From a virus, in the UHGV virus genome UHGV-1455077: a DNA stretch of 64,000 nt; one strand, 5' to 3'. The notes beneath the pieces are model-generated. The model did no database searches and had not been told where the DNA came from. It was given only the letters and a program-made list of their open reading frames with translations. Positions within the stretch are counted from its first letter, which is position 1, and each line of letters begins with the position of its first letter. The translations under genes were made by a program, and so were the position numbers. Below are positions 1 through 64,000 of this stretch, piece by piece.

Positions 1-96
1 AAAAAATAACGTTTCTCATTTTGCATAATAATCCTTTATCAATATTTAAATTTTATTGATATTATAACATATATATAATTTTTATCAAATATTTAA

Positions 97-372
97 TTAA
101 AATAGTAATGAATATACGATACCAGAAGTTTGTTTGTAATGACCATTAATATCTTTCCACTTATAACCATCACATAATTGTAAACATTGATGGTCTTCAT
201 TAAAACGAATAGCACCTTTGTAATTTTGATTTGGTTCTATTTCCTGTGAATTACCTAATTCATCCAAATAAGTACCATCACCAACCTTTAATGCCCCTTT
301 ATCTGTAATTTGAATTAAGGTATCATCATCAGTAATAATTGTACTATTTTTATGATTTATATTTATAGCCAT
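97..372 (-). CDS. hypothetical protein (91 aa)
   Basis: ORF in a co-directional minus-strand gene block; no recognisable motif. Confidence 0.35.
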   Translation of the reverse strand: MAININHKNSTIITDDDTLIQITDKGALKVGDGTYLDELGNSQEIEPNQNYKGAIRFNEDHQCLQLCDGYKWKDINGHYKQTSGIVYSLLF

Positions 373-373
373 C

Positions 374-1249
374 TTAAACCTTTACAATTTCAATATCTAA
401 TTCCCATTCTACCCAATCCATTTCTGGAGTAACTAATGGATTATCTGTACCAACACCAGAAACGGTAATCATTAACCGATTATCAAAAATAGTTGGTTCA
501 ATTACCCAATTTAATGCTTGTCCAGATGTTTTACCAATAGTTTCATAATTTGGTTGTCCAACAATAATAACTTCATTTGCACCATTTGATAATTTATAAG
601 ATTCAACAAGTAATCTAATAATCCAAGAAGCAGTTTCAGGATTTCTTATACCAAATTCAGGATTTGAACCCTTATCCATTTTTTCTTTTGCAACAGCTTT
701 AATAGTTACTAAATTTGCAGATTCTTCTTGTATATCAATTTGTATGTTTGAACTTGTTATATCACTTGTTGATTCTAAAATCGTTGAAATATTTTCTTTA
801 TTATAAAAATTTTGTGGGCCAATTAAAACCCAACCACCATTATCACCAACAGTATCATCATAAACATAAAATTTCTTTTCTTCTTTGTTATAATAAATAT
901 CACCTGCTTGATGGGCGCCAGAATCATCAAAATTAATAGATAAGATTTTTTTCCAACGTTCAGATTCAACATCCGAAGTTTCATTTACACACATATATAA
1001 ACCATTATAATCACTATCAATTCTAAAACATAACATACCAACAACAGGGTCTGATGGAAATTTTTCATTTGCAAAATTTTCAACTAAATGAAAAAAGTTA
1101 TTAGATTGGTCTTCACCATAATCAGCCGATAATTTACCAATCAATGATAAGTATGAAGAATTTTTATCTAATACATTGATAATTTTACTATCAGGTATTA
1201 AACCTTGTGAGTATTGTGAGCCATTTGTTCTTGTAATTTGATATGTCAT
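374..1249 (-). CDS. hypothetical protein, probably virion/tail-associated (291 aa)
   Basis: ORF immediately downstream of the large structural gene; start/stop abut neighbours; no motif recognised. Confidence 0.45.
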   Translation of the reverse strand: MTYQITRTNGSQYSQGLIPDSKIINVLDKNSSYLSLIGKLSADYGEDQSNNFFHLVENFANEKFPSDPVVGMLCFRIDSDYNGLYMCVNETSDVESERWKKILSINFDDSGAHQAGDIYYNKEEKKFYVYDDTVGDNGGWVLIGPQNFYNKENISTILESTSDITSSNIQIDIQEESANLVTIKAVAKEKMDKGSNPEFGIRNPETASWIIRLLVESYKLSNGANEVIIVGQPNYETIGKTSGQALNWVIEPTIFDNRLMITVSGVGTDNPLVTPEMDWVEWELDIEIVKV

Positions 1250-1283
1250 ATTTAATCCTATTATTTCTTATAATTATTTACCA

Positions 1284-4200
1284 CTACTCACCTATTCTGA
1301 TATTATGTTCTGTAATTTTTGTAATAATTTGAACATCATCAATAGATGCAGATGATAATAAAATTTCATCTTCTTCACATTCAATTTCAAATAAATTACC
1401 AAATTTATCATTTGAATATGTTGGAACAATAACAACAGTACCAATGTTTTGTTGTAATTTTTGATGAATATAAGTTGATAATTGAGTGAAAAAGAACTTT
1501 TCTCCTGCTTCCATAGTTGCAAAAAATTCATCAATTGCTTGGATAATTTGTTGCTTAATTTCATTATCACTCATAGTTGTTGTTTCATTTTTAATAACTC
1601 TGAAATTAGCTTTATATTCATTATCAGATTCATTACCAAATAAAACTTTATAACTGATTGGATGCCATACCATTGTATCTGACACCATACAATAATTTTC
1701 TAATTCAGCAAATAATGATTTTAATTCATATGCAGATGGTAATTTAGGGAATGTACCTTTTTTACCATTATTTAACCATTCTTGAACAGATTCATAATAT
1801 GTATTAGTTAATACAAACATATCCATAATATTTGTTGGACAAGGGTCAATTACATATGATGAAGATGCATAATGCTTCCATAAGAACAATAAATTATCAA
1901 TACCAGTTCTAATATAATAACTGTCATCACTATATCTATCCATAGTTTTATACATTGAATTCCAATAAACTAATTGTGAGCCAATTTCAATATCAGAAAC
2001 TAATGTCGTATTGCCTTCAATATCTGTTGTCCATTCAACTTCGTGTCCATCATAAACAACATCGACATCATATTTTTCACCTTTATTAAATGTAAATGGA
2101 TTTGAAGGTGTCCATTCATATGTAACACCATTAGATAATTTAACTTTTTTACTAACAGTTACAGAAACTGGTAAAATTGTACCAGCAGGAAAAATTGTTC
2201 CACCTGTTTGACAATAATATAAACTTGATTCAGTTGTATGACCCCATAAACTATCAATTTCTTGAACTGAACTATTAAATGAACCATATTCATCACTTGT
2301 TTTTAAGAAAAACAAGTTTTTTTCACCAATAGAAGTTATTTCACTAAATTGACGAGGATTTTCACTTGAAGAATCTTTATCTAAATCATAACTTGAAACT
2401 TTAAATTGATAAGGGTCAGTATAACCATCTGGATATTTTATTGTTTCAATTGGTTTCCAAAAATAATCTTCTGCTAAATTTTTATTATTATTTGAATTTG
2501 TTTTTAAAACTTTAATATAATCACTTGTAACAAATGATGCGTTATCATCACTTTTATCATTTGTATTAAAGAAGAAGGCAACTTTTTTATCTGAACCAAA
2601 AATATAATCTAAATATCTAATTGTATAAGTCCAATATTGTGAAGACTCATATCTAATTTTCATTATCCAGTTTTTATATAATCCAGATTCAGTATATGGA
2701 TTTTCATAATCAAAACTTATAGAATCATCGGCTAATGTTTCATAATCTAAAACATCCCAACGTTGATTTATATAATCATATGATAAACCAAAAGAAACTT
2801 TATCTTCAATTTTATTTGAAATTTCATAACGAGCTTGAGCATTTAAAATTGTTGAAAATACTCTGTAACCGCCTTTAGCATACCATTTATAATTTGGGTC
2901 TAATACTTCATTAATTGTAATTGAATATTCTTCTTCACTTTCATCACTTGTTACAATATCTAAAATTTTTGCCCAAATTTCACCATCATATCCATCTGCT
3001 TGGAATTTAATCATATATCCAACTTGCATTTGTTTTAATATTTCAGATTTTGGAACAACAACGCCAGTTGCTAAAGATTCTTCACTAATATCAACCATAA
3101 ATCTACCAACTGAACTATTTAAACCAGTTGTATAAGTTTCATTCCAAAATATTTCTTTTGATGAATAAGAATAAGAATTTTCTGGATAATATGAATAAAA
3201 GAAATTATTCAAACTATTAGATGATAATAATGTTTCTATCATATTAATAATTTGTGTTGTATTTGTTGTATCTTCAATAGATGTTTCTGTCATATATAAA
3301 ACATCTTGTTTATAAACATATCCATCTTCTGCTAATATATTTAAATCTTGATATGTTCCTGTCGGGTCATTAAAGTTAATATAACGAGAATTACCTGAAT
3401 AAGTTCTATTAATAGCTTTCAATACTTTAACTTGTTGACCAATAGATTTTGGAAAATAATTATAATCTTGGGCAGTTACCATTCTATTTTGAGTTGAGTA
3501 TACTTGTGGTGCCCTTTCACGAATATATTCCATTGATTCTTGAGTTACTGACTGTCTAATATGTGAAGCATCAGTAATGCTAAATACAACAGTTAAATAA
3601 TATATATTATCATCAGATGTATTATTTGATTTATATGGAATTTTAATAGTTACATCTTGAATATCAGTTGGTTTTAAATATAAATTATCATTACCATTTG
3701 AAACACGATACCATAATTTAAATACGCCAACAGGAATAGTTCCAAATTTACCATCAGAAAATCTTAAAGTAATTCTATCATTTTCTCTTGTTTCAACTTT
3801 AAAAATATCTCTAATAGTTGTATCTGTATTATTATAAACAAGATATTCATTATTTGCTATCTTTGTCCATACATTTTTTACTAATCCAGTTGAAATATCT
3901 AATTCTTCAAACCATACATCATATTCATTAATATTATCTTTATTAACATCAATAAAATAGTTTTCAACTTTTTGTGAAATTACTTGATTTTCATATTGTA
4001 ATGTTCCTTGCTTCCAATAAACAAAGAAACCTGTATTATTTGACCCATTACCAGTTCCATCATTACGATATAATAAATGAAATGCCTGTTCAGGAATTGG
4101 TGTTCTTTCTTCAATTTGAGCTAAATCACTATTAATATCTGGATTAACAACTTCAAACTGTTGAGTTGTCGCATTAACTTGTGATGTAAAAGAAAATACA

Positions 4201-4775
4201 GTATTAGAAATTGTTGTTGTATTCATTTGATATAATTGTGTTGTAATATTATCAACTGTTTCTCTTTTTAATGGCTTTCCATAAGGATTATTTGATACAA
4301 ATGAAGCATTCATAACTGTTAAAAATTGTTCTAACCAGTCAGGATTTGATGCATCATTCCAAAGAATTGGTGTATCTTTTAAAATATTTCCTGATGTATC
4401 AGTAATATTTTGAGATGTTGTAATAGATTTAATTTTAGCAATACCTGTTGCACAAATATTTCTTTTTGGAGAATATGACAACATTTTAGTAAAATCTAAT
4501 AAAGATTGTCTTCTTTCCGTTGTTGATGGGAAAACATCGTGAGCATTTAAGTCAACACGATAATGGATTGATTCACCAAGATATGAAAGACCATTTGAAA
4601 ACATACCAACTTCAGATGATTCTGCCCAGTCATTATAATTTTCTGGGTTTTGACTTGCAATATAACGTCTGATAACATCTTTTAATGAATCAAAATCACC
4701 TGCAACAAAATTAACAACTGATTGATATTTTTCATAAACATCAGTCCAAGATTGTGCATAATTATTAATTGCCAT
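1284..4775 (-). CDS. large virion structural protein (baseplate/tail-fibre-like, 1163 aa)
   Basis: Long uninterrupted ORF, Asn/Ser/Thr-rich beta-type composition typical of tail fibres/baseplate proteins; preceded by late-promoter-like TATAAATA; no catalytic motif. Confidence 0.5.
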   Translation of the reverse strand: MAINNYAQSWTDVYEKYQSVVNFVAGDFDSLKDVIRRYIASQNPENYNDWAESSEVGMFSNGLSYLGESIHYRVDLNAHDVFPSTTERRQSLLDFTKMLSYSPKRNICATGIAKIKSITTSQNITDTSGNILKDTPILWNDASNPDWLEQFLTVMNASFVSNNPYGKPLKRETVDNITTQLYQMNTTTISNTVFSFTSQVNATTQQFEVVNPDINSDLAQIEERTPIPEQAFHLLYRNDGTGNGSNNTGFFVYWKQGTLQYENQVISQKVENYFIDVNKDNINEYDVWFEELDISTGLVKNVWTKIANNEYLVYNNTDTTIRDIFKVETRENDRITLRFSDGKFGTIPVGVFKLWYRVSNGNDNLYLKPTDIQDVTIKIPYKSNNTSDDNIYYLTVVFSITDASHIRQSVTQESMEYIRERAPQVYSTQNRMVTAQDYNYFPKSIGQQVKVLKAINRTYSGNSRYINFNDPTGTYQDLNILAEDGYVYKQDVLYMTETSIEDTTNTTQIINMIETLLSSNSLNNFFYSYYPENSYSYSSKEIFWNETYTTGLNSSVGRFMVDISEESLATGVVVPKSEILKQMQVGYMIKFQADGYDGEIWAKILDIVTSDESEEEYSITINEVLDPNYKWYAKGGYRVFSTILNAQARYEISNKIEDKVSFGLSYDYINQRWDVLDYETLADDSISFDYENPYTESGLYKNWIMKIRYESSQYWTYTIRYLDYIFGSDKKVAFFFNTNDKSDDNASFVTSDYIKVLKTNSNNNKNLAEDYFWKPIETIKYPDGYTDPYQFKVSSYDLDKDSSSENPRQFSEITSIGEKNLFFLKTSDEYGSFNSSVQEIDSLWGHTTESSLYYCQTGGTIFPAGTILPVSVTVSKKVKLSNGVTYEWTPSNPFTFNKGEKYDVDVVYDGHEVEWTTDIEGNTTLVSDIEIGSQLVYWNSMYKTMDRYSDDSYYIRTGIDNLLFLWKHYASSSYVIDPCPTNIMDMFVLTNTYYESVQEWLNNGKKGTFPKLPSAYELKSLFAELENYCMVSDTMVWHPISYKVLFGNESDNEYKANFRVIKNETTTMSDNEIKQQIIQAIDEFFATMEAGEKFFFTQLSTYIHQKLQQNIGTVVIVPTYSNDKFGNLFEIECEEDEILLSSASIDDVQIITKITEHNIRIGE

Positions 4776-4804
4776 TACTGTAATCCTTTAATATTCTAAT
4801 AATA

Positions 4805-4812
4805 ATATTTAT
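4805..4812 (-). promoter_or_regulatory. T4-type late promoter motif TATAAATA (minus strand) about 30 nt upstream of the 1163-aa gene start
   Basis: plus-strand tatttata = TATAAATA on minus strand; position fits the T4 late promoter/5'UTR distance. Confidence 0.35.
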
Positions 4813-4817
4813 ATAAA

Positions 4818-4850
4818 AATAAACTCCCAATTTGTTATGGGAGTTTATTG
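4818..4850. terminator. hairpin terminator (aaactccca / tgggagttt) downstream of acidic protein gene
   Basis: 9-bp GC-containing stem, 9-nt loop, T-rich flank on minus strand. Confidence 0.55.
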
Positions 4851-4865
4851 AATTTATTTTATTAA

Positions 4866-6656
4866 CTACTTACCTTTTTTAGCATCAAGTAACATTTTAC
4901 TTGCAGTTGAATAGCCAACACCTTCAAGAATTAATTTTTCAATATATCTTCTATCTAATTTTAACCAATCATTTGCATCATATTTTTTATACATTGATTT
5001 AGCTGTTTCATAAATAGATTTAATTTTTTTCTTATTAATTGTTGATTCAAAAGTCATTGTTAAAGGATTTTCTTTCATACCTTCAGATGCTTCTTTACCA
5101 AAAGTTGTTGTATCAACTTCGTGATAATCAGGTTCATTACCTTGTTCATTTTCATCATCATTTGCAAATAATGATTCATCTGTAACTAGTTCACCAACAT
5201 TAGTATTAACAGCAACATCATCATCAGCTTCATTAATTTGAACACCAGCATTTCTTAAAATAGCATTAATATGTTCATCTAATTCATCATCGGATAATTC
5301 AATTTGTATATCATCAGTTTCTTCTATATTATTTTCTTCAATTTCATCATTTTCATTAATTAATTCAAAGTCTTCAGGTAATGCATCATATTGGTTGCCA
5401 TCTTCAAATTCAATAACATAAGCTATACCACCAGTATCAAATAATTGTTGTCCAATTTCATAAATATCAATAATCTTTCCTGTCATTCCTTGAAAATCTT
5501 CTGCTGTATCTTTAATTCTAACAACATCTCCAACTTTTGGTTCATTATTATAATTTGATTCATCAGCTTCACCAACAATTTCTTCTGCATTTTCTTCTTG
5601 TTCAGAATCATCAACCATATCGTGAGCAAAATCTAATTGTGGAGTTTCTTCCAATGTACCATCATCATCAATAAAATCATCACCTGGTACATTTTCTTCT
5701 GATTCATTTAATTTATCAAAATTTAAATCTTCAACACCTGCAATATCAAATGTTTCACGCATTAACATTTCTAATTCTTCATCAATTTCTGAATCATTAA
5801 TTTTTTCAGAAGCAACAACTGTTGAATCCTTTTGAGAAGGGTCTAAAACAACATCTTCATCAACTTCATCATACATACCATTATCCATCATATCATCCAT
5901 TGACATATCTTCGGCTGGAATATTCATATCATCTGACGTTTCCATATCATTCATTGGTTCTTCCATTCCTGCATCAGAAACTTCTGCATCAACAATTTCA
6001 GTATCATTTGGTAATTCTTCATCAAAATTAATATCATCGCCTGAATCATCAAAAATAGATGATGGCATACCAATTTCCATTGAATCCATTGGTTCTTCTG
6101 GTTCTGTTGGTTCTTCCATTCCTGTATTATTCATCATAGGTTCATTTGCTATACCACCCATACTTAATGGGTCAGCAAGCATTGGGTCAGAAATTGTTGA
6201 GCTATTTTCAGCTTGACTTGCTAAAGATAACATTTGAGATAAAGCATCAGCATCTTCAGTTTCTAATCCATTAATAGAAATATTATATTGTGCTTCATTA
6301 AGTTTATTCATTTTATTCTCCGTAATTACTGGTGTTATTTCACTTTCAGATGCTGATATTTGTGTATTATCATCAGCATTTCTTAAAATAATATCACTTT
6401 TATTATTAATATTTATTACTTCATAATGATTTTCAAGTGAATCTCCGTTTAAAGTAACAATATCACCAACACGAATTTCTTCTGGTCTTATTGAATTATC
6501 TTTGACAGTTTTATCTGCTTTTTTATAAAATTCATTATATATTATATTTGGATTAATGTGATATTGTTGACATACAACTGAAATTGCTTGTGTAATTGAA
6601 GAACCATTATTAATCAATTCTTTAATTTCATTAAAAATATCTAATTTTATAGGCAT
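4866..6656 (-). CDS. highly acidic Met/Asp/Glu-rich low-complexity protein (596 aa)
   Basis: Central region with repeated MEEP / DDM / EEPM-like acidic units; structured N- and C-terminal ends; ORF continuous. Confidence 0.6.
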   Translation of the reverse strand: MPIKLDIFNEIKELINNGSSITQAISVVCQQYHINPNIIYNEFYKKADKTVKDNSIRPEEIRVGDIVTLNGDSLENHYEVININNKSDIILRNADDNTQISASESEITPVITENKMNKLNEAQYNISINGLETEDADALSQMLSLASQAENSSTISDPMLADPLSMGGIANEPMMNNTGMEEPTEPEEPMDSMEIGMPSSIFDDSGDDINFDEELPNDTEIVDAEVSDAGMEEPMNDMETSDDMNIPAEDMSMDDMMDNGMYDEVDEDVVLDPSQKDSTVVASEKINDSEIDEELEMLMRETFDIAGVEDLNFDKLNESEENVPGDDFIDDDGTLEETPQLDFAHDMVDDSEQEENAEEIVGEADESNYNNEPKVGDVVRIKDTAEDFQGMTGKIIDIYEIGQQLFDTGGIAYVIEFEDGNQYDALPEDFELINENDEIEENNIEETDDIQIELSDDELDEHINAILRNAGVQINEADDDVAVNTNVGELVTDESLFANDDENEQGNEPDYHEVDTTTFGKEASEGMKENPLTMTFESTINKKKIKSIYETAKSMYKKYDANDWLKLDRRYIEKLILEGVGYSTASKMLLDAKKGK

Positions 6657-6707
6657 TAAAAATTCCTTTATTTTATAACTAAAAATATTTATTCAATATA
6701 TTTAAGT

Positions 6708-6715
6708 TATAAATA
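6708..6715 (+). promoter_or_regulatory. T4-type late promoter motif TATAAATA upstream of 6752 gene
   Basis: Exact TATAAATA 37 nt upstream of ATG in divergent intergenic region. Confidence 0.35.
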
Positions 6716-6751
6716 TAAACATAGGATATTCAATAAAAAGGTATTAAAAAT

Positions 6752-8113
6752 ATGACTGTTGATGTTAATTATTGGTATAATGCACAAATAAGAACTCTTG
6801 TTCTTCATACTCAACGTTTATTTTCAAATTTTTATATTTCAACTGGTAAAGATGAAAATGGTCAAGATAAATTAAAACGAATACCTGTTGTGTTTATGAC
6901 AACTGATAAATCCGTTGCATCTATAATTAACAAAAATACTGATACTATTCTTGAAACTGTTCCTAAAATGGTATTAACAATTTCTGAAATTCGTTTAAAT
7001 AATGATTTAATTAGCGGCTCACCATATTATGAATATGAAAGTGAAGTTACTGAAAAAAAATTTAATGATGAAATTGGGAACTATGAATATGAACCTGGAA
7101 ATTCATATCATATTAAAAGATTAAATCCAGTTCCAATTGGATTTGTATTTAAATTATATATTTTAACAACCAAATTAGAACAAAAATTTCAATTGTTAGA
7201 ACAAATTAGAGCATTATTTTCACCAACATTAGAATTACAAACTTCTGAAAACCCATTGGACTGGACACGTTTAACTTCAATCACTTTAACAGGTTTAAAT
7301 TGGTCATCAAAAGGTATTAATAGTTTAGATTCAACAGCATTAGATACTATGGATATGACTTTTGAAGTTGATACAAATTTAGATTTACCTTCTTTAATTT
7401 CAAGAAATAGAATGATTGAAAAAATTATTATGGACATTGGAGAAGCTGATACTCGTGAAAATATGTGGGGTTGGACAATGGAAGATATTATTAGAACTTA
7501 CTATACTCCATCTGATTCAACAATAATTGTTTCAAACAATACTGATGTACAACTTGTTCCAAACAAAAATATTAAAACTTGGTATAATTTATTTAAAATG
7601 TATGGGCTTAAATATAATAAATCTAAAAATAACACCTATCTTCATTGTATGATTAATTATGATATTGATAAACAAAAAGAGGTTCTTGGCAATTTAACAA
7701 TCAATGAAAATGACCCAACAAAAGCAAACTGGATTATTAATGAAGACATTTTACCAACTGCAAATATTCCTGCTGTAAATGCAATTATTGACCCACACGA
7801 CACTAAACCTACAAATGTTGAAGGTGAGCGTTATTTATTGGCTGAAGATTTAGGAAATAATACAAAATTATGGGGAAAATTATTAGATAAATCTGGAAAA
7901 GAAGTTTCATCAATCCCTGAAAATTGTATAATTGAATATAAAAATGGATTTTGGACTTTATCATTAAATCCAATAGAAGAACCAGCAATTTATTATTTAA
8001 GAGATAATTCAGATGCAAAATTTTTATATACTTGGAATGAAGATTATTCAGTTTGGGTTGACGTAATTAATAAAAAATATAGACCTGGTTTTTGGAGAAT
8101 ATCACAAATATAA
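6752..8113 (+). CDS. hypothetical protein (453 aa)
   Basis: Long ORF with RBS-like AAAGG upstream; no motif recognised. Confidence 0.55.
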   Translation: MTVDVNYWYNAQIRTLVLHTQRLFSNFYISTGKDENGQDKLKRIPVVFMTTDKSVASIINKNTDTILETVPKMVLTISEIRLNNDLISGSPYYEYESEVTEKKFNDEIGNYEYEPGNSYHIKRLNPVPIGFVFKLYILTTKLEQKFQLLEQIRALFSPTLELQTSENPLDWTRLTSITLTGLNWSSKGINSLDSTALDTMDMTFEVDTNLDLPSLISRNRMIEKIIMDIGEADTRENMWGWTMEDIIRTYYTPSDSTIIVSNNTDVQLVPNKNIKTWYNLFKMYGLKYNKSKNNTYLHCMINYDIDKQKEVLGNLTINENDPTKANWIINEDILPTANIPAVNAIIDPHDTKPTNVEGERYLLAEDLGNNTKLWGKLLDKSGKEVSSIPENCIIEYKNGFWTLSLNPIEEPAIYYLRDNSDAKFLYTWNEDYSVWVDVINKKYRPGFWRISQI

Positions 8114-8146
8114 TAAATATTTTTATAATTAAAGAATAAGGAATTT

Positions 8147-8695
8147 ATGATGGCAATGGATTTAAAATCAATTTTGGAAACTATGAAAAAAACATATTCT
8201 TTTAGAGTTAAAATTGCGGCTGATATTTCAGAAGAAAGTTTAAAAAGTGTTGATACAATTTTAACTGTTAAAGGTATGTCTAAAAGAACAAAACCAGAAG
8301 CATTACCTTTAGCATCAACACCATATGATTTCCCAAGATTACAAGGTTTTTTTGGAACAATTTATAAATTTGAAATGGATTTTGAATATCCAATTACTCC
8401 TTCTCAAATTGTTAATGAATTATCAACACAATTAGGATTAGATAGAGCTTATATTGTTGTAAGAAATATTGATGCCCCTGTTGAACAATATGAATCAACA
8501 TATTTAGAATATAAAGATGAAGATTATATTTCACAATTAGTTCAAGATGAAATTGATAATAAAATTAATGCAGAAGATTACTATGGTGATAAGTACAATG
8601 AAGAATTAGTTAAAGCTTTACAAACAAAAGAAGCCAAAAAGCATCAGCAAGGTTTTAAAGAATTAGATAAAAAGAAATATAAAGGTGCAGAATAA
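8147..8695 (+). CDS. hypothetical protein (182 aa)
   Basis: ORF followed directly by strong hairpin terminator. Confidence 0.5.
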   Translation: MMAMDLKSILETMKKTYSFRVKIAADISEESLKSVDTILTVKGMSKRTKPEALPLASTPYDFPRLQGFFGTIYKFEMDFEYPITPSQIVNELSTQLGLDRAYIVVRNIDAPVEQYESTYLEYKDEDYISQLVQDEIDNKINAEDYYGDKYNEELVKALQTKEAKKHQQGFKELDKKKYKGAE

Positions 8696-8724
8696 AAAAG
8701 GTGGTATTTTTACCACCTTTTTAA
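8694..8724. terminator. bidirectional rho-independent terminator (ggtggta tttt taccacc flanked by A-run and T-run)
   Basis: Perfect 7-bp stem with A6 upstream and T5 downstream, between convergent genes. Confidence 0.7.
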
Positions 8725-9488
8725 TTTGTAGAACCAACAACAATTCCGACTTTTGATGAAATATCATTTTTTCCACAAAAAACAATTTTATCAGCAAATA
8801 CTTTAATTTTATATTCATCATTAACCGCCATTGCTTTAAACATATTAATAAAATATTCAACGGAAAAATACATATTATCTTTAAATTCAATATTTTCTTC
8901 TTTATCAGAAATCTTAATTAAACCATTATCAATTGTTTGATTCTCATTTCCAAATAAAACAAAAATTCCTTCTGATGTATTTTTTAATCTAAAATTTTTT
9001 TCTGAAAGTAATGAACTCATTTTACTAATATTTTTAACAATTTCTTCTGTTATATAATCATCGCCTTCACCAGAAAATTCTTTTAAATTTAATTTTTTCT
9101 TTGTATAATTAGCTAATAAATCTTGCTGGCTTGATACCATATTATAACTTTGCAAATAATGATTAACTTTCAATCGTCCTGATGTAAATGTTGCTAAATG
9201 AGGATAATTATAATCATTATATGCTAATTTCACCTTCATTTTTTCTTCATTTTCACCAGAAAATGTACCTAAAATTGAACTCATTACGCTCCAATCTCTA
9301 ATTGCAAATTCTTTTTCTTCATAATTATCTTCATTAGATTCAGCATATACAAACACTTTATCATCAAATGTACGACAAGATATACAACAATGAGAAGTTG
9401 ATGACGGATATACAACAACTGGTTTAAACTCAAATTTGCTAAACAATTTATTCACATCTAAAAACATTTTTTCTAACATTTCTTTCAT
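8721..9488 (-). CDS. probable sliding clamp (gp45-like), 255 aa
   Basis: Size and motif pattern (EFAIRDW..SSILG..; YFINMFKAM...YKIKVFAD) resemble T4 gp45 (DVAIYDL..LGILS; FIINMANM...YKLLLWAK); adjacent to DNA polymerase. Confidence 0.4.
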   Translation of the reverse strand: MKEMLEKMFLDVNKLFSKFEFKPVVVYPSSTSHCCISCRTFDDKVFVYAESNEDNYEEKEFAIRDWSVMSSILGTFSGENEEKMKVKLAYNDYNYPHLATFTSGRLKVNHYLQSYNMVSSQQDLLANYTKKKLNLKEFSGEGDDYITEEIVKNISKMSSLLSEKNFRLKNTSEGIFVLFGNENQTIDNGLIKISDKEENIEFKDNMYFSVEYFINMFKAMAVNDEYKIKVFADKIVFCGKNDISSKVGIVVGSTN

Positions 9489-9512
9489 CCTTTTTTATAA
9501 TATATCTTAATT

Positions 9513-12488
9513 TTAAACCAATGTCAAAAATCCACCTAAATCATCATCAATAGTTTGAATAGCTGATTTCATTGATAAATTCCAATTTAATGAACCAAAA
9601 ATTGAATCCATTGTTGTATCAACAATTGTATCAGACATATCTGCTTCATCAAATGGTAACTTTGCAAACCATTCTGGAACATCTGACAAATCTCTTGGAT
9701 AAGCAATTGAAGTCATATTAAATGGATTATTTTTTTTCAATTTACAAACAACAATTTTATTTCCATCCAAAATTCTTGTTGTAGATGTATCGCCATTAAT
9801 TTCTAACATACGATTATAATTAATAGATGCCATAACGTGTCCTGGAACTCTTGCTTTTGGATTTTGACGATATTCTTCTGTATATTTGGTTAAACCATTA
9901 ACAGCTTTTGGTGTTCCTTTTTCCCAAGGTTGTAATGTATTCCATTCATCATTATAAAATGATTTAATAATATCAATTAATTCTTCTTTTTTACCAACCG
10001 ATAATAAAGATTCCATCATTTTCTTTAATAATTTTCTAACAATCATTGGAGTATCAGAACGTTGAATTTGTAAACCTTTAATTTTTAATTTTCCTGCTTT
10101 TCCGTGAACATCATAACGTTCTCCCTCATTATCAAATACCATTAAAGCATAACGTTTTTTTGAAACATACAATCCACGAGTTGCAACAATTTCTCGTGCG
10201 GCTTTAATGATTTTTGCATTTTCATCTGTAACGTGAAAAATGCTTTTTACGTGTTCAGCATAGGAACTGTCCACTTGTTGAGAAATCTCATCTACATATT
10301 TCATAACATTTTCTTTAGTAAAAACAAAATCAGGATGTTTTTCTTTAAATTCAGGTCTTGACAATGCAAAATATGTTGAATCAGTATCACCATAAACAAC
10401 AATACCGCCTGTATGCTTATATGTTCCAACTGCAATTTCATTTAATTTACTTGCCATATGTTGAACAATTTTTCTACCAGAAGCAGTTGTTGATGCTCCT
10501 AATCTAAAATCATAAAAAATTGAACCTGTATTCAACAATGCACCATATGATGAATTTAAATTAATTTTTCTTAAATATTGTTCCAAATCCCAATAATCTT
10601 CTTTTTCTTTATAATAATCTTTATGAATAGGCTCAATAATATTATCATTAAGAATTAAATTATATTCTTCCATATAATTTTGTATTCCATCATAATCACA
10701 ATTATCAATTAAAGTTTTTAATTCTTTTAAATCATATTCCTTAAAATCATATTCAGGTTCATACGGTTTAATATGTTGTTTAATATCATCCGAAACTTTA
10801 ATACCATCTTTTAAATTACGATACATTTTAGATTTAGCTTTCATTGATTTTCTATCCGCATACCATTCAGATAGAATTTTAGCAACTAATCCTTGCTTAT
10901 CCGTTCTAAAAAGAGTTCCAAATGCAGAAATGCATAAATTGCTTCCTTCTTCAAATACCAAATTATAAATCTCTTTAGCTGTCATTTCAGCCGTTTCACC
11001 AGTTTCTAACTGTAACTCTAAAATATCATCCGTTTGATTCATAATTTTTTGGTATTCAAGAGTACCAAACATTTCATCTCCGCCCCAAGCTTCACCCCAA
11101 GATGGAATTCTTTCACCTTTTTTAAACCATAAATTATCTTCTTCAATCTTTTTCCATAAATAAGGCATCGTATAAGTTAATTTAACTTGAGCCACAATTG
11201 TTTCAGGACTCATATTTAAACAACGAATAGTTGATGGATAAAGTGAATTTAAATCTGTATCAGAAATCCATTCGTGCATACCAACTACTGGGTCTTGAAC
11301 AAATGCACCAGGAGGTCTAATACCTTTCCATTCATCACCTTTTCCTTCAACTCTATCGGGAATATATAATCCAGAATCGTGGGCATTATTAATAACAGCT
11401 TGGTCAAACCAAGCAACTGTACCCATTGTTGCTTCTAAAGTTACTAAAATTGAATGTGCTTGTCTATTATGAATATTAATATAATTTAATTTTTTATCTA
11501 AACGAGCCAACAAATCAGTATCTTGACGGTTATATCTTAAAAATAATTCATAATCATCAAAATACAGTCTTGTTAAAGTTCCTTCATATTTAACTTTTCT
11601 ATCACCTAATTCTTCATAAGAAATATTATCCAACGAATATGATTCGTGTTCATTTGGAGTATGTTTTTTATACAATTCCAAATAATCAACTACCCATTTA
11701 CCAACAAATGAATAATTTTTTACAACACGACCATAAGTTTCAACTTCTTTACAAATTGGCTCTTGTTTCCATAAACAGTAATCTTTAATTTTTTCTTTTC
11801 CTAAAACTTTTATTGTTCTTCCAATAATATAAGGAATATCAAAAAAATCAGAGTTCCAACCAGATATTACATCAGCATCATCAAAAAATCGTATCATCAA
11901 ATCAATCAATTGTTTTTCATCTTGACACAAATAGGTATCACCAATACTATCACAAATTTTTTGAGCTTCTTCCCAAGATAAAGTATCAGGTTTAATTGTT
12001 AATGTAATTGTTTTATCAATCCAATCTAAGTAAATTGACACAGCATTAATTGCACACGGAGTTTCAGCTACCAACGTATTAATATCCCCAGATACTGCTG
12101 GGTCATAGTCAACTTCAATATCAAAAAATGCTTTATGTAATTTTGGTTCTTGACAGTTTTTATAATTCTGATATAAAACTTTATGTACCAAATTAAAATT
12201 CATCTCATATGTACGAACACCCGATTCTTTACATTGTTTCTTATGAGTATAAAATTCATTATATTTTCTTAATGTTATTTTCTTCAAACGTTGACCATCA
12301 ATTCCCATATCATATCCATTTTCATCAGGAACTAAATACTCATAAATTAATGGATAAGTTGTTGTTACTCGCTCACCATTAATACGTTCAGAAACAAATA
12401 GTAAATTATTTTGTCTATCTAAATAAGTGCCTACATACATATAATTATCCTCTCTTAAATTACCATCATAATATAACTTAAGATACAA
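9513..12488 (-). CDS. DNA polymerase, family B (T4 gp43-like), 991 aa
   Basis: Exo I motif FDIEVD; polymerase motif C YGDTDS; Pol B motif A/B-like regions; size consistent with gp43. Confidence 0.9.
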   Translation of the reverse strand: MYLKLYYDGNLREDNYMYVGTYLDRQNNLLFVSERINGERVTTTYPLIYEYLVPDENGYDMGIDGQRLKKITLRKYNEFYTHKKQCKESGVRTYEMNFNLVHKVLYQNYKNCQEPKLHKAFFDIEVDYDPAVSGDINTLVAETPCAINAVSIYLDWIDKTITLTIKPDTLSWEEAQKICDSIGDTYLCQDEKQLIDLMIRFFDDADVISGWNSDFFDIPYIIGRTIKVLGKEKIKDYCLWKQEPICKEVETYGRVVKNYSFVGKWVVDYLELYKKHTPNEHESYSLDNISYEELGDRKVKYEGTLTRLYFDDYELFLRYNRQDTDLLARLDKKLNYINIHNRQAHSILVTLEATMGTVAWFDQAVINNAHDSGLYIPDRVEGKGDEWKGIRPPGAFVQDPVVGMHEWISDTDLNSLYPSTIRCLNMSPETIVAQVKLTYTMPYLWKKIEEDNLWFKKGERIPSWGEAWGGDEMFGTLEYQKIMNQTDDILELQLETGETAEMTAKEIYNLVFEEGSNLCISAFGTLFRTDKQGLVAKILSEWYADRKSMKAKSKMYRNLKDGIKVSDDIKQHIKPYEPEYDFKEYDLKELKTLIDNCDYDGIQNYMEEYNLILNDNIIEPIHKDYYKEKEDYWDLEQYLRKINLNSSYGALLNTGSIFYDFRLGASTTASGRKIVQHMASKLNEIAVGTYKHTGGIVVYGDTDSTYFALSRPEFKEKHPDFVFTKENVMKYVDEISQQVDSSYAEHVKSIFHVTDENAKIIKAAREIVATRGLYVSKKRYALMVFDNEGERYDVHGKAGKLKIKGLQIQRSDTPMIVRKLLKKMMESLLSVGKKEELIDIIKSFYNDEWNTLQPWEKGTPKAVNGLTKYTEEYRQNPKARVPGHVMASINYNRMLEINGDTSTTRILDGNKIVVCKLKKNNPFNMTSIAYPRDLSDVPEWFAKLPFDEADMSDTIVDTTMDSIFGSLNWNLSMKSAIQTIDDDLGGFLTLV

Positions 12489-12499
12489 TAATTTTCAAT

Positions 12500-12715
12500 T
12501 TAAAATTCTCCACCATCTATTTTTAATTCAGTTGAATCATTTGATATTGAAGAATTTGAAAAATGTTTTTCAGTTAATTCAGACATTATTTCAAAAATAA
12601 TATAACCCAAATCATCAATTTCCTGTAAAGAAAATTTAACTTCTTTTACTCTTTGTTTTTTAGCTTCTAATAACTTTTTATTAAAATTTTTTAATACAAA
12701 ATCTCGGCTTATCAT
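12500..12715 (-). CDS. hypothetical small protein (71 aa)
   Basis: ORF in compact minus-strand operon with overlapping start/stop. Confidence 0.35.
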   Translation of the reverse strand: MISRDFVLKNFNKKLLEAKKQRVKEVKFSLQEIDDLGYIIFEIMSELTEKHFSNSSISNDSTELKIDGGEF

Positions 12716-12945
12716 TTTCCTTCCTTAGTTGTAAATAATTCTTCAAATTTTATTTTAGATTTCCCAATATAAGTGCAGTTTTCTAAAATATACTTAGTTT
12801 CCAAATATCTCGTTTGATTATTATCATACAATACATCAAATGGTTTGTACACAGCATAATCTGTATCTTTTATCATATCATAAATAAAAAAACGTCTGTT
12901 TTTATTATTATCATACCACACTTCATTAACTTTTGGCTTTTTCAT
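12712..12945 (-). CDS. hypothetical small protein (77 aa)
   Basis: ORF with ATGA-type overlap to neighbours. Confidence 0.35.
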   Translation of the reverse strand: MKKPKVNEVWYDNNKNRRFFIYDMIKDTDYAVYKPFDVLYDNNQTRYLETKYILENCTYIGKSKIKFEELFTTKEGK

Positions 12946-13350
12946 TTAATTTTCTCCTTCATCACATAATGAATACCACATACTTGGTTCTTCATTGTTG
13001 AAAATAAGTTCTCTAATTAAATTAAAAACTTCTTTTTTAAATTTTTTTGAAATAACTTTTCCATCATAAAAAATATTATATTTTTTATAATTTACAAATT
13101 TAAGTGAACCATAAGGCAAAAAATCATAACTAAAAACAATTGTAAAAGTCGTTTTTTTATTAAGTTGAAATATAATATGGCGAATAGGGTAACTCCTTGA
13201 TGGAAACACATCATCATAAAATTTTACAATTTTATTAAAAGAATCATAATTGTTATAAATTTCAATTTTTAATTTATTAACTTGCTCTTTTTCATTTAAA
13301 TATTTCTTATAACAATTTTTTAAAAAATGTTTCATAAACCAAATTTTCAT
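12946..13350 (-). CDS. hypothetical protein (134 aa)
   Basis: ORF, no motif. Confidence 0.4.
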   Translation of the reverse strand: MKIWFMKHFLKNCYKKYLNEKEQVNKLKIEIYNNYDSFNKIVKFYDDVFPSRSYPIRHIIFQLNKKTTFTIVFSYDFLPYGSLKFVNYKKYNIFYDGKVISKKFKKEVFNLIRELIFNNEEPSMWYSLCDEGEN

Positions 13351-13652
13351 TATTTTACTCCAAACTTTTTTGGGTCATCATATTTTTGAATTATTGTTCC
13401 ATCATTACAAATAACATAATCTATTATATAATATGTAATAGAATTACACATTCTAACACAACCTCTATCTTCATATTCTGTATAGGATTTAATTAAAAAG
13501 CTTTTAGCCCCACCAAAACTATCACATTTTTCCTCTATTTGTTTAATATCACTATTATTTAATGGAGCAGAAGATGAATAATCATCGCACGCAAATAATA
13601 AAATTGTACTTAATATAATTAACATTATTTTATGAATATTTAAAAATTTCAT
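13350..13652 (-). CDS. putative lipoprotein (100 aa)
   Basis: N-terminal hydrophobic signal followed by lipobox LFAC; Cys-containing mature part. Confidence 0.45.
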   Translation of the reverse strand: MKFLNIHKIMLIILSTILLFACDDYSSSAPLNNSDIKQIEEKCDSFGGAKSFLIKSYTEYEDRGCVRMCNSITYYIIDYVICNDGTIIQKYDDPKKFGVK

Positions 13653-13674
13653 TTCTATACTTCCTGTTTTTTAA

Positions 13675-13703
13675 CAAGGTTAAGGCATTATGCCTTAACC
13701 TTG
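13675..13703. repeat. perfect 29-nt palindrome (14+1+14) caaggttaaggcat-t-atgccttaaccttg overlapping RtcB stop, upstream of lipoprotein gene
   Basis: Read directly; same 14-1-14 geometry as the palindromes upstream of the three paralog genes but different sequence. Confidence 0.5.
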
Positions 13704-14906
13704 TGCTTTAAAGTTATAAATTGGAATGATACGGTCAACAATATCAACAGTTTCACCAATTGCATCAATAATAACATTCATATCTTTATATGCCATTGGA
13801 GATTCATCTAAAGTTGATTCTGATACACACGAAGACCAAACATCTACCATCTTATCTTGAAATTCTTCAATTGATAAAATAGACTTTGCTTTTCCTCGTG
13901 AAAGAACTCGTCCTGCACCGTGCGGTGCAGATTGATTCCATTCATCATTTCCTTTACCAACACCAACTATTGAACCATCTTTCATATTTAATGGAATAAT
14001 TACTCGTTCTCCCTTTTTCGCAGAAATAGCACCTTTACGAATAATCATTTCCCGATTACCAAGAAATTCAATATAATTATGATGAGTAAAAATTGAATCA
14101 ACAACATTCCAACCCATATGTGAACATATTTCGTGAACAATAACCTTATGATTTACAGTTGCAAATTCTTCAGCTACCTTCATATGCTCAACATACAAAT
14201 CTAAATCTTCACCATCCAAATAACGTAATTCTGGTGGCAATTTGTTAACTTCAATATGATTTTGCAACCATTCCTGACGTTCCTTTGGTGGAATTTGTGA
14301 TAAAGCATATGCTCTTTTTGCATCAAGACGCTCTTGATGAATTCTAATCGCTTTATCTTGATGAAAATCACAAATCTTCTTTCCAAAATTTCTTGAACCA
14401 CAATGAACAGAAAGCCATAAATAACCATCTTTATCTTTGTTTATTTCCAAGAAGTGATTACCACCACCCAAAGTTCCAATTGATTTTAAGTGACGATTAT
14501 ATCCATTTTCATCACCAATTTCCTTGCAAACCTTTTCAATTTTAGCTTTTAATTCATTGGTAACTAACTTGGAAACAGTTGAGCGAATAGACATTCCTGA
14601 TGGAACATACTTACGAATAACATTATCCAATTGCTCAAAATCAACTTCTTTAACATCAAGTTTATAAGTTGAAATAGAACAGGAAATATCAACACCAACC
14701 AAATTCGGAATGATTCTATCTTTAATTGATGCAGTAAATCCAACTACGCAACCTTTACCAGCGTGGCAATCAGGCATAATACGAATTTGTGAATCCTTAA
14801 ATATTTCTTGTGAACACAAAGTTACTAACTGTCCCACGCATTCTTCTTCAATCTGGTCAGTCATTACTACTGCTGAATTATATTTTCCTTTAATTTCTAA
14901 TTTCAT
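13695..14906 (-). CDS. rtcB: RtcB-family RNA 3'-phosphate/5'-OH ligase (403 aa)
   Basis: Conserved RtcB motifs: MPDCHAGKG, GGGNHF, HCGSRNFG, SAPHGAGR; length typical. Confidence 0.9.
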   Translation of the reverse strand: MKLEIKGKYNSAVVMTDQIEEECVGQLVTLCSQEIFKDSQIRIMPDCHAGKGCVVGFTASIKDRIIPNLVGVDISCSISTYKLDVKEVDFEQLDNVIRKYVPSGMSIRSTVSKLVTNELKAKIEKVCKEIGDENGYNRHLKSIGTLGGGNHFLEINKDKDGYLWLSVHCGSRNFGKKICDFHQDKAIRIHQERLDAKRAYALSQIPPKERQEWLQNHIEVNKLPPELRYLDGEDLDLYVEHMKVAEEFATVNHKVIVHEICSHMGWNVVDSIFTHHNYIEFLGNREMIIRKGAISAKKGERVIIPLNMKDGSIVGVGKGNDEWNQSAPHGAGRVLSRGKAKSILSIEEFQDKMVDVWSSCVSESTLDESPMAYKDMNVIIDAIGETVDIVDRIIPIYNFKAQG

Positions 14907-14947
14907 TTTTTATTTCCTTTGCTTAATAAAATAAAAACTATGATATA

Positions 14948-14975
14948 TAAATACCATAGTTTTTTCATTTGTCAA
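14948..14975 (-). promoter_or_regulatory. sigma70-like early promoter TTGACA-N16-TATTTA (minus strand) upstream of rtcB
   Basis: Exact TTGACA -35 and AT-rich -10 with 16-nt spacer, about 40 nt upstream of ATG. Confidence 0.35.
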
Positions 14976-14991
14976 GAGAGAAAATATATTT

Positions 14992-15336
14992 TTATTGTTT
15001 TTCTTCAAAAATATTCCTTAATCCTTGGCATCTTTGTCCATTATTCCAATAGTTATTAAAATTATCCTTAATAAATTTACCATCTTTTTTAGCTGATACT
15101 TGATAATCTGGTAAGTTTATTTCTTTTTCCCATAATTTACTTTCAATTTCATTTAATAATTTTACAAATTTTTTCTGCCATTTTGCTGGCATAGATTGTA
15201 AAACACTTCTTGGTAAAACTAAATAATGAGCATAAGATAATCCAAAGAAAGAATGTATAAAATCATCTTCATCATAATTTTTTATAAATTTTAATTTATT
15301 TGATATTAAATAATACATTCTTTTTAAAATATTCAT
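14992..15336 (-). CDS. hypothetical protein (114 aa)
   Basis: ORF abutting glyA stop. Confidence 0.45.
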   Translation of the reverse strand: MNILKRMYYLISNKLKFIKNYDEDDFIHSFFGLSYAHYLVLPRSVLQSMPAKWQKKFVKLLNEIESKLWEKEINLPDYQVSAKKDGKFIKDNFNNYWNNGQRCQGLRNIFEEKQ

Positions 15337-15338
15337 TT

Positions 15339-16766
15339 TTAATCCTTTTTATAAATTGGATGTTCTAAACAAAAATGTTCTACACCTTCTTTAATAAGCA
15401 TTAAAGCGGCTTCTTCATTTGTTAATTTTCTTCCTTCACAATTTTCAAAAGATTCTTTAATAAAATCAATTCCTTCATAATCATAATCACCTTCTAAAAT
15501 TTCAATAATATGAGCAATCTGATGAGCAATCCACGCACAATCATTTTCAGTTGCACCTCTTGTTGTTATTGCCGCTGTTCCCAATCTAATACCAGAAGTT
15601 TCAGATTTTGGTTTAGGGTCATCTTTAACAGCATTTTTATTAACAACAATTCCAACTTCAGATAATTTATCTTCAACTTGTTTACCTGAAATACCATATT
15701 TTCTTACATCAAGAAGAATCAAATGATTATCAGAACCACCAGAAACCATTGGAATTCGTCTTTCTTCAAAAACTTTTTCCATTGCTTTAATATTTTTAAG
15801 AATTTGTTCTTGATATTGTTTAAATTCTGGTGTTAATGCTTCTTCAAAACAAATTGCTTTACCAGCAATAATATGTTCAAGAGGGCCTCCTTGAATGCCA
15901 GGAAATACGGCTTTATCAATTTTTTTACCTAATTCTTCGTTATTTGAAATAATAATACCACCACGAGTACCACGTAGAGTTTTATGAGTAGTTGAAGTAA
16001 CAACATCTGCATAAAGAAGTGGAGATGGATGTAAACCAGTTGCAACTAATCCTGCAATATGAGCCATATCAACCATTAAATAACAATAAGTATTATTATA
16101 TATTGATGAAATTAACTCATTTGTTACATCAATTGTTTTTCCATAAAATCTTACAGTATTATTCACAAAACCTGGATTTTCCACTACGGAGTGAATAATA
16201 TAATCTTTTAAGTCTTTATTATATTTGTCAACAATTTCTCGAATTCTTTTAAAATCAATAATTCTTGAATATGCAGATGCACCAACAATTAAAATTCTTG
16301 GAAAATGTTGATAAAGTTTTTCTTTAATTTCGTCATAATTAATAATACCATCTTCATCTAAACCATACGAAACTGCATTATATAATTTACCTGATGCAGA
16401 TACTTTACTTCCGTGTGTTAGATGACCCCCTGCATCCAATGACATACCTAAAATTGTATCATCTGGTTTACATAAAGCTAAATAAACAGCCTGATTTGCT
16501 TGTGAACCTGAATGAGGTTGAACATTAGCCCATTTACAATTAAATAATTCTTTACATTTATCAATTGCATATTGTTCAATTTCATCAACATATCGGCAAC
16601 CACCATAATATCGTTTATTTGGATAACCTTCGGCATATTTGTTTGTTAAAATTGAACCAACTACGTTCATAATATCTTTTGATACATAATTTTCAGAAGC
16701 AATCAAACAAATTTCTTCTTCTTGTCTTCTTCTTTCTTTTTCAATAATATCAAATACTTTATTCAT
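15339..16766 (-). CDS. glyA: serine hydroxymethyltransferase (475 aa)
   Basis: PLP-lysine motif [12 protein letters not shown]; conserved SHMT blocks (GSxANxAV, HLTHG). Confidence 0.9.
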
Positions 16767-16986
16767 CTTTAATATAATATCCTTTACTCATTTCTGAATT
16801 AATTGACATTTTTACTTTATATTGAGAAACAAAATCTTCAACTCTTGAAATAATATTTTTCTCATCAATTAAATCTGTATTGATAGGTAATACTAATTCT
16901 TTATCACCCATTGTCAATTTTATTTCAGTTGCATTAAATACTTTATCATTTGTTCTCCAAGGTATATTTTGTATTTCAATTTTCAT
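16759..16986 (-). CDS. hypothetical small protein (75 aa)
   Basis: ORF overlapping glyA start by 8 nt. Confidence 0.4.
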
Positions 16987-17163
16987 TAATTTTCCTCATC
17001 AAAATTTTTCATCAATTTCTTTAATTCTTTTAAATTAATTCGGCGTGTATCAATAGGTAACGTTATTGAAATATCATAAACATCAATGGTTAAATCCAAT
17101 CCTTGAATTGTTTCACCATTTTCTTCAAAATTGACTTCTTCAATTTCATAAATATCACTCATA
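16986..17163 (-). CDS. small acidic ORF (58 aa, below ORF-track cutoff)
   Basis: Own translation: MSDIYEIEEVNFEENGETIQGLDL...; start/stop couple to neighbours. Confidence 0.3.
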
Positions 17164-17172
17164 TATACCTCA

Positions 17173-17421
17173 TTAATTACAATAATTTTTATGATTTGTT
17201 CTATAACAAGTTGATTTTGCCTTATAAGGTCTTCTTTCCAAGGTTACTTCCTTATATGTTTTTGGTTCATAAACTGTTCTATAAGTTGTATTACGATAAA
17301 TTACTTCAACTGGTTGAGATACTGTGTATGATTGTTCTCGACCATAATAACAATTATCACACATTGATGAACAAGCAGTTAATGCCAACACCAAACTAAA
17401 AATAGATAACAATTTCTTCAT
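17173..17421 (-). CDS. putative lipoprotein (82 aa)
   Basis: Signal peptide with lipobox LTAC; Cys/Tyr-rich mature peptide. Confidence 0.4.
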   Translation of the reverse strand: MKKLLSIFSLVLALTACSSMCDNCYYGREQSYTVSQPVEVIYRNTTYRTVYEPKTYKEVTLERRPYKAKSTCYRTNHKNYCN

Positions 17422-17422
17422 A

Positions 17423-17665
17423 TTATTCTCCTTCTTTAACTTCTTCTACTTCTTCTGTTTTTGGCATTGTTCTATCTAAAAATGAAAACAAAAATAATGT
17501 TCCTTTTTCCAATGTTTCTGGACGAGAAGTATGTTTTCTAAAACCTTTTGTATAATGATTCCAACCTTTTCCTTCTACAAAATTATAGCAACGACCACTA
17601 TCTTTACGTTTTTGAACAACTTTTTTATGTTCAAGTTTCATACGATAAGTTTTTAATTTACCCAT
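17423..17665 (-). CDS. hypothetical basic small protein (80 aa)
   Basis: ORF, lysine/arginine-rich. Confidence 0.35.
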   Translation of the reverse strand: MGKLKTYRMKLEHKKVVQKRKDSGRCYNFVEGKGWNHYTKGFRKHTSRPETLEKGTLFLFSFLDRTMPKTEEVEEVKEGE

Positions 17666-17714
17666 TTATTTTTCTCCTAAAATATTTTTAATAATTGTAA
17701 CATACTATTTTAAT

Positions 17715-17966
17715 TTAATCAATTATATCAGCCAAAATCATTTGTAATCTTTTATATTGGCTCTCATATAAAAACATTGAACCGTCTTCTTGCCAATATT
17801 CTTTTACCCATTTTTTTAATTTTTTTATTAAATCTTTATCGGATTGATTAACTAATTTTCTAACATTAATTGATGTCAATTCATCTAAAAATTGTTGTGG
17901 ATTTTCATAATATTCAATGACTTTCATTCTTTCCATAAATATATCCTTTTTATGGAAATATATCAT
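17715..17966 (-). CDS. hypothetical small protein (83 aa)
   Basis: ORF. Confidence 0.35.
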   Translation of the reverse strand: MIYFHKKDIFMERMKVIEYYENPQQFLDELTSINVRKLVNQSDKDLIKKLKKWVKEYWQEDGSMFLYESQYKRLQMILADIID

Positions 17967-17990
17967 TACATTTTTAAATTGTCAATAAAT

Positions 17991-19118
17991 TTACGATATT
18001 GATACTAAAAATAATGTATCATCATACGGAGTATTTTCTAATTCATTTGGTATATCAGGCATTATTTCAAAATCTAAATCATACTTATCTTTACATTGTA
18101 AATACATTAAAATTATCGTTAATGATGCTGTAATTAAATCATCGTGTCCTGAACCATTTGCTGAATATGATGTTGCCATCACAGATTTATTAGAAAAATT
18201 AGATAGTTCTGTTAAATAATCACGAGAAAAAATGTGAAATCTATTTGTTTCAAATAAAATTTTTAATTGTGAACAAGCTTTAGGTTTTGTAATTTTAGTA
18301 GTTGTAAACCCTTTTCTTTTATTACCAATTTCATTTATTAAAGTTGCTCTTTTAATATATGGTTGACCATATTGACTATCTTCAATTTGCTTTAATGCAC
18401 ATAAAAAACCTTCTGCTGACCCATTATTTTCTAAAGACCAATAAATTTCAGGATGCTTATTCCCTTTTTCTTTAATATTAATATACATCCAATCAGTTAA
18501 AACTTTCATTTTTTCAATTTGGTCATTTTGATTTAATTTATCAGATTTCCATTCAGCAACCTGTATAAATCCTGGAAATTCAAAAACTTGAATTGCCGCA
18601 AAATCTCCTGATAAACCCATAGATGTATCAATAGCAACCAAATATTTTTTCCAAGGTTTTAAATCTTGATAAAAACGTATATCTTCATCAACAACAAATT
18701 TATATGTAATTTTATTATTATCAATTTCTAAAATTTTTTGGCGTAAAATCATTGAATCAATTAAAGAATTTGATTTACCAATAAATTCACAATTATGAAC
18801 TAAAATATCATTAGCAAAAAATCTATTTCCATCTGAAACATTTAAAATATCATAAACATCTGTAACTTCACCTTGTTGAATATCTTTTATTTGTTCCAAA
18901 CCATTTTTTGTTAATATCCAATCATCAATTTTTAATTTATTTGCTTCTATACAAGTATATAAATCAATATATATATTATGGTCAGCGGTACAATTAATAA
19001 TATTACCGTTTTTTAATATAATATTTAATGTGGGCATTGATGGTATTTTTTTAATACCATCAAATTCTGCCCACCCATCTGGCGTTAAAATTTTATATTT
19101 TTTATTATTTTTTATCAT
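17991..19118 (-). CDS. terminase large subunit, C-terminal half: 109-aa C-intein fragment (18792..19118) fused to nuclease domain C-extein
   Basis: N-terminal 109 aa contain intein block B (CTADH) and terminal ...DILVHN followed by +1 Cys (codon 18789..18791); C-extein CEFIGKSNSLIDS... and LVAIDTSMGLSGDFAAIQVF match the gp17 RNaseH-like nuclease domain. Confidence 0.8.
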   Translation of the reverse strand: MIKNNKKYKILTPDGWAEFDGIKKIPSMPTLNIILKNGNIINCTADHNIYIDLYTCIEANKLKIDDWILTKNGLEQIKDIQQGEVTDVYDILNVSDGNRFFANDILVHNCEFIGKSNSLIDSMILRQKILEIDNNKITYKFVVDEDIRFYQDLKPWKKYLVAIDTSMGLSGDFAAIQVFEFPGFIQVAEWKSDKLNQNDQIEKMKVLTDWMYINIKEKGNKHPEIYWSLENNGSAEGFLCALKQIEDSQYGQPYIKRATLINEIGNKRKGFTTTKITKPKACSQLKILFETNRFHIFSRDYLTELSNFSNKSVMATSYSANGSGHDDLITASLTIILMYLQCKDKYDLDFEIMPDIPNELENTPYDDTLFLVSIS

Positions 19119-19129
19119 TACTTTATTTA

Positions 19130-20185
19130 TTATCCTTTTGGATATGAACGACTAAAGTAACCAGTAAAAGTCGGAGCAATTTCCAAAAGTTTAGCAAGAT
19201 TCCATTTTGTTAAATATTGCATTAAACGTATACCAACCAAATCAATTTGTTGTGTTTTAACTGAATTCATTATATGATTATCAATATTACTTCTTAAATC
19301 ATCAGGAATTTCTCTTAAATCAATAATTTTTTTATTAAATTCATAACTTTCTTTAACAATATGCTTATTTCCTAAAGGGTCTTCCCAAGTTGAATTCATA
19401 AATGTTTGCCAATTATAACCTCTTTCTTTTCTATCAGCAAATGCATCTAAAATTCCAACAGTTTTTTTTGTTGATTTTTCTCTAATACCTGGATAAGCTG
19501 AAAAAATATTATCAGATTTATCACCACGAATACATTTTGTAAATAATGCATATTCAATCCAATCATCCATTGGAACTAATTTATCACCCTCTTTCCATAA
19601 CATATCAGTTCTTGATACCGAAATTTTACCATCTTTTAAAGTAAATTTCATTGGTAAATGTTTATCATCTGCTGTAAACATACAAGATTCAGTAATAATT
19701 CTATCATCCATTGTATTATAAATAATAACATTCTGATTAACTAATTGAACAAAGTCATTATCTGTTGAAACAATAATTACATTATCATTTGGATGTAATG
19801 CTATAAAACGAGCAATTAAATCATCAGCTTCTGCCTTTGGATAATCTAAAAATGATATATTTGTAGATTCTTTTAAAAATGGTATAAAATCCTTTTCAAA
19901 AATATCTTTTAATTCTTGTTCTTTTTGAATTTCATCAGGCGTTTTATCTTGTAAACGTTCAATACGATTTGCTTTATATTGTGGATAAATGTCTTTTCTC
20001 CAAGTTCCTTTACCATCAGCACAAATAATAGTATGTGTTGGCTTAAATTTATCACACGCTTTTTTAATCATATAAAACATTGTATGTAATAGCATACCTT
20101 TACGTAATTCATTATCCTTTTCCGTAATAGTATACATTGCTCTAAAAAATAAATTATAAATATCAATTAATATAAAAGTATTCAT
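19130..20185 (-). CDS. rnh: RNase H / 5'-3' flap endonuclease (T4 rnh-like), 351 aa
   Basis: FEN-family blocks: ICADGKGTWRKDIYPQYKANR, acidic-cluster residues, T4 RNase H-like N-terminus. Confidence 0.8.
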   Translation of the reverse strand: MNTFILIDIYNLFFRAMYTITEKDNELRKGMLLHTMFYMIKKACDKFKPTHTIICADGKGTWRKDIYPQYKANRIERLQDKTPDEIQKEQELKDIFEKDFIPFLKESTNISFLDYPKAEADDLIARFIALHPNDNVIIVSTDNDFVQLVNQNVIIYNTMDDRIITESCMFTADDKHLPMKFTLKDGKISVSRTDMLWKEGDKLVPMDDWIEYALFTKCIRGDKSDNIFSAYPGIREKSTKKTVGILDAFADRKERGYNWQTFMNSTWEDPLGNKHIVKESYEFNKKIIDLREIPDDLRSNIDNHIMNSVKTQQIDLVGIRLMQYLTKWNLAKLLEIAPTFTGYFSRSYPKG

Positions 20186-20556
20186 TCGCCAATCTCACTA
20201 AAATCTTTATATTGTTGAGTATCTGTATCCCAAATACATTTTTTGGTTTTCATATCACCCATTTTTTCATTCATTAATGTATATGTATATTCATCTAATG
20301 GTATTAAATTAATAAGTTTTGCTTCCTCATTATGAATAACTTTATCTTCAATTGTAAAATAAAATTTAAAATTATTATTCTTACAATATTTTTTAAGAAT
20401 TTTTGCACATTCCGTAGTCATATCATCTTCAAATTCTTCTTCATTATTGTATTCATCCTGTTTTTCTTTCATCTGCAAACAAATTTCTGCTAATTCCTTT
20501 GTCATATCATCAATAATAATTTTTTCTTTTTCCATTATTTCCTTAAGTTCATTCAT
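20182..20556 (-). CDS. hypothetical acidic protein (124 aa)
   Basis: ORF overlapping rnh start. Confidence 0.4.
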   Translation of the reverse strand: MNELKEIMEKEKIIIDDMTKELAEICLQMKEKQDEYNNEEEFEDDMTTECAKILKKYCKNNNFKFYFTIEDKVIHNEEAKLINLIPLDEYTYTLMNEKMGDMKTKKCIWDTDTQQYKDFSEIGE

Positions 20557-20561
20557 ATTTT

Positions 20562-21197
20562 TTATCCCATTAAAATTGTATTATCACCTAATTTTCGTTT
20601 TGTTAAATATCTTTTTTCTTCTTCTGACTCATTTTCATCAAGCATTGAAGTAATATCATCTAAATCCATATTTGCCATAAAAAACAATTTTAACCATTGT
20701 TCGGCAATTTCTTCATCTGTATCACCTGGAAGCCCTTTTTTACGCATATTACTAATAAATGTTTTATTATAAACAACTTCAACCATTAAATTATCAGGGT
20801 CATTCTGCTCATCATAATCAGTATGAATAGCTACCCACGGTTTTCCAAGTAAATCATTTTTTTCTTTGCAATAATCAATTTCACTAATTTTTTTATACTT
20901 ATGCTTTAAATCAATTTCATTTATTAATCTTTCAGTTTCAGGCTTATCAATATCTCTAATTTGAAGTAATTGATATTCATAATCAAAATCATCAATTTTA
21001 TTATATTTTTTTTGAATTTCTAATTTTCTTAACTTATAATCAGCTAATTCTTTTAAATTTTCAGATGGATAATCTAATTTCAATATTTCCATTTCCTTAT
21101 CATACCCATTTTCCATTTCATAATCAATTTTAGCATATTCTCTTGCCTTGCCTGTAAGTAATAATCCTTTAAATGTTAATCCAAATGGTATTTTCAT
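20562..21197 (-). CDS. hypothetical protein (211 aa)
   Basis: ORF downstream of sheath gene; no motif. Confidence 0.45.
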   Translation of the reverse strand: MKIPFGLTFKGLLLTGKAREYAKIDYEMENGYDKEMEILKLDYPSENLKELADYKLRKLEIQKKYNKIDDFDYEYQLLQIRDIDKPETERLINEIDLKHKYKKISEIDYCKEKNDLLGKPWVAIHTDYDEQNDPDNLMVEVVYNKTFISNMRKKGLPGDTDEEIAEQWLKLFFMANMDLDDITSMLDENESEEEKRYLTKRKLGDNTILMG

Positions 21198-21259
21198 TTA
21201 TAAATCCTTTTTATAATTGTTAACCAATTATAAAACAAAAATATTGAAAAATTCAATAA

Positions 21260-21296
21260 TAAAAAACCTCTAAAAAATTTTAGAGGTTTTTTATTT
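21260..21296. terminator. strong hairpin terminator (13-bp stem aaaacctctaaaa/ttttagaggtttt) after sheath gene
   Basis: Perfect 13-bp stem, 2-nt loop, T-rich flanks on both strands. Confidence 0.7.
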
Positions 21297-21312
21297 ATTA
21301 TACTAATAAAAA

Positions 21313-24300
21313 TTAGCTATTACTACTTGATAATGCTCCAGTACGAACAATACGAATAGGAATATAAATTTGTTCAACACCTTTAACAATTTCAATAGCA
21401 ATTTCTGCCCACAATTCTTTACGACCAATTCTTTCAGAAGTATTAACTGAATTATCAGTAACTAATGTATAGTCATATAATTCATCTCTTGATACATAAT
21501 CATTTAAGATGCTTCTTAATGTTTTATCAAAATCACGTCTTAAAGCTTCTGTATTTGGTTGGAAGAAGAATGGTAAGCAAGCGGCATCTAATTCACGTTT
21601 TAATCTTAAAATAGTTAAGATTGCGTGTTCATCAGATAATGAAGATGAATAACTATTTTCAGTATTTTCACCCCAGAATAATAAACCTGTATTACGCTGT
21701 GGCATAATTGGGTTCATTGATTGAGCAACAATAACTTCACCCAAACTATCTCTAACTGTTACTGGTGCATATTCATTTTCATCTGTAATATAACCAACAG
21801 ATGCTAAATTCTTAACTTGACCATATTGAGTACCAGCGGCAAACATACCTCTTGGTAATACTAATAAGTTTTTCATTTTTGCAACTGAAGTTGGAACAGC
21901 AATATCTGAACCATCAACATTTGAAGTTAATCCCATTGGTGGATATTGACGTGTGATATAAGGACTTCTAATAACACGACCATCTAAACCGTGTGCTGAT
22001 GCATTATTTTGATTTGAACCCCAAGCAATAATATCATTAGCTTTTGGAGCTAATCTTGCTGGAGAATCACTGACAATATAGAACATTTCTTTTTTATCAG
22101 TATTCAAACTAATTAATTCATCATCCAATTCTGGATAACCTGTACAAGTTGCAAAGAAGAAGTCATAATCTTGAGAACGAATTTCATCATTAGAATTAAT
22201 AGCTTCTGCTAATGCTTTTATAATCATTGCTCTTTGAGCTTTTCGACCAAATAATCCTGCTCCATCAGTTGAATTACCTGAAATTGTTGCCCAACGAGTT
22301 GTTTTTGGGTTTGTTGAAGAACCTGGTGTTGGGAAATCTTTAGAAGCACCAACAGTAAATGTTCCACCTAATTCCTTAACAGCATTTTGATATTCATTTG
22401 TCATTTCTTTAACATTATTTGTTGAGTATAATGTATTGAATAACAACATACCAGCGGCATATGTTTGAGGATTTGGACAGTTAGGGTCAACATAATCTGA
22501 AATTAATAAATCTTCTGATTTTGTTGAAAATGGTGTATGAGTTGAATCTGCATAAGCAGGGCCTGCATTCTCACGTGCATCTGCAAATACAACGCCTAAA
22601 GGTGTAGTTTGGTCAGTATTATCAACTAATTCCCATTCACCTTCATAATATCTATACATTGTTGGATATTCATTTGCGGCTGTATCAATCCATAAATCAT
22701 ATTCTTGTAAAGCAGAACCATCTGCGTGTTGTGTTGGCTGTTCAGAAGTTACAAAAATGTCTGCACATTCGTACATATTTTTATAACCTTTCCATTCATC
22801 ACCATCATTAACCATAATATCAACATTTAATGCATCATTAAACCATAATGTACCATCTGTTGCAATTTCAGTTGGTTCAACAGCACTTGCAATATAAGTT
22901 GGTTCACTCCATTTTCCTAATTCTCCAGAAGCAATACCAACAGTTTCTAAGATTTTACCATCGGCAACATCTTGGAAATCAATAGTATTACCTGTTGAAG
23001 AAACTAATCTTAAATAACCTTCAGTTGTTACATCAGCAACAATTGTTGGAATTTTAGCATTATTAATTGCTTTAGCTAAATATTCGACTGTTGTTCCATA
23101 AGCTCTAATTGTATAAGTTTTAACTTCTGTTCCAATTAAAGTTCTAATTGTAAATGCTTCTCCTGATGTAATTGTTGGATTTGAAACTGTACCAACAACT
23201 TTTAATCCTAATGAACCATATTGTGCTAATCTTGTTTCTGCTAAACCTTCATTATCATATTTAACAATGATTGAACCAGAATTTAAAGAAGCACCTAAAA
23301 CTCTTTCAGCTTCAATAAATGAGCCATACATTGGCATTTTAATTGTTTTCCAAGAATCATTAGTTGAATTATATTGTTTCATAATATAATTTACACCATT
23401 ATTTGGTTCTGTTGTTTTAACCCAAATTGAACCTTGTACTGAACCATTTGGAACTTGAGAATGAGTTTTATGAACTAATGAAACGGCATTAACAACTGCT
23501 TCATCACCATTCATTACAAAACCTAAAGTTTCTAATGCTTTTCTTGAATCTTGAGTAATAGTTAATAAAGTTGCTGTATTTTTAATAACCAATGCATTAT
23601 TTTCATTGATTGCAACAATATTTTCAATTGATGCATTATTAATATCTTTAACAGCATCATCAATTTTTGTAGTTGATGATACACCACTTAATGTTACTTC
23701 TGTACCATTAATTGTAATTTTAGCTCCTGTATCATAAGTTCCATTTGCTTTACCTTTAGCACTTGAAGGGAATTGTAACATCCATTCATTTGAACCTAAT
23801 TCATACCATTCACTTGCAATATTTTCATAAATAACTTGTTTATTTCCTGATGTAACAACAGCAATATCATTATTTGCACCGTATGTTCCAAGAGGTTTAC
23901 CATCTTCACCAATTTCATTTTCTGATGGAATTAATACATTTTCAATTTTATCCCAAGCTAAAGCAGGACGAGAATTACCATTTGCTCTAAATAAACCATA
24001 TGAAGTTTCCGCAGTATCAAACCATAATGTTTGATTTGGAACGTTACTTGTTGGTTCTGCTTGAGTTGCCTGTAATTGTTTTAAGTCAATATCAGCTCTA
24101 AGTGCATATGCTAAAGATGAACTTCCTAAAGCACTATACAAAGCGTATAAACCAACTTCATTTAATTCATCACCTTGTTGAACTGTTCCATCATTTGTTG
24201 TATAATTTGGTATACCATATGTATCAGTAACATCTTTTTGTGAAGTCATAACAAGTAATTCATTAGCAACTGATTTTGAGGTACCAGGTGCAATTTCACC

Positions 24301-24426
24301 TGTACTTTCGTCAATAACTTTATCTTGTTCTGTCGCAAAGATATAAAGAGGAATTATCGGAGAAACACCTGTTCCATATGATGATTCATCTGTTATTTCA
24401 ATGTGAGATTTTGCTAATTCTGACAT
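21313..24426 (-). CDS. tail sheath protein (gp18-like), 1037 aa with extra inserted domains
   Basis: N-terminal and C-terminal (YDYTLVTDNSVNTSERIGRKELWAEIAIEIV...IPIRIV) regions resemble conserved sheath termini; adjacency to terminase as in T4; longer than T4 gp18. Confidence 0.55.
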   Translation of the reverse strand: MSELAKSHIEITDESSYGTGVSPIIPLYIFATEQDKVIDESTGEIAPGTSKSVANELLVMTSQKDVTDTYGIPNYTTNDGTVQQGDELNEVGLYALYSALGSSSLAYALRADIDLKQLQATQAEPTSNVPNQTLWFDTAETSYGLFRANGNSRPALAWDKIENVLIPSENEIGEDGKPLGTYGANNDIAVVTSGNKQVIYENIASEWYELGSNEWMLQFPSSAKGKANGTYDTGAKITINGTEVTLSGVSSTTKIDDAVKDINNASIENIVAINENNALVIKNTATLLTITQDSRKALETLGFVMNGDEAVVNAVSLVHKTHSQVPNGSVQGSIWVKTTEPNNGVNYIMKQYNSTNDSWKTIKMPMYGSFIEAERVLGASLNSGSIIVKYDNEGLAETRLAQYGSLGLKVVGTVSNPTITSGEAFTIRTLIGTEVKTYTIRAYGTTVEYLAKAINNAKIPTIVADVTTEGYLRLVSSTGNTIDFQDVADGKILETVGIASGELGKWSEPTYIASAVEPTEIATDGTLWFNDALNVDIMVNDGDEWKGYKNMYECADIFVTSEQPTQHADGSALQEYDLWIDTAANEYPTMYRYYEGEWELVDNTDQTTPLGVVFADARENAGPAYADSTHTPFSTKSEDLLISDYVDPNCPNPQTYAAGMLLFNTLYSTNNVKEMTNEYQNAVKELGGTFTVGASKDFPTPGSSTNPKTTRWATISGNSTDGAGLFGRKAQRAMIIKALAEAINSNDEIRSQDYDFFFATCTGYPELDDELISLNTDKKEMFYIVSDSPARLAPKANDIIAWGSNQNNASAHGLDGRVIRSPYITRQYPPMGLTSNVDGSDIAVPTSVAKMKNLLVLPRGMFAAGTQYGQVKNLASVGYITDENEYAPVTVRDSLGEVIVAQSMNPIMPQRNTGLLFWGENTENSYSSSLSDEHAILTILRLKRELDAACLPFFFQPNTEALRRDFDKTLRSILNDYVSRDELYDYTLVTDNSVNTSERIGRKELWAEIAIEIVKGVEQIYIPIRIVRTGALSSSNS

Positions 24427-24551
24427 ATTTTCACTCCTATTAAATTAAATTATTTTTATTGTAAAAATAATTATAAAAACTTGTCTAAAAGTCTTTACAT
24501 ATATTTATGAAATAGGGTAAAAATAAAGGGGTAAACACATAACGAAATAAT

Positions 24552-24580
24552 TTGAAAGATATTTATTAAATATCTTTCAA
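24552..24580 (+). promoter_or_regulatory. perfect 29-nt palindrome ttgaaagatattta-t-taaatatctttcaa directly 5' of RBS of paralog gene A
   Basis: Read directly; conserved core TATTTA-N-TAAATA shared with elements at 31768 and 51049. Confidence 0.5.
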
Positions 24581-24593
24581 AGAGGATTTTATT

Positions 24594-25010
24594 ATGACTG
24601 ATATTAGTAAAATAAACATAGAAAGAATCAATGAGTTATCAACGAAATTAGATAATTTTAATACACAAATTAATAATATTAATTCAAAAATAAATTCAAT
24701 GAAATATGTTATTGATGCTAATTCTGATGGTAATCGTTGGTACCGAAAATGGAATGATGGATTTATTGAACAAGGCGGAAATAATATTATAAATTTAAAT
24801 AATGCTAATGAAGGAACAATTACATTTTTAACTCCATTTAATACTACTTCTTATATACCTCAAATAACTGTATATAATAGTAATGGTTCTTGGGTTTATG
24901 GTTGGATTAAATGGGATTCACGAACAAAAAATAATTTTATTTATTTTACTGCTGGTAGTAGAGCTGGTGATACTTCTAATGGAGCTTTTTGGTATGCTTA
25001 TGGATATTAA
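24594..25010 (+). CDS. small conserved protein, paralog family member A (138 aa)
   Basis: N-term MTDISKINIERINEL..., core WYRKWNDGFIEQGG, C-terminal ...YGY; paralogous to 31807..32202 and 50668..51036. Confidence 0.6.
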   Translation: MTDISKINIERINELSTKLDNFNTQINNINSKINSMKYVIDANSDGNRWYRKWNDGFIEQGGNNIINLNNANEGTITFLTPFNTTSYIPQITVYNSNGSWVYGWIKWDSRTKNNFIYFTAGSRAGDTSNGAFWYAYGY

Positions 25011-26170
25011 TAATATTCATATAACATTTCAAGAGAAAGACTTCTTATATATCCTTTTTCATCCATAATTTGCACAATATTATTTCCACCAATACAATTA
25101 TATTCTCGTTCAAAACGTTCAGCACCAACTTTTTTAATTTCAGCTTTTGCCCAATTTTCATCTTTTAATGGGCAAGCATCCCATCTAACTAATTGACTTT
25201 GAAATCCATTATTTCCATATGATTTTTTTGGAACAACATTAACAATTGTATTTTCATCTCTTAATGATTTAGCATATTCTTCTGCTTGGTCTTTATCTTT
25301 AAATAAATGAAAATCTCTATATAATTCACCATTAATTTCTAATATATAATCATCTGGTATATTCATTCCATAATCATCAATTTTGTTTTTAGCTCCTGAC
25401 CATAATCTAAAAAATAAATCTGTTTCAGAAATAGGAGTTGAAGTAATAAACAATTTACCTTGTGTAGCTGATAATGTTGGTGATAATGCACCATAAAATT
25501 CTTCTTGTTTCTCTAAAGCTTTATCTCCAGAATCTTGTACACCAATAAAAGCAAACTCATCACAATAAACAATTGCAGGAGAAATACCACGGGGAGCTTT
25601 AATAGTTGATGGTCTTACGTGAATTTCAGACCCATTATCAAAAACCATTTTTGATTTGTTATCTTCTTTTAATCCTTTCTTCAAAAAATCAGGACAATTT
25701 TCATACACACCTTTTATTTTTCCGAGGTTTTCCGATGCGGCACGCAAATCTTGAGCAGTTACCAAAATAATTTTATTATTAAATACCATTGCGTACCAAA
25801 GTAAATAAATGGCTGTTGTAATTGTTTTACCATTCTGACGAGAAAATAAAGAAATTAAAGAATGGTAATTATGCATATTAAACATCATTTCTCGTTGATA
25901 ATCAAATGGAATATATTGTTCCAAACCATTTCTATTAACCCAACAACAATGTTCGGCAAAAAACAACGCCCCATTAATTGGGTCATAAACTTTACGATAA
26001 ACCATTTTTTGAACATCTGTCATCTTTTTAAATGGTTTTGTTTTTTTAATAACACCAGTACCTTGAGGTAAAACAATTTTCATAATTTTTCCTTTATTAA
26101 AATTATTTATATTCGCATATTTATAAAATATCTTGTTTTCAGTTTTACAATAAATATTCTTATAAAACAT
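25007..26170 (-). CDS. terminase large subunit, N-terminal half: ATPase domain N-extein plus 29-aa N-intein fragment (25010..25096)
   Basis: Walker A SRQNGKT, Walker B IVYCDEF (gp17-like); ORF ends with CIGGNNIVQIMDEKGYIRSLSLEMLYEYY (intein block A-like, Cys codon 25094..25096) then stop. Confidence 0.85.
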   Translation of the reverse strand: MFYKNIYCKTENKIFYKYANINNFNKGKIMKIVLPQGTGVIKKTKPFKKMTDVQKMVYRKVYDPINGALFFAEHCCWVNRNGLEQYIPFDYQREMMFNMHNYHSLISLFSRQNGKTITTAIYLLWYAMVFNNKIILVTAQDLRAASENLGKIKGVYENCPDFLKKGLKEDNKSKMVFDNGSEIHVRPSTIKAPRGISPAIVYCDEFAFIGVQDSGDKALEKQEEFYGALSPTLSATQGKLFITSTPISETDLFFRLWSGAKNKIDDYGMNIPDDYILEINGELYRDFHLFKDKDQAEEYAKSLRDENTIVNVVPKKSYGNNGFQSQLVRWDACPLKDENWAKAEIKKVGAERFEREYNCIGGNNIVQIMDEKGYIRSLSLEMLYEYY

Positions 26171-26182
26171 AGAAATATAAGG

Positions 26183-27895
26183 TTGATTATGAAATATACC
26201 TCACTTAAAAATGATATTGTGAATATTTTACATAGTTCAGATTATGATTTATATTTAAAATTTTATGATGAAGATGGTCGTAACACTTTAGATACAGAAA
26301 AATCTGAATGGTGTTATATTAGTAATTATAACATTATAATAAAATTTATGAATGACGAAAATTCAGTTATTCAAATATGGAAAGATAAAAATACATTAGA
26401 TGAAAATATGAAACATATTATCCAGAGAATTAGAGAACTTTCTGGATTAAATGGGGTACAAGTTCAAATCAGAATTTATGATGATTTAAATCAAAGAAAA
26501 ATTTACAATTTAATTAAAAATGATATTTTAAAACAAAGAGAAAGTGAAGATATGGATGAATCAGTAAACAATGATGATAAAGTATTAATTGAAACATTAT
26601 ATAATATTGTTAATACTGCAAAGGATACAAAACGCCCATCTGATTTTTATATTTCAGAAGCAATGCAATTAGAAAATACAAGAAAAATTTTTTCTGAAAT
26701 TATTAAAGAAATTTCTTATTTAAATGCCTTCAAAAATACATCAATATCAGAAACTTTAAAACCTTTAATGTCATTAAAAACATTAGATGAAGTTAAAGAA
26801 TTTTCGAAATCAATTAAAAATTCTGAAATTATTAAAGAAAATGCAAATAATATCAAAAATATTGCATCATTTGTTAAAAAAGAATATTTAAATAACGGAG
26901 ATTTTATTGTATCAAAACCAAGAACATTATTTGTTCTTGAAAATGTTAAAGTTTATACAGCCAAAGAAAAAAATAATCGTGAAAATTTAATTAATGCTTA
27001 TAATCAATTATTGTCTTTTACTCAAAATGCAACAAAAGGTACAGATATAATTCGTGAAATTAGAAATAATAAAATTTGTGAAACTTTTAATGTTTCTCGT
27101 AAAGAATTAGTTGATTTATGGTTATCAAGAACAAACAATTTAAAAATTGAACCTAAAAAAGTTTTTGTTGTTGAAAACTATAAAGGTGAAAAAGTTATTT
27201 TTAATGAAGCAATGAAAAACGGTATCAAAGCATTAGCTCAATACATTAATAATGGTGGCTCTCGTGATGATATAATTTGTAAAAATATTATGTTAGAAAC
27301 TGTTAAATATAATCAAATTTCTGATTTTATTAAAACATATCAAGATAATTATAAAGTTAGAAAATTTTTACCAAAATTTAAAAATATTTTTAGTGAAAAT
27401 GCAAATAAATTATCATCAGCTTATTTAAATTTTAATAAAGAATTATTTGAATCAGTTGAAGAAGAAATTGATTATACTTCACAATATCAAAAACTTTGCA
27501 AAGATATGGGCGTTGAACATCCAGCTATTAAATATCTTGCAATTGAAAATGCAAAAAAAGATGCGGAATATTGTTCAGTTTTAATGGAACAAACCTTATC
27601 CGATGAAACAATTTTAACAGAAGGATTAAAACCTTACATTCAAAATCCATTTACATTATATAATATTGTCAAAACAATTATGGATAATCAAATAATATTA
27701 AATAAAACATTAGTTGAAAGTGTAAATGATTCTAATATTAAATCGGTAGCAACTAATTTATATAATAAAATATGTTTTGAAGATAATATAGTATTAATGC
27801 CTATTGCTTCTTCATTATTTAATATTATGCATACAAAAAATTTAAATGAAAGTAAAATTACATATTTAAATACCTTAATTAAATATATAAAATAA
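26183..27895 (+). CDS. hypothetical protein (570 aa), Lys/Asn-rich
   Basis: Long ORF with RBS; no motif. Confidence 0.5.
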   Translation: MIMKYTSLKNDIVNILHSSDYDLYLKFYDEDGRNTLDTEKSEWCYISNYNIIIKFMNDENSVIQIWKDKNTLDENMKHIIQRIRELSGLNGVQVQIRIYDDLNQRKIYNLIKNDILKQRESEDMDESVNNDDKVLIETLYNIVNTAKDTKRPSDFYISEAMQLENTRKIFSEIIKEISYLNAFKNTSISETLKPLMSLKTLDEVKEFSKSIKNSEIIKENANNIKNIASFVKKEYLNNGDFIVSKPRTLFVLENVKVYTAKEKNNRENLINAYNQLLSFTQNATKGTDIIREIRNNKICETFNVSRKELVDLWLSRTNNLKIEPKKVFVVENYKGEKVIFNEAMKNGIKALAQYINNGGSRDDIICKNIMLETVKYNQISDFIKTYQDNYKVRKFLPKFKNIFSENANKLSSAYLNFNKELFESVEEEIDYTSQYQKLCKDMGVEHPAIKYLAIENAKKDAEYCSVLMEQTLSDETILTEGLKPYIQNPFTLYNIVKTIMDNQIILNKTLVESVNDSNIKSVATNLYNKICFEDNIVLMPIASSLFNIMHTKNLNESKITYLNTLIKYIK

Positions 27896-27901
27896 CATAT
27901 T

Positions 27902-27940
27902 TGCTCCAAAAGGTATTAAATAATAACACTTTTTGGAGCA
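27902..27940. repeat. hairpin (10-bp stem tgctccaaaa/ttttggagca, 19-nt loop)
   Basis: Read directly in convergent intergenic region. Confidence 0.4.
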
Positions 27941-27949
27941 TATATATCA

Positions 27950-27985
27950 ATTAAATGCTCCTAATTAGGAGCATTTAATTTTTTC
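27950..27985. terminator. bidirectional terminator, perfect palindrome aaatgctcctaa|ttaggagcattt followed by T-run
   Basis: 24-nt perfect palindrome between convergent genes, T6 downstream. Confidence 0.55.
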
Positions 27986-29490
27986 ACAACATCTTTTGAA
28001 AATGCTTTCATAAATTTCAAAATATAAGTATCTTCTCCATTTTTTTCTTCATTAATACGATTTCGTTCCTCTCTTGTTAATGGTCTAAATGGATTATCAT
28101 TTTTACTCAATGCCATATCAATTTGAATTTGGCGATTTAACAAATTAAAACCAACAAGATTTGTAATTGCTTTATGACCACCTGACATTTTTTCAATTAA
28201 ATTTATTAAAGAAACACGCTGATTATTCATAAATTTTATCATTCTCATTGATTGTTCAGCACGAGCAGGATTCATATTTTCACACCAATATTTTGACATT
28301 CTTAATCCCATAGAAATGCCTATTTTATTATCAATGTCAACATCAAATTCTTTTCCACAATTTGGAAAATTACTATCAAAATCAACCATATTAAAACCAA
28401 TTAATAGTTTTTCTTTTTCAACTTCAATACCTTTTTCAAATTCTGCTTTTATAGCCAACAAAGAAACTGTCTTATCTTTCAACCAATGAGATTTAGCATA
28501 TTGTTCAAGAAACATATCATTTAAGACAATTTTCCCTAAATCAATTTTATCATCAACATTGGGATTCCACGGATTTCTTGAAACTTGCATCATACCCATC
28601 TCATCCCAAATCATAATAAAAAATTTAGCTTGTGGAAAAATTCTAAAAGCAGTATATCGTTCATAAGAACCAACTTTTTTCATATTTCCACCACCAACCT
28701 GAACAATACAATCACCATTTAAACATAATTGCCCATTCTTTAATATATCAATAATATTATAGTCATCTGTAATCTGACTTTTTGACTTTTGGTCATTAAA
28801 ATATGCTTCAACATTTTCGTTAATTTCTTCTGGTTTTTTATACCATCTTGAATCTTCTTTATTATTAGTATCAATCCAATCAATCAATTGTTTATAGATA
28901 GATACTAATGATGGTGAACATTGCAATACTAAATTAGACAGCCAAGCATTTTTATTTTTATAAGTTAATAGCAACTTATTACAAGCCAACGCCATCTTTA
29001 AATGTCGTTGTAAATGATTTTCATTTTTATCAAATTTAAATACAGCATTTCCAACTTCTTCAGGCATTATATTATATTCATTAAAACTTACTGAATCAAT
29101 CATATCAATTGCTTTTTCATCATCAGTAGAAAAAATACCACTTCCAATAATTGAAGATATAGTAGATGCATTTGATTTTGAATGTCTAAAATGAGTTGAT
29201 GAACCATCATAAACAATTTGTGATTGATGATGGTCAGTATGTATTTGAATAAATTTTTTTCCGTGAGAAAAATCAACCATTACTCCCATATTTCCTTCTT
29301 CTGGAGCTGGAATGTTATATTCACCATCTCCATAATTTACTTTATGAGCCGCAACAACTTCAATATCATATTTTCTTAAATATTCCTTCATTGCTAAAGC
29401 ACTTGTTACACCATCTAAGTCAATATGAAAATAAATTTCAGCTTTTTTATATTTTTTAGCTAATTGTTTAATATTTCTAATACCACTCAT
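27961..29490 (-). CDS. DHH-family phosphoesterase (509 aa)
   Basis: DHH motifs: IYFHIDLDGVTSA (motif I/II-like DxD) and IHTDHH (DHH motif III). Confidence 0.5.
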   Translation of the reverse strand: MSGIRNIKQLAKKYKKAEIYFHIDLDGVTSALAMKEYLRKYDIEVVAAHKVNYGDGEYNIPAPEEGNMGVMVDFSHGKKFIQIHTDHHQSQIVYDGSSTHFRHSKSNASTISSIIGSGIFSTDDEKAIDMIDSVSFNEYNIMPEEVGNAVFKFDKNENHLQRHLKMALACNKLLLTYKNKNAWLSNLVLQCSPSLVSIYKQLIDWIDTNNKEDSRWYKKPEEINENVEAYFNDQKSKSQITDDYNIIDILKNGQLCLNGDCIVQVGGGNMKKVGSYERYTAFRIFPQAKFFIMIWDEMGMMQVSRNPWNPNVDDKIDLGKIVLNDMFLEQYAKSHWLKDKTVSLLAIKAEFEKGIEVEKEKLLIGFNMVDFDSNFPNCGKEFDVDIDNKIGISMGLRMSKYWCENMNPARAEQSMRMIKFMNNQRVSLINLIEKMSGGHKAITNLVGFNLLNRQIQIDMALSKNDNPFRPLTREERNRINEEKNGEDTYILKFMKAFSKDVVKKLNAPN

Positions 29491-29523
29491 TTTTCATCTT
29501 TCTAAAAGTTAATATTAAAACTG

Positions 29524-29573
29524 TATATATCATATTTTTTATATTTGTCAAGCATTTTATCCATAAATATTAT
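29524..29573. promoter_or_regulatory. overlapping divergent sigma70-like promoters sharing TTGTCAA core (plus: TTGTCA-N17-TATTAT; minus: TTGACA-N17-TATATA)
   Basis: Read directly in divergent intergenic region between DHH gene and 29597 gene. Confidence 0.35.
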
Positions 29574-29596
29574 TATATTTAAAGGAAATAATATTT

Positions 29597-30958
29597 ATGA
29601 GTATCTTAGAAGAACAATTATTAATGAGTGAAATAACATTTGGTTTTGAATTAGAAGCCTATGTAAATCAAAACAAATTAGTATTTAAAGATAATCATCA
29701 ATGGAAACACGATATTGAAAATGTTCCATTAATGACCAGAACTCAATTTGTTGATTATGATAATTTATATAAAAATTTAAAATATTTTTTTCAAACAAAT
29801 TATTTTGGTAATAGTTCTTTTTCTATTGATTCTGATTCTTCATTAAGATATAATGGATTTGAATTACAATCTCCTGTTTTTAATTTAACTCCAAAAAATA
29901 TTCAATATTGTATTAATTTTTTAATGGAATTATCAACAACACCATATCAAATTTATACTGATAGAACTTGTGGATTTCACGTTCATTTATCATTTCCAAC
30001 AATAACTCCAGAAGATGTTTATTGGTTAGAATGTAATTTAGCATTAGACGAAGATATGATAAAAAATTTATCTTCAATAATAAATCATAACGGAGCAATA
30101 ATTAATTTTATTACACCAACATATTCTTCTGATGATTATTTAGAAGATTTAAAAAATGCAATTATGAATGATAATTTTCAAGCAATATCTAGTGAATTAA
30201 ATGAAGAAAAAATGAGATTAATTCGTAATCATCCACAAGGAACACTTGAATGGCGAGGCCCAAGAAATTTCTTAAATAAACCTGATATTGAAGTTATTAA
30301 ACGTTTCTTTATGAAATTATATAAATTCGCAAAATGGATTTCTGATACATTAGAGAAAAAAGAAATTAACGGATATGATAAAAAAACATTTCTCAATTTA
30401 ATTAATGATTTTAATCCTCAATATAAAGAAGTTTTTAAAAAATCTTCAAAAATTTTAACAATTGTTGATAAAATTTTAAAAAAACCATCTTCATTATTAA
30501 ATCTAAATTTAAGTTTAAAAGATACTTTAGAAGTTGTTGAAACTATTTCTAAAAAGATTCCATTGCAAAAATTTACTTTAAATTTTGCCACAAAAAAATT
30601 ACCAGAAAAAATTTTAGCGGCATTTTTATTTTTATATCCACAATTTTTTAAATATTCAATTCAACATCAACCAATTCCTTATAAAGAATTAAACATTATT
30701 GATGGTGGATATTATTTAATTAACATTGTTAATGAAAATAAAAAATATTTAACTTTAAAAGATATTAAAAAAATTATTTTAGATGCTAATTTAACTTATT
30801 ATTCAACATTTGAAATTATTAGACAGATTTCTGTTAAATTAAGAAAAAATTTACTTACAAAATCTTTCTTATCTGCAATCGCTAATCATTTTGAAGGAGT
30901 TCCATATAGTGAAGTATTAAAGGATGCAATTGAATATACTCCAATATTTGATAATTAA
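29597..30958 (+). CDS. hypothetical protein (453 aa)
   Basis: Long ORF; no motif. Confidence 0.5.
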   Translation: MSILEEQLLMSEITFGFELEAYVNQNKLVFKDNHQWKHDIENVPLMTRTQFVDYDNLYKNLKYFFQTNYFGNSSFSIDSDSSLRYNGFELQSPVFNLTPKNIQYCINFLMELSTTPYQIYTDRTCGFHVHLSFPTITPEDVYWLECNLALDEDMIKNLSSIINHNGAIINFITPTYSSDDYLEDLKNAIMNDNFQAISSELNEEKMRLIRNHPQGTLEWRGPRNFLNKPDIEVIKRFFMKLYKFAKWISDTLEKKEINGYDKKTFLNLINDFNPQYKEVFKKSSKILTIVDKILKKPSSLLNLNLSLKDTLEVVETISKKIPLQKFTLNFATKKLPEKILAAFLFLYPQFFKYSIQHQPIPYKELNIIDGGYYLINIVNENKKYLTLKDIKKIILDANLTYYSTFEIIRQISVKLRKNLLTKSFLSAIANHFEGVPYSEVLKDAIEYTPIFDN

Positions 30959-30981
30959 TTTATAAAAAATCAAGCAAATTA

Positions 30982-31045
30982 TTACCGAACGGTAATATTT
31001 TATCCAATTTTATAAATATATCTTTTAAATATTACCGTTCGGTAA
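30982..31045. repeat. pair of 14-bp near-palindromes ttaccgaacggtaa / ttaccgttcggtaa about 50 bp apart, flanking a TATAAATA motif (31011..31018)
   Basis: The two 20-nt copies attaccgNNcggtaatattt are identical except the central dinucleotide (aa vs tt); operator-like. Confidence 0.5.
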
Positions 31046-31102
31046 TATTTAAATTAAATTTAGGGTACTTGACAAATAGTTTATTCTCATTAACAAATTA
31101 AT

Positions 31103-31135
31103 AAAAAGAGTGTCATTTGACACTCTTTTATTTTA
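31103..31135. terminator. bidirectional terminator (agagtgtca tt tgacactct + T-run)
   Basis: 9-bp stem, A-run upstream and T-run downstream. Confidence 0.7.
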
Positions 31136-31708
31136 TACAATTTGAATTCTTAATAAGTAATCAAAAACCAATGTAATATTTGATGTTTTAGAAATAGGAT
31201 AATGGCAAATATGAGTAATTAAATCACCTTTACTTGTTCTCAAACCAACTTCAGAAAAAGTATATTCTGAAATAATTTGAGAATCATTATTTAAAACATT
31301 TTGTTCTGTTGGCTCACCTTTTTCCAATGTACAATGAACTAAAATATCTGAATATACGTTACCAGTAACGTGTGAAACCGTCATATAATTACGAGTTTTT
31401 TCTAAATTATCAGTAATTGAATGTTGGTCAACAACTTTATAATATGTTTCATTATATAACGATGCTGTACGACCAATTGTCTGTGGGGTACTATATAAAA
31501 ATTCATTTGAAGCATTTACTCTAACACCGCCGTTACCAAAAACTAATTGTGTTATATATCCACCATTATTTGATAAAGAATTAGCTAAGGCGATTGAAAA
31601 ATTTTCAGGGTGAATATCATTATGTACATCTAAAAGAACTTTACCTGTTTCTTCCTCGTGAATTCTTAAATGACCTTTAATTTTTGGCTGACTATAATCT
31701 TTAAACAT
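31133..31708 (-). CDS. hypothetical protein (191 aa)
   Basis: ORF; no motif. Confidence 0.5.
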   Translation of the reverse strand: MFKDYSQPKIKGHLRIHEEETGKVLLDVHNDIHPENFSIALANSLSNNGGYITQLVFGNGGVRVNASNEFLYSTPQTIGRTASLYNETYYKVVDQHSITDNLEKTRNYMTVSHVTGNVYSDILVHCTLEKGEPTEQNVLNNDSQIISEYTFSEVGLRTSKGDLITHICHYPISKTSNITLVFDYLLRIQIV

Positions 31709-31767
31709 AAATTTATCCTTTATCTTACATATACAAATATTTATTGCAAAAGAATTATAAAAAACAG

Positions 31768-31796
31768 TTTGTGGTTATTTATTAAATAACCACAAA
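31768..31796 (+). promoter_or_regulatory. perfect 29-nt palindrome tttgtggttattta-t-taaataaccacaaa directly 5' of RBS of paralog gene B
   Basis: Read directly; same core TATTTATTAAATA as 24552 element. Confidence 0.5.
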
Positions 31797-31806
31797 GGGG
31801 ATTATT

Positions 31807-32202
31807 ATGGCTGATATTTCAAAAATAGATATGAACAGAATTAATGGACTAATTGACAAATTTGAAGAAGTAATTAATAAATTAAATATGATAAGATATA
31901 TTGTTGAAGAATATCATTCGGGAACACAATGGTATAAAATATGGTCAGATGGTTGGATTGAACAAGGTGGTTATGTAATAAATCCATCATCTAATGAAAC
32001 GGTAAATTTATTAAAACCTTATAATAATATTAATTATAGTGTTTTATGTCAATATGCAATGGATTCAAATTCTACTGGAAGATTTTTATCTATTGGAAAT
32101 AAAACAAATTCTTCATTCTTAGTTAGAACAGGAGCATCAAATTTAGATTCTTGGAATGGTGGTTATCCAGTACCTTTTTATTGGGAAACCAAAGGATATT
32201 AA
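31807..32202 (+). CDS. small conserved protein, paralog family member B (131 aa)
   Basis: MADISKIDMNRINGL..., WYKIWSDGWIEQGG, ends ...KGY. Confidence 0.6.
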   Translation: MADISKIDMNRINGLIDKFEEVINKLNMIRYIVEEYHSGTQWYKIWSDGWIEQGGYVINPSSNETVNLLKPYNNINYSVLCQYAMDSNSTGRFLSIGNKTNSSFLVRTGASNLDSWNGGYPVPFYWETKGY

Positions 32203-32232
32203 AAAAGAGAGGTTTTAAAACCTCTCTTTAAT
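32200..32232. terminator. bidirectional terminator (agagagg ttttaaaa cctctct)
   Basis: 7-bp stem with A-run/T-run flanks between convergent genes. Confidence 0.7.
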
Positions 32233-34371
32233 TTATCCGTGTAACGAATCATCAATAAATGTTCTTCGTTGAAATTCCCAATTTCTTCTTGTTGGATTCC
32301 AAGAATCTACTGGAACAAAGAAACCAACAACACGAGTAAAGTATTGCATATGTTCATTATGACCACATTTTGAACAACTTGCAACTTTATGGTCATAAAC
32401 TGAACCACACTCTGGACATTTTGAATAAACAGAATTTAATACAAAATGTTCACAACCACATTTAATAGCATATAAAATAATTTTTCTATTTTGTGCCGCT
32501 GTTGTTTTAGAACCTAATTGTGCGTGTACAATACCACCACCTGTTAATAACTGATTGTATTTTCCATCAGCTTCCAATTTTTCCCAAATAGTTGCATCTT
32601 CCCATAATGGAACAAACTGATTGGCATATAATGGAGCATCAATTATATTATCATTGAAAATTAAATTATCAACTGTTGCCAATCTTACAGCATAGGATTC
32701 TCCTGGAATCTGTTCAATATTAGAAAATAAACCTAATTCTTTTGCATATTCTTGTGAATGTTTATTTAAATAAACTAAATAATCATTCATTACATCCTGA
32801 CCTTCTTTAATTTCATCAGAAAATTTAGTTTCAAGGATTTTTTTAGCTTCAACAACACCCAGAATACCAAATGTTGAGAATAATCTATCCATACGAATCC
32901 AACCACGAGTAATAAATGGTTCAAGACCTTTAGCTTCCATTTTACCAATTAATACTTTATGAGCTTTTAAAACTTTTGCCGCACCACGAATTCTTTTATC
33001 TAAAATTTTATAGAAATCTTCCATTGAATTAGCTTCATATGCAATACGAGCAAAATTAATAGTTACAACACGATGTGAACCCATTGATACAGTTGAGCCA
33101 CCAAATGAATTAACTGTCGAACCCATATCTAATAATTCAGCATCATTAATTAAACGACAACAAGAAGCAACTTTTGTTCCCTTAGAAGTAAAAATATTGA
33201 ATCTTGTAATATCACGTTGGCAAACAAAATCAAAAAAGTTTTCATCTAAGATATTTCCATCATCATCTTTTGAAATATTCATAGTAGTAACAGGAAAACG
33301 ATATGGAATACCATTATTTAATGGGTCACCTTTTTCGTGGAATTTTGCATAAATTTCTTGTAATTCCATAATATAATTAATAACAAAATCTTTCCATTCA
33401 TCAGCAGACATTTTATCTTCTAATCCATTATCAAGAGCAATATCTTTTTTATTTGCAAAATACCATCCATAATTATCTGCACCAACTAAACCTGATAATT
33501 TTACTCTATCAAATAATGAAATATTAGTAAATGGAGATTCTACACCATTTCTCGACAAATGATTTACTGAATGAACAAATGTTTGAAAACAATTTTCAAT
33601 ATATTTTCTCATTGTTGGGTCATTTTTAACAACTTCAAATGGAACACGTTGTTTATAAATTAAAATATGTGCAATATCTAAGAAAAATGTTCCAACAGCA
33701 ATTGCACCTGCTAAATGAGAAGACATCTGATGTACAGTTTCATCTAATGCAGAAATATATGAATCAACACGATGAACAGGGGCAGATGGTAATTGACCGA
33801 ATTTACGACCTTCCATAACTAATTTAGAAGCATCTAATGCCCAACAATATGGAATTAAAATATTAGTTGAATCTGATAAGCCTAATGAAAAATCATATAA
33901 ATCACCAGATAATACTTTAGCTTCGGCTTGACCATATAAATCTTTCATTACTCCATAAAGCATATGATAACCAATCAATTTACGATTAGAAGCAGTAATT
34001 TCATTGTTTACGCCTGCAATTGTCTTTTCATTTTTATTTGAATTATCATCAATTGATACATCATTAACACGTGAATCTAAAATTTTTGCAAAGTTTGCCA
34101 ATGTATCAAAATTGGTAGCATCTAAACCGTGAATATTTAAAATTTTAGATGTTAATTCTTTTAATTCACCATTTGAAAATCCATATTTTTTCTTTAAAGC
34201 TGATGCTAAAGTTTTTTTAATATTTTTAATTGTTCGTGTTGTTTCCGCATTAATTAAAATATCGTCTGAAACTTTATCTAATTCTTTTTTAAAATCTTCA
34301 TCTTCATAGTAAGAATCCACAATAGTTGGACTCTTAACATTTAATATTTTTTTAACTGTCAAATCAGACAT
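32233..34371 (-). CDS. nrdD: anaerobic ribonucleoside-triphosphate reductase (class III), 712 aa
   Basis: Size, C-terminal Zn-ribbon CxxC...CxxC (CPECGS...CSKCGH) and glycyl-radical region ...TRVVGFF; followed by nrdG. Confidence 0.8.
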   Translation of the reverse strand: MSDLTVKKILNVKSPTIVDSYYEDEDFKKELDKVSDDILINAETTRTIKNIKKTLASALKKKYGFSNGELKELTSKILNIHGLDATNFDTLANFAKILDSRVNDVSIDDNSNKNEKTIAGVNNEITASNRKLIGYHMLYGVMKDLYGQAEAKVLSGDLYDFSLGLSDSTNILIPYCWALDASKLVMEGRKFGQLPSAPVHRVDSYISALDETVHQMSSHLAGAIAVGTFFLDIAHILIYKQRVPFEVVKNDPTMRKYIENCFQTFVHSVNHLSRNGVESPFTNISLFDRVKLSGLVGADNYGWYFANKKDIALDNGLEDKMSADEWKDFVINYIMELQEIYAKFHEKGDPLNNGIPYRFPVTTMNISKDDDGNILDENFFDFVCQRDITRFNIFTSKGTKVASCCRLINDAELLDMGSTVNSFGGSTVSMGSHRVVTINFARIAYEANSMEDFYKILDKRIRGAAKVLKAHKVLIGKMEAKGLEPFITRGWIRMDRLFSTFGILGVVEAKKILETKFSDEIKEGQDVMNDYLVYLNKHSQEYAKELGLFSNIEQIPGESYAVRLATVDNLIFNDNIIDAPLYANQFVPLWEDATIWEKLEADGKYNQLLTGGGIVHAQLGSKTTAAQNRKIILYAIKCGCEHFVLNSVYSKCPECGSVYDHKVASCSKCGHNEHMQYFTRVVGFFVPVDSWNPTRRNWEFQRRTFIDDSLHG

Positions 34372-34403
34372 TTAATTCTCCTTAAATCTCAAAAATATTT
34401 TTA

Positions 34404-34919
34404 TTAGTTTTTAAAATAGTATACACCATCTTGACTCAAACAACAATAATTCGAATCAAAAAGTTGCTGATTTGTTGAAGCAAATCTCATATATTCATCC
34501 ATCTTTTCTGAAGGTTGTGCATTATTTTCATCATACAAACCACATTTTACAAATGTAAAATTTTTAACATCCATCATTTTTACATAGTCAATATTATGAC
34601 CAGTATAAACACAAACCTCAAATGGTGATTTTTCAAGAAACTCTTTTGTAAATTGAACATTAAAACAAGATAATGGGTCGCCACCAGATAAAACAATTTT
34701 ATTTGTTCTATGACGTATTGATAATTGTTTTAATTCAGCAATTAATTCATCAACTGAATATTCTTTAGTTTCTGTATTAAAATCTGGATTTTTAAAGTTG
34801 GGGTTTTGACATTTTGGACAACCATTATCACAACCCATCATTACGACAACTAAACTACAATCTTCTTTATCAGGATAATCAAGCCAAGTTGAAGTAATTG
34901 GTTGTAAAATTCTTGTCAT
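34404..34919 (-). CDS. nrdG: anaerobic RNR activating protein, radical SAM (171 aa)
   Basis: CxxxCxxC (CDNGCPKC) near N-terminus; small size; adjacent to nrdD. Confidence 0.75.
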   Translation of the reverse strand: MTRILQPITSTWLDYPDKEDCSLVVVMMGCDNGCPKCQNPNFKNPDFNTETKEYSVDELIAELKQLSIRHRTNKIVLSGGDPLSCFNVQFTKEFLEKSPFEVCVYTGHNIDYVKMMDVKNFTFVKCGLYDENNAQPSEKMDEYMRFASTNQQLFDSNYCCLSQDGVYYFKN

Positions 34920-35037
34920 TTTTTATTCTCCCATAGCGAAATGTAATTATATTTATTATTGTTATTGGTTTTTTATTTTATATCAATTTTGTAAAATATT
35001 AAGTAAAATCAATGGTTTAGTGTTTTGTCAATTTCAT

Positions 35038-35448
35038 CTAATTAAAATTTTTTATACTATCAATTAAAACTTGTGAAGTGATAACTTCTTTCAATCTTGG
35101 GTGTAAAGGTTTAGGTGGAAAATCAATATCTACCCACGCATAACCATCATTTTCGTGATTTAACTTTGGAATAAATTCATTATCAGTTAAAAGTAAAAAT
35201 GAATGATATTGAAATTTTTTATCCATAGACGTAAAACAATTAAATGCAATCCATTTATTAATCGGTGGTAAGAACCCAATTTCTTCTTCAATTTCTCTTT
35301 CAAGTCCTTCTAATAAAAATTCATCGTGGTGGACTTTTCCGCCAACTAAACCCCAACGAGAAGGATAAGAACTTATTGAACTTCTCAATAAGAACAAATA
35401 TCTATTTGTATTAACAGATTTAATTAATGCACCTGCCGATTTTATCAT
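35038..35448 (-). CDS. Nudix hydrolase (136 aa)
   Basis: Nudix box GGKVHHDEFLLEGLEREIEEEIGF. Confidence 0.75.
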   Translation of the reverse strand: MIKSAGALIKSVNTNRYLFLLRSSISSYPSRWGLVGGKVHHDEFLLEGLEREIEEEIGFLPPINKWIAFNCFTSMDKKFQYHSFLLLTDNEFIPKLNHENDGYAWVDIDFPPKPLHPRLKEVITSQVLIDSIKNFN

Positions 35449-35534
35449 TTTAACCTCATATTTTTCTTTATATTAACAAAAATCTTATTTCATTTTCAAT
35501 AATAAATATCTATATTATATAAAAGGTTTTAATT

Positions 35535-36308
35535 ATGATAACTGACAATACTAAAGCTCGTGAAAAATTAGCAAATGATATATTAATAAGACTTGGTGAT
35601 ACAATGATTGATGTTGAATTATCACCACAGCAAATTCAAAAATGTATTGATTTAGCATTTGCAAAACTTAAACAGCAAGGTGATGCCTTTGTTGAAGAAT
35701 CATTAGTTTTATTAACTTTAAAGAAAAACCAAAAAGAATATATTCTTCCTGATGAAATAGTTGAAATTCAACAAATTTATCGTAGAAATTATGGAAGAAC
35801 ATATGGTTCTACTGGCGGTCAAAATATTGACCCATTCCAAATGGCTTGGACAAATGTTTATATGGCTGGTGCAATTAATGGAGTTAGAACAGGTGGTTTA
35901 GTAACTTATGAACTTCATAATGATTATTTAAAAACTGCTGGAAAAATGTTTGGTATGTATATCAATTACACTTTTAATGAAAACACACATAAATTAATTA
36001 TTGCTGAAAATCCCCGAGCTGATGATGAAGTTATTCTTCTTCATTCATATGTTGATAAGCCTGAATATGAATTAATTCAGGATAGATATGCTGGTTTATG
36101 GATAGAAAATTGGGCATTAGCTGAAGCTAAAGAAATTCTTGGAACAATTCGTAATCGTTTTGGTAATTTACCAGGGCCAAATGGTACTGTAACTCAAGAT
36201 GGAGCAGAATTAAAACAAGAAGCTAAAACTATGAAAGAAGAATTAACAAAAGAATTAATGAATTTTGTTCCAGGCGGAGATATTCCCTGTATGCCATTTT
36301 TAGGATAA
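35535..36308 (+). CDS. hypothetical protein (257 aa)
   Basis: ORF with RBS; no motif. Confidence 0.5.
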   Translation: MITDNTKAREKLANDILIRLGDTMIDVELSPQQIQKCIDLAFAKLKQQGDAFVEESLVLLTLKKNQKEYILPDEIVEIQQIYRRNYGRTYGSTGGQNIDPFQMAWTNVYMAGAINGVRTGGLVTYELHNDYLKTAGKMFGMYINYTFNENTHKLIIAENPRADDEVILLHSYVDKPEYELIQDRYAGLWIENWALAEAKEILGTIRNRFGNLPGPNGTVTQDGAELKQEAKTMKEELTKELMNFVPGGDIPCMPFLG

Positions 36309-36314
36309 AATATA

Positions 36315-38117
36315 ATGAGATACAACCAAATATTAAATAAAACAATTAACAAATATAATAACTTCCTTTTTAATAAAATATTAAATGAAGGAATTGAAGA
36401 CATAAAAAAATATTTTCCAAAATTAGATGAAAAATCTTTACGTAAATTAATTTCTCTTGACCCAACTTATAAAGGCGGAGAACAATTAGGAAAATATGGT
36501 CAATGGATTATACGTTTATTCTATAATAATATAAAAAATATTGAGCGTAAAAAACAATTTAATGAATTATTACAACAATATCCAGATGGAATTAATCCTA
36601 AAACAGGTCAAAAATTTGAACAACCTAAAATGTTACCTGCTATTAAATCAGAAGATTTAGAAAAAATTCCAAATTCGTTAAAACAATATGAAATATATAA
36701 AAATAAAATTAAAAAGCCTATTGATTTATTTAAAACATTACCAGAATTAGATACGGAACTTGAAAAAATTAAATCATTAGGTATTCCAACAGATAAAAAA
36801 GTATTAGATAGATATAATCTTTTTGAAAAATATGCTGATAAAGGATTAAAGAAAATTTTTGAAAATGCTGATTGGATTATTGCAATTCCAACAAAATTAG
36901 AATGTTCAGTTCCATTTGGTGAATATACTTCTTGGTGTACAACATCACCTCACGGAAAATATTACTATTATTATTCTGATAAAGGATTATTATACATTCT
37001 TTTAAATAAGAAAACAGGGGAATTTTATCAATTCCACTTTGAAACTCAATCTTTTATGGATGCATCTGACAGTAGAATTAATATGGATACTTTTACAGAA
37101 AAATATCCTGACATTGCTAAATTTTTATTTAATTATCAAAAAGATTCTGTTGAAAATAAACCTTCACCTTTAATTCAACTACAAGAAACTTTTTCGGATT
37201 TATTAAAAAATCCAAATGAAATGAATAAAAGATTATTTCCATCAATTCATAATTTTAAAATTGAAGGAGATACAATAACAGGAACTATTGATTCATTTGA
37301 TGAGCTTGAAGATGTATATGATGATAATAGATATTCTATATCATTTGATTGGATTGATAAATTTATTCAAGACCCATATACTACTATAGATTTTCATCCA
37401 AGCTATTCCATTAGTGAAATCCAAAATATGTATATTGGTACCGATTGGGATAATTATGCCAAAAAAAATAATTTAAATATTTCTTTTGATGATTTATGTA
37501 CATTGGTAAGTATTTCTGATGAATTACCACAAAATCTTGAAACATTTTTAAATGAAGAATTTTCAGATTTAGGTGGATTTGTTGATACAGTTACCTCATT
37601 AGAAGAAACAGGAACAATAGATGAAGTTTTTAAACAGATTAAAGATTCTTTAGAATCGAATTTTCCAATATTTAAAAATATTGAATTTATAGATGATAAT
37701 ATTAAAATTTATTTAGAAATGCCTGTTCAATTTGCTTTTACTTATCTTGTTGTTGATAAATTAGGTTTAGATATTTTAGAAAAAGGAAATATTCCTTCTT
37801 ATAAAGAACCTATTCAACAGGAATTTAATTTTAATGAATCTAAATATAAATTTAAAGATGAATGGTATATGCAATGGGTTAAATATGATGACGATGATGA
37901 CCCTTGGGCATATAATGAAGAATATGAAAGAAATTGGTTATATGTTTATCGTTATTCTATAGATGATGGAAATGGTAAATTTAGTATTAGCGAATCAAAT
38001 TATAACTGGTATGGATTTGATGAGTCAGATTGGAAAATTATTTGTAACAATAGCACCGAAGAATTAAAACAATTAATTGGTGATAAAACATTACAAGATT
38101 TTATTAGTCAAGAATAA
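36315..38117 (+). CDS. hypothetical protein (600 aa), paralog of 61307..63019 (shared SWCT-containing N-terminal domain)
   Basis: Shared blocks LISLDPTYKG / QWIIRL / YTSWCTTSPHGKYYYYYSDKGLLYILLNKK versus LISFDPVLGN / RWLLKM / GASWCTGGDNCLYYDNYTADGTLYVIINKD. Confidence 0.5.
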   Translation: MRYNQILNKTINKYNNFLFNKILNEGIEDIKKYFPKLDEKSLRKLISLDPTYKGGEQLGKYGQWIIRLFYNNIKNIERKKQFNELLQQYPDGINPKTGQKFEQPKMLPAIKSEDLEKIPNSLKQYEIYKNKIKKPIDLFKTLPELDTELEKIKSLGIPTDKKVLDRYNLFEKYADKGLKKIFENADWIIAIPTKLECSVPFGEYTSWCTTSPHGKYYYYYSDKGLLYILLNKKTGEFYQFHFETQSFMDASDSRINMDTFTEKYPDIAKFLFNYQKDSVENKPSPLIQLQETFSDLLKNPNEMNKRLFPSIHNFKIEGDTITGTIDSFDELEDVYDDNRYSISFDWIDKFIQDPYTTIDFHPSYSISEIQNMYIGTDWDNYAKKNNLNISFDDLCTLVSISDELPQNLETFLNEEFSDLGGFVDTVTSLEETGTIDEVFKQIKDSLESNFPIFKNIEFIDDNIKIYLEMPVQFAFTYLVVDKLGLDILEKGNIPSYKEPIQQEFNFNESKYKFKDEWYMQWVKYDDDDDPWAYNEEYERNWLYVYRYSIDDGNGKFSISESNYNWYGFDESDWKIICNNSTEELKQLIGDKTLQDFISQE

Positions 38118-38193
38118 ATAAAATTAATATTGAAACAAATTTTATTTTAGATGTATAGTTTAAATAAAATTTTTGTGTGGGAAATTATAATTA

Positions 38194-40089
38194 ATGAAAA
38201 ATGTATATTTAAGTGATAAATATTTTACGAGCCTTGATGATTTTAATAAGGATTTGATTGCCCACAAGTCAAATTTCTTTAAAGATTATCAAGGCTTTCC
38301 TTTTATATCGCTTTTAAATGCTCTTTCATACAATACTGATTTCAATACAAAAAATTATCGCTGGGGAAAACGTTATTTCAATATGGATAATAAAGATTTT
38401 TGTTGGATAACATCCAATGAGAATAAAAAAATCAATAAATCATTTTGGAATAAAGATACTTTTTCATATGTTTCTAAAGAAATTAATGCATACTTTACAG
38501 ATGTCAATATTAAAGAACATTTTTTATCTTGTTTTAAGCCGCATAGAAAAATTAATTTCTTTTATAAATTATCAAAAAATGAACAAAATGAATTAAAAAA
38601 TTATTCAACATCTTTACAAAATTTATATATGGTATCTGATAAAACCTATGGCTCATCACAACAAATAGGAACAGATATTCTTTTAATTGATATTGATAAT
38701 TATGAAGATAGACACGCTTTAGAAACTTTAAATATGTTTTTAGATTTTGTTAATTTAAAAATTAATGATTTAATTTTTATCGAACAAAATGCATTTACAG
38801 GTGGAATTCACACCGCTTTGAAATTACCTCAAGTAATTTCAAACATAAATTTCTATCCAACTTTAATGAAAGAACTTCAAAAAAATGATATTCGCATAGA
38901 ATGTAATTTCATTAATACCATTTTACGATTTCCATTATCTTTTGAATATGTTGCTATTCAAAAAGATGAACGCATTTTAAATTATGATGAATTTATTCCA
39001 ACACAATTTTGGGAAAATACTTTTGCAGATTATTTAAATAATTTGAATGATAATGTATGTAATTCAAATTATTTAAATGATTTAATTCTTAAAACACATA
39101 ATTTACAACCTGTTAATATATGGGAAAATTATTGGAAAACAAAAAAGAATCTATTCAAAAAAAATCAATCTATTGTTTTTAATAATGAAATTTATAAAAT
39201 TGAAAAAGGCAAAAGATATGAATCAATGTCTAAAATTATTCCATATTGTAAACTTCAAGGAATGAGTTTAGATGAAACTGTCAATACCATATTTGATAAT
39301 AATATTGATTCAAAGGATTTATTGAAATGGTCAAGAGAAAAATTAAAGAAAAATATAGAAAAATTCTTTAATAAATGCCCCGAACAAGCATTTACAACCA
39401 TTAAGAATTATAATAAATCTTTTATTTCTAATTTAGAAAAATTACCAACAATAACTCAAGATTTCTTAAATAATAAAACTTTTAACGAATGGTTTACTAA
39501 CCGTTTTATTAAATTCTATATGAAAGAAAGAAATAAACATAATAATTCTTTTAATTCTTTCTCAACTGAAAAAATAGAAATCTTAAATAAGCAGATACCT
39601 TATTTCTTAAAAGAAATAATTGGTAAAATGTTTTATGAAATTAATACAAATAAAGAATTTATTAATGAAGAATTTAATGTCGTATTGGGTTTTCAAATAT
39701 CTGACACCTATTTAAAAGCTCTACAAGAGCAATCAATTAGTGATTTAGGATTATCTGGTGCATTAGCTAAAACATCATTACAATACCTTAAAAAAGCTCT
39801 TATTAAAGCATTATCATTAACAGAAATTAAATATAAAAATAGAACAAGAAATTGGATGTTAGGTTCTTGTAAGTCATTTCGTATTAAAAACACAAATGAT
39901 TTATACAATCTATTAAACCATCTATTTAGAAGCTGTTTTAATAATATATATAATAAAGAATTTAGAATAAACAAATCTGAATTAAATAATTTACTTATTT
40001 TATATATACAACTCGTTGAAAAATATGACATTGTGCAGTATGATGAAGTAAATTTTATAATTGAAGCTATTCCAAAATATGAAACTTAA
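38194..40089 (+). CDS. hypothetical protein (631 aa)
   Basis: Long ORF; Asn/Lys-rich; no motif. Confidence 0.5.
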   Translation: MKNVYLSDKYFTSLDDFNKDLIAHKSNFFKDYQGFPFISLLNALSYNTDFNTKNYRWGKRYFNMDNKDFCWITSNENKKINKSFWNKDTFSYVSKEINAYFTDVNIKEHFLSCFKPHRKINFFYKLSKNEQNELKNYSTSLQNLYMVSDKTYGSSQQIGTDILLIDIDNYEDRHALETLNMFLDFVNLKINDLIFIEQNAFTGGIHTALKLPQVISNINFYPTLMKELQKNDIRIECNFINTILRFPLSFEYVAIQKDERILNYDEFIPTQFWENTFADYLNNLNDNVCNSNYLNDLILKTHNLQPVNIWENYWKTKKNLFKKNQSIVFNNEIYKIEKGKRYESMSKIIPYCKLQGMSLDETVNTIFDNNIDSKDLLKWSREKLKKNIEKFFNKCPEQAFTTIKNYNKSFISNLEKLPTITQDFLNNKTFNEWFTNRFIKFYMKERNKHNNSFNSFSTEKIEILNKQIPYFLKEIIGKMFYEINTNKEFINEEFNVVLGFQISDTYLKALQEQSISDLGLSGALAKTSLQYLKKALIKALSLTEIKYKNRTRNWMLGSCKSFRIKNTNDLYNLLNHLFRSCFNNIYNKEFRINKSELNNLLILYIQLVEKYDIVQYDEVNFIIEAIPKYET

Positions 40090-40188
40090 ATAATAACTTA
40101 AAAAATTGATTGACATAATTAAAAATATATGATTTATTGTAAAAAAAGTAACAATGAATGAGTTTTATAATGTTTAGAGGAAATTAAT

Positions 40189-40446
40189 ATGTCTTTTTTA
40201 AGTTTTGTAATTTTATATTTTTTAATTGGTTTGGTAGCTATTGGCATTATGTATATATGCGATGAGGATAATTTGTTAAATATAAGAAATGATAAAGTTC
40301 TTCAAGAAAGTTTATTTTTAACTTATATATTTTGGATAGTTTTCTTTTTGATATATTTATTATATGGTTTTGTAGGTCGTTTTATGAGATGGTATATAAA
40401 TTTGTTGGAAAATATATGTATAAGAAAAAATAATTTGAAAAAATAG
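40189..40446 (+). CDS. small membrane protein (85 aa, two predicted TM helices)
   Basis: Two hydrophobic stretches (FLSFVILYFLIGLVAIGIMYI; FLTYIFWIVFFLIYLLYGFV). Confidence 0.4.
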   Translation: MSFLSFVILYFLIGLVAIGIMYICDEDNLLNIRNDKVLQESLFLTYIFWIVFFLIYLLYGFVGRFMRWYINLLENICIRKNNLKK

Positions 40447-40494
40447 AAATATATGTGATAAACTTCTCATTATAAAAATATAGAGGAGTTTATT

Positions 40495-40860
40495 ATGTCT
40501 TTAAATAAAGAAATTTTAACATCAATTTTAAAAGAAAATATTTGTGATGTAACATTTACAAAGAAAGATGGAACAGAGAGGGTGATGAAATCAACATTAA
40601 TGGAAGAATATGTTAAGCCATTACTTACACCATCTGATACTAATGATACCAAAACTGAACGTAAAGAAAATCCAAATCAGGTTAGAGTTGTTGATTTAGA
40701 GAAAAAGGCGTGGAGAAGTTTTAATGCTGATACAGTTAAAGGTATAACTTTGACAGAGATTGTTAATGAAGGTGTGGCTTCTATTGATTCAACACAAGAA
40801 ACTGATAAACCTTTAACAGATAATACATCTGATGAAAATATATTAATGGAAGCAAAATAA
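40495..40860 (+). CDS. hypothetical protein (121 aa)
   Basis: ORF with strong RBS (AGAGGAG). Confidence 0.45.
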   Translation: MSLNKEILTSILKENICDVTFTKKDGTERVMKSTLMEEYVKPLLTPSDTNDTKTERKENPNQVRVVDLEKKAWRSFNADTVKGITLTEIVNEGVASIDSTQETDKPLTDNTSDENILMEAK

Positions 40861-41154
40861 ATGAAATTAGCGAATTTAAAATTATATCAAATTCGTAAGT
40901 TGCCTGAATGTTATTGGGTTCAACATCCAATGCAGTTAGGTGGAACTAAAGAAACAAATAACGCAAAATATATTAATGCTACAATATTTCAATTAAATAA
41001 TGAAAATATATTATATGGAATGAAACATTATATGTTATATGATGAAGACCATATTTTTACAGAATTACAAGAAGCTATAGATTATTGTACTGAAAATGGA
41101 TGGGTTTATCATCTTAAAGAAAATTATAATTATAAAGGATTAGAGAATGGTTAA
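40861..41154 (+). CDS. hypothetical protein (97 aa)
   Basis: ORF translationally coupled to neighbours. Confidence 0.4.
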   Translation: MKLANLKLYQIRKLPECYWVQHPMQLGGTKETNNAKYINATIFQLNNENILYGMKHYMLYDEDHIFTELQEAIDYCTENGWVYHLKENYNYKGLENG

Positions 41155-41821
41155 AATAATTGAACCAAGTGTTGAAATCGTAAGTGAAATTAATTCGGAT
41201 AAAATGTTAAAACAGATTGAAAAATGTGTCAGAAATTGTTATAAATCTGAAAATAATATTACTGAAGATACAACATCTGCTGTTAAAATGATTGGTAAAT
41301 TGATTGAAATGGGTCATACTGCAATGATTGAATTTGCTGATGTTATTGTTAATCTTCATTGTGATGTTGGTGTTTATAAAGATTTAACACGTCATCGTCA
41401 TTGCAGTTTTGCTATTGAATCTACAAGATATTGTAATTATTCTAAAGGTAAATTTGGAAATGAAATTTCTGTAATTAAACCTTGTAATATGGATGAAAAT
41501 TCTGGAATTTATCATACTTGGCTTAAAGCAATGAATGATATGGAAAGAGCATATATGCAGATGGCAGAAATTGGTGCAACACCTGACCAATTAAGAATGA
41601 TTCTTCCACACAGTACAGCCGCAAGTGTAATGATGAAAGCTAATATTAGAGAATGGCGACATATTTTTAATTTAAGATGTGCTAAAGCGGCTCATCCATC
41701 TGTTAGACAGATTATGCTTATGACTTTAAATGAATTTCATAATAAAATTCCAGTTTTATTTGATGATTTATATGAGCAATTTAAATTTGATATTGATGAT
41801 GTAAATAATAAAAAAGATTGA
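41147..41821 (+). CDS. thyX: flavin-dependent thymidylate synthase ThyX (224 aa)
   Basis: ThyX signature RHRHCSFAIESTRY (RHRxxSxxxxSxRY) and conserved H/R positions. Confidence 0.85.
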   Translation: MVKIIEPSVEIVSEINSDKMLKQIEKCVRNCYKSENNITEDTTSAVKMIGKLIEMGHTAMIEFADVIVNLHCDVGVYKDLTRHRHCSFAIESTRYCNYSKGKFGNEISVIKPCNMDENSGIYHTWLKAMNDMERAYMQMAEIGATPDQLRMILPHSTAASVMMKANIREWRHIFNLRCAKAAHPSVRQIMLMTLNEFHNKIPVLFDDLYEQFKFDIDDVNNKKD

Positions 41822-41833
41822 CAAATTAAATAA

Positions 41834-41866
41834 AGTGTGATATTGTAGTATCACACTTTATTTTTA
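41834..41866 (+). terminator. hairpin (agtgtgata ttgtag tatcacact) followed by T-run after thyX
   Basis: 9-bp stem then ttatttttagg; overlaps a promoter-like TTGACA-N17-TATTGT (41818..41846). Confidence 0.5.
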
Positions 41867-41877
41867 GGAAAAAAATT

Positions 41878-43224
41878 ATGAAATTTAATGATTATTTTAA
41901 ATTAAAAGATATAACGGTAAATGTTACAAATTCTTGTAATTTAAATTGTGTATATTGTTTTGAACATAATAAAAATGGAATGAAAATGTCTTCTGAAATG
42001 ATTGAAAAAATCATTGATGTTAGCTATAATAATTATTTAATAACAAATGAAACTAAATTTCCATTTGTTGTTAATTTTTTTGGTGGAGAACCATTTTTAG
42101 CATTTGATGTTATGGAACACGCTATGAAATATGCAAAAAATAAAAAATATCGTATTTCTTTTGGTGTTACAACTAATTTAACAATGCTTACAGACCATAT
42201 GATTGATGTTATTGAAGATTATGAGTTAGGTTTATTGGTATCTGTTGATGGAATAAAAAAAATACACGATAGAAATAGATGTAATTCTTATGATATTGTT
42301 ATGTCAAATTTAAATAAATTGATTGACCGAGGATTAAAGCATTTAGTTGAAGTTAGAATGACAGTTATGCCTGCTGATTTGAAAGATTTATTAACAGGTA
42401 TACAAGAATTATATAATATAGGAATTGATAATATTGCTCCTGTTCCAGTAACTGATACTGAATGGACAGATGCTGATTATATGAATTTACGAGATGAAAT
42501 GCATAAAATTTGGGAATGGGCATTTTCAATTTATAATGATGAAAATAATAAAAGAAATTTATCATTAAAATGTATTGATGATTATTTAGAAATGGTACTA
42601 AATCCAATCTTTTTAGTACCAGACCAACGAAAAGTTTGTACGGCTGGAACATTTTCTTCTTGTTCATTTGGTGTAACTGGGGATATTTTACCTTGTCATC
42701 AACGTCATACTATTTCAGACCATTATGATGAGTTAGTAATGGGCAATATTAATAATACTGATGAGATTAGAGAGGTTAATTTCAATAAACAAACAATTAT
42801 GAATGAAAATCATAATTGTGATGTATGTAATGCAAGAGCTGTATGTAAAGGTGGCTGTCCATCGGAAAATCTTACATTAAATAACGATGGTAATGTAATG
42901 AATGATGTTCAATGTAATGTATTAGCTTATATGGTTGATGTTGCAGAACAATTTCAATGGTATTTAATTAATGATAAAATTCCTAACATTCGTTCAAGAA
43001 AATTAAATATATTAAGTCAAAATGTTAAATTGTTAGACCATATAACAGATATTTTGCTAAATGAAAGAAGCATTAGGGAAAATGAGATTGAATTATTAAA
43101 ATTTTATGAAACTTTGGTTGATATGGAAGGAATTTTATTACCAAGTTTTAGAGAAGCTATAAATTATACTATTTCCCAGATGGTAAATATTATTGATGAA
43201 CAAATTAAAAATGAAGGTGTATAA
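41878..43224 (+). CDS. radical SAM enzyme with SPASM domain (448 aa)
   Basis: CNLNCVYC (CxxxCxxC), GGEP motif, C-terminal Cys clusters (CTAGTFSSCSFG...CHQ; CDVCNARAVCKGGCPSE) typical of SPASM peptide-modifying rSAMs. Confidence 0.8.
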   Translation: MKFNDYFKLKDITVNVTNSCNLNCVYCFEHNKNGMKMSSEMIEKIIDVSYNNYLITNETKFPFVVNFFGGEPFLAFDVMEHAMKYAKNKKYRISFGVTTNLTMLTDHMIDVIEDYELGLLVSVDGIKKIHDRNRCNSYDIVMSNLNKLIDRGLKHLVEVRMTVMPADLKDLLTGIQELYNIGIDNIAPVPVTDTEWTDADYMNLRDEMHKIWEWAFSIYNDENNKRNLSLKCIDDYLEMVLNPIFLVPDQRKVCTAGTFSSCSFGVTGDILPCHQRHTISDHYDELVMGNINNTDEIREVNFNKQTIMNENHNCDVCNARAVCKGGCPSENLTLNNDGNVMNDVQCNVLAYMVDVAEQFQWYLINDKIPNIRSRKLNILSQNVKLLDHITDILLNERSIRENEIELLKFYETLVDMEGILLPSFREAINYTISQMVNIIDEQIKNEGV

Positions 43225-44042
43225 TGGCTGATAGTAATATTGTTAATAGACAAGTTTATCAAGATATTCGTGATACTTTTAAACAAAGAGCAATGAATTG
43301 GAATGGTGTATGGAAGGTATGGACAAATCAATCTCCTGATTGGGGTGGTCGTTGGGTATATGGATGGAAAGGAGTAAGAATCCAAATGTATGATACTATT
43401 CCAGAATCTGTCCGTGATAAAATTCAAAAAGAATATACTGGATTATCGGGTGAAGTTAATCAAGTTATTAATGAAGAATCTTCAAAAATTCATACTTTAG
43501 GAAATGAAAATAATATTAGAAGGGCTGTAATTCAATTAAATAATACAACTGATGCAAATATTGGTGTATATATTGGAAGTGAAAAATTACCAAAAATTGA
43601 AGTTAAAACTATTGGTACTGCTGGTAATTTTAATCCAGATGTTAATATTGCTAATACTTCTGATGATTATACTGTTAATAAATACAATACTTCATATGTT
43701 AGAGATATTCCAGCCAATAAAATTGTTAATACAACAACAGGACAGGAAGTTCCTTTAAATGCTGTTATCACTAAGGATATTAATCAAAAAACTCAAATGG
43801 AAGGTTCAACAAATCCAACTGAATCATCTCAAGCAGAAGGTATTGTTAAAAAATCTGATTATGAATTAATAAGAAGTGTATTAGAAAGAATTAAAGATTG
43901 TTTGATTCAAAAGAATTCTTGGTTTACTTATAATGGGATTTGTAGCCGTAGTTGTCAAATTAATTGTCAAAATAGATGTCAAGTAAGTTGTCAAGGTTGT
44001 AATACAAAACAATGTCACGACCAAAATTGTGGGAGTGTTTAA
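43224..44042 (+). CDS. protein with Cys-Gln-repeat C-terminal tail (272 aa); candidate substrate of flanking rSAM enzymes
   Basis: C-terminus ICSRSCQINCQNRCQVSCQGCNTKQCHDQNCGSV (9 Cys in 34 aa, CxxxC spacing, encoded by TGTCAA repeats); start codon overlaps rSAM stop; N-terminus weakly resembles the small paralog family. Confidence 0.55.
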   Translation: MADSNIVNRQVYQDIRDTFKQRAMNWNGVWKVWTNQSPDWGGRWVYGWKGVRIQMYDTIPESVRDKIQKEYTGLSGEVNQVINEESSKIHTLGNENNIRRAVIQLNNTTDANIGVYIGSEKLPKIEVKTIGTAGNFNPDVNIANTSDDYTVNKYNTSYVRDIPANKIVNTTTGQEVPLNAVITKDINQKTQMEGSTNPTESSQAEGIVKKSDYELIRSVLERIKDCLIQKNSWFTYNGICSRSCQINCQNRCQVSCQGCNTKQCHDQNCGSV

Positions 44043-44045
44043 TTT

Positions 44046-45242
44046 ATGGAATTATTTGAAAAAATTACACGTATTGCAGTTAAACTTTATTCAGGTTGCA
44101 ATATGAAATGTTGTTATTGCTTTCAACCATATAATGATAAAATTAAACCACGAATTTTTTCTGATTATGATAATTTATATAAATTTGTTAAATCTTTGCC
44201 GTTATCTGATATTGTAATTGTTACATTAGTTGGTGGAGAGGTAACATTAAGACCTGATTTAGTAAAACTTTGTATTAAAAAAGTATTTAAAAGAATTGAG
44301 AGAGAACAAGATGTAACTTTTCATTGTGCAACTATTTCCAATGGAACTAATTTAGATATTTTACTTGATTTATGTAATGAAAATTATTTTTATTCTAAAC
44401 ATTGCTGTATTTCTTGGGATGGTTTATTTTCATCAAGTTTATCAAGAAAGATAAATGGAAAATATGATGATGAATATTTTAAAAATATGATACTACAATT
44501 GGGTAAATCTGAATACAATGATAAAATTTCCATAGTTCACGCTTTAACACCTGAAACTTTACCATATTTGGCTGATAGTTTTAAGTTTTGTTTTGATAAT
44601 AATGTTTTAAGTTTGGGTTATTATTATATTCACGAAGCAAATTATAATAGTGATTATATATATAAAGAATTTGAAAAACAAATTAGAAAAATTTGTGATA
44701 TGTATATTCAAAATGATAAAATTAATTTTTATAATTGGGTTAATTATTTTCAACGAAGAAGAAATCCTGATAATTTTTTTACTTGTGTAAAATTAGGAAA
44801 TAATTATTTTATTAATCCAGAAGGAGAAATTTATCCTTGTATTTATTTAGGAGACCATAAAGCATATAACCTTGGTAATATTAAAGATGGAATTGATTTA
44901 AATAAACAAAATGAATTTGTTAAGGAATATTATCATTATCCATTATGCAAATATAAAACTTGTAAATGTTATCAATGTTCTGAATGTCCTGCGGCTAATT
45001 ATGTTAATAATGGAAGTTTACATAAAAGATTTGAAGGGGCGTGTGAATTATATAAAATTGAAAATAAAGTTTTTGAAGAATATTATGAAAAAATAAAAAA
45101 TAATATAATGTTTAATAATGAATATTTAAATGAAATGTTGCCAACTTATGATTTGAATAAATTTACTGAATGTGATTTTGAATTTCATTATTCAGAATCC
45201 AAATCTCCAAATTTGAATATTGTTCAACAATGGAATAAATGA
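44046..45242 (+). CDS. radical SAM enzyme with SPASM-like C-terminal Cys cluster (398 aa)
   Basis: CNMKCCYC near N-terminus; GGE motif; C-terminal CIYLGD...CKYKTCKCYQCSECPAANY. Confidence 0.8.
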   Translation: MELFEKITRIAVKLYSGCNMKCCYCFQPYNDKIKPRIFSDYDNLYKFVKSLPLSDIVIVTLVGGEVTLRPDLVKLCIKKVFKRIEREQDVTFHCATISNGTNLDILLDLCNENYFYSKHCCISWDGLFSSSLSRKINGKYDDEYFKNMILQLGKSEYNDKISIVHALTPETLPYLADSFKFCFDNNVLSLGYYYIHEANYNSDYIYKEFEKQIRKICDMYIQNDKINFYNWVNYFQRRRNPDNFFTCVKLGNNYFINPEGEIYPCIYLGDHKAYNLGNIKDGIDLNKQNEFVKEYYHYPLCKYKTCKCYQCSECPAANYVNNGSLHKRFEGACELYKIENKVFEEYYEKIKNNIMFNNEYLNEMLPTYDLNKFTECDFEFHYSESKSPNLNIVQQWNK

Positions 45243-46401
45243 AATGAAGAAAACAACTTTACCGCCAATGATAAATCATTGTTTTTTGATGTTATCTGAA
45301 CAATGTAATTTAAGATGTAAGTATTGTTATATTCAAGGGAGAGATAATCCATATACTATTGATATTTCGGTAATGGAAAAAATTAAAAAAATGTTTACTT
45401 GCTATAATAAGCCACGAATTATATTTTTTGGTGGAGAACCATTATTAAGAGTGAATTTAATTAAAGAAATTGTTAAAAAATATAAAGATGATTTTCAATA
45501 TCAAGTTGTTACAAATGGAACAGTAAATTTTAATGAATTTATGGATGAAGTATATCAACCATTTAATCATATTTTTGATGTTCAAATTTCGTGGGATGGT
45601 AATATTGATACTCGTAAATCTGTAACTAATAAGATTACAAATAATATTGTATATGATAATATTATTACTCAATTAAAAAAAGGGTATAGATTAGAAGGAA
45701 GATGTGTTTTAGATGAAACATCAGTAAAAAATTTTTTTGAAACTTACAAAATATTTAAAGATTTACATCATACATATAAATTTAGTGGAGATTTTACAAT
45801 AGCTCATCAGCCCCAATTTAAAGAATCATATTGGAATGATTTGGAAGTTCAATTAAATTTGATTTTTTCTGATATTAAAAATAATTTAGTTAATGATAAT
45901 AAAATTTATATTCCACGATTTTTATATAAAAACATTACTAATGTTATTGAAAATAAGCCAGTAATATCTTGTGATGTTGGAAATTATGTTGTTATCCGTC
46001 CAAATGGAGATATATATCCTTGTACTATTTTATCGCAAATAGATGAAAGATTTAAAATGGGGAATATCAATGATGAAATTGATACAGAAATTATAGACGA
46101 TTTAAAATATAAATCATCTTGTAAAAAAGAATGTGAATATAAATCTATATGTGATGGTGGTTGTCGTTATGAAAGAATAAAAAATTTTTCAAATAGTTGG
46201 AAAGAAAATATATGCCCATTTACTTGTGAAATTTATAAGGTTATTTATGAATGTACAAACAAATTTTTAAATTCATTAGATGCTGACCAACAGAATAAAT
46301 TGTATGAACTGATTACTCAATATAATTTATGGAGTATTGATTATTGTAATGGTAGTTCAAAATTAAATAAAGATGACGGAATGATAAAATTAAATGTATA
46401 A
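45220..46401 (+). CDS. radical SAM enzyme with SPASM-like C-terminal Cys cluster (393 aa)
   Basis: CNLRCKYC; GGEP; C-terminal CTILSQ...CKKECEYKSICDGGCRYE; overlaps upstream gene by 23 nt. Confidence 0.75.
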   Translation: MFNNGINEMKKTTLPPMINHCFLMLSEQCNLRCKYCYIQGRDNPYTIDISVMEKIKKMFTCYNKPRIIFFGGEPLLRVNLIKEIVKKYKDDFQYQVVTNGTVNFNEFMDEVYQPFNHIFDVQISWDGNIDTRKSVTNKITNNIVYDNIITQLKKGYRLEGRCVLDETSVKNFFETYKIFKDLHHTYKFSGDFTIAHQPQFKESYWNDLEVQLNLIFSDIKNNLVNDNKIYIPRFLYKNITNVIENKPVISCDVGNYVVIRPNGDIYPCTILSQIDERFKMGNINDEIDTEIIDDLKYKSSCKKECEYKSICDGGCRYERIKNFSNSWKENICPFTCEIYKVIYECTNKFLNSLDADQQNKLYELITQYNLWSIDYCNGSSKLNKDDGMIKLNV

Positions 46402-46428
46402 ATAATTTATATATTTTAAGGAAATAAA

Positions 46429-47571
46429 ATGATAATTTTTATGCCAGAACGTGTTTATGAATATTTTAAAAATGATGATTTTTTAAATGAAAAAATTAAA
46501 GAAATTAGTAATAAAGTTTATAATGAATCTCAACATTATGATTTAAAAAATTTTTTAAGTATTGATGAACATATTTTTGATGAAGTTAATCAATATATGT
46601 TGAATAATGTTTCAGATGAATTGCGTGATGAATTAAATATTTGCTTAAATGGTTATAATCAAAAAGCTAATTTATTTGCTAAGAATATTGAAAAATATGA
46701 TATTGAAACTCAAATATATTTAATGTATATGCTTAATGATGGAGATATGAGTCCGTCAGAAGATTTATTTAATAGATATAAACGAATTAATGAATTATAT
46801 GAACAAAATGATTTAAATTTTTCGGCTTTTATACATACCATTTATTATTTTACAAATTTATATTTACAATGGGTTGATAGTGATAATTTGAAAAAAATTA
46901 ATGAAAATGGATTTTTTTCATATCAAGAAGTGAAAAAAATGTTAAGCTATGAAGATACATTATTTTCTAAAATGAAAAATAAAGTAAATTCTGAACAATA
47001 TTTTAATATTTTATTTCATAAACGAATTCAAATGATGTATCTTTTTATGTTGTTTATTGGACAATTTAGTGAAAATTTTGATGATGTCGTTGAATTAATT
47101 ATTAGAAAAATTTATGATAATAGATTTAAATATGATAATTTTAATTATTTAAAATTGGCAATTAATCATATCTTTTTTCAAACATATTTTGATAAAGGAG
47201 ATTTTACTAAAGCTAAGAAATATTTAATGTATAATATATCTATGATTAATTATGGATTTGCTCATAAATTTGAAATGGTTAAAGCATTAAACCATTTTAA
47301 TAAGATTTTTAGTAAAGAATTTTGTAATTATTTGTTTTTCTTATATACAATGATTCGTGTTTATATTCCAAGTTTACAAAAAGAATTTAATATTTTAAAT
47401 AGTGAAAATGCCACGGAATTTGAAAAGAGATTGTTATTTGGTAAATTGCAAGATGATGAAAAAATGTTCGGTTTAGATTTAAATCCAAATGAATGGTTAT
47501 CTTTTAAATGGTGTCAACTTAATAAAAGTTCGTTTGATTATTTTAATAAAAATGTTGACAATTTATCTTAA
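46429..47571 (+). CDS. hypothetical protein (380 aa)
   Basis: ORF following rSAM operon; no motif. Confidence 0.5.
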   Translation: MIIFMPERVYEYFKNDDFLNEKIKEISNKVYNESQHYDLKNFLSIDEHIFDEVNQYMLNNVSDELRDELNICLNGYNQKANLFAKNIEKYDIETQIYLMYMLNDGDMSPSEDLFNRYKRINELYEQNDLNFSAFIHTIYYFTNLYLQWVDSDNLKKINENGFFSYQEVKKMLSYEDTLFSKMKNKVNSEQYFNILFHKRIQMMYLFMLFIGQFSENFDDVVELIIRKIYDNRFKYDNFNYLKLAINHIFFQTYFDKGDFTKAKKYLMYNISMINYGFAHKFEMVKALNHFNKIFSKEFCNYLFFLYTMIRVYIPSLQKEFNILNSENATEFEKRLLFGKLQDDEKMFGLDLNPNEWLSFKWCQLNKSSFDYFNKNVDNLS

Positions 47572-47615
47572 ATAATTTATAATCTTCATAAAAAATAATT
47601 TATGGAGATTTTTTT

Positions 47616-49550
47616 ATGAAAACTTTAATTGATATTTTAAGAGTTTGTTCTGATTATTATACAAATACAGGCGATTACTATATTTTTGATGATGAAGATA
47701 AACTAATTTTACAAGAATATGGTATTGAAGCAGATATTTCAACAGATGATGTATATGATAGTTTATATGATATTGGAAAAAAGTTTTATCCTAATGATAT
47801 TTTCTTTTTGTCTATTGGTTCTGAAGTTAGAGGTGATAAAGTTAAATTGCCAATACCGCTTGGTTCAATGACAGAATGTAAAGAAGATGAACTATTAAAA
47901 TGGATTTCTCCGAATGAAAAATATATGGTATCAGCTAAATTAGATGGATGCTCTTGTTTATGTTGTTATGAAAATGGACAGTTAAAAATTGCTTATTCTC
48001 GTGGTGATGGAGAAAATGGGCAAGATATTACTCGCATTATTAACACTTTTGAAAATTCGATTACTTCTTTAAAAATTCCTGATAATGTTATGATACGTGG
48101 TGAAGTTATTGTTTCTAAAGAAAATATTCCATTGATGATTGATGAATTATATAAAGAAACTCATTATCGTTATAAAAATGGTCGTAATACTGTTGCTGGT
48201 CAATTAAACTCAAAAGTGTGTGCAAAAACATTTTCAAAATATGCCCATTTTGTAGCTTATAAAATTATGAATTTTAATGGTTCAGAAGAAGAAATGTTTC
48301 AAAAACTTGAAGAATATGGTTTAGAAACGGCACAACATTCAATGGTTGATGGTCAGTATGTAACCGAACAAAGTGCTAAATTAGGTGTTCAATCAGTTAG
48401 AGATGACTATGAATATGAATGTGATGGAATTATTTTTACTGTTAATCGTAAATCTGAAAATTATAATGGTTATGAAACAAGTACATATAATCCAAAGGAA
48501 TCTCGTAAATTTAAAGTTGGAGCAGTAGTTAATTCTGCTGAAACCGAAGTAGAATTTGTTGAGTGGAATGTTTCTAAAAATGCTTTGTTAAATCCACGCA
48601 TTAAAGTTAAACCAGTAGATATTAATGGTGTAACTATTGATTGGGTAACTGGACATAATTATAAAAATATTGTTGATAATAAAATCGGTCAAGGTGCAAA
48701 GATTGTAATTACTCGGCGTGGAGATGTTATACCATATGTTGAAAAAGTTATTTCTCCGTGTGAAGAAGATAAGTTAGGAATTCCAACAATTGACCGTTCA
48801 ATGTGGGATACAACAGAAAATGGTGTATTTGCATTTTATTATGAAGGAACTAATGATGAATTAGATAGAATTGTTTCTTTACAACGATTAGTATACTTTT
48901 GTAATAAATTAAATGTTAAATTTGCTGGAGAAGGTAATTTAACAAGAATTATGAATTTTACTGAATTAAATACAATGAGTCCTTATAATTTAATTAATTT
49001 GCCTGCATCAGTTTTTACACAAACTATTGGAATTAATGGAATTAAATTATATGCTTCTTTACACGAGTGTCTTAAAAAAGCAACAATTCAGCAATTAATG
49101 GATGCTGTTGGAGCATTTGGTGATGGTATTGGTGAACTTAAACTTAATAGAATTGTTGACACTTATGGTGAATTAATATATGATAGAGATAAAATTATGC
49201 AGGTTGATGGTTGGTCGGATATTTCAGCAGACCAATATTGTTCAAGATATGCAGTTTATTTGAATTGGTGTGAGAAATTTCGTTCATCTGGAATTGAATT
49301 AAAGTATGCAGAAGTTCAAATTCAATCTGAAAAATTTAAAAATATTATTGCTTGTTTTACTGGGATTAGAGATAAGGAAATGGAATATAATATTGTTTCG
49401 GGTGGCGGAAAAATTGTAACATCTGTAACAAAAATATGTAATTTGTTAATTACAAAAGAAAATAATAGCACTTCATCAAAAGCTGAAAAAGCAAGAGAAA
49501 AAGGTATTGAAATCATTTCTTATGATGAAGCTGTAAAAAGATTTAAATAA
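47616..49550 (+). CDS. ligA: NAD-dependent DNA ligase (LigA-like), 644 aa
   Basis: Adenylation motif KLDG (VSAKLDGCS) and SRGDGENGQDIT (LigA motif III-like); size typical of LigA. Confidence 0.8.
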   Translation: MKTLIDILRVCSDYYTNTGDYYIFDDEDKLILQEYGIEADISTDDVYDSLYDIGKKFYPNDIFFLSIGSEVRGDKVKLPIPLGSMTECKEDELLKWISPNEKYMVSAKLDGCSCLCCYENGQLKIAYSRGDGENGQDITRIINTFENSITSLKIPDNVMIRGEVIVSKENIPLMIDELYKETHYRYKNGRNTVAGQLNSKVCAKTFSKYAHFVAYKIMNFNGSEEEMFQKLEEYGLETAQHSMVDGQYVTEQSAKLGVQSVRDDYEYECDGIIFTVNRKSENYNGYETSTYNPKESRKFKVGAVVNSAETEVEFVEWNVSKNALLNPRIKVKPVDINGVTIDWVTGHNYKNIVDNKIGQGAKIVITRRGDVIPYVEKVISPCEEDKLGIPTIDRSMWDTTENGVFAFYYEGTNDELDRIVSLQRLVYFCNKLNVKFAGEGNLTRIMNFTELNTMSPYNLINLPASVFTQTIGINGIKLYASLHECLKKATIQQLMDAVGAFGDGIGELKLNRIVDTYGELIYDRDKIMQVDGWSDISADQYCSRYAVYLNWCEKFRSSGIELKYAEVQIQSEKFKNIIACFTGIRDKEMEYNIVSGGGKIVTSVTKICNLLITKENNSTSSKAEKAREKGIEIISYDEAVKRFK

Positions 49551-49579
49551 TCTATTGACAAAATAAAAATTTATGTTAC

Positions 49580-49620
49580 ATTAAACCTATCAATTTATTT
49601 TTGATAGGTTTAATTTATTA
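49580..49620 (+). terminator. hairpin (aaacctatcaa / ttgataggttt) after ligase; terminator or 5' stem-loop
   Basis: 11-bp stem, 8-nt loop; preceded by promoter-like TTGACA-N16-TACATT (49555..49582). Confidence 0.4.
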
Positions 49621-49622
49621 AA

Positions 49623-50087
49623 TTGAGGTATAAAATGACAGATGGATTTATAAAATTATTTGAAGAACTTGATGAATGCTATAGTGATTTTATAGAATTT
49701 GAAGAATTTGAATATAATGAAAATCTTATGAATGAAGTTTATTTTATGCTTGACTATTTAAATAGTTATAATATTGATTTAACTAAGTATGAAATTAATG
49801 ATTTTGAAAGTGATGATGGAGAAAAAGTCGGTGTTGAATATTGGATGAAAAATAAAAAAGAATCTTGGGTTCTTGGAATTCTTATTCACGAACAAGATTT
49901 AAATAGTAGTTTGATTGAAGTTTCTTTTGTCAATGATGCAATTGTTGATGTTTATACAATTGAAATTAATAAAAAAAATTGTTTAAATATTGTTGAAATT
50001 GTTAAAGATATTGAGGAATTATTTCAAAAAAGAAATAAGAGAAACTTAAAAAAATATCTTAAAAGTAAAAATGCGAGTATATTATAA
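49623..50087 (+). CDS. hypothetical acidic protein (154 aa)
   Basis: ORF. Confidence 0.45.
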   Translation: MRYKMTDGFIKLFEELDECYSDFIEFEEFEYNENLMNEVYFMLDYLNSYNIDLTKYEINDFESDDGEKVGVEYWMKNKKESWVLGILIHEQDLNSSLIEVSFVNDAIVDVYTIEINKKNCLNIVEIVKDIEELFQKRNKRNLKKYLKSKNASIL

Positions 50088-50671
50088 TGAAACATTTAAA
50101 AACTAAAATATCATTTTTTGATATTGATGAAACAATTTTTCATACACACGCTCTGATTAATGTTATGAAAAATGAACAAATCATTAAGAAATTGACCAAT
50201 AAAGAATTTAATACATATAAATTACAGGATGGAGAAAGTTTTGATTTTTCTGAATTTAGAGATTCATCTGTTTTTTATAATACATCTGAACCTATTAATA
50301 ATGTTATTAAATTGGTTAAACGATATATTGATAATATTAAAGGTAATGATAGAGTTATTTTTCTGACAGCTCGTGAAGATTTTAAAGATAAAAATAAATT
50401 CTTAGAAACATTTAGAAAATATGGAATCAATATAGACCATCCAAATGTATATGTTGAAAGAAGTGGTAATTTAAAATTTATTGAGAAAGTTCATCAACGA
50501 AAAAATTTTATTGTTCGTAAGTATCTTAAAACGAAACTATATACTGATGTTAAAATGTATGATGATAGTCATAATAATTTATCTAATTTTATGATGTTAC
50601 AAAAGTCATTTCCTAAATGTAATTTTAATGCTATTCAAGTAATTGGAAATGGTAAATTAAAGAAATTTTAG
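50087..50671 (+). CDS. HAD-superfamily phosphatase (194 aa), possibly polynucleotide 3'-phosphatase-like
   Basis: HAD motif I FFDIDETIF (DxDxT), motif II LTAR, motif IV MYDDS. Confidence 0.5.
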   Translation: MKHLKTKISFFDIDETIFHTHALINVMKNEQIIKKLTNKEFNTYKLQDGESFDFSEFRDSSVFYNTSEPINNVIKLVKRYIDNIKGNDRVIFLTAREDFKDKNKFLETFRKYGINIDHPNVYVERSGNLKFIEKVHQRKNFIVRKYLKTKLYTDVKMYDDSHNNLSNFMMLQKSFPKCNFNAIQVIGNGKLKKF

Positions 50672-51036
50672 TATCCACACGCATACCACCATCCAGTTGC
50701 ATTGTATGAACCTGAACGACTAAAAGTTATTTGATGGTTATTGACAATTGATACTCTTAAATTAACAGAATTTGAATCATTTCTAATTGCTATGCATATT
50801 GTATAATTAGTATTAGAAAATGCTTTATGAATTGTTTTAGTTTCTGTATTTATTGTATTAGTTCCTAAAAAACCACCTTGTTCAATCCAGCCATCTGACC
50901 AAACACGATACCATTCAGTTCCTTCATTCCAAGTTTCCACAACATATTTCATTGAATTAAGTTTATCAGTTACTTCTTCAAGTTTATCAAGTAATCCATT
51001 AATTCGTTCCATATCAATTTTTGAAACATCAGTCAT
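50668..51036 (-). CDS. small conserved protein, paralog family member C (122 aa)
   Basis: MTDVSKIDMERINGL..., WYRVWSDGWIEQGG, ends ...ACGY. Confidence 0.6.
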   Translation of the reverse strand: MTDVSKIDMERINGLLDKLEEVTDKLNSMKYVVETWNEGTEWYRVWSDGWIEQGGFLGTNTINTETKTIHKAFSNTNYTICIAIRNDSNSVNLRVSIVNNHQITFSRSGSYNATGWWYACGY

Positions 51037-51048
51037 ACATTATCTCCT

Positions 51049-51077
51049 TTGAAGAATATTTAATAAATATTCTTCAA
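51049..51077 (-). promoter_or_regulatory. perfect 29-nt palindrome ttgaagaatattta-a-taaatattcttcaa directly 5' of RBS (AGGAG) of paralog gene C
   Basis: Read directly; on minus strand the core reads TATTTATTAAATA as in the other two elements. Confidence 0.5.
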
Positions 51078-51117
51078 ACTTTATTTTTGTTAGAATCAAT
51101 TTTTTAAAAAAATGGGT

Positions 51118-51125
51118 TATAAATA
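51118..51125 (+). promoter_or_regulatory. T4-type late promoter motif TATAAATA upstream of 51165 gene
   Basis: Exact TATAAATA about 40 nt upstream of ATG. Confidence 0.35.
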
Positions 51126-51164
51126 TTTTTATAACAAAATTAAGTTTATTCAAGGAGAAAAAAT

Positions 51165-51785
51165 ATGAGCGGTATAATTAATCCAGAAACTGGTAAGCCT
51201 TTAAGACATTATGCACAGGATTTGGTTACAAGAGCAAGATATATTATCATTTCTTTACAGAATGATACTGATAAAGATACTTGTTCAGTAGTTGATATTG
51301 ATGCATTGGATTCAGATACACGTGCTGAATTAGTTAATTTGGTTAATAGTGAGGAATGCCAGCATCAACCAGAAATTTGGAAAGTTTTAGATAGAAAATA
51401 TTTTATGAATTATCCAAAGCAGACAATGTTGAAAGTTTTAAGAGGATTAAAACAGATTAGAATTGTTAAGTCTGCACAAGTTGCAATTCAATGCCCAGAT
51501 GATGTTGTTAGAACACCAAAAGATATTATTGAAGGTTTGAATGTTTATTATGCAACAAAAGCAAATCAAGGAAAAATTGGTATGTCTAATCCATATATGC
51601 CAACCGAGATGATGCAGACAGCTCCAGTTCAGGCACTTCCAACAGCTATTGACAATCAACCAGCAAATGATTCTGAAATTAAAGAAATTAAAGAAGAAAT
51701 GACTCAAATTAAAGAAACAGTTGGTGCATTAACGACATCAATTTCTGAATTAGTAAAGGCTTTATCAGAATCTAAAAAAGGTTAA
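51165..51785 (+). CDS. hypothetical protein (206 aa)
   Basis: ORF with RBS AAGGAG; Pro/Gln-rich linker and C-terminal helix. Confidence 0.5.
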   Translation: MSGIINPETGKPLRHYAQDLVTRARYIIISLQNDTDKDTCSVVDIDALDSDTRAELVNLVNSEECQHQPEIWKVLDRKYFMNYPKQTMLKVLRGLKQIRIVKSAQVAIQCPDDVVRTPKDIIEGLNVYYATKANQGKIGMSNPYMPTEMMQTAPVQALPTAIDNQPANDSEIKEIKEEMTQIKETVGALTTSISELVKALSESKKG

Positions 51786-52072
51786 TGATGATAACTGATG
51801 AACAATGGAAAAAAATGACAAGCGATGTTTTTTCAATTTTTTTGCCATCATCAGAAATTGTTGAAAAAATAGAAGTAAGCTGGTATAATGGAGAAGTTAA
51901 AGAATTTAATACTTCTGGAGAATTAATGGCTTATTTATATACTTTGCAAGATTATGTAGATTATGATATTTTTCAAATTATAAAAATGAATTTTAAATTG
52001 AAAGATGAAGAAAAGCATAAAAAAGATATAGATTATTTAGTTCAACAAGTTATAAAAAATATTGGGGGTTAA
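51785..52072 (+). CDS. hypothetical protein (95 aa)
   Basis: ORF coupled (ATGA overlap) to upstream gene. Confidence 0.45.
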   Translation: MMITDEQWKKMTSDVFSIFLPSSEIVEKIEVSWYNGEVKEFNTSGELMAYLYTLQDYVDYDIFQIIKMNFKLKDEEKHKKDIDYLVQQVIKNIGG

Positions 52073-52092
52073 TTAACCCCCCATTTTTTATT
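52060..52092. terminator. bidirectional terminator, GC-rich palindrome gggggttaattaacccccc + T-run
   Basis: Only strongly GC-rich hairpin in the region; between convergent genes. Confidence 0.75.
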
Positions 52093-52576
52093 CTTCTACA
52101 TCTTCAACAAATAATATTGCCGATGCTGTAATATTCATATTAATACCATTAGTATTTCCGACAACACCAGCAGGGCAAAACATACATAAATATTGAGATG
52201 GATTTAATGTAATATTTTTTTCAATGTAAAAAGATGCACCTGGGACAACCCGAACATCGTGTGCAATATATGTTTGAATATTGCTATTTGAACCATCTTT
52301 GATGTATAAATCTACTGATTTAAAATTTGAAGGTTCATAACGAGGATATGTATGTGTATTTGCATCATATTCTTCAATACGTGGGTCAAAAACATTACAA
52401 ATATATAATGAGTGAATTTGAGCAGTTGAGCCTTCTTCACGTAAAACTTCTCCCATACTACTTGAGCCAGATAAAACATTAGTAGTATTTTGACCAGCTA
52501 AAGCAGAAGGAATAATAATTTTTTCAGTACCAACTTGTTTTGAAACAGATAAAAAGTTTTTAAATATTTCAGCCAT
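52088..52576 (-). CDS. hypothetical protein (162 aa), possibly structural
   Basis: ORF; beta-rich composition. Confidence 0.45.
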   Translation of the reverse strand: MAEIFKNFLSVSKQVGTEKIIIPSALAGQNTTNVLSGSSSMGEVLREEGSTAQIHSLYICNVFDPRIEEYDANTHTYPRYEPSNFKSVDLYIKDGSNSNIQTYIAHDVRVVPGASFYIEKNITLNPSQYLCMFCPAGVVGNTNGINMNITASAILFVEDVEE

Positions 52577-52656
52577 TTAAAATCCTTAATTTTTAATTAT
52601 AATAATATTTATTGAAAAGAGATTGAATGATGTAGTAGAATAAATAACAAAGTTAA

Positions 52657-54150
52657 TTGAGGATTATTATGGTTAAATTAACAATAATTTATAAAGATTA
52701 TATTCATTGTACTGTTCGTGGTTTATTACCTGATGATATAGCTAAATGTATTAAGGAATTTAAAGTTTTTATTCCTTCAGCACGTTTTCAACCATCTTAT
52801 AAATTGGGTCGTTGGGATGGTTACAAACAATATTTTACTATTACAGGTCAAACTTATGTTAATTTATTGCCACGTATGTTTGAAATTATAAATGTTTCTC
52901 AATATGAAGTTGAAATAATACGTCCTGAAAATGTTATTGAAGACCCAGATTTAGGTGAAGATATTGATAATACTTATTTTTCTTATTTAAAATGGTATAA
53001 AGGTCATTATAAGGAAGATGAACCTATTATGTTGGAAGACCATCAAGTTAGAGTTGTTAATACTTGCTTAAAAAATCACAGATGTATTATTGATGCCGCT
53101 ACTGGTTCAGGAAAAACTTTAATATCAGCAGTTTTAGCAAAAAAGGTACTCCCTTTTGGAAAAACAATACTTATTGTTCCTTCTAAAGATTTGGCTTTTC
53201 AGTCAGCTAATGAATTTAAGCAATGGGGTTTAGATGCTGGTATTGTTGGTTGTAATTTAAGAGAATTTGGACACGATGTAACTGTTTGTACTTGGCAAAC
53301 AATTAATTCAATGGAGCGTTCAAAAACTGAAAAACCATTATCAGTTGAGGAATTAAGTAAATTAAAAGATGGGGTTGTATCTTTAATTTTTGATGAATGT
53401 CATCAATGTAAATCTTATCATATTCAACAAGTTTGTGATTCAACATTTAAAGATGTTCCAATTAAATGGGGATTAACAGGTACTGTACCTAAAGAAAAAT
53501 CAGATTATTATTGCTTATATACTTCATTGGGTGGTGTTGGAGCAGTTGTTGAAGCTAAAGAATTGCAAGATAAAGGATTTTTAGCTAATTGTAATATAAA
53601 TTGTATTCGTTTAGAAGATAATACTTTATGTCAAGATTTTACATCTGAAATTGAATATTTAGAAAGTAACGATGAAAGAATATCTTTTATCACACAACTT
53701 TTACATTCGATTGTACAAACATCTGGTAATACATTGGTTTTATTAAGTCATAAAAAGTTTGGTAAAAATTTAACTGAAAAATTAATTAAGTTAGGAACAA
53801 ATGCCATATTTTTAAATGGCGATGTAAAATCAACTAAACGTTTTGAAGAATATGAAAAAATTAAGACAGAAAATAATAAATGTATTGTTGCAATTGATAA
53901 AATTGCATCAACTGGATTAAGTATTTCAAGATTGTTTAATTTAGTTTTTATTGATTATGGTAAAGCATTTACAAAAACTATTCAATCAGTTGGTCGTGGA
54001 TTACGATTGGCAAAGGATAAAGATTTTGTTGAAATTTATGATATATCATCAACAACTAAATATTCAAAAAAACATTTTAATGATAGAATACATTACTATG
54101 ATGAAAAAAAATATCCATTTAGAATACTTAATATTGACAAATGGAGATAA
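52657..54150 (+). CDS. superfamily-2 DECH-box helicase (UvsW-like), 497 aa
   Basis: Walker A DAATGSGKT, motif II IFDECHQ, helicase C-terminal domain blocks. Confidence 0.6.
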   Translation: MRIIMVKLTIIYKDYIHCTVRGLLPDDIAKCIKEFKVFIPSARFQPSYKLGRWDGYKQYFTITGQTYVNLLPRMFEIINVSQYEVEIIRPENVIEDPDLGEDIDNTYFSYLKWYKGHYKEDEPIMLEDHQVRVVNTCLKNHRCIIDAATGSGKTLISAVLAKKVLPFGKTILIVPSKDLAFQSANEFKQWGLDAGIVGCNLREFGHDVTVCTWQTINSMERSKTEKPLSVEELSKLKDGVVSLIFDECHQCKSYHIQQVCDSTFKDVPIKWGLTGTVPKEKSDYYCLYTSLGGVGAVVEAKELQDKGFLANCNINCIRLEDNTLCQDFTSEIEYLESNDERISFITQLLHSIVQTSGNTLVLLSHKKFGKNLTEKLIKLGTNAIFLNGDVKSTKRFEEYEKIKTENNKCIVAIDKIASTGLSISRLFNLVFIDYGKAFTKTIQSVGRGLRLAKDKDFVEIYDISSTTKYSKKHFNDRIHYYDEKKYPFRILNIDKWR

Positions 54151-54183
54151 TTTTTATTATAATTTATGAAAAAAGGATAAAAA

Positions 54184-54744
54184 GTGGAAATATTATTACC
54201 AGAAAATGAACCATTTAATTTAAATCAACCAAAAAGTAAATTAATAGATTCTAAAATATGTGTATTTGATTATTCTGATAAAGATGATAAGGATTTTTTA
54301 TTTAAAAAAATAACATCATTTTTTTCTTATGGGTATCATATGGTAGAATTGCAAATTGGGCAGAAGTATAAATTAGAAGTTCCTTTAAATTGGAGAGTAA
54401 TGGTTATTAATGACCACGATTTAATGTGTCAGCTTGTATCTATTGATGAGTTATTGCATTTTAATCATCAAACAGTTATTTTTAATCCTTTTTATGTTGG
54501 TATACCAAAAATTGTTGACATTAAAATAAATTCTGTTAATATAAACAAAGTTCAATGTTTTGTTCCTAAATTACCAAAGAAAAATTTATTGGTTACGCCT
54601 TTAGGAACAAAAAAGGATTGGGATAATAAAATTATTGATAAAAATACTGGAAAAGTTTCATATTATCCCGATTGTATAATGATGTGTGATGATATTGATA
54701 CGTCAAAATGTGAACTGGATTTATATGACGATATAATCGTTTAA
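54184..54744 (+). CDS. hypothetical protein (186 aa)
   Basis: ORF. Confidence 0.45.
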   Translation: MEILLPENEPFNLNQPKSKLIDSKICVFDYSDKDDKDFLFKKITSFFSYGYHMVELQIGQKYKLEVPLNWRVMVINDHDLMCQLVSIDELLHFNHQTVIFNPFYVGIPKIVDIKINSVNINKVQCFVPKLPKKNLLVTPLGTKKDWDNKIIDKNTGKVSYYPDCIMMCDDIDTSKCELDLYDDIIV

Positions 54745-54756
54745 TTAAACTTTTTT

Positions 54757-55269
54757 GTGGGAGAAAACATAATGTCTGTTTGTGCAGTACGAAAAACTGA
54801 TAAATTTATTGAACTTAGTTGTGATACACAATTGACTTGCGATACAACGATTTCATCTGAATTTTTAGATTCAAGTAAAATGTTTGAAAAAAATGGAATG
54901 ATTGTAGCAGGAGCTGGCCCGATTCGTGAAATAAATATGTTGAAAATCTTTATGGAAAAAAATTTAATTGGTGAGCCAACCGAAGAAAATATTTTAATGT
55001 TTATGTTTGATTTTCAGCAATTTAAACAGCAAATGGGATTGCCACCAGAAATTGAATGTCAGTTTATTTTAATTTTAGGAAATAAAGTTTTTAGTGTTAT
55101 TCAGGGAGAAGTTTTAGAAATTCCAAGATTTTATGCTATTGGTAGCGGACAAGATTTTGCACAGGCGGCATTGTATCTTGGACATACAACTGAACAATCA
55201 GTAAAAGTTGCGTGTAATTTAAATGTTTATTGCCACGAGCCAGTTAAAACAATAACAAAAGAAATTTAA
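54757..55269 (+). CDS. HslV-like Ntn-hydrolase (proteasome beta-type) protease homolog, about 165 aa
   Basis: AIGSGQDFAQAALYLG matches HslV AIGSGGPYAQAAARAL; GMIVAGAGP matches VIAGFAGG; likely true start at ATG 54772 giving N-terminal Ser after Met. Confidence 0.55.
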   Translation: MGENIMSVCAVRKTDKFIELSCDTQLTCDTTISSEFLDSSKMFEKNGMIVAGAGPIREINMLKIFMEKNLIGEPTEENILMFMFDFQQFKQQMGLPPEIECQFILILGNKVFSVIQGEVLEIPRFYAIGSGQDFAQAALYLGHTTEQSVKVACNLNVYCHEPVKTITKEI

Positions 55270-55323
55270 TAAAAAATATGAAAATCTTTCTAATAAATAA
55301 AAATATTAGAAGGATTTTTAATT

Positions 55324-55875
55324 ATGGATATTATTGATACTCGTAGAACTTTTGATGAAGATTATGCTAAAATGCGTTATACTTTGTATATTCAAAAAGT
55401 TAATACTTTATTAGAAAATCATCAAAAACCTCATAACAAAAAATATAAGCAAGGTTTTTTCATTCCAAAAAGACCTCTTAAAGTTATGAATATTATGGAA
55501 ACTACTGAACCACAACCAATTGTATGGAGAAGTAGTTGGGAAAAAGATTTATGTGAATGGTTAGATACAACCGATGCAATTGTTCGTTGGGGTTCAGAAA
55601 TTGTTCAAATTTTATATCGTGACCCAACAAAAAATAAAATGTCTTTTTATACTCCTGATTTTTATGTTGAATATTTGGATGCTAATAAAGTTCTTAGAAA
55701 AACAATGATTGAAGTTAAACCATTAAAAGAAGCTACACTTAAAAAAGCATCAAATGGTTGGGATAAAATTTTAGTTGCAAAAAATGCAATGAAATGGGTT
55801 GCCGCTAATGAATATTGTAAAAAACGAGGAATTACATTTAAAGTTATGCACGAACATAATTTAGGAATTTTATAA
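55324..55875 (+). CDS. PD-(D/E)xK-fold protein (183 aa), possibly head-completion/gp4-like nuclease
   Basis: Motif TPDFYVEY...IEVKP (PD...ExK). Confidence 0.35.
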   Translation: MDIIDTRRTFDEDYAKMRYTLYIQKVNTLLENHQKPHNKKYKQGFFIPKRPLKVMNIMETTEPQPIVWRSSWEKDLCEWLDTTDAIVRWGSEIVQILYRDPTKNKMSFYTPDFYVEYLDANKVLRKTMIEVKPLKEATLKKASNGWDKILVAKNAMKWVAANEYCKKRGITFKVMHEHNLGIL

Positions 55876-57360
55876 TTTTAAATTCATATAGTATTGATAT
55901 GCTCTTTTTATTAATTTTTCTTTATTAGGTTTTGTTAATTTATCATAATTACCACGATATTGTCTAATAAAATCTTCATAAAAATCTGTAAATGACTTCC
56001 AATCTGAAAGATTAAAAAATTCTTTTTTTATCCATTCATCAAATAAAAATGCAGTTTCTTGATAATAGGCATTTTGTTCAACAGGGTCATTCCAATAATT
56101 TGTTGCCGCTTCATCTGAATCAAATTTTTGTTCAGTTGATTTGTATGTTTGTGTACGTCTTAAACTATCAATTAAATGAATACATTCGTGAATTAATGAT
56201 GGAATAACAGTTTCTTTGGAATTTTGAATATATTTAAGGATTTCCTTTCTCATATATTTTGTAAATATATTTTTTGCAAGTTCGGTAGTATCATTTGTGG
56301 TATCTTTTAATTTAATATACTCATTTAAATGTTTTTTCATTATCTTTGAAAACAAATCATTAATAGACATTGTTAAAGCAGGAAATGTGATAACTTTAAA
56401 TTTTCCGTCAATACTTTTACCAAAAGATGGATTTGGTTCAACATTCATATCACAAAAACGAAGTAAGTATTCATATGGTGAATTTTTAATAATTAGTGAA
56501 GTCTTTTTAAATGCCGAAGTCATATTGATAAATGCAGAATCCGTATTAAATAACATTTCATCATTTTTAATAGCTTTAATACAAAGTTTAGCTAATTTGT
56601 TTGCTAATATTCTATATTGTGAATCTTGCTGAATATCTTCATTTAATACAGATTCTTCTAATGATAAATTTTTATCATAATTTTTTGTAATATAATCACG
56701 AAGTTTTTGGATAAAACCATTACTTCTTAATTTTTTAAAAATAAGATTTTCTTCAGATAATTCTCCCGATGTTGTTAATCCTTCTTTTCTCATTGAATAT
56801 AAATTATCTAATAAATCATTGGCTTCTTCAGTATTATATTCAGATGATAAAATATTATCAATTTGTAAAACTAAGTCTTTATATTTTGGTGAATCTTTTA
56901 CATCTTCTACTTCTTTTGTAATTTGTTCAGGTTTTTTAATCCATTTATCAAATTTTAAAGAATATTTTCCGCCTGATTCAGCAGGTTTTGAAGCATCCTC
57001 TACATATAATTCAACGGGATGACCATAAATTGTAATATCGTGGTTTGCATTAAAAATTGTTTTTTTAGCATTAAAGTAATCTTGTAATAATTCTATGTTA
57101 ATATCATAATCACTAAATTTAACAATAATATGCAAATCAATATCAGAATCTTTATTAAAATTGAAGTTAGCCATTGAGCCTGTAAATTGAATATCAGCAA
57201 TATCAAGTGATAAATCTAAATATTGAATAAAAGCATCTGCAATTTGCATAAGTTTATTATATACTTGAGGTTTTAATTCATCTTTTTCCCAAATGTCAGT
57301 ATTTAATGTATCACTAAATTTTATTGTATCTTCTTTTAAATTTAAATCTTCAAGTTTCAT
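55870..57360 (-). CDS. nucleotidyltransferase-fold protein with C-terminal HExxH motif (496 aa)
   Basis: Minimal NTase signature FTGSMANFNFNKDSDIDLHIIV (GS...DxD); later HECIH. Confidence 0.35.
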   Translation of the reverse strand: MKLEDLNLKEDTIKFSDTLNTDIWEKDELKPQVYNKLMQIADAFIQYLDLSLDIADIQFTGSMANFNFNKDSDIDLHIIVKFSDYDINIELLQDYFNAKKTIFNANHDITIYGHPVELYVEDASKPAESGGKYSLKFDKWIKKPEQITKEVEDVKDSPKYKDLVLQIDNILSSEYNTEEANDLLDNLYSMRKEGLTTSGELSEENLIFKKLRSNGFIQKLRDYITKNYDKNLSLEESVLNEDIQQDSQYRILANKLAKLCIKAIKNDEMLFNTDSAFINMTSAFKKTSLIIKNSPYEYLLRFCDMNVEPNPSFGKSIDGKFKVITFPALTMSINDLFSKIMKKHLNEYIKLKDTTNDTTELAKNIFTKYMRKEILKYIQNSKETVIPSLIHECIHLIDSLRRTQTYKSTEQKFDSDEAATNYWNDPVEQNAYYQETAFLFDEWIKKEFFNLSDWKSFTDFYEDFIRQYRGNYDKLTKPNKEKLIKRAYQYYMNLKL

Positions 57361-57459
57361 AAAAAATCCAATATAAATAATGTTATAATAATATTTATTG
57401 AAGGTATAATAAATTATTTAATAACTTACATTCAATAAGAAAATAGAATAAATAAACAT

Positions 57460-58443
57460 ATGAATGAATATAAAATTTATAAATTAATATTCCCAAATGG
57501 AAAAGTATATATTGGACAAACTAAGCAAGAAATTCAAAAAAGATGGGGATTTCAAGGAAAAGGTTATAAGAATTGCCCTAAAGTATATAATGCTATTTTA
57601 AAATATGGGTGGGAAAATGTTAAAAAAGAAATTTTATACGATAAATTAAATCATAATGATGCAAATATGTTAGAGATTAAATTAATAACAGAAGTATATA
57701 ATAGTAATAACAATAATTTTGGATATAATATTGAAAATGGTGGAAATACAATAGGAACACATTCGGAAGAAACAAAAAGGAAAATTGGTGAAGGTAATAA
57801 AGGTAAAATTGTATCATTAGAAACCAGAGAAAAAATAAGACAAAAAAATAAAAATAAACACTATAGTATACAAACAGAAATTTCAACTGGGCAACATTTA
57901 AGTTTTTTAACAGAATTTAAAAAAGGGGATATTCCGTGGAATAAAAATAAAAAATGCCCTCAAATTTCACAAAGGCTATATGGAAGAAAACTTTCAGAAG
58001 AAACAAAGATAAAAATTGGAGAAGCAAATTCTGGAAGAAAAATGTCCAATGAATTAAAATTAAAATTAAAATATATTAATACTGGAAGAAAACTTTCAGA
58101 AGAAACAAAAAGAAAAATTGGTGAAGGTAATAAAGGTAAAATTGTATCATTAGAAACCAGAGAAAAAATAAGACAAGCTAAATTAGGAAAGAAAGCAAGT
58201 AATGAAGCAAAAGAAAAATTAAAAAATATTTGTAAAATGTCAAATATGAAAAGAAATCAGCATTTAATATTTTTTAATGAAAAGATGTATAATTTAAAAG
58301 AATTATCAGAACTATTAAATGTTAAATATGCAACATTAAGAATGTATATCAGTAAATACTCAAAAATTTTAGGTGAACAAGAAGCAATAAATAAAATGAT
58401 TAAATACTATGGGGAAAAATATGACAAGTCCAGCGAAAAATAA
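57460..58443 (+). mobile_element. free-standing GIY-YIG homing endonuclease (Seg/I-TevI-like) with repeated NUMOD3-type DNA-binding motifs (327 aa)
   Basis: GIY-YIG: YKIYKLIFPNGKVYIGQT ... NIENGG; three NUMOD-like repeats (ETKRKIGEGNKGKIVSLETREKIRQ twice). Confidence 0.85.
57766..58176 (+). repeat. near-identical 78-nt direct repeat (57766..57843 and 58099..58176) inside the homing endonuclease gene
   Basis: Two copies differ at 1 nt; a third diverged copy near 57979..58040. Confidence 0.8.
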
Positions 58444-58942
58444 AGGTAATTCATTTGAACGAGAAGTTGCCAAATTTTTAACTACTATTTTTAATGAGCA
58501 TTTTAATAGAAATATTAGCGGTAGTGGTTCATATATTGGTGGTAATAATATTTATAGAAAGCAGATATTATCAGATTCGCAGGTTTGGAATAATCAAGGA
58601 GATATAATTTGTCCTGATTCATTTAATGGTAAACTTATAATAGAATGTAAATTTTATAAAGATTTTCCTTTTCATCATTTTTTAATTAATAAATCAATCC
58701 CTTTATTAGATGATTGGATAAAACAACAACTTACTATTGTAGAGGATAATAATATTTGGTTTATTGTATTTAAAATAAATCGTGTTGGAAGTTACATAGT
58801 TATTCCTGAAAAAATAATAGATATTGATGATTCATTGGGAAATCATTCAATATATTATAATAATGGAAATAGATATATCATAGCAGAATTTGAATCTTTT
58901 ATTAAATTATATAAAAATCAGATTAAAGAAAAATGCCTTTAA
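58409..58942 (+). CDS. putative PD-(D/E)xK nuclease-fold protein (177 aa)
   Basis: FEREV...ICPDSF...IIECKF pattern (E...PD...ExK); overlaps HEG 3' end. Confidence 0.35.
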   Translation: MGKNMTSPAKNKGNSFEREVAKFLTTIFNEHFNRNISGSGSYIGGNNIYRKQILSDSQVWNNQGDIICPDSFNGKLIIECKFYKDFPFHHFLINKSIPLLDDWIKQQLTIVEDNNIWFIVFKINRVGSYIVIPEKIIDIDDSLGNHSIYYNNGNRYIIAEFESFIKLYKNQIKEKCL

Positions 58943-60728
58943 TATTATTTCCATAATATCCATTTAATATTGCTTGTACGCCTTCTTTGGAAATTGATTG
59001 ACCGTCATAGTTTGATATTTTTTGTTTAATGCTTTCATCTGTTCCTGTAACTTTTGTATCATTAAAACGTGATAATAAATGACGACATAAGTTAATAAAT
59101 TTTGGTTTATTTTTATAAAAATTAAAATAAAAATATTCAGTTTTTTGTCCTTGTTTAAAGCATTTTAACATAAATTCATATGATGCTGGGTCACAACTGA
59201 ATAATATAGCATCAGATGACATAATATATTTAATATCTTCTTGTATTTCTGTTAATTTATTTTCTGTTAGAACATTCTTTTTTAATAAGAAGTATTCAAT
59301 AACAATTTTATTATTAAACATATCAATAGTATCTTGTTCCATATGTATTTTAGGAAAATAAGTTTTTAATATTGAATTATTATCTAATTTTTTTGCTTGT
59401 TCTATAAACCATTTTTTGTCATCATCAGTATAACCATCATTTTTTTTAAAATTATAATCTTGAAAATATACATTTCCATTATATGCAAATAAATGTTTGG
59501 TATTTCTAACATCATATTCTTCTTCAACTTGATGATGAAGTAATGGAGTATCGGCTGACCATATAGCAATTCCTGTATTTGATAATAAAATACGATACCA
59601 TTTATTTCTTTTTACTAAATCATTAAATTCTTTTTTTGTGGGATTTAATAATACTTCAATATCATCAATATAATCATAATCTTCCATAATGTTACTTGAA
59701 TTATCAACCATTCTTTGAGGTAATTGGTCTTTTGTATTTAATCCAACTCCTCTTATATCATATTTTTTAAATTGAATATTTTTAAATAATGGAACTTGTT
59801 GCATTTTTTTAAGTTCATCTGGAGCATTATAATAAGATGGAGCTAATTCATTATTTCTAAAAATAACATATTGATTATCATCTAATTTTCCAATAAAAGC
59901 ATATTTATATCCATCAGAACGAGAAAAGGATTTATAATCAGTTTCATCAATTACTTTAAACATTGCACAATTTTTATCCAGATATTCATAAATTTCTTTA
60001 TCAACAATTGGATATGACAAATGCTCTTTTCCATATAATTTCATTTTTTCAATTAAATCTGCGTGAATAACATTATATGCATCGCCAAAAATATAAATTT
60101 TATGTTTTAAATCATATATTCCACGAACAGGGTTTTTGGTTAATAATGTTGAAATCATTTGTTTAGCTTCAGATTCAGAAGATGTATAATAAAGAATAGG
60201 ATTTTCTGAATAATCTTTAACAAAAGATTCATATATGTTATTACTATTGGGATTCCAATCACCATTATTATCAATTGATTTAATTTGATTTGGCTCAAAT
60301 ACAATTATTTCACTTACAAAATCCATACCATTTTCAGGAAATCCAACAATAATACCATCATAATCTTTTAATAATTCTTTATTTCTAAAATAAACAGCTT
60401 TTTCTAATTCTTCTGGCATATCTCTATTAAACCAAAGAGGATTTTCCATTTTTAAATAAACAGATTTTAATTTAGAACCATAAGATTTTCCAACACTATA
60501 ATTAGGAGTAAAATAAATTCCAGCACCAAAATGACCATTTATTGATTTATTAAAAGAATTAAATTTGTTATTTGTTCCGTGATAGCAAATTAATGGATTG
60601 CCATTTTCATCTACGATTTTAGAATTGCCAAACCATTTCCAAAAATTATCATTTAAATTATTATTTAAATCATTTTTAGATTCTTTAACAAGTTCTTTAA
60701 TTAAATTATTATATTTGCCACGATACAT
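58923..60728 (-). CDS. hypothetical protein (601 aa) with possible H-Y-E ADP-ribosyltransferase/PARP-like N-terminal domain
   Basis: ICYHGTNNKF...GAGIYFT...SVGKSYG...EIIVFEP resembles PARP/DT-type HGS...GIYFA...Y...E(Y)IVY pattern. Confidence 0.3.
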   Translation of the reverse strand: MYRGKYNNLIKELVKESKNDLNNNLNDNFWKWFGNSKIVDENGNPLICYHGTNNKFNSFNKSINGHFGAGIYFTPNYSVGKSYGSKLKSVYLKMENPLWFNRDMPEELEKAVYFRNKELLKDYDGIIVGFPENGMDFVSEIIVFEPNQIKSIDNNGDWNPNSNNIYESFVKDYSENPILYYTSSESEAKQMISTLLTKNPVRGIYDLKHKIYIFGDAYNVIHADLIEKMKLYGKEHLSYPIVDKEIYEYLDKNCAMFKVIDETDYKSFSRSDGYKYAFIGKLDDNQYVIFRNNELAPSYYNAPDELKKMQQVPLFKNIQFKKYDIRGVGLNTKDQLPQRMVDNSSNIMEDYDYIDDIEVLLNPTKKEFNDLVKRNKWYRILLSNTGIAIWSADTPLLHHQVEEEYDVRNTKHLFAYNGNVYFQDYNFKKNDGYTDDDKKWFIEQAKKLDNNSILKTYFPKIHMEQDTIDMFNNKIVIEYFLLKKNVLTENKLTEIQEDIKYIMSSDAILFSCDPASYEFMLKCFKQGQKTEYFYFNFYKNKPKFINLCRHLLSRFNDTKVTGTDESIKQKISNYDGQSISKEGVQAILNGYYGNNIKGIFL

Positions 60729-60737
60729 TCATAATCC

Positions 60738-61307
60738 TTAATAACATAACATAATTTTTTCAACATTTCCTAAGACTGATAAAGACATTCTTCTATCATA
60801 TGCTTGAGTATAATTTGGTGTCCAATTTTCATAATATGCTGGGTCATATTGTGGATTTAAATTTGATGTTGGGTAAGGTGCGTGTGTATATGTTGCATCA
60901 TCAACTTTTGAACTCATAATATATGTTTTAGATTTTATATCAAATGGTGCAAATGGAGAACGAACCAATGGCAGATAACTTCTATCTAATTTTGCTCTTA
61001 ACCAAACATATGAACCATTAATATTATAATAATCAGCTTGTCTTTTAACAAGTATTGGATTATAATTAGAATATTCAATGTATGGAGTTTCATTAGTTAA
61101 AGGAATAATAAACCAATCCAAATCTTCTTTAGGTTCATTTTTTAATGAACCTTCTAACCAAATTCTACCAGTAAAATTTGTTGTATGAATGACGATAGTA
61201 TTACTTCTTTTATTGGTTTTATGTAAATTGTATGCAACTGCTTTAACAGCTTTACCAACAAAATCTGTTTTACCACTCATATTATCTAATAAAACTTGTG
61301 TTTGCAT
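60738..61307 (-). CDS. hypothetical protein (189 aa), Tyr/Pro-rich
   Basis: ORF. Confidence 0.45.
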   Translation of the reverse strand: MQTQVLLDNMSGKTDFVGKAVKAVAYNLHKTNKRSNTIVIHTTNFTGRIWLEGSLKNEPKEDLDWFIIPLTNETPYIEYSNYNPILVKRQADYYNINGSYVWLRAKLDRSYLPLVRSPFAPFDIKSKTYIMSSKVDDATYTHAPYPTSNLNPQYDPAYYENWTPNYTQAYDRRMSLSVLGNVEKIMLCY

Positions 61308-63019
61308 TATAATATTACTCCTGAAATTCTTAAAACTTCTTCAATTTCATCATTTTCTTCATCATCATCTTCTTCAATAAATTTATTATATTCTGGTATT
61401 GACATAAAAATATCTAAAATGTCACCTGCATCTTCTTTTGACCATTCTGTTCCATATTGAGAAAAATCAATATTATTGATTGAAATATCTCCTTCTTCTT
61501 CATCAATGTAAAGATTTAAATCATCATAAACTTCATTTAATGATTTTTGACCATTATTTGTATATTCACGATAAAATTGTTCGACACTATGGCAATCATA
61601 TAATGTATATATGAAGTTATATTCATAATCAGTATATTTGGAACGTGATGGTGGTGTCCAGCCGAACTTACGTAATTGGTCATAAACATATTCATCAATA
61701 ACTTGATTAAATGTAGATTTTGAAATTTTTTTATAAATTAATTCTTCCCATTTATTATCTTTAGATGAAAACCATTTTTCAAGATTTTTATCATTATATT
61801 TTGAATCATTTGTATTAAATAAAGTATTTAAAAATTTTTCAAAATCAATATCATCAGATGATAAACTATTTTCTTTAAGATAAAATTTATATAATGTTTT
61901 TAATTGTGTATCTTCCCAATTTACATCTTCAACAAAACTTATATCTTGAATAGCTTTTTTGTAAAATTTAGAAACGTTATAACCACTCGGATAATCTAAA
62001 TAACCATTCATTGCCATTTCTTTATAATCATTAATATCAGTTAAATAGTTGTGTCTTAATAGTGTTGAATAAGAAATCTGTAAAGCAATTTCTCCAACAT
62101 CTGTACGTGTTAAATCATATTCATATGCAATATCATTTTCTCTGTCTTCATCCCATTCATCGTCTTCTGAAGGGTCTTCAAGATTTTTATATGAATTAGT
62201 TACATCTTCTTGGGTTAAAAAGAAATCTAATAATTCTGGATTTTCGTGTACAAATTCTCTAAATTTAACAGAATCATTATTGGCATCTCTAAATTCACGG
62301 TCTCTGCCTTGATATTCATCAGGGACAAATAATTGCAATTTTTCTTTTTGATTATCTTTATTAATAATAACATATAAAGTTCCATCAGCAGTATAATTAT
62401 CATAATATAAACAATTATCACCGCCAGTACACCAAGATGCTCCTCGTCTTAATGCTTTAGAACCTTCATAAGTATGAGGTGTCCAAACTTCCCAATTATC
62501 TCCATTAAATAATAACTCAACAGCACCGTCCATATACATACCAGGTTTTTTTTCACCTTGTAATTCTTTTTGGTTTCTTTTAGCATCTTTATTTTTTTGA
62601 TTAACAGTTAGATTGTCTTTGGCAGTTGATAATGCATTTTTTAATTCATCAATTGTTTTATAACTGTTAATATCATTGCTAGGTAATAAATTTTTTCTAT
62701 TTTTTGCTTGGGTAAATGCTTTAAGATATTGTTGCATTTTTTCTGGAGATATATTTTTTAATTCTCCAATTTTATTCATTTTTAATAACCAACGACTATA
62801 ATTTTCAGGTGTTGAAGCTAAGACATCATTAGATAAATTTTGGATATTTCCTAAAACAGGGTCAAATGAAATTAAATATTTAAATTCTTCATCAGATAAA
62901 TTTGAAGCATTTTTTTGACGGACATCTAAAAGGGATTCATTTAATATTGAACTAAAATGAATATTATTAATATTAACTTTTTTTCCTAAATGTATTTTAT
63001 TAAAATATGAAAGTTTCAT
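61307..63019 (-). CDS. hypothetical protein (570 aa), paralog of 36315..38117; follows gp25-like gene (possible baseplate module)
   Basis: Shared SWCT-containing domain with 36315 gene; acidic C-terminus. Confidence 0.5.
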   Translation of the reverse strand: MKLSYFNKIHLGKKVNINNIHFSSILNESLLDVRQKNASNLSDEEFKYLISFDPVLGNIQNLSNDVLASTPENYSRWLLKMNKIGELKNISPEKMQQYLKAFTQAKNRKNLLPSNDINSYKTIDELKNALSTAKDNLTVNQKNKDAKRNQKELQGEKKPGMYMDGAVELLFNGDNWEVWTPHTYEGSKALRRGASWCTGGDNCLYYDNYTADGTLYVIINKDNQKEKLQLFVPDEYQGRDREFRDANNDSVKFREFVHENPELLDFFLTQEDVTNSYKNLEDPSEDDEWDEDRENDIAYEYDLTRTDVGEIALQISYSTLLRHNYLTDINDYKEMAMNGYLDYPSGYNVSKFYKKAIQDISFVEDVNWEDTQLKTLYKFYLKENSLSSDDIDFEKFLNTLFNTNDSKYNDKNLEKWFSSKDNKWEELIYKKISKSTFNQVIDEYVYDQLRKFGWTPPSRSKYTDYEYNFIYTLYDCHSVEQFYREYTNNGQKSLNEVYDDLNLYIDEEEGDISINNIDFSQYGTEWSKEDAGDILDIFMSIPEYNKFIEEDDDEENDEIEEVLRISGVIL

Positions 63020-63408
63020 TAATTTTCTCCTAATGGATAAACACCAGTTGATGGATTATTAAATTTTTCTAAAGTTATATCTAAATTCCAACTTTCAGGC
63101 AATCCATCTAAATAACTAACTGTACAATCAAACACCCACCCTTTTTCCATATCAATTGGGTTAATATCCAATAAAGTAAAACGAGGTTCTTCTTGAAAGG
63201 TTTCAATTAGTTCATCTTGAATATCATTTCTTACTTGTATTGTTTTTGGTTGAAATAAACGATTACGAATTGTTGTACCAAAATTTGGATTCCAATCGCA
63301 TTCACCTTTGGTTGTATAAATTCTAATTAATAAATCGTGTTTAGCTAATTCTTTATCAATCAAAATTTCCCATTCATCATTTATTGTTGTATAACCTGTA
63401 ATTGTCAT
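63019..63408 (-). CDS. baseplate wedge protein, gp25/GPW-like (129 aa)
   Basis: TTKGECDWNPNFGTTIRNRLFQP matches T4 gp25 TRKGSRPFDPEFGCDLSDQLFEN; size about 130 aa. Confidence 0.6.
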   Translation of the reverse strand: MTITGYTTINDEWEILIDKELAKHDLLIRIYTTKGECDWNPNFGTTIRNRLFQPKTIQVRNDIQDELIETFQEEPRFTLLDINPIDMEKGWVFDCTVSYLDGLPESWNLDITLEKFNNPSTGVYPLGEN

Positions 63409-63434
63409 AAAAAATCCTTATATAAAGATATTTA

Positions 63435-63463
63435 TTGACAAACTTATTGTTTAATGGTAATGT
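63435..63463 (+). promoter_or_regulatory. sigma70-like early promoter TTGACA-N17-TAATGT upstream of gp47-like gene
   Basis: Exact -35 hexamer, 17-nt spacer, good -10; 27 nt upstream of ATG. Confidence 0.45.
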
Positions 63464-63489
63464 TTTTCATATTAAAATAGAGGTAAAAT

Positions 63490-64000
63490 ATGAAATATAT
63501 AATTTTTACAGATATTCATTTTGGAAATAAAGGAAATAAAGATGACTTTAATAAAGAATGTTTAGATTTTCTTAATTTTGTTGAAGAAAAAACATCTAAA
63601 ATGAATGATATTGATGGAGCAATATTTTTAGGAGATTGGTTTCATAACCGAAATTCTATAAATGTTAAAACATTAAAATATGGTATTGAAGGTTTATATA
63701 AATTCGGTAGTATTGGACGTGGTAATTCATATTTAATTTTAGGAAATCACGATTTATATTATATAGATAGGAGAGATGTTAGCAGTATATTTGTTCCAGA
63801 AGGAGAAATAGGAGTTAATATTGTTGAAGAACCTATATATATGGAAAATGAAAAATTTTTATTTTTGCCGTGGTTAATTAATGAAGAAAAATTAGAAAAT
63901 TACATTAAAAAATATAATCCTGAATATGTATTTGGTCACTTTGAAATTCCATCATTTTCTTTTAATAAATTGATTAAAAAAGAAGGCGAATATAATCCAG
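63490..64000 (+). CDS. recombination/repair nuclease subunit gp47 (Mre11/SbcD-like), 5' part (truncated by window end)
   Basis: Calcineurin-like phosphoesterase motifs IIFTDIHFG, GDWFHNR, LGNHD; colinear with T4 gp47 N-terminus. Confidence 0.8.
   Translation, partial: MKYIIFTDIHFGNKGNKDDFNKECLDFLNFVEEKTSKMNDIDGAIFLGDWFHNRNSINVKTLKYGIEGLYKFGSIGRGNSYLILGNHDLYYIDRRDVSSIFVPEGEIGVNIVEEPIYMENEKFLFLPWLINEEKLENYIKKYNPEYVFGHFEIPSFSFNKLIKKEGEYNP

Follow-up and report, generated by a model that had tools for sequence, protein, structure and literature searches.

In the phage represented by the 64,000-nucleotide stretch of DNA analyzed here (the window), the large terminase subunit, TerL, is encoded by two genes, and their sequences, read by analogy with characterized systems, indicate that the full-length enzyme is very likely made post-translationally by protein trans-splicing. 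ORF 26170..25007 encodes the ATPase half followed by a short intein N-piece (IntN), and ORF 19118..17991 encodes a longer intein C-piece (IntC) followed by the nuclease half (Table 1). The original prediction had given both ORFs these coordinates and a shared strand, which holds; it left the strand itself unstated, and this is minus for both genes. Between them lie 5,888 bp (19119-25006) that contain five ORFs, four on the minus strand and one on the plus strand, and none of the five is a homing-endonuclease gene. The source is an uncultured jumbo phage with a GC content of 26%, and exact and near-identical copies of both TerL proteins occur on related contigs of up to ~290 kb. A GenBank copy bears the name Myoviridae sp. 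ctWb16, an unclassified metagenome-assembled virus; names of this form presumably come from a human-metagenome virus catalog.

Table 1 Features of the split TerL locus, in window coordinates
Feature	Coordinates	Strand	Details
Two tandem TATAAATA boxes	26104-26111, 26118-26125	-	Exact matches, 21-42 nt upstream of Met30
TerL N-extein, gp17-type ATPase domain	25097..26083	-	329 aa, Met30 (MKIVLPQ...) to ...ERFEREYN; translation, Pfam
Intein N-piece (IntN)	25010..25096	-	29 aa, CIGGNNIVQIMDEKGYIRSLSLEMLYEYY, directly after ...AERFEREYN; 6dsl_A match
Gene 1, small gp53-like_C tail-fiber-type protein	24594..25010	+	138 aa; Pfam Gp53-like_C, E 3e-5, score equal to the Pfam cut-off
Gene 2, tail sheath	21313..24426	-	1037 aa; Pfam Phage_sheath_1C
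Gene 3, virion structural protein	20562..21197	-	211 aa; phrog_13349, E 5.5e-22
Gene 4, ORF	20182..20556	-	124 aa; no Pfam or PHROG match
Gene 5, T4-type RNase H / flap endonuclease	19130..20185	-	351 aa; Pfam 5_3_exonuc_N (E 3e-26), RNaseH_C
Intein C-piece (IntC)	18792..19118	-	109 aa; block B T44-A-D-H47, block F D90, block G H108-N109
TerL C-extein, RNase-H-like nuclease domain	17991..18791	-	266 aa and stop codon; Cys+1, then EFIGKS...

Counted from its first ATG, the TerL-N ORF is 387 aa long; it contains Walker A (SRQNGKT) and Walker B (IVYCDEF) motifs, matches Terminase_6N in Pfam (E 2e-10) and is ~35% identical to contiguous TerLs of Rak2-like jumbo phages (tblastn). Because database versions of the protein are mostly 358 aa long and begin with MKIVLPQ, the stretch upstream of Met30 lacks in-frame conservation in the 77%-identical relatives L003-L005, and both a Shine-Dalgarno-like AAAGGA just 5' of Met30 and the two tandem boxes lie ahead of it, Met30 is probably the start codon and the 29 codons before it are probably not translated. 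One of the 358-aa versions, P0121, is 100% identical to TerL-N over the aligned region (BLASTP), with S in its printed C-terminal stretch where the window has P. With Met30 as the probable start, the spliced TerL would therefore be ~595 aa long (329 + 266), a value that replaces the 624 aa first proposed. The TATAAATA boxes are candidate T4-type late promoters by their sequence, and the window contains fewer copies of the motif than expected by chance (15 found versus 26 expected). If translation instead began at the upstream ATG at 26170, TerL-N would gain 29 aa.

IntN begins with Cys1 (codon 25094-25096) and runs to the TerL-N stop codon (25007-25009). In the 375-aa TerL-C, IntC carries CTADH (T44, H47) and a terminal ...ANDILVHN109, followed by C110-EFIGKS, in which C110 is Cys+1 (codon 18789-18791). 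IntC matches PDB 6dsl_B (CatC) with an E value of 5.4e-13 and IntN matches 6dsl_A (CatN) with an E value of 0.0036; 6DSL is an engineered consensus (Cat) of the AceL-/GOS-TerL atypical split inteins. Together with the tblastn alignments to contiguous TerLs given below, these matches go well past what chance would produce. Alignment of the two pieces, suggested with the original prediction and run here on their fusion, gives 36% identity to Cat and 32% to a contiguous relative intein, whose N-terminus aligns with IntN and whose linker coincides with the IntN/IntC break. An AlphaFold model of TerL-C has a mean pLDDT of 86, rising to ~90 over residues 1-109, for which Foldseek returns the Hint fold (6dsl_B at a target TM of 0.78; also VidaL 6vgv and gp41-1/6qaz), and the rest of the model matches the RB49 and T4 gp17 nuclease (3c6a and 3cpe, E 2e-8). 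In Pfam, TerL-C matches Terminase_6C and also Intein_splicing, the latter at 25.6-26.9 bits against a curated cut-off of 35.8, which counts against the intein reading. Similarity of the intein-like segments to Hint domains, on which the original prediction hinged, is nevertheless found both in the 6dsl matches and by Foldseek. By sequence and modeled fold, this is a naturally 'atypically split', class-1 intein of the AceL-/GOS-TerL class; the proposed short-N/long-C geometry (29/109 aa) stands, as does the class placement, with sequence matches to both 6DSL chains and, for the C-piece, a fold match as well.

The predicted extein junction, ...EREYN|CEFIGKS..., matches the unbroken sequence at exactly the same site in intein-less relatives, which read REYN-CEF and REFE-CRF; this sequence is ...KREYNCEFV... 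in P0190 and ...SREFECRFIGKS... in P0094. When compared with ~2,500 contiguous phage TerLs by tblastn, every TerL-N alignment ends at Cys, and contiguous TerLs align up to this Cys and pick up again at Cys+1. An alignment of the in-silico spliced TerL with T4 gp17 runs unbroken through the junction, near gp17 residues 353/354. The junction thus matches the conserved T4-type ATPase-nuclease boundary, as had been claimed, and the identification of the host protein as a T4-type TerL is upheld.

By analogy with the characterized AceL-TerL, GOS-TerL and Cat inteins, the short IntN would dock onto the larger IntC and complete the Hint fold, and Cys1 would form a thioester via an N-S acyl shift. The ATPase domain would then pass to Cys+1, cyclization of Asn109 would free the intein and an S-N shift would produce a normal peptide bond, ...EREYN-CEFIGKS..., at the ATPase/nuclease domain boundary. 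Although anatomy, homology, fold, conservation and genomic arrangement are observed, we infer the splicing itself and that packaging would require it. Split-intein fragments associate ahead of any chemistry, and the ATPase and nuclease could remain separate chains of an unspliced two-subunit terminase, the intein pieces serving as a non-covalent dimerization module or persisting as decaying remnants. Consistent with this, Ser or Lys stands in place of the penultimate His in 19 family members, and IntC has evolved more rapidly than the exteins (dN/dS of 0.54 versus 0.14-0.21, with IntN at 0.22, relative to a 77%-identical relative), although the two intein values also point to selection on the intein and the test is weak, the genome being 26% GC with synonymous sites close to saturation. 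We nonetheless consider a splicing-free enzyme improbable. The catalytic residues are kept in >100 protein clusters, and in an alignment of 121 sequences (the window and 120 listed IntC-TerL-C cluster representatives; 31-99% identity), the chemistry-only residues of block B and the terminal Asn are retained in at least 112 (T44 in 114, H47 in 112, N109 in 116), as is D90 in 116; Cys+1, also needed only for chemistry, is present in 118 of the 118 sequences with a residue at that position. T44, H47, D90 and N109 are invariant in a 36-sequence alignment, and Cys1, a further chemistry-only residue, is kept in 70 of 71 aligned TerL-N members, whose IntN tails span 29-39 aa with a mode of 29. A penultimate Ser is present in the active consensus intein as well (...IVSH-A, 6dsl_B), and a review describes AceL-TerL, GOS-TerL and Cat as splicing efficiently (PMC11766414).

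Less probable still is that rearrangement broke TerL into non-functional fragments and that the phage uses an intact terminase gene outside the window. The sequence at hand covers 64 kb of the genome, and other gut jumbo phages are reported to have replaced their TerL through horizontal transfer (PMC12880540), but neither ORF is disrupted, the dN/dS values above indicate purifying selection on the exteins, and the two halves are jointly conserved throughout a large clade. Moreover, a 282-kb relative contig has one TerL-N locus among the 80 matches listed in an IMG/VR scan. An IntC profile search of the window gave no second copy, and TerL queries gave no further match in the related loci searched.

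L002 (99% identity), L003-L005 (77%), L006 (62%, a 280-kb contig), L090 (53%) and L092 (53%) all keep the gene order TerL-N, sheath, virion protein, RNase H, TerL-C, and in L011 (54%) the halves are ~5 kb apart, as in the window. In L003-L008, L090 and L092, RNase H precedes TerL-C, either immediately or with an interval of one or two small ORFs. Contigs sharing the split layout were independently assembled, and some are 200-290 kb long. Because the same arrangement appears on such contigs, from different samples and at different divergences, we reject an assembly artifact or frameshift (one contiguous gene, or ORFs of different genomes, with the 5.9-kb separation created by a chimeric join) as having next to no chance of being correct, even though the phage is uncultured and megablast of the window gave no isolate match; each half also has a complete, complementary intein piece with a proper stop or start codon, and identical versions of the two proteins are known from 101 and 148 contigs. 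The split is genuine, as the original prediction held. In more distant relatives, the halves are adjacent or parted only by a homing-endonuclease gene (HNH+NUMOD3 in L024, GIY-YIG+NUMOD3 in L025 and L026, DUF7487 in L013, L019 and L091), and in some they lie 12.8 kb apart in reversed order. The halves have probably drifted apart in the lineage of the window phage, in which that endonuclease gene is absent, leaving the tail-fiber-like, sheath, virion protein, small ORF and RNase H genes now between them.

VidaL (PDB 6VGV), which comes from a cold-lake metagenome and is likewise a natural split intein of atypical geometry, is among the best Foldseek matches to the modeled IntC (rmsd of 1.4 Å over 102 aligned columns), but it is only 20% identical, resides in another host protein and has a shorter N-piece (~16 aa). 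Cyanobacterial DnaE (Ssp/Npu) is an essential enzyme encoded by two unlinked genes with no intervening endonuclease and made by obligatory protein trans-splicing. The window shares the two-gene, endonuclease-free arrangement, with trans-splicing predicted only, whereas DnaE has a canonical split (long N-piece, short C-piece), a cellular genome and a different host protein. Among the closest counterparts are AceL-TerL, GOS-TerL and Cat (Thiel et al. 2014, Bachmann & Mootz 2015 and Stevens et al. 2018, summarized in PMC11766414), with which the window intein shares phage TerL as host protein, a break right after the first N-terminal motif, similarity of both pieces by sequence and of the C-piece by fold, piece lengths (IntN of 25-37 aa versus 29 here; IntC of 104-122 aa versus 109) and a Cys+1 followed by Glu (flanks EFE|...|CE in Cat, EYN|...|CE here). 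It is a distinct member because identity is only ~32-36%; it also differs in coming from a 26% GC jumbo phage, in using Cys1 with a penultimate His-Asn pair where GOS-TerL uses Ser1, and possibly in gene layout, its halves being parted by 5.9 kb that carry five ordinary phage genes. The Lake Gatun 'fractured gene' terminase locus (Dassa et al. 2009; PMC2677866) likewise has both TerL halves on the same strand, but its defining feature is a single free-standing homing-endonuclease gene between them, which the window lacks. The class has been known since 2009, with biochemistry and structure already characterized (PMC2677866; PMC11766414); the window intein is a real further member, and its sole unusual aspect is the dispersed, endonuclease-free layout of the halves.

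The intervening DNA contains the tail sheath and RNase H genes that had been predicted for it. Gene 1 is convergent with TerL-N, overlapping it by 4 nt at the TerL-N stop codon, and gene 5 ends with a stop codon placed 11 nt ahead of the TerL-C start. Gene 3 has a tblastn match within CBB_269 of phage CBB, annotated 'structural protein', and gene 4 gave no tblastn match in L003-L005. After the sheath gene lies a strong terminator-like hairpin (21258-21295) with a 17-bp stem followed by a T-rich tail, and the TerL halves may therefore sit in different transcripts, which counts against the trans-splicing reading.

Both open reading frames (ORFs) named in the original prediction are present on the minus strand, as judged by ORF calls and translation, and they encode the two halves of a T4-type terminase large subunit (TerL). 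The gene for the first half, TerL-N, specifies a gp17-type ATPase domain with Walker A (SRQNGKT) and Walker B (IVYCDEF) motifs (Pfam Terminase_6N, E 2e-10) and ends in ...AERFEREYN followed by 29 residues, CIGGNNIVQIMDEKGYIRSLSLEMLYEYY (the intein N-piece, IntN), and a stop codon. The second, TerL-C, opens with the intein C-piece (IntC), 109 residues with a CTADH motif and a terminal ...ANDILVHN, and then continues with CEFIGKS... into a Pfam Terminase_6C nuclease domain. The spliced junction peptide would be EYNCEFIGK, against ...EYNCIGGNNIVQIMDEK in the unspliced state. The 5,888 bp that separate the genes contain five ORFs: a gp53-like gene of tail-fibre type, small and on the opposite (+) strand, a tail sheath gene (1037 aa), a virion structural protein gene (211 aa, phrog_13349), an ORF of unknown function (124 aa) and a T4-type RNase H/flap endonuclease gene with its stop codon 11 nt short of the TerL-C start. 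Tail sheath and RNase H genes had been expected there, and Pfam and PHROG scans detected no homing-endonuclease-type domain in the five ORFs. The gp53-like gene, a 138-aa ORF that matches Pfam Gp53-like_C, converges on TerL-N and overlaps its stop codon; it shares its N-terminus (MTD(I/V)SKI..ERIN) and C-terminus (...WY A(Y/C)GY) with a 122-aa paralogue elsewhere in the window.

TerL-N most likely starts at codon 30 (MKIVLPQ...), because most database versions of the protein are 358 aa long, the upstream 29 codons are not kept in frame in 88%-identical relatives, and just 5′ of that ATG lie an AAAGGA ribosome-binding site and two exact copies of the T4 late-promoter consensus, TATAAATA. Public databases are split on the start, with 387-aa and 358-aa versions coexisting. 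The codon-30 start gives a spliced TerL of 329 + 266 = 595 aa, which replaces the earlier estimate of about 624 aa.

Coordinates of features in the window and in related loci on other contigs (L-numbers)
Feature	Sequence	Coordinates	Strand
TerL-N ORF	Window	26170..25007	-
Most likely TerL-N start (ATG)	Window	26083	-
TerL-C ORF	Window	19118..17991	-
138-aa ORF, Gp53-like_C match	Window	24594-25010	+
122-aa paralogue	Window	50668-51036	-
TATAAATA copies (examples)	Window	4806-4813, 26104-26125, 46397-46404, 51118-51125	
Weak intein-like match in ligase N-terminus	Window	47730-47804	+
ORF with KLDGCS ligase motif	Window	47616-49550	
ORFs including DNA polymerase and NrdD	Window	9513-12488, 32233-34371	
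Serine hydroxymethyltransferase-like ORF	Window	15339-16766	
ThyX-like ORF	Window	41147-41821	
Three radical-SAM ORFs	Window	41878-46401	+
272-aa Cys-rich ORF	Window	43224-44042	
Reversed TerL gene order	L010	10001-11086	
Reversed TerL gene order, same contig	L089	10001-11128	
DUF7487-type ORF	L013	8962-10014	
DUF7487-type ORF	L019	8986-10002	
DUF7487-type ORF (Pfam)	L091	1322-3190	
ORF between halves, DUF7487-like by eye	L014	8956-9999	
ORF between halves, DUF7487-like by eye	L022	8942-9922	
TerL in four pieces	L016	2298-5671	
TerL in three pieces	L022	6662-11083	
Contiguous Walker B intein	L017	1281-2843	
Large P-loop intein	L014	7051-8955	

The host protein and the native-like junction proposed for it are borne out by the two Pfam halves, by alignment to gp17 across the junction and by relatives that lack the intein. 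When spliced in silico, TerL aligns with T4 gp17 (3ezk) in one stretch that spans the junction (E 1.2e-26; FEREYN-CEFIGKSNSLI versus FRQEHT-AAFEGTSGTLI), is collinear with T4-type gp17 from Terminase_6N through Terminase_6C, and has the nuclease fold of 3c6a and 3cpe. The insertion site falls near gp17 residue 353/354, which we take to be just ahead of the ATPase–nuclease hinge. In tblastn searches of about 2,500 phage genomes, alignments to TerL-N always end at the Cys. Across 61 uninterrupted TerL loci from IMG/VR, the N-half alignment breaks off at residue 328–330 (numbered from Met30) in nearly every case, and the C-half alignment restarts a few nucleotides on, at TerL-C residue 108–110. 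Intein-less database relatives, 43–50% identical, read ...KREYNCEFV... (P0190) and ...SREFECRFIGKS... (P0094) at this site; because both carry the Cys, the +1 Cys is a native terminase residue.

Both intein pieces match the consensus of the AceL-TerL class, as had been proposed. IntC aligns with CatC (‘consensus engineered intein’, PDB 6DSL chain B) at E 5.4e-13, and several other inteins match more weakly; IntN with nine flanking residues has a sole match, chain A (CatN), at E 0.0036. This engineered intein, Cat, is a consensus of the naturally split AceL-TerL and GOS-TerL inteins (PMC11766414). Fused in silico, IntN and IntC align end to end with Cat at 36% identity and with the contiguous mini-intein of a related TerL (L017) at 32%, and the natural break coincides exactly with the linker of the L017 intein. 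AceL-TerL, GOS-TerL and Cat are likewise broken near the N-terminus (IntN about 25–37 aa, IntC about 104–122 aa including block B), so the predicted short-N/long-C geometry holds at 29 and 109 aa. The flanks retained in Cat, EFE before and CE after the intein, resemble EYN and CE in the window, both TerL, in a comparison of sites made through Cat rather than the native AceL and GOS exteins. The window intein is a genuine addition to the known class of atypically split TerL inteins, to which it is about a third identical.

Each class-1 feature could be located. A Cys follows ...EREYN directly and occupies that column in 70 of 71 TerL-N family members; block B Thr-x-x-His is present as T44-A-D-H47 (TerL-C numbering) and is invariant in a 36-sequence alignment; and IntC ends in ...LVH108-N109, with C110 as the +1 nucleophile. 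An AlphaFold model of TerL-C based on that family alignment (mean pLDDT 86) comprises a beta-rich region (residues 1–109), a disordered segment (111–117) and an alpha/beta domain. Modeled in TerL-C alone, without IntN, residues 1–109 match many intein structures (E 1e-5 to 3e-8), which supports a Hint fold. Foldseek places 6dsl_B among the matches to this domain (target TM 0.78, 32% identity), with VidaL (6vgv), gp41-1 and the DnaB and RecA mini-inteins, and pairs the alpha/beta domain with the gp17 nucleases of RB49 and T4 (3c6a, 3cpe). Scores against Pfam Intein_splicing (PF14890) of 25.6–26.9 bits (E about 1e-5) stay below the curated cut-off of 35.8 bits, a database threshold rather than a biological criterion that we did not count against the assignment; many family members have a precomputed PF14890 match. 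Tblastn and IntC-profile searches of the 64-kb window returned no convincing second intein piece. The only weak recurring match is the N-terminus of a LigA-type ligase whose ORF carries a KLDGCS motif; it resembles block F/G (VYDSLYDIGKKFYPNDIFF), a similarity we judged to be chance because it has no His-Asn and no nucleophile.

The catalytic residues are conserved across a large family. A search of 5.8 billion proteins recovered 443 relatives of TerL-C and 76 of TerL-N, and almost all of the 120 listed TerL-C relatives are 357–386 aa long with an N-terminal intein piece. Aligned with the window (121 sequences), they retain T44 in 114, H47 in 112, D90 in 116 and N109 in 116; the +1 Cys is present in all 118 sequences that have a residue at that column, and the penultimate intein residue is His in 97, Ser in 16 and Lys in 3. 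IntN tails range from 29 to 39 aa (mode 29). Compared with the closest divergent relative, IntN has a dN/dS of 0.22 and IntC one of 0.54, against 0.14 in the N-extein and 0.21 in the C-extein; the ratio is usable for this closest pair only, and values of 0.5–1.4 for distant pairs were left uninterpreted because of synonymous saturation and AT bias. Judged from these sequences, the split intein is maintained by selection.

Because all standard class-1 requirements are present and homologues of the class splice in vitro (PMC11766414), we consider it very probable that the two products are joined through their intein pieces into a 595-aa TerL. The sequence, fold, conservation and gene arrangement are shown here; from them we infer both the chemistry and its necessity. 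The TerL-N and TerL-C products would associate through IntN and IntC, and the associated halves would be ligated with the native-like junction EREYN-CEFIGKS. A terminase of two non-covalently associated subunits is improbable, since it would leave the conservation of residues needed only for catalysis unexplained. That the genes are relic fragments, with an intact TerL elsewhere, gains some room from a TerL search that covered part of the genome; purifying selection and the joint conservation of both halves argue against it and make it very unlikely. Mis-assembly or a frameshift can practically be dismissed, because the same layout recurs on independently assembled contigs.

This recurrence establishes that the separation of the two TerL halves is real. 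Contigs with TerL-C proteins of decreasing identity to that of the window share the order TerL-N, sheath, virion protein, RNase H, TerL-C: 99% in L002, laid out as in the window (217-kb contig); 77% in L003–L005 (gap 5.5 kb, contigs of 203–282 kb); and 62% in L006 (gap 5.9 kb, 280-kb scaffold). Gaps are 5.1 kb in L090 and 4.5 kb in L092 (both 53%), and 5.1 kb in L011 (54%), where spacing alone, not gene order, was checked. Exact copies of the window's two TerL proteins occur on 101 and 148 contigs of up to 293 kb. The 8.2-kb region has no megablast match among isolated phages. The nearest isolates are Rak2-like jumbo phages (about 35% protein identity), which have a contiguous TerL; in those such as CBB, RNase H immediately precedes it and a homologue of the window's 570-aa ORF lies downstream. 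We infer that TerL-C retained the ancestral RNase H neighbourhood and that the block with TerL-N and the sheath gene shifted relative to it, probably after the split.

Relatives outside this layout vary in what separates the halves. Among environmental relatives 30–36% identical, L012/L027 and L021 have adjacent or overlapping halves. A single ORF intervenes in others, encoding HNH and NUMOD3 domains (L024), GIY-YIG and NUMOD3 domains (L025, L026) or DUF7487 (L013, L019); L091 (49% identical) has a 622-aa HTH and DUF7487 ORF in this position, and L009 has two genes. The DUF7487-type ORFs of L013, L019 and L091 lie exactly between the halves. DUF7487 has no sequence relative of solved structure; it may be an uncharacterised homing-endonuclease family, a candidate on position only, because it occupies the slot held by HNH or GIY-YIG homing endonucleases in other relatives. 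Within the window's jumbo-phage clade, no TerL-N was found within 10 kb either side of TerL-C in L007 (51%) and L008 (41%). In the same clade, L010 and L089 belong to one 59-kb contig (Ga0247611_10000840, 60–66% identical) on which the halves share a strand and TerL-C comes first, 12.8 kb upstream of TerL-N, reversing the order of the window. Dispersed halves are thus 4.5 to 12.8 kb apart among relatives, and in the window's jumbo-phage clade the gap holds ordinary genes and no endonuclease. In the environmental relatives TerL is a hot spot for inteins, which sit at three sites: after GK in the P-loop, after LLY at Walker B and at the ATPase–nuclease junction. L016 divides TerL into four pieces, with three short-N split inteins to join them, and L022 into three; L017 has a Walker B intein in contiguous form, and L014 a P-loop intein of about 330 aa with room for a putative endonuclease domain.

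Atypically split TerL inteins were first seen in 2009 (PMC2677866); AceL-TerL was characterised in 2014 and GOS-TerL in 2015, and the consensus structure 6DSL followed in 2018 (PMC11766414). Dassa et al. 2009 (PMC2677866) noted one terminase locus with a long C-piece, ‘fractured at an unusual point’. Their fractured genes have a free-standing homing-endonuclease gene as sole insert, a layout present in L013, L019, L024–L026 and L091. The window falls outside that definition because no endonuclease lies between its TerL halves. It is akin in this respect to the cyanobacterial DnaE split intein, whose halves are dispersed without an intervening endonuclease. We found no description of a dispersed, endonuclease-free split TerL in the literature searched, which did not extend to the primary AceL, GOS and Cat papers, and we claim no novelty. 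In the gut ‘Jug’ jumbo phages terL is described as interrupted by group I introns, which is another mechanism.

The TerL halves may be made from different transcripts, given the TATAAATA boxes 5′ of TerL-N, a terminator-like hairpin (17-bp stem) after the sheath gene, and the start of TerL-C 11 nt after the RNase H stop. The box is rarer than chance in the 26% GC window (15 found, 26 expected), and its placement suggests T4-like late transcription in this phage; several copies lie 20–50 nt upstream of ORF starts. A sigma-70 promoter scan did not outperform shuffled sequence. The missing endonuclease, the separate neighbourhoods, the probably separate transcripts, the variable spacing and the one reversed order raise the idea, which we regard as rather unlikely, that split TerL in this clade is a fixed two-gene system and no longer the scar of a selfish element. 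Packaging-motor assembly would then require trans-splicing, and the phage might delay or gate nuclease-competent terminase until both halves exist. Among the relatives, the series from contiguous intein through adjacent and endonuclease-separated halves to halves dispersed over 4.5–12.8 kb, once reversed, documents how an essential enzyme can become permanently two-gene after a selfish insertion.

Natural short-N split inteins are a very small set, to which the window and its relatives add more than 100 sequence clusters; they are valued in protein semisynthesis and labelling, where chemical peptide synthesis can supply the N-piece. The class is now placed in near-complete jumbo-phage genomes, beyond short metagenomic reads, a result useful for intein engineering and phage annotation that will not surprise a specialist. 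‘Two terminase genes’ or a ‘truncated TerL’ in a jumbo phage can be one trans-spliced protein, which also bears on TerL as a phylogenetic marker. GenBank DAF56639 and DAF56640 (Myoviridae sp. ctWb16) name both halves ‘large terminase protein’ and do not mention an intein.

Other genes in the window include a family-B DNA polymerase and an anaerobic ribonucleotide reductase, NrdD (Pfam); no tRNA genes were found within the 64 kb. One ORF resembles serine hydroxymethyltransferase by eye, an assignment backed by Pfam on homologues in related loci, and another resembles ThyX by eye. A run of three radical-SAM ORFs, of which two carry SPASM domains, flanks a 272-aa ORF with a very Cys-rich C-terminus (...CSRSCQINCQNRCQVSCQGCNTKQCHDQNCGSV), and the region looks like a peptide-maturation (RiPP-like) cluster within a jumbo phage.

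What the first reader, a model, noticed from the sequence alone, without database searches (positions are those of the whole stretch)
41878..46401. Operon of three radical-SAM/SPASM enzymes around a protein with a Cys-Gln repeat tail: candidate phage RiPP-like or thioether cross-linking system
Four translationally coupled genes sit together, with stop/start overlaps at 43224 and 45220.
- Three are paralogous rSAM enzymes with CxxxCxxC (CNLNCVYC, CNMKCCYC, CNLRCKYC), GGEP motifs and C-terminal auxiliary-cluster Cys motifs. This is the architecture of peptide-modifying SPASM maturases such as anSME, sactisynthases and QhpD.
- Between rSAM 1 and rSAM 2 lies a 272-aa protein. Its last 34 residues are CSRSCQINCQNRCQVSCQGCNTKQCHDQNCGSV, with regular CxxxC spacing. 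At the DNA level this tail is a run of TGTCAA repeats.

This looks like a precursor or substrate plus three modifying enzymes. Radical SAM genes are known to be numerous in some AT-rich T4-like (Campylobacter) phages, but their substrates are undescribed. The system implies an anaerobic or microaerobic intracellular chemistry.
Basis: partly seen in the sequence, partly recalled or inferred. Interest (0 to 1): 0.8.

Follow-up and report, generated by a model that had tools for sequence, protein, structure and literature searches.

The report
Phage enzymes cross-linking a protein's cysteine tail
A large gut-type phage carries a conserved five-gene cassette in which radical-SAM enzymes most likely staple the cysteine/glutamine-rich end of a phage protein with non-reducible sulfur-carbon bridges; this chemistry is known from small bacterial peptides but has not been described in phages or on a full-size protein like this one.

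Summary
At 41878-46401 lie three radical-SAM/SPASM genes around a 272-aa protein that ends in C-x3-(CQxx)x4-C-N-x3-CH-x-Q-x-CG. Corrections:
- rSAM3 most likely starts at ATG 45244.
- The three enzymes share 25% identity or less.
- A fifth gene (46429-47571) belongs to the unit.

- The C-terminal ~66 residues (helix plus Cys/Gln tail) form a module on more than 100 protein clusters of 71-950 aa with unrelated N-terminal parts.
- In 82 of 82 viral loci with enough upstream sequence, an rSAM1 ortholog lies upstream, usually within about 30 bp.
- In 11 representative loci from other phages, the only ORFs within 10 kb resembling anything in the window are cassette genes.
- The module resembles the core of SCIFF ranthipeptides (up to 11/13 identical).
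- rSAM1 matches the SCIFF maturase CteB at all six published active-site positions but has no RRE domain.
- rSAM2 and rSAM3 have their own active-site profiles.
- The module is essentially absent from cellular genomes, and public records leave it unannotated.

Most likely this is a phage-borne, protein-fused, multi-enzyme variant of ranthipeptide-type thioether cross-linking. The chemistry and the biological role are untested.

The parts
41818..41870 (+). Intergenic region after thyX. It holds a sigma70-like TTGACA-17-TATTGT site (with TG) overlapping a hairpin (AAAGTGTGATA/TATCACACTTT) followed by a T-run. Possible operon boundary or promoter.
   Evidence: Consensus match only; function not shown.
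41878..43224 (+). rSAM1: radical-SAM/SPASM enzyme similar to the SCIFF maturases CteB/ScfB, without an N-terminal RRE and with a conserved C-terminal extension of about 95 aa. It is the constant partner of the tail module.
   Evidence: PF04055 61.5 bits. NCBIfam PapB family 194 bits (cutoff 340), QhpD 133, SCIFF maturase 118. CteB 5wgg E 3.7e-22, aligned from CteB residue 96. Seven conserved SPASM Cys. Active-site profile F28-F68-T98-S122-H274-Q275 identical to CteB/ScfB. Immediately upstream of the module gene in 82/82 loci.
43224..44042 (+). Carrier/substrate protein (272 aa): conserved N-terminal part, variable middle, then the C-terminal module.
   Evidence: No Pfam, NCBIfam or PHROG hit. 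Homologs P0001-P0015 and alignment A1. AF2 model pLDDT 64, pTM 0.67. No fold match in PDB or BFVD apart from its own entry.
43851..43940 (+). Module part 1: amphipathic helix (residues about 210-228) and the W-F/W-x turn that precede the Cys-rich core. Candidate recognition element.
   Evidence: AF2 helix with pLDDT above 90 in the module-only model. Conserved in the 121-hit profile search, which mostly matches profile positions about 200-272.
43941..44039 (+). Module part 2: SCIFF-like core C-x3-CQxx-CQxx-CQxx-CQ-x-CN-x3-CH-x-Q-x-CG (residues 240-272). Presumed site of modification.
   Evidence: Invariant columns. Family members match the SCIFF core at up to 11/13; the window's own tail matches at 7/13. 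Sub-threshold hits only to radical-SAM target models TIGR04117, TIGR04114, SCIFF.
44046..45242 (+). rSAM2: radical-SAM/SPASM enzyme of a second conserved subfamily, with its own active-site profile (F26-V62-I97-S123-I266-Y267).
   Evidence: PF04055 47.5 bits and PF13186 21.7 bits. PapB family 85 bits and TIGR04119 CXXX_matur 36 bits, both below cutoff. Orthologs 29-42% identical in unrelated phages..
45244..46401 (+). rSAM3: radical-SAM/SPASM enzyme of a third conserved subfamily (profile Y-F-V-S-T-I). Start corrected from TTG 45220 to ATG 45244.
   Evidence: PF04055 41.5 bits, PF13186 27.6 bits. TIGR04085 SPASM 48.8 bits, above its cutoff of 27. The 385-aa product is on 101 contigs. Orthologs 30-39% identical in unrelated phages..
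46429..47571 (+). Fifth cassette component: a 380-aa protein of a new family (N-terminal M..YLPERIY..IK motif), with no conserved Cys. Role unknown; possibly a scaffold, chaperone or recognition factor.
   Evidence: One or two homologs in 78/88 loci, interleaved with the rSAM genes. Alignment A3. No match in PDB, Pfam or PHROGs. Not a degenerate rSAM (hhalign probability 1% or less against 99.5% or more for controls).

Best explanation
This is a phage-specific maturation cassette that post-translationally modifies the C-terminal end of a phage protein. The substrate is the last ~33 residues of the 272-aa protein, a SCIFF-like Cys/Gln ladder preceded by a conserved helix.

rSAM1 resembles the SCIFF maturases CteB/ScfB. 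It has three [4Fe-4S] clusters: the SAM cluster plus two SPASM clusters held by seven Cys, so one iron is free to bind a substrate thiolate. It cleaves SAM, abstracts a side-chain hydrogen from an acceptor residue, and joins that carbon to a tail cysteine sulfur, forming non-alpha thioether (ranthipeptide-type) bridges. The invariant Gln after each Cys (Q245, Q249, Q253, Q257, then N260) is the most likely acceptor. Each Gln lies i+5 from the preceding Cys, as Thr37 lies from Cys32 in SCIFF, or i-3 from the next Cys, as in NxxC. The result would be a ladder of small rings.

rSAM2 and rSAM3 are separate conserved subfamilies with different active sites. They would add further or different modifications to the same tail. 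The 380-aa partner probably helps present the substrate, since none of the enzymes has an RRE.

The product is most likely kept on the protein as a rigid, protease-resistant and non-reducible C-terminal knot, on a carrier whose variable middle looks like a surface or binding domain.

Shown: the gene anatomy, the conservation, the co-occurrence, and the family and active-site similarities. Inferred: that the enzymes act on the tail, the thioether chemistry, the acceptor, the roles of rSAM2, rSAM3 and the 380-aa protein, and the fate and function of the product.
For: 1. Linkage. 89 module-bearing ORFs in 17 families (136-605 aa, unrelated N-termini). 82/82 loci with at least 1.5 kb upstream have an rSAM1 ortholog as nearest upstream rSAM, mostly -32 to +21 bp away. 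In 11 representative loci from other phages (one has an RNAP beta-prime-like gene), the only ORFs within 10 kb resembling anything in the 64-kb window are rSAM1, rSAM2, rSAM3, the module and, in one locus, the 380-aa gene.
2. Substrate-like tail. 8 Cys, 4 Gln, His and Gln invariant or nearly so across 102 sequences. Genuine SCIFF precursors recovered in L094/L095 read CGECQTSCQSACKTSCTVGNQ.CE, and module members match CQTSCQSACKTSC at up to 11/13. The only models that respond are radical-SAM target families: TIGR04117 at 19 bits, TIGR04114, and SCIFF at 18 bits on L054.
3. Enzyme. rSAM1's best families are all thioether-forming maturases: PapB 194 bits, QhpD 133, SCIFF maturase 118. Best structure is CteB. 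It has the seven-Cys SPASM set. All six catalytic-site proximity positions defined for CteB in PMC10288494 are identical in rSAM1 orthologs (20, 20, 20, 20, 18 and 15 of 20) and in two genuine ScfB enzymes. anSME differs at 4 of 6.
4. No compact metal-knuckle fold is predicted. The core models as a low-confidence helix with all Cys on one face, a geometry that suits i/i+3 to i+5 staples.
5. Context. Translational coupling and ribosome-binding sites for all five genes. Inteins sit in the catalytic loop of the rSAM1 and rSAM2 orthologs in L006, as is usual for conserved, important enzymes. The phage encodes an anaerobic RNR, consistent with oxygen-sensitive chemistry.
Against: - There is no biochemical or proteomic evidence.
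- All family scores are below the curated cutoffs, and SCIFF and CXXX models score below threshold on the tail.
- The similarity between Cys-rich low-complexity sequences could be convergent.
- rSAM1 lacks the RRE that CteB and PapB use to bind their substrates, so recognition is unexplained.
- Gln is not among the acceptors named in the papers read: Asp/Glu, Thr, Asn (PMC8326336, PMC12373016). PapB did not process a C-terminal L-Gln substrate (PMC12373016).
- Many loci come from related contigs, so the 82 loci are not 82 independent events. The 17 substrate families and the non-syntenic lineages are the real sample.
- Two T4-like relatives (L005, L013) show only rSAM1 near the gene, so rSAM2 and rSAM3 may be dispensable or located elsewhere.
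Confidence: 0.6

Rival explanations
1. The enzymes do modify the tail, but the chemistry is not non-alpha thioether formation. Alternatives include Cys-to-formylglycine oxidation as in anSME, alpha-carbon (sactionine) thioethers, epimerisation, C-C or C-methyl modification, or a mix in which only one enzyme makes thioethers.
For: rSAM2 and rSAM3 have conserved active-site profiles unlike CteB. anSME, NirJ, AhbD-like and other SPASM families also score, though weakly. RRE-less architecture is shared with anSME. The sactisynthases GggB and QmpB are reported to look ranthisynthase-like by the same profiling (PMC10288494). Gln is an unprecedented acceptor in the papers read.
Against: rSAM1 matches CteB/ScfB at 6/6 positions, while anSME matches at 2/6. 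The top three NCBIfam hits for rSAM1 are thioether-forming maturases, well above anSME (194, 133 and 118 bits against 79). The tail has the SCIFF core pattern.
Confidence: 0.2
2. The tail is a metal-binding (Zn or Fe-S) or disulfide-forming structural or oligomerisation element, for example a Cys stripe on a helix in a fibre trimer, that needs no enzymatic modification. The radical-SAM genes next to it act on something else, such as nucleotides, DNA or a cofactor.
For: Eight Cys and one His could bind metals. AF2 places the CxxxC repeats on one helical face. In the T4-like lineage the cassette sits among nucleotide-metabolism genes (thyX, ligase, NrdD). Carriers contain fibre-like and carbohydrate-binding inserts, as expected of structural proteins.
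Against: The adjacency survives in phages that share nothing else with the window, and the neighbours thyX and ligase are not conserved there. The only conserved part of the neighbouring protein is the tail module. The Gln after each Cys is invariant, which a thiolate-metal site does not require. The enzymes belong to peptide- and protein-modifying SPASM families, not QueE/MoaA-type small-molecule enzymes. No confident knuckle-like fold is predicted.
Confidence: 0.1
3. The protein is a true RiPP precursor with an unusually large leader. After modification, the ~33-residue tail is cleaved off and acts as a free peptide, for example a mimic of the host's SCIFF ranthipeptide signal that interferes with clostridial quorum sensing or with competitors.
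For: The core resembles SCIFF. SCIFF-derived ranthipeptides are listed with a quorum-sensing role in Clostridia (PMC8326336, table cited). Short members exist (71-139 aa: P0106, P0029, P0028). Weak host hints point to Firmicutes bins. The module is always C-terminal, as a core peptide would be.
Against: No protease or exporter is found in the cassette in any locus examined. N-terminal parts are large, diverse and domain-bearing (CBM5/12, discoidin, Gly-rich minor-tail-like), which is unlike a leader. No conserved cleavage motif such as GG is evident before the core.
Confidence: 0.1

Closest known systems
SCIFF ranthipeptide system (precursor SCIFF/CteA plus maturase ScfB/CteB; Clostridia)
   Same: The Cys-every-fourth core with CQxxCQxxC(K/Q)xxC matches at up to 11/13. 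The maturase is the closest solved structure, has the seven-Cys SPASM set, and has identical residues at the six CteB active-site positions. Enzyme and substrate genes are adjacent.
   Different: The substrate is the tail of a 136-950 aa modular protein, not a ~45-aa peptide. Gene order is reversed (enzyme first). The enzyme lacks the N-terminal RRE. Two to five further SPASM enzymes and a new ~380-aa protein accompany it. The tail has extra conserved elements (Gln after every Cys, CH.Q.CG end). It is found in phages, not Clostridia. All model scores are below cutoffs.
PapB/PapA (freyrasin) ranthipeptide system
   Same: PapB is the best-scoring NCBIfam family for all three enzymes. In both, the substrate has a short repeated Cys-containing motif that receives several thioether staples (six CX3D in PapA; PMC10177961).
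   Different: Scores of 194, 85 and 104 bits against a cutoff of 340. There are no Asp/Glu acceptors in the tail. PapB needs a carboxylate acceptor and an RRE-bound leader (PMC12373016).
QhpD/QhpC (quinohemoprotein amine dehydrogenase gamma-subunit maturation)
   Same: A SPASM enzyme related to ranthisynthases installs Cys-to-side-chain thioethers in a protein subunit that remains part of a functional protein (PMC8326336). It is the second-best NCBIfam hit for rSAM1.
   Different: 133 bits against a cutoff of 453. QhpD aligns from its position 91, so the phage enzyme lacks its N-terminal part. Acceptors there are Asp/Glu. No dehydrogenase genes are present in the cassette.
CXXX-repeat peptide systems (TIGR04117/TIGR04114 targets with TIGR04115/TIGR04119 maturases) and NxxC ranthipeptides (NxxcB)
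   Same: Same Cys period of four in the target. There are weak hits of the tail to TIGR04117 (19 bits), of rSAM1 to TIGR04115 (82 bits), and of the rSAM2 C-terminus to TIGR04119 (36 bits). The QxxC spacing parallels the Asn-x-x-Cys ring of NxxcA (PMC8326336).
   Different: All scores are far below cutoffs (50, 350, 150). Those systems are bacterial and act on short peptides. The acceptor in NxxcA is Asn, not Gln.
Anaerobic sulfatase-maturing enzyme (anSME)
   Same: An RRE-less radical-SAM/SPASM enzyme that acts on a folded or unfolded protein rather than a leader-bearing peptide.
   Different: 79 bits against a cutoff of 349. It differs at 4 of 6 active-site positions. No sulfatase and no C/S-x-P-x-R motif are in the substrate. 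anSME clusters are fully ligated by eight Cys, whereas the phage enzymes conserve seven (the anSME ligation is from established knowledge of its structure).

Membership tests
Radical SAM superfamily with SPASM domain | CxxxCxxC SAM-cluster motif and PF04055 above the gathering score | tested here: met
   All three: 61.5, 47.5 and 41.5 bits against 29.5. The motif Cys are 100% conserved in orthologs.
Radical SAM superfamily with SPASM domain | C-terminal seven-Cys SPASM motif (CX9-15GX4C ... CX2CX5CX3C ... C) | tested here: met
   rSAM2 and rSAM3 pass PF13186 (21.7 and 27.6 bits against 21.5), and rSAM3 passes TIGR04085 (48.8 against 27). rSAM1 gives no PF13186 hit, but it has the canonical motif C254...G-x4-C273...C314-x2-C317-x5-C323-x3-C327...C346, fully conserved, and aligns to the CteB SPASM domain. 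rSAM2 and rSAM3 have variant spacings.
SCIFF maturase (ScfB/CteB, TIGR03974) | Score at or above the curated cutoff of the equivalog model | tested here: not met
   118, 40 and 64 bits against a cutoff of 425.
SCIFF maturase (ScfB/CteB, TIGR03974) | N-terminal RRE (PqqD-like) domain that binds the leader peptide | tested here: not met
   Alignments start at CteB residue 96 and model position 95, opposite rSAM1 residues 8-9. Neither the rSAM1 C-terminal extension nor the 380-aa family resembles the ScfB RRE (hhalign probability below 1%).
SCIFF maturase (ScfB/CteB, TIGR03974) | [quoted passage not shown] | tested here: met
   rSAM1 has F28, F68, T98, S122, H274, Q275, kept in 20, 20, 20, 20, 18 and 15 of 20 orthologs and identical in two genuine ScfB enzymes. 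Not met by rSAM2 (2/6) or rSAM3 (2/6).
SCIFF precursor (PF13165 / TIGR03973) | Short (~45 aa) peptide with a leader and six Cys, scoring above the model threshold | tested here: not met
   The window protein is 272 aa with no hit. The best family member (L054, 199 aa) scores 18.2 bits against 27. TIGR03973 gives E of 2 or more.
SCIFF precursor (PF13165 / TIGR03973) | Core pattern C-x2-CQxxCQxxCKxxC followed by a further Cys | tested here: met
   Genuine SCIFF sequences from L094 and L095 compared with the module: up to 11/13 identical in family members and 7/13 in the window tail, with the Cys and Gln register the same.
PapB-family ranthipeptide maturase (NF047865) | Score at or above the cutoff, and a substrate with CX3D/E motifs | tested here: not met
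   194, 85 and 104 bits against 340. The tail has one Asp and no CX3D/E repeat.
CXXX-repeat peptide system (TIGR04117/04114 targets; TIGR04115/04119 maturases) | Target and maturase models above their cutoffs | tested here: not met
   Targets: 19 bits or less against 50, and 11.6 against 20. Maturases: 82 against 350 (rSAM1) and 36 against 150 (rSAM2).
Anaerobic sulfatase-maturing enzyme (TIGR03942) | Score at or above the cutoff, and a sulfatase substrate with the C/S-x-P-x-R motif | tested here: not met
   79 and 68 bits against 349. No such motif is in the carrier protein. No sulfatase lies among the neighbouring genes scanned. The whole ~290-kb genome was not examined.
QhpD (TIGR03906) | Score at or above the cutoff, and co-occurrence with qhpA/B/C | tested here: not met
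   133 bits against 453. No quinohemoprotein amine dehydrogenase genes are in the cassette in any locus.
Ranthipeptide-type modification (chemistry) | S-C(beta/gamma) thioether between Cys and an acceptor side chain, shown by MS and NMR | not testable with these tools
   Requires anaerobic co-expression or in vitro reconstitution, then MS/MS and NMR.

The most novel reading that the evidence does not exclude
Phages of anaerobic, host-associated microbiomes use a dedicated multi-enzyme radical-SAM cassette to install a ladder of non-reducible thioether staples, with Gln as a new acceptor residue, on the C-terminus of modular surface or binding proteins (virion fibres or decorations). This would replace disulfides, which cannot be relied on in reducing habitats. 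rSAM2, rSAM3 and the 380-aa protein would add chemistry and a substrate-recognition mode (RRE-independent) not yet described for SPASM enzymes.
Probability: 0.3. Interest if true: 0.9.

Novelty: new variant of a known kind. Interest (0 to 1): 0.75.

Why it matters
Radical-SAM/SPASM thioether chemistry is known from small bacterial peptides (SCIFF, freyrasin, NxxcA) and from one enzyme subunit (QhpC). Its biological purpose is largely unknown even for SCIFF, which is near-universal in Clostridia.

Here the same kind of core is fused to full-size, domain-bearing phage proteins. It is served by up to five or six SPASM enzymes plus a new partner protein, and the cassette is conserved across unrelated large phages that recur in hundreds of metagenomic contigs. 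If confirmed, this would be:
1. The first ranthipeptide-type system in viruses.
2. A case of protein-level, not peptide-level, stapling with a likely new acceptor (Gln).
3. An RRE-independent mode of substrate recognition.
4. A source of three well-defined enzyme subfamilies and a compact ~66-residue tag for enzymatic protein stapling.
5. A concrete, testable function for some of the many unexplained radical-SAM genes in phage genomes.

Tried and rejected
- Near and protein-level searches of INPHARED with the region, the carrier, a divergent rSAM1 ortholog and a 380-aa family member found no deposited phage with the cassette, so no virion proteomics could be linked.
- Fold searches of the carrier model against PDB and BFVD found nothing but its own unannotated entry.
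- Profile searches of the 380-aa family against PDB sequences, Pfam and PHROGs found nothing. The idea that it is a degenerate radical-SAM protein was rejected (hhalign probability 1% or less).
- The idea that rSAM1's C-terminal extension or the 380-aa protein is a relocated RRE found no support.
- Campylobacter-phage affiliation was rejected. Sheath and polymerase point to distant jumbo myoviruses at about 33% identity, and Campylobacter phage rSAMs are about 19-20% identical.
- A DNA- or nucleotide-modification role, suggested by the thyX neighbour and by phage thymidine-hypermodification rSAMs (PMC8989533, seen), was rejected. The thyX adjacency is confined to the T4-like lineage, while the adjacency to the tail module is universal.
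- Expression timing from promoter motifs was inconclusive.
- The word-indexed homolog search with the module alignment gave few hits.
- A deeper module-only AF2 run gave no confident fold for the Cys-rich part. It therefore neither supports nor excludes a metal site.

Full report
**What is in the window.** The window is an AT-rich (about 26% GC) segment of a large myovirus. It carries a T4-type baseplate wedge, sheath, family-B polymerase, neck protein gp13, anaerobic ribonucleotide reductase NrdD with its activase, ThyX and an NAD-dependent ligase. There is no close DNA relative among deposited phages. The sheath is only about 33% identical to those of jumbo Vibrio and Escherichia phages. A 99%-identical copy of the central protein is in BFVD/UniProt as 'Uncharacterized protein, Myoviridae sp. 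ctWb16'. Contigs carrying these exact proteins reach 288-293 kb and number in the hundreds. Public records name the three enzymes 'Fe-S oxidoreductase' and the other two proteins 'hypothetical'.

**Check of the observation.** The four ORFs are real and at the stated coordinates.
- The CxxxCxxC motifs are as quoted. Radical_SAM is above threshold in all three enzymes and SPASM in two.
- The rSAM1 stop and the start of the 272-aa gene overlap by one base, and every gene has a plausible ribosome-binding site.
- The tail (residues 240-272) is the only run of three or more CxxxC units in six-frame translation of the window.

Corrections:
- rSAM3 almost certainly starts at ATG 45244, one base after the rSAM2 stop, and not at TTG 45220. 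That 385-aa product is the one on record on 101 contigs.
- rSAM2 has GGEV, not GGEP.
- TGTCAA occurs four times at 12-nt spacing, not in tandem.
- The three enzymes are 25% identical or less.

**The tail is a widespread C-terminal module.** Homologs of the 272-aa protein keep the tail almost letter for letter while the rest drifts to about 35% identity. The middle of the protein accepts inserts, including CBM5/12 and F5/8-type-C domains. An exhaustive profile search of 1.84 billion representatives found 121 proteins. Most share only the last ~70 residues: an amphipathic helix, a W-(F/W/Y)-D turn, and C-x-RSCQ-xx-CQ-xx-CQ-xx-CQ-x-C-x4-CH-x-Q-x-CG. This is always at the C-terminus of proteins 71-950 aa long, and a few carry ten or more CQxx/CExx units. 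Gln follows Cys2-5 in 98, 100, 90 and 100 of 102 sequences, and the His is invariant. Some larger carriers contain the Gly-rich segments typical of minor-tail and fibre proteins.

**Linkage to the enzymes.** Eighty viral loci were fetched with the module alone as query, in addition to the loci fetched earlier.
- Across all of these, 89 module-bearing ORFs fall into 17 families.
- Every one of the 82 loci with at least 1.5 kb of upstream sequence has an rSAM1 ortholog as the nearest upstream radical-SAM gene, usually -32 to +21 bp away.
- Relatives of the window phage share the whole neighbourhood.
- In eleven representative loci from other phages, the only ORFs within 10 kb that resemble anything in the 64-kb window are orthologs of rSAM1 (34-42% identity), rSAM3 (30-39%), rSAM2 (29-42%) and the module. 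One of these phages has an RNA-polymerase beta-prime-like gene.
- The three enzymes are therefore three old orthologous subfamilies that travel with the module. The number of SPASM genes per locus ranges from one to six.

**A fifth component.** Members share an N-terminal M..YLPERIY..IK motif. The family has no match in Pfam, PHROGs or PDB sequences, and it is not a degenerate radical-SAM protein.

**Phage specificity.** A specific back-translated pattern scanned over one genome from each of 185,579 species gave three true hits. One is a 283-kb, 25%-GC contig that is a relative of this phage, and two are short contigs binned into Firmicutes MAGs. The other two matches were chance. No paper in the searchable library describes the module or the cassette.

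**What the enzymes are.**
- For all three, the best NCBIfam model is the PapB-family ranthipeptide maturase. For rSAM1 the next are QhpD and the SCIFF maturase. All are below the curated cutoffs.
- The closest solved structure to rSAM1 is CteB, the SCIFF thioether synthase. The alignment starts at CteB residue 96, so the RRE domain is absent.
- Each subfamily conserves exactly seven Cys in its SPASM domain. By analogy with CteB (PMC10177961, PMC8326336), that arrangement leaves one iron of auxiliary cluster I free for a substrate thiolate.
- Using the six active-site positions defined for CteB (PMC10288494), rSAM1 and its orthologs are F-F-T-S-H-Q. This is identical to CteB and to two genuine SCIFF maturases recovered here.
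- rSAM2 and rSAM3 each conserve a different profile. anSME differs from CteB at four of the six positions.

**What the tail resembles.** Two 'UNVERIFIED Bacteriophage sp.' records turned out to carry canonical SCIFF precursor and maturase pairs. That gave real SCIFF sequences...GGCGECQTSCQSACKTSCTVGNQ.CE.
- Module members match the SCIFF core CQTSCQSACKTSC at up to 11 of 13 positions, and the window's own tail at 7 of 13, in the same Cys/Gln register.
- Family scans of tails respond only to radical-SAM target models (CXXX-repeat targets, SCIFF), always below threshold.
- So the tail works like, and looks like, an extended SCIFF core, but it is not a member of that family.

**Structure predictions.** The whole protein models at moderate confidence (pTM 0.67) as three long helices plus strands, with a disordered tail. 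The module alone gives a confident first helix, a turn, a low-confidence second helix through the CxxxCQ repeats, and a disordered end, with no knuckle-like metal site. On a helix, a four-residue period puts all Cys on one face with Gln beside them.

**Most likely mechanism (inference).**
1. rSAM1 binds the module by an unknown, RRE-independent route, possibly through its conserved C-terminal extension (NIRSR.LN.L..NLK) or through the 380-aa partner.
2. It ligates a tail Cys to the open iron of its first auxiliary cluster.
3. It abstracts a side-chain hydrogen from a nearby acceptor and forms an S-C bond.

The invariant Gln residues are the natural acceptor candidates. They lie i+5 from the preceding Cys, as Thr37 lies from Cys32 in SCIFF, and i-3 from the next Cys, as Asn lies in NxxC (PMC8326336). 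Known acceptors (Asp/Glu, Thr, Asn) all carry a functional group next to the attacked carbon, as Gln does. Gln itself is not among the acceptors in the papers read, and PapB requires a carboxylate (PMC12373016). rSAM2 and rSAM3 would add further or different modifications. The product probably stays on the protein, as in QhpC, since no protease or exporter accompanies the cassette and the carriers bear binding-type domains.

**Rivals.**
- Other chemistry on the same tail: 0.2.
- An unmodified metal or disulfide element with unrelated neighbouring enzymes: 0.1.
- A released SCIFF-mimicking peptide: 0.1.

**Verdict.** It extends to a five-gene, phage-specific, widely conserved cassette. It is a new variant of a known kind: ranthipeptide-type SPASM maturation, here protein-fused, RRE-less, multi-enzyme and viral. 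Biochemistry is needed for the chemistry and proteomics for the role.

Noticed in passing
L006 5615-8011 and 9096-11330 (also L007): The rSAM1 and rSAM2 orthologs of a related phage each carry an intein with a LAGLIDADG endonuclease, inserted at the third Cys of the CxxxCxxC cluster-binding motif.
   Followed up: partly
L094 3534-5125 (MT835472) and L095 1020-2663 (MT835702): GenBank records labelled 'UNVERIFIED: Bacteriophage sp.' from human faeces carry canonical SCIFF precursor and ScfB maturase pairs at 38-41% GC. They may be clostridial DNA or prophage rather than lytic phage.
   Followed up: partly
window 47555-47583: A perfect sigma70 consensus (TTGACA, 17 nt, TATAAT) lies 33 nt upstream of the NAD-dependent ligase gene. 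Similar near-consensus sites precede the genes at 54184 and 8721-9488(-), which suggests host-RNAP early promoters.
   Followed up: no
window 46396-46403: A T4-late-like TATAAATA spans the rSAM3 stop codon, 32 nt upstream of the 380-aa gene. The window has 15 copies on both strands, five of them within 90 nt upstream of a gene start, including the baseplate wedge gene.
   Followed up: partly
window 41838-41870: An 11-bp-stem hairpin (AAAGTGTGATA / TATCACACTTT) followed by a T-run lies between thyX and rSAM1. The terminator scan missed it because the stem is AT-rich. It overlaps the -10 of a sigma70-like site.
   Followed up: no
window 32233-34919 (-): An anaerobic ribonucleotide reductase NrdD and a small radical-SAM activase (NrdG-like, 171 aa). 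This is a fourth radical-SAM gene in the window, unrelated to the cassette, and points to an anaerobic host.
   Followed up: partly
L048 9797-10680, L050 9785-10687, L045 8636-12012: Some phages carry two module-bearing genes in the same cassette, in tandem or separated by a 380-aa-family gene.
   Followed up: no
P0099, P0101, P0131; L093 1835-2734: Some family members carry long arrays (10 or more units) of CQxx/CExx/CMxx before the conserved CH.Q.CG end, which suggests the number of staple sites is expandable.
   Followed up: no
window 36315-38117 and 38194-40089 (+): Two large proteins (600 and 631 aa) between gp13 and the cassette have no Pfam or PHROG match. They are conserved in the T4-like relatives but not in the other cassette-bearing phages.
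   Followed up: no
L038 11306-12508 and 12524-13642: Two ORFs downstream of the 605-aa carrier resemble the non-tail part of the window's carrier protein (28-29% identity over about 90 aa) but lack the Cys tail.
   Followed up: no

Follow-up and report, generated by a model that had tools for sequence, protein, structure and literature searches.

What is the role of the perfect palindromes that stand directly upstream of three paralogous genes in the virus genome UHGV-1455077? The DNA analyzed here (the window) is a stretch of 64,000 nucleotides of this genome, in which an initial annotation had described three palindromes of 14+1+14 nt with an identical inner 6+1+6 nt, each ending 10–13 nt before the ATG of a paralog and abutting its Shine-Dalgarno sequence. 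All three palindromes are present where the annotation had placed them, and the distance to the ATG and the contact with the Shine-Dalgarno sequence were borne out at each (Table 1). The 14+1+14 geometry holds for the second element, E2; E1 and E3 are both 15+1+15. Read in gene direction, the inner 13 nt are the same in all three elements (TATTTA-T-TAAATA), and the A that had been given as the centre of E3 is only the plus-strand view of a minus-strand gene. The terminal AAA of the stem forms the first bases of an AAAGGRG Shine-Dalgarno sequence. A search of the window for the core returned only these three sites (3 vs 0.23 expected), and a count of three was reached in 0 of 100 shuffles of the window. 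A further palindrome, noted as a fourth one of 14+1+14 geometry at 13675–13703, does exist, with a span of 13674–13704 and a geometry of 15+1+15. It was rejected as a member of the group, being unlike the others in sequence and setting and having no copies in the other loci analyzed. It is richer in G+C, is without a U tail, and separates an RtcB-like gene from the following gene, which has the same orientation. No Rfam 15 family matched anywhere in the window at the gathering score.

Table 1. Palindromes, associated signals, and genes in the 64,000-nt window.
Feature	Position	Strand	Remarks
Palindrome E1, TTTGAAAGATATTTA-T-TAAATATCTTTCAAA (15+1+15)	24551..24581, core 24560-24572	+	Hairpin folds on both strands
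Shine-Dalgarno of paralog 1, AAAGAGGA	24579..24586	+	First three A double as the final three bases of the stem
Paralog 1, 138 aa, N-terminus MTDISKINIERIN	24594-25010	+	C-terminal Gp53-like tail-fibre domain (PF21882, E 3e-5, at curated cut-off)
Tail after E1 hairpin, UUAUUUCGUUAU	24539..24550	-	5 T in best 8-nt window
Late box ATAAATA (TCATAAATATATG), consensus	24502..24508	-	Of divergent tail-sheath gene 21313-24426
Palindrome E2, TTTGTGGTTATTTA-T-TAAATAACCACAAA (14+1+14)	31768..31796, core 31776-31788	+	
Shine-Dalgarno of paralog 2, AAAGGGGA	31794..31801	+	
Paralog 2, 131 aa (MADISKIDMNRIN...)	31807-32202	+	Antisense between 31133-31708 (-) and NrdD (-)
Tail after E2 hairpin, CUGUUUUUUAUA	31756..31767	-	7 T of 8
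Late box CAATAAATATTTGTAT, consensus	31738..31744	-	Of divergent gene 31133-31708; 23 nt from E2
Palindrome E3, gene direction TTTGAAGAATATTTA-T-TAAATATTCTTCAAA (15+1+15)	51048..51078, core 51057-51069	-	
Shine-Dalgarno of paralog 3, AAAGGAG	51044..51050	-	
Paralog 3, 122 aa (MTDVSKIDMERIN...)	50668-51036	-	Inside + array, between 50087-50671 (+) and 51165-51785 (+)
Tail after E3 hairpin, CUUUAUUUUUGU	51079..51090	+	7 T of 8
Late box TTATAAATATTTTTAT, consensus	51119..51125	+	Of divergent gene 51165-51785
Ordinary bidirectional terminators of this phage	21258-21295, 31104-31129, 32204-32229		Perfect palindromic hairpins

The window has a G+C content of 26%, and a tRNA scan of it found no tRNAs. 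Megablast of 10 kb against GenBank phages gave no match, and a paralog protein used as a query found no close isolate. The tail sheath (1037 aa) is ~33% identical to the sheaths of Rak2-like jumbo phages and of Vibrio phage 2.275.O, and the window also encodes a gp6-like baseplate wedge protein, a gp15-like sheath stabiliser, and a T4-type DNA polymerase. Further genes specify NrdD/NrdG, an NAD-dependent ligase, RtcB, a split large terminase, a RusA-like resolvase, and homing endonucleases. Judged by its sheath similarity and the T4-type gene set of the window, the phage is a distant T4-superfamily jumbo phage, a myovirus. Four related contigs of 203–282 kb were found in IMG/VR, one of them 99% identical to the window, and the same genes are present in human-gut metagenome contigs.

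Pairwise identity among the three paralogs is 32–43%. Throughout the family, the genes are alike only in their first 15–30 residues, which read MxD(I/T)SK(I/L)..R(I/V)(D/N) and in many cases lead into a coiled-coil-like stretch. The C-terminal parts are diverse: Gp53-like_C, Phage Tail Collar, and Mtd-type domains occur, together with at least three parts without a family match. The paralogs are probably tail-fibre or receptor-binding proteins, and would therefore be expected to be late genes. There is a diversity-generating retroelement on one paralog. The palindrome also precedes one collar gene with a different N-terminus.

We then examined how widely the palindrome is distributed and how strictly its arms pair. 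It stands before every paralog, both in four or more related phage contigs (200–282 kb) and in contigs from human-gut metagenomes, with at least 9–13 copies per genome, each 5′ of a small fibre-like gene. Both scans left the arms unforced; the pattern was TTT-N6-ATTTAWTAAAT-N6-AAAGG for IMG/VR and ATTTAWTAAAT-N20-40-GATAYNAGTAAA for the metagenomes, the latter giving a lower bound on copies. Among the matches listed, family copies were perfect palindromes, with one exception bearing a single C·A mismatch; the unrelated matches of both scans had random arms with 2–6 arm mismatches. Long palindromes are not a general trait of the core in viral DNA, as only 1 of ~105 other TATTTAATAAATA...AAGGAG sites in IMG/VR had more than 9 pairs.

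At least 38 sequence contexts were collected, 29 after merging near-identical flanks, and these comprise 17 distinct arm variants. Arm length is 14, 15, or 16 nt (whole palindromes, 29–33 nt), and all follow the design TTT-R, 4–7 variable nt, TATTTA-T-TAAATA, the complement of the variable part, Y-AAA, and GG. In an ungapped alignment of the 17 variants, 237 of 238 stem cells are Watson-Crick (99.6%); both sides have changed in 7 of the 14 pairs, with 46 compensatory cells and no G-U pair. Pairing this high was seen in 0 of 500 shuffles, and sliding the partner by 1–3 columns left 42–55% of cells paired. The earlier argument for a base-paired structure, made from compensatory arms, was supported by covariation over 17 variants, and the tie between the element and the paralogs' 5′ end and Shine-Dalgarno sequence is kept in every family copy. 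The variable arm part has ~40% G+C by our own count versus 26% for the genome, the 13-nt core is less variable than regular late boxes, and adjacent cassettes always have different arms. In the single imperfect copy, the C·A of the gene strand is a U·G on the opposite strand, and at one locus the centre base is flipped between two strains (L022 vs L179). The missing G-U pairs are not diagnostic of the element, because all hairpins of this phage, ordinary bidirectional terminators included, are perfect palindromes. Templated repair of quasi-palindromes, known from T4 mutagenesis, could keep arms perfect without selection, and such neutral correction could be the source of the perfect arms seen here. 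The element is genuine: gut jumbo phages have a fibre-gene family with a conserved, structured regulatory cassette.

If the paralogs are late genes, the signals from which this phage transcribes its late genes become relevant. In the upstream regions of window genes, an early-type motif recognized by eye, TTGACA-N17-TAnnnT (TTGACA-N17-TATAAT), precedes early-type genes such as those for RtcB, radical-SAM enzymes, and ligase. Genes for the wedge, sheath, sheath stabiliser, adaptor, and virion proteins have a late-type motif upstream, (C/T)(A/T)ATAAATAT-N3-TAT. Of the 57 ATAAATA sites in the window, 27 fall in the 6% that is intergenic, and 16 lie 15–40 nt before start codons. Rak2-like phage CBB has the same late motif and a gp55-like factor (PMC5259590), and late promoters of T4 consist of an 8-bp box that spans −13 to −6 and lack a −35 element (PMC2988020). 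No gp55-like or gp45-like homolog was found among the window ORFs, and phmmer searches with T4 gp55 and gp45 gave no match in the family loci, which cover the genomes in part.

The initial annotation had remarked that the core resembles the T4 late motif without being it. This resemblance proved meaningful: the core is the phage's own late box with one mismatch on the gene strand. That strand reads ATTAAATA, with the mismatch at −12, and the opposite strand, AATAAATA, matches the late box exactly, as it does in ~36 of 38 contexts. The genes downstream are tail-fibre-like (Gp53-like_C, Collar, and Mtd domains), as expected for targets of late promoters. Box-to-ATG distances are 18–21 nt in the palindromes and 15–39 nt for regular late boxes, with 20 nt at the regular late promoter of gene 63019–63408. 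No conserved non-coding sequence other than the palindrome stands 5′ of the paralogs, irrespective of whether the gene upstream is divergent, is co-directional, or ends in a terminator, and we found no other candidate paralog promoter in the ~100-nt divergent regions. TTGACA-N17-TATAAT is absent in and beside the element; a scan for the sigma70 consensus was uninformative in such A+T-rich DNA, with 118 sites against 117.6 expected. The paralog promoter is therefore placed inside the palindrome by elimination, since there is no other conserved non-coding sequence upstream. Two more findings favour this placement. Before a 359-aa Mtd-like paralog the inner symmetry is lost and the consensus AATAAATAT lies at the same place, and an unrelated 110-kb contig (L095) has a palindrome of the same design with a consensus box on the gene strand. 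Evidence against a promoter comes from the first A of ATAAATA, which is invariant in the 14 regular late promoters of the window; the gene strand of the palindrome has TTAAATA. TTAAATA is not a general variant of the late box and has no other use as a promoter: of its 139 occurrences, just 4 stand at promoter distance, and the palindromes account for 3 of these. The −5 position is T in regular promoters and variable in palindromes. The gene-strand promoter would thus be deliberately weak, or would depend on help from structure or from a dedicated factor, or else its assignment is wrong.

The strand opposite the paralog has features of its own. Each paralog of the window is a solitary gene, antisense to its surroundings. 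Gene order is TerL N-half (−), E1 gene (+), sheath (−) at the first locus; NrdD (−), E2 gene (+), 31133–31708 (−) at the second; and a plus-strand array ending at 50671, the E3 gene (−), and the gene at 51165 (+) at the third. Because the paralogs are antisense inside other genes' arrays, opposing transcripts would cross the whole element. The neighbour is divergent in 17 contexts and belongs to at least 7 unrelated gene families; in ~10 contexts a co-directional gene ends 1–37 nt upstream, and in 3 only a terminator lies upstream. A consensus late box of the neighbour stands on the opposite strand within 40 nt of the palindrome in 17 contexts; in 15 of them the distance is 22–25 nt, and the spacers show no other sequence relationship. 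Upstream of the palindrome, the adjoining 10 nt are rich in A (5.5–6.1 A vs 2.5–2.8 T), so the hairpin of the opposite strand has a U-rich tail. In 22 of the 29 contexts this tail has 5 or more T among 8 nt, where the background is 0.22 (binomial p ~1e-9, the contexts being partly non-independent). Among the seven exceptions, four have a canonical GC-rich terminator at that spot, and three have neither tail nor substitute.

With a hairpin energy of approximately −12 to −13 kcal/mol, the opposite-strand element looks like a terminator, with a predicted stable hairpin followed by a U-rich tract. In a scan for the terminator consensus, E2 passed on the minus strand, and E1 and E3 failed only the requirement for 3 G-C pairs. 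A function on the opposite strand would explain why the arms pair and are enriched in G+C, why the flank is A-rich, and why the next promoter stands at its particular distance; the sole imperfect copy is likewise accommodated, its mismatch being a U·G on that strand. Against a terminator, the base of the stem is A+U-rich (UUUG/CAAA), with just 2–4 G-C pairs, and is therefore weak, and the stem is retained in tandem contexts, where opposing transcription has no obvious role. The A-rich flank could also mean something else.

A stem-loop in the 5′-UTR of the paralog's own mRNA had been offered as one form of the base-paired structure. In every copy the late box spans the apex and runs 6 nt into the 3′ arm, and a paralog mRNA starting in the right arm would therefore be without the hairpin. 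Only a read-through RNA would fold it; there, the AAA is paired (unpaired probability, 0.08), and the GG core of the Shine-Dalgarno sequence is unpaired with a probability of 0.63 with the hairpin vs 0.75 in a short transcript without it. Full sequestration of the RBS of the kind seen in T4 gene e was rejected, because the hairpin covers only the AAA and the GG core stays open; in the unrelated L095 contig, CTCC pairs with GGAG and the site is sequestered. We also looked for a conserved promoter upstream of the hairpin, and the flanks proved unrelated apart from their A-richness. Since no such promoter precedes the hairpin, and the 17 divergent contexts offer only a non-conserved spacer of 22–25 nt, a 5′-UTR stem-loop in the paralog's mRNA is unlikely.

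Comparison of strains demonstrates that the module is a repeat at which whole fibre cassettes are inserted, deleted, or replaced. At a locus defined by the same neighbour gene, spacer, and palindrome, contigs L104 and L153 each contain a cassette (478 and 563 nt, respectively) that L111 and L114 lack. The insertion ends inside the repeated module, where alignment blocks overlap over the palindrome core, the Shine-Dalgarno sequence, and ~25 codons. In L140, a different (collar) gene stands behind the same palindrome, with homology ending 11 nt past it. Shuffling mediated by PeSLs (promoter-early stem-loops, mobile regulatory cassettes) in T4-type phages leaves a signature like these differences (PMC4122927, PMC2839356), and PeSL crossovers have been mapped within the stem-loop (PMC2839356).

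Taken together, these features are best accounted for, tentatively and with a probability of roughly 0.4, by a compact stem-loop cassette that would combine a late promoter with a terminator and serve as a recombination repeat for a multigene family of predicted tail-fibre or receptor-binding proteins. Our confidence is held down by the central base, which contradicts a simple consensus promoter. Three functions would thus be packed into ~30 bp. As a promoter, the invariant centre would supply a T4-late-type box whose TAAATA falls at approximately −11 to −6, with the symmetry centred on −12; transcription by a gp55-like late RNA polymerase would begin at the conserved YAAA closing the right arm, and the resulting short leader would open with the AAAGGRG Shine-Dalgarno sequence. 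As a terminator or insulator, a part of the model to which the statistics of the tail lend partial support, opposing transcripts would fold a 14–16 bp hairpin and then meet the U-rich tail, so that an intrinsic terminator would stand just upstream of the neighbour's own late promoter. A terminator would explain the need for arm pairing and the G+C-enriched variable part. As a recombination repeat, the palindrome, the Shine-Dalgarno sequence, and the first 15–25 codons, in 9–13 or more copies per genome, provide the homology for cassette exchange, as the strain comparison shows.

Other explanations place the function of the palindrome elsewhere. It may act as DNA, either as a structure-dependent promoter with a hairpin or cruciform at −12 or as an operator for a dimeric regulator of a fibre regulon. 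The symmetry is perfect through the centre, including innermost bases that could not pair in a loop; there is no G-U or G-T among the 238 cells; and the core is more invariant than regular late boxes. The non-consensus gene-strand box, found only in the palindromic setting, may need extra activation, and T4 late promoters are slow to open and more active on supercoiled DNA (PMC2988020). We nevertheless consider a DNA-level element unlikely. A dimeric protein would not demand complementarity in uncontacted spacers of 4–7 nt, arms of 14, 15, and 16 nt are ill-suited to a rigid dimer site, the missing G-U pairs are unspecific in a phage whose hairpins are all perfect palindromes, and the strand-asymmetric U/A-rich flank would be left unexplained. 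Hairpin-embedded promoters of the N4 type are a special case, and one that had been raised for these palindromes. N4 promoters have an inverted repeat centred ~12 nt before the start, a conserved apex, and stems of 5–7 bp, and their hairpins are read by the giant virion RNA polymerase of podophages. The fibre palindrome has a similar inverted repeat ~12 nt before the predicted start, with its symmetry centre at the predicted −12, and a conserved apex sequence; unlike the N4 promoters, it belongs to a T4-superfamily myovirus and has stems of 14–16 bp. An N4-like virion RNA polymerase was not seen in the window, where the largest ORF is the 1163-aa baseplate wedge protein, or in the family loci, which represent part of each genome and in which the largest ORF, a giant one of 2453 aa, is a virion structural protein (phrog_10938). 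In the sequence covered, reading of the palindrome by an N4-type polymerase is thus unsupported.

The element may instead serve the opposite strand only, as an array terminator plus an extra late promoter (AATAAATA) for the neighbour, with the paralog transcribed from elsewhere. The exact late box on that strand, the U-rich tail, and the fixed 22–25 nt to the neighbour's late box, which would make tandem promoters, favour this arrangement, and T4 gene e likewise has two late promoters (PMC3014915). The palindrome tracks the paralog and not the neighbour, however, being kept beside at least 7 unrelated neighbour genes and also where a co-directional gene ends 1–37 nt upstream, a context in which an opposite-strand promoter would be pointless. 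Its end always coincides with the paralog's Shine-Dalgarno sequence, the ~100-nt divergent regions hold no alternative paralog promoter, and the centre base flips between L022 and L179; we regard an exclusive role on the opposite strand as quite improbable. Slightly less probable again is an RNA operator or stabiliser in the paralog's 5′-UTR, read by a translational repressor, an RNase III-type enzyme, or the ribosome. Its anatomy is that of a translational operator, with a conserved loop and upper stem above a covarying lower stem, the base of the stem overlaps the Shine-Dalgarno AAA in every variant despite arms of 14–16 nt, and where genes are co-directional or in tandem, the hairpin would be part of any read-through mRNA. 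Weighing against it are the lack of a conserved promoter 5′ of the hairpin, with only the non-conserved spacer in the 17 divergent contexts, the open GG core, the absence of G-U pairs, the lack of an Rfam match, and the stem length, 14 bp being short for RNase III. Lowest in probability among these alternatives, and very doubtful, is a palindrome that is primarily a recombination site (a hairpin or cruciform that is cut, paused at, or used like attC), with its symmetry kept by templated repair. Cassette indels do end in the module, a replacement lies behind an unchanged palindrome, neighbouring cassettes always differ in their arms, a RusA-like resolvase and homing endonucleases are encoded in the window, and there is the PeSL precedent of crossovers within the stem-loop (PMC2839356). 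But the repeat at the indel ends is ~100 bp long and includes the coding N-terminus, for which ordinary homologous recombination suffices; no hairpin stands at the 3′ end of the cassette; no recombinase is linked to the arrays in the sequence examined, which comprises partial genomes; and the invariant core, fixed Shine-Dalgarno junction, and U-rich flank suggest signals for expression.

By comparison with known systems, we rate the late-promoter/terminator cassette as probably related in kind both to the T4 arrangement of a late promoter within a hairpin and to PeSL-like promoter/terminator cassettes. In T4 genes e, soc, and I-TevI and in Aeh1 mobE, late promoters are embedded in RBS hairpins; transcripts initiated at the box lack the 5′ arm, and longer transcripts fold the hairpin (PMC3014915). 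As in e and soc, the fibre palindrome places a T4-type late box in an inverted repeat directly before the RBS of a predicted late gene, and the L095 palindrome is a textbook case of this design. In contrast to e and soc, the stem of the fibre palindrome reaches no further than the AAA of AAAGGRG, so that the GG core is free, the gene-strand box is off-consensus, the U-rich tail is on the other strand, and the palindrome is perfect over 29–33 nt and present in at least 9–13 copies per genome before one gene family. With the PeSLs of T4-type phages, short repeated composites of a promoter and a stem-loop terminator flanking small accessory genes, it shares recombination between copies that inserts, deletes, and replaces gene cassettes. 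PeSLs have sigma70-type early promoters beside a separate same-strand stem-loop, often GGGG/CCCC, and flank ORFans, whereas the fibre palindrome holds its late-type box inside the stem-loop, its promoter and terminator (both predicted) would act on opposite strands, and its cassettes are predicted fibre/receptor-binding genes with a common N-terminus. The palindrome also resembles the phage's own bidirectional terminators, which are perfect palindromic intergenic hairpins with a T-run after the stem. The cores of those ordinary terminators are rich in G+C and flanked on either side by runs of A and T, and their sequences have nothing in common; in the fibre palindromes the 13-nt core is invariant and made up of A+T, only one strand has a T tail, and a Shine-Dalgarno sequence stands on the opposite side.

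It is very unlikely that the palindrome is read as folded DNA by a dedicated phage factor, either in structure-specific promoter recognition of a receptor-binding regulon or in attC-like shuffling. Gut jumbo phages would then possess a programmable fibre repertoire beside the diversity-generating retroelement.

The phages concerned are uncultured 200–280 kb members of the human gut virome. In each of them, approximately ten small genes for predicted fibre or receptor-binding proteins, with at least five different C-terminal domains, are all marked by one 30-bp cassette, which can serve as an easily recognized sequence marker when the host-range genes of such phages are sought in metagenomes. 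The late-promoter/terminator cassette is a testable model for how late genes embedded antisense in other arrays may be expressed and insulated, and it offers a mechanism for the swapping of fibre genes between strains. The idea behind PeSLs, that regulatory cassettes act as recombination modules, would thereby extend from early ORFans to late host-range genes.

A textbook example of the T4 gene e/soc arrangement, in which a late promoter lies inside a hairpin that pairs with the ribosome-binding site, was found in an unrelated phage (contig L095), where a long perfect palindrome precedes a 150-aa gene. The apex of this palindrome carries the consensus late box, and its CTCC pairs with the GGAG Shine-Dalgarno sequence (-22.7 kcal/mol). 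Gene 63019-63408 of the window has its regular late promoter within an imperfect inverted repeat, which may be a milder form of this hairpin-promoter theme; TTGTCA ahead of the late box pairs with TGACAA at the start codon, giving a weak fold (-9.6 kcal/mol, z -1.9). The perfect palindrome at 13674-13704 may act as a hairpin in mRNA processing or stability. It overlaps the stop codon of an RtcB-like gene, is followed on the same strand by a small Rz-like gene, and lacks a U tail; the 81-nt fold containing it is stable (-23 kcal/mol).

Features of the window and of L086, L101, L105 and L128 (loci from related phage or human-gut metagenome contigs) and L095
Feature	Location	Strand
Split large terminase, nuclease half	window 17991-19118	-
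Split large terminase, ATPase half	window 25007-26170	-
2453-aa virion structural protein (phrog_10938)	L086 3630-10988	-
Homing-endonuclease gene, phrog_314 type	window 57460-58443	+
Homing-endonuclease gene, GIY-YIG-like ORF beside fibre cassette	L105 1344-2147	+
Genes with TTGACA-N17-TATAAT upstream	window 13695-14906, 17715-17966, 27961-29490	-
Genes with TTGACA-N17-TATAAT upstream	window 40189, 41878, 47616, 49623, 54184	+
Two radical-SAM proteins, Fe-S oxidoreductase-like protein, uncharacterised ORFs	window 41878-47571	+
18+1+18 palindrome CTCCTTTTTCTATATTTA-A-TAAATATAGAAAAAGGAG	L095 4778-4814 (IMGVR_UViG_3300037515_000188, 110 kb)	
15+1+15 perfect palindrome ACAAGGTTAAGGCAT-T-ATGCCTTAACCTTGT	window 13674-13704	
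Imperfect inverted repeat	window 63402-63441	-
359-aa fibre paralog (MIDISKVQINRI...)	L101, gene start 378 in reversed coordinates; also L105, L128	- (L101)

Clear host-type promoters, often with TG, were present upstream of early-type window genes, and one precedes the radical-SAM cluster. Taken together with the strong Shine-Dalgarno sites of the AAAGGAGG type, these promoters argue for a host of low G+C content that uses a canonical sigma-A, and the phage's NrdD/NrdG suggest an anaerobic one.

The fibre paralogs, small tail-fibre-like genes with a common N-terminus, have varied neighbors. The genes for the two terminase halves are separated by 6 kb of DNA that carries the tail sheath gene and fibre paralog 1, and one paralog in L086 sits directly upstream of, and co-directional with, the gene for the 2453-aa virion structural protein. 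As in T4-type phages, homing-endonuclease genes are found in both the window and L105.

The 359-aa paralog of L101, L105 and L128 contains an Mtd second domain (PF21916, E 1.4e-10). Strain-to-strain differences are scattered across the final ~115 nt of the gene, and an inverted copy of its 3' end, 81–84% identical, lies ~1.6 kb downstream. The 3' end and its inverted copy resemble the VR/TR pair of a putative diversity-generating retroelement targeting one member of the fibre family.
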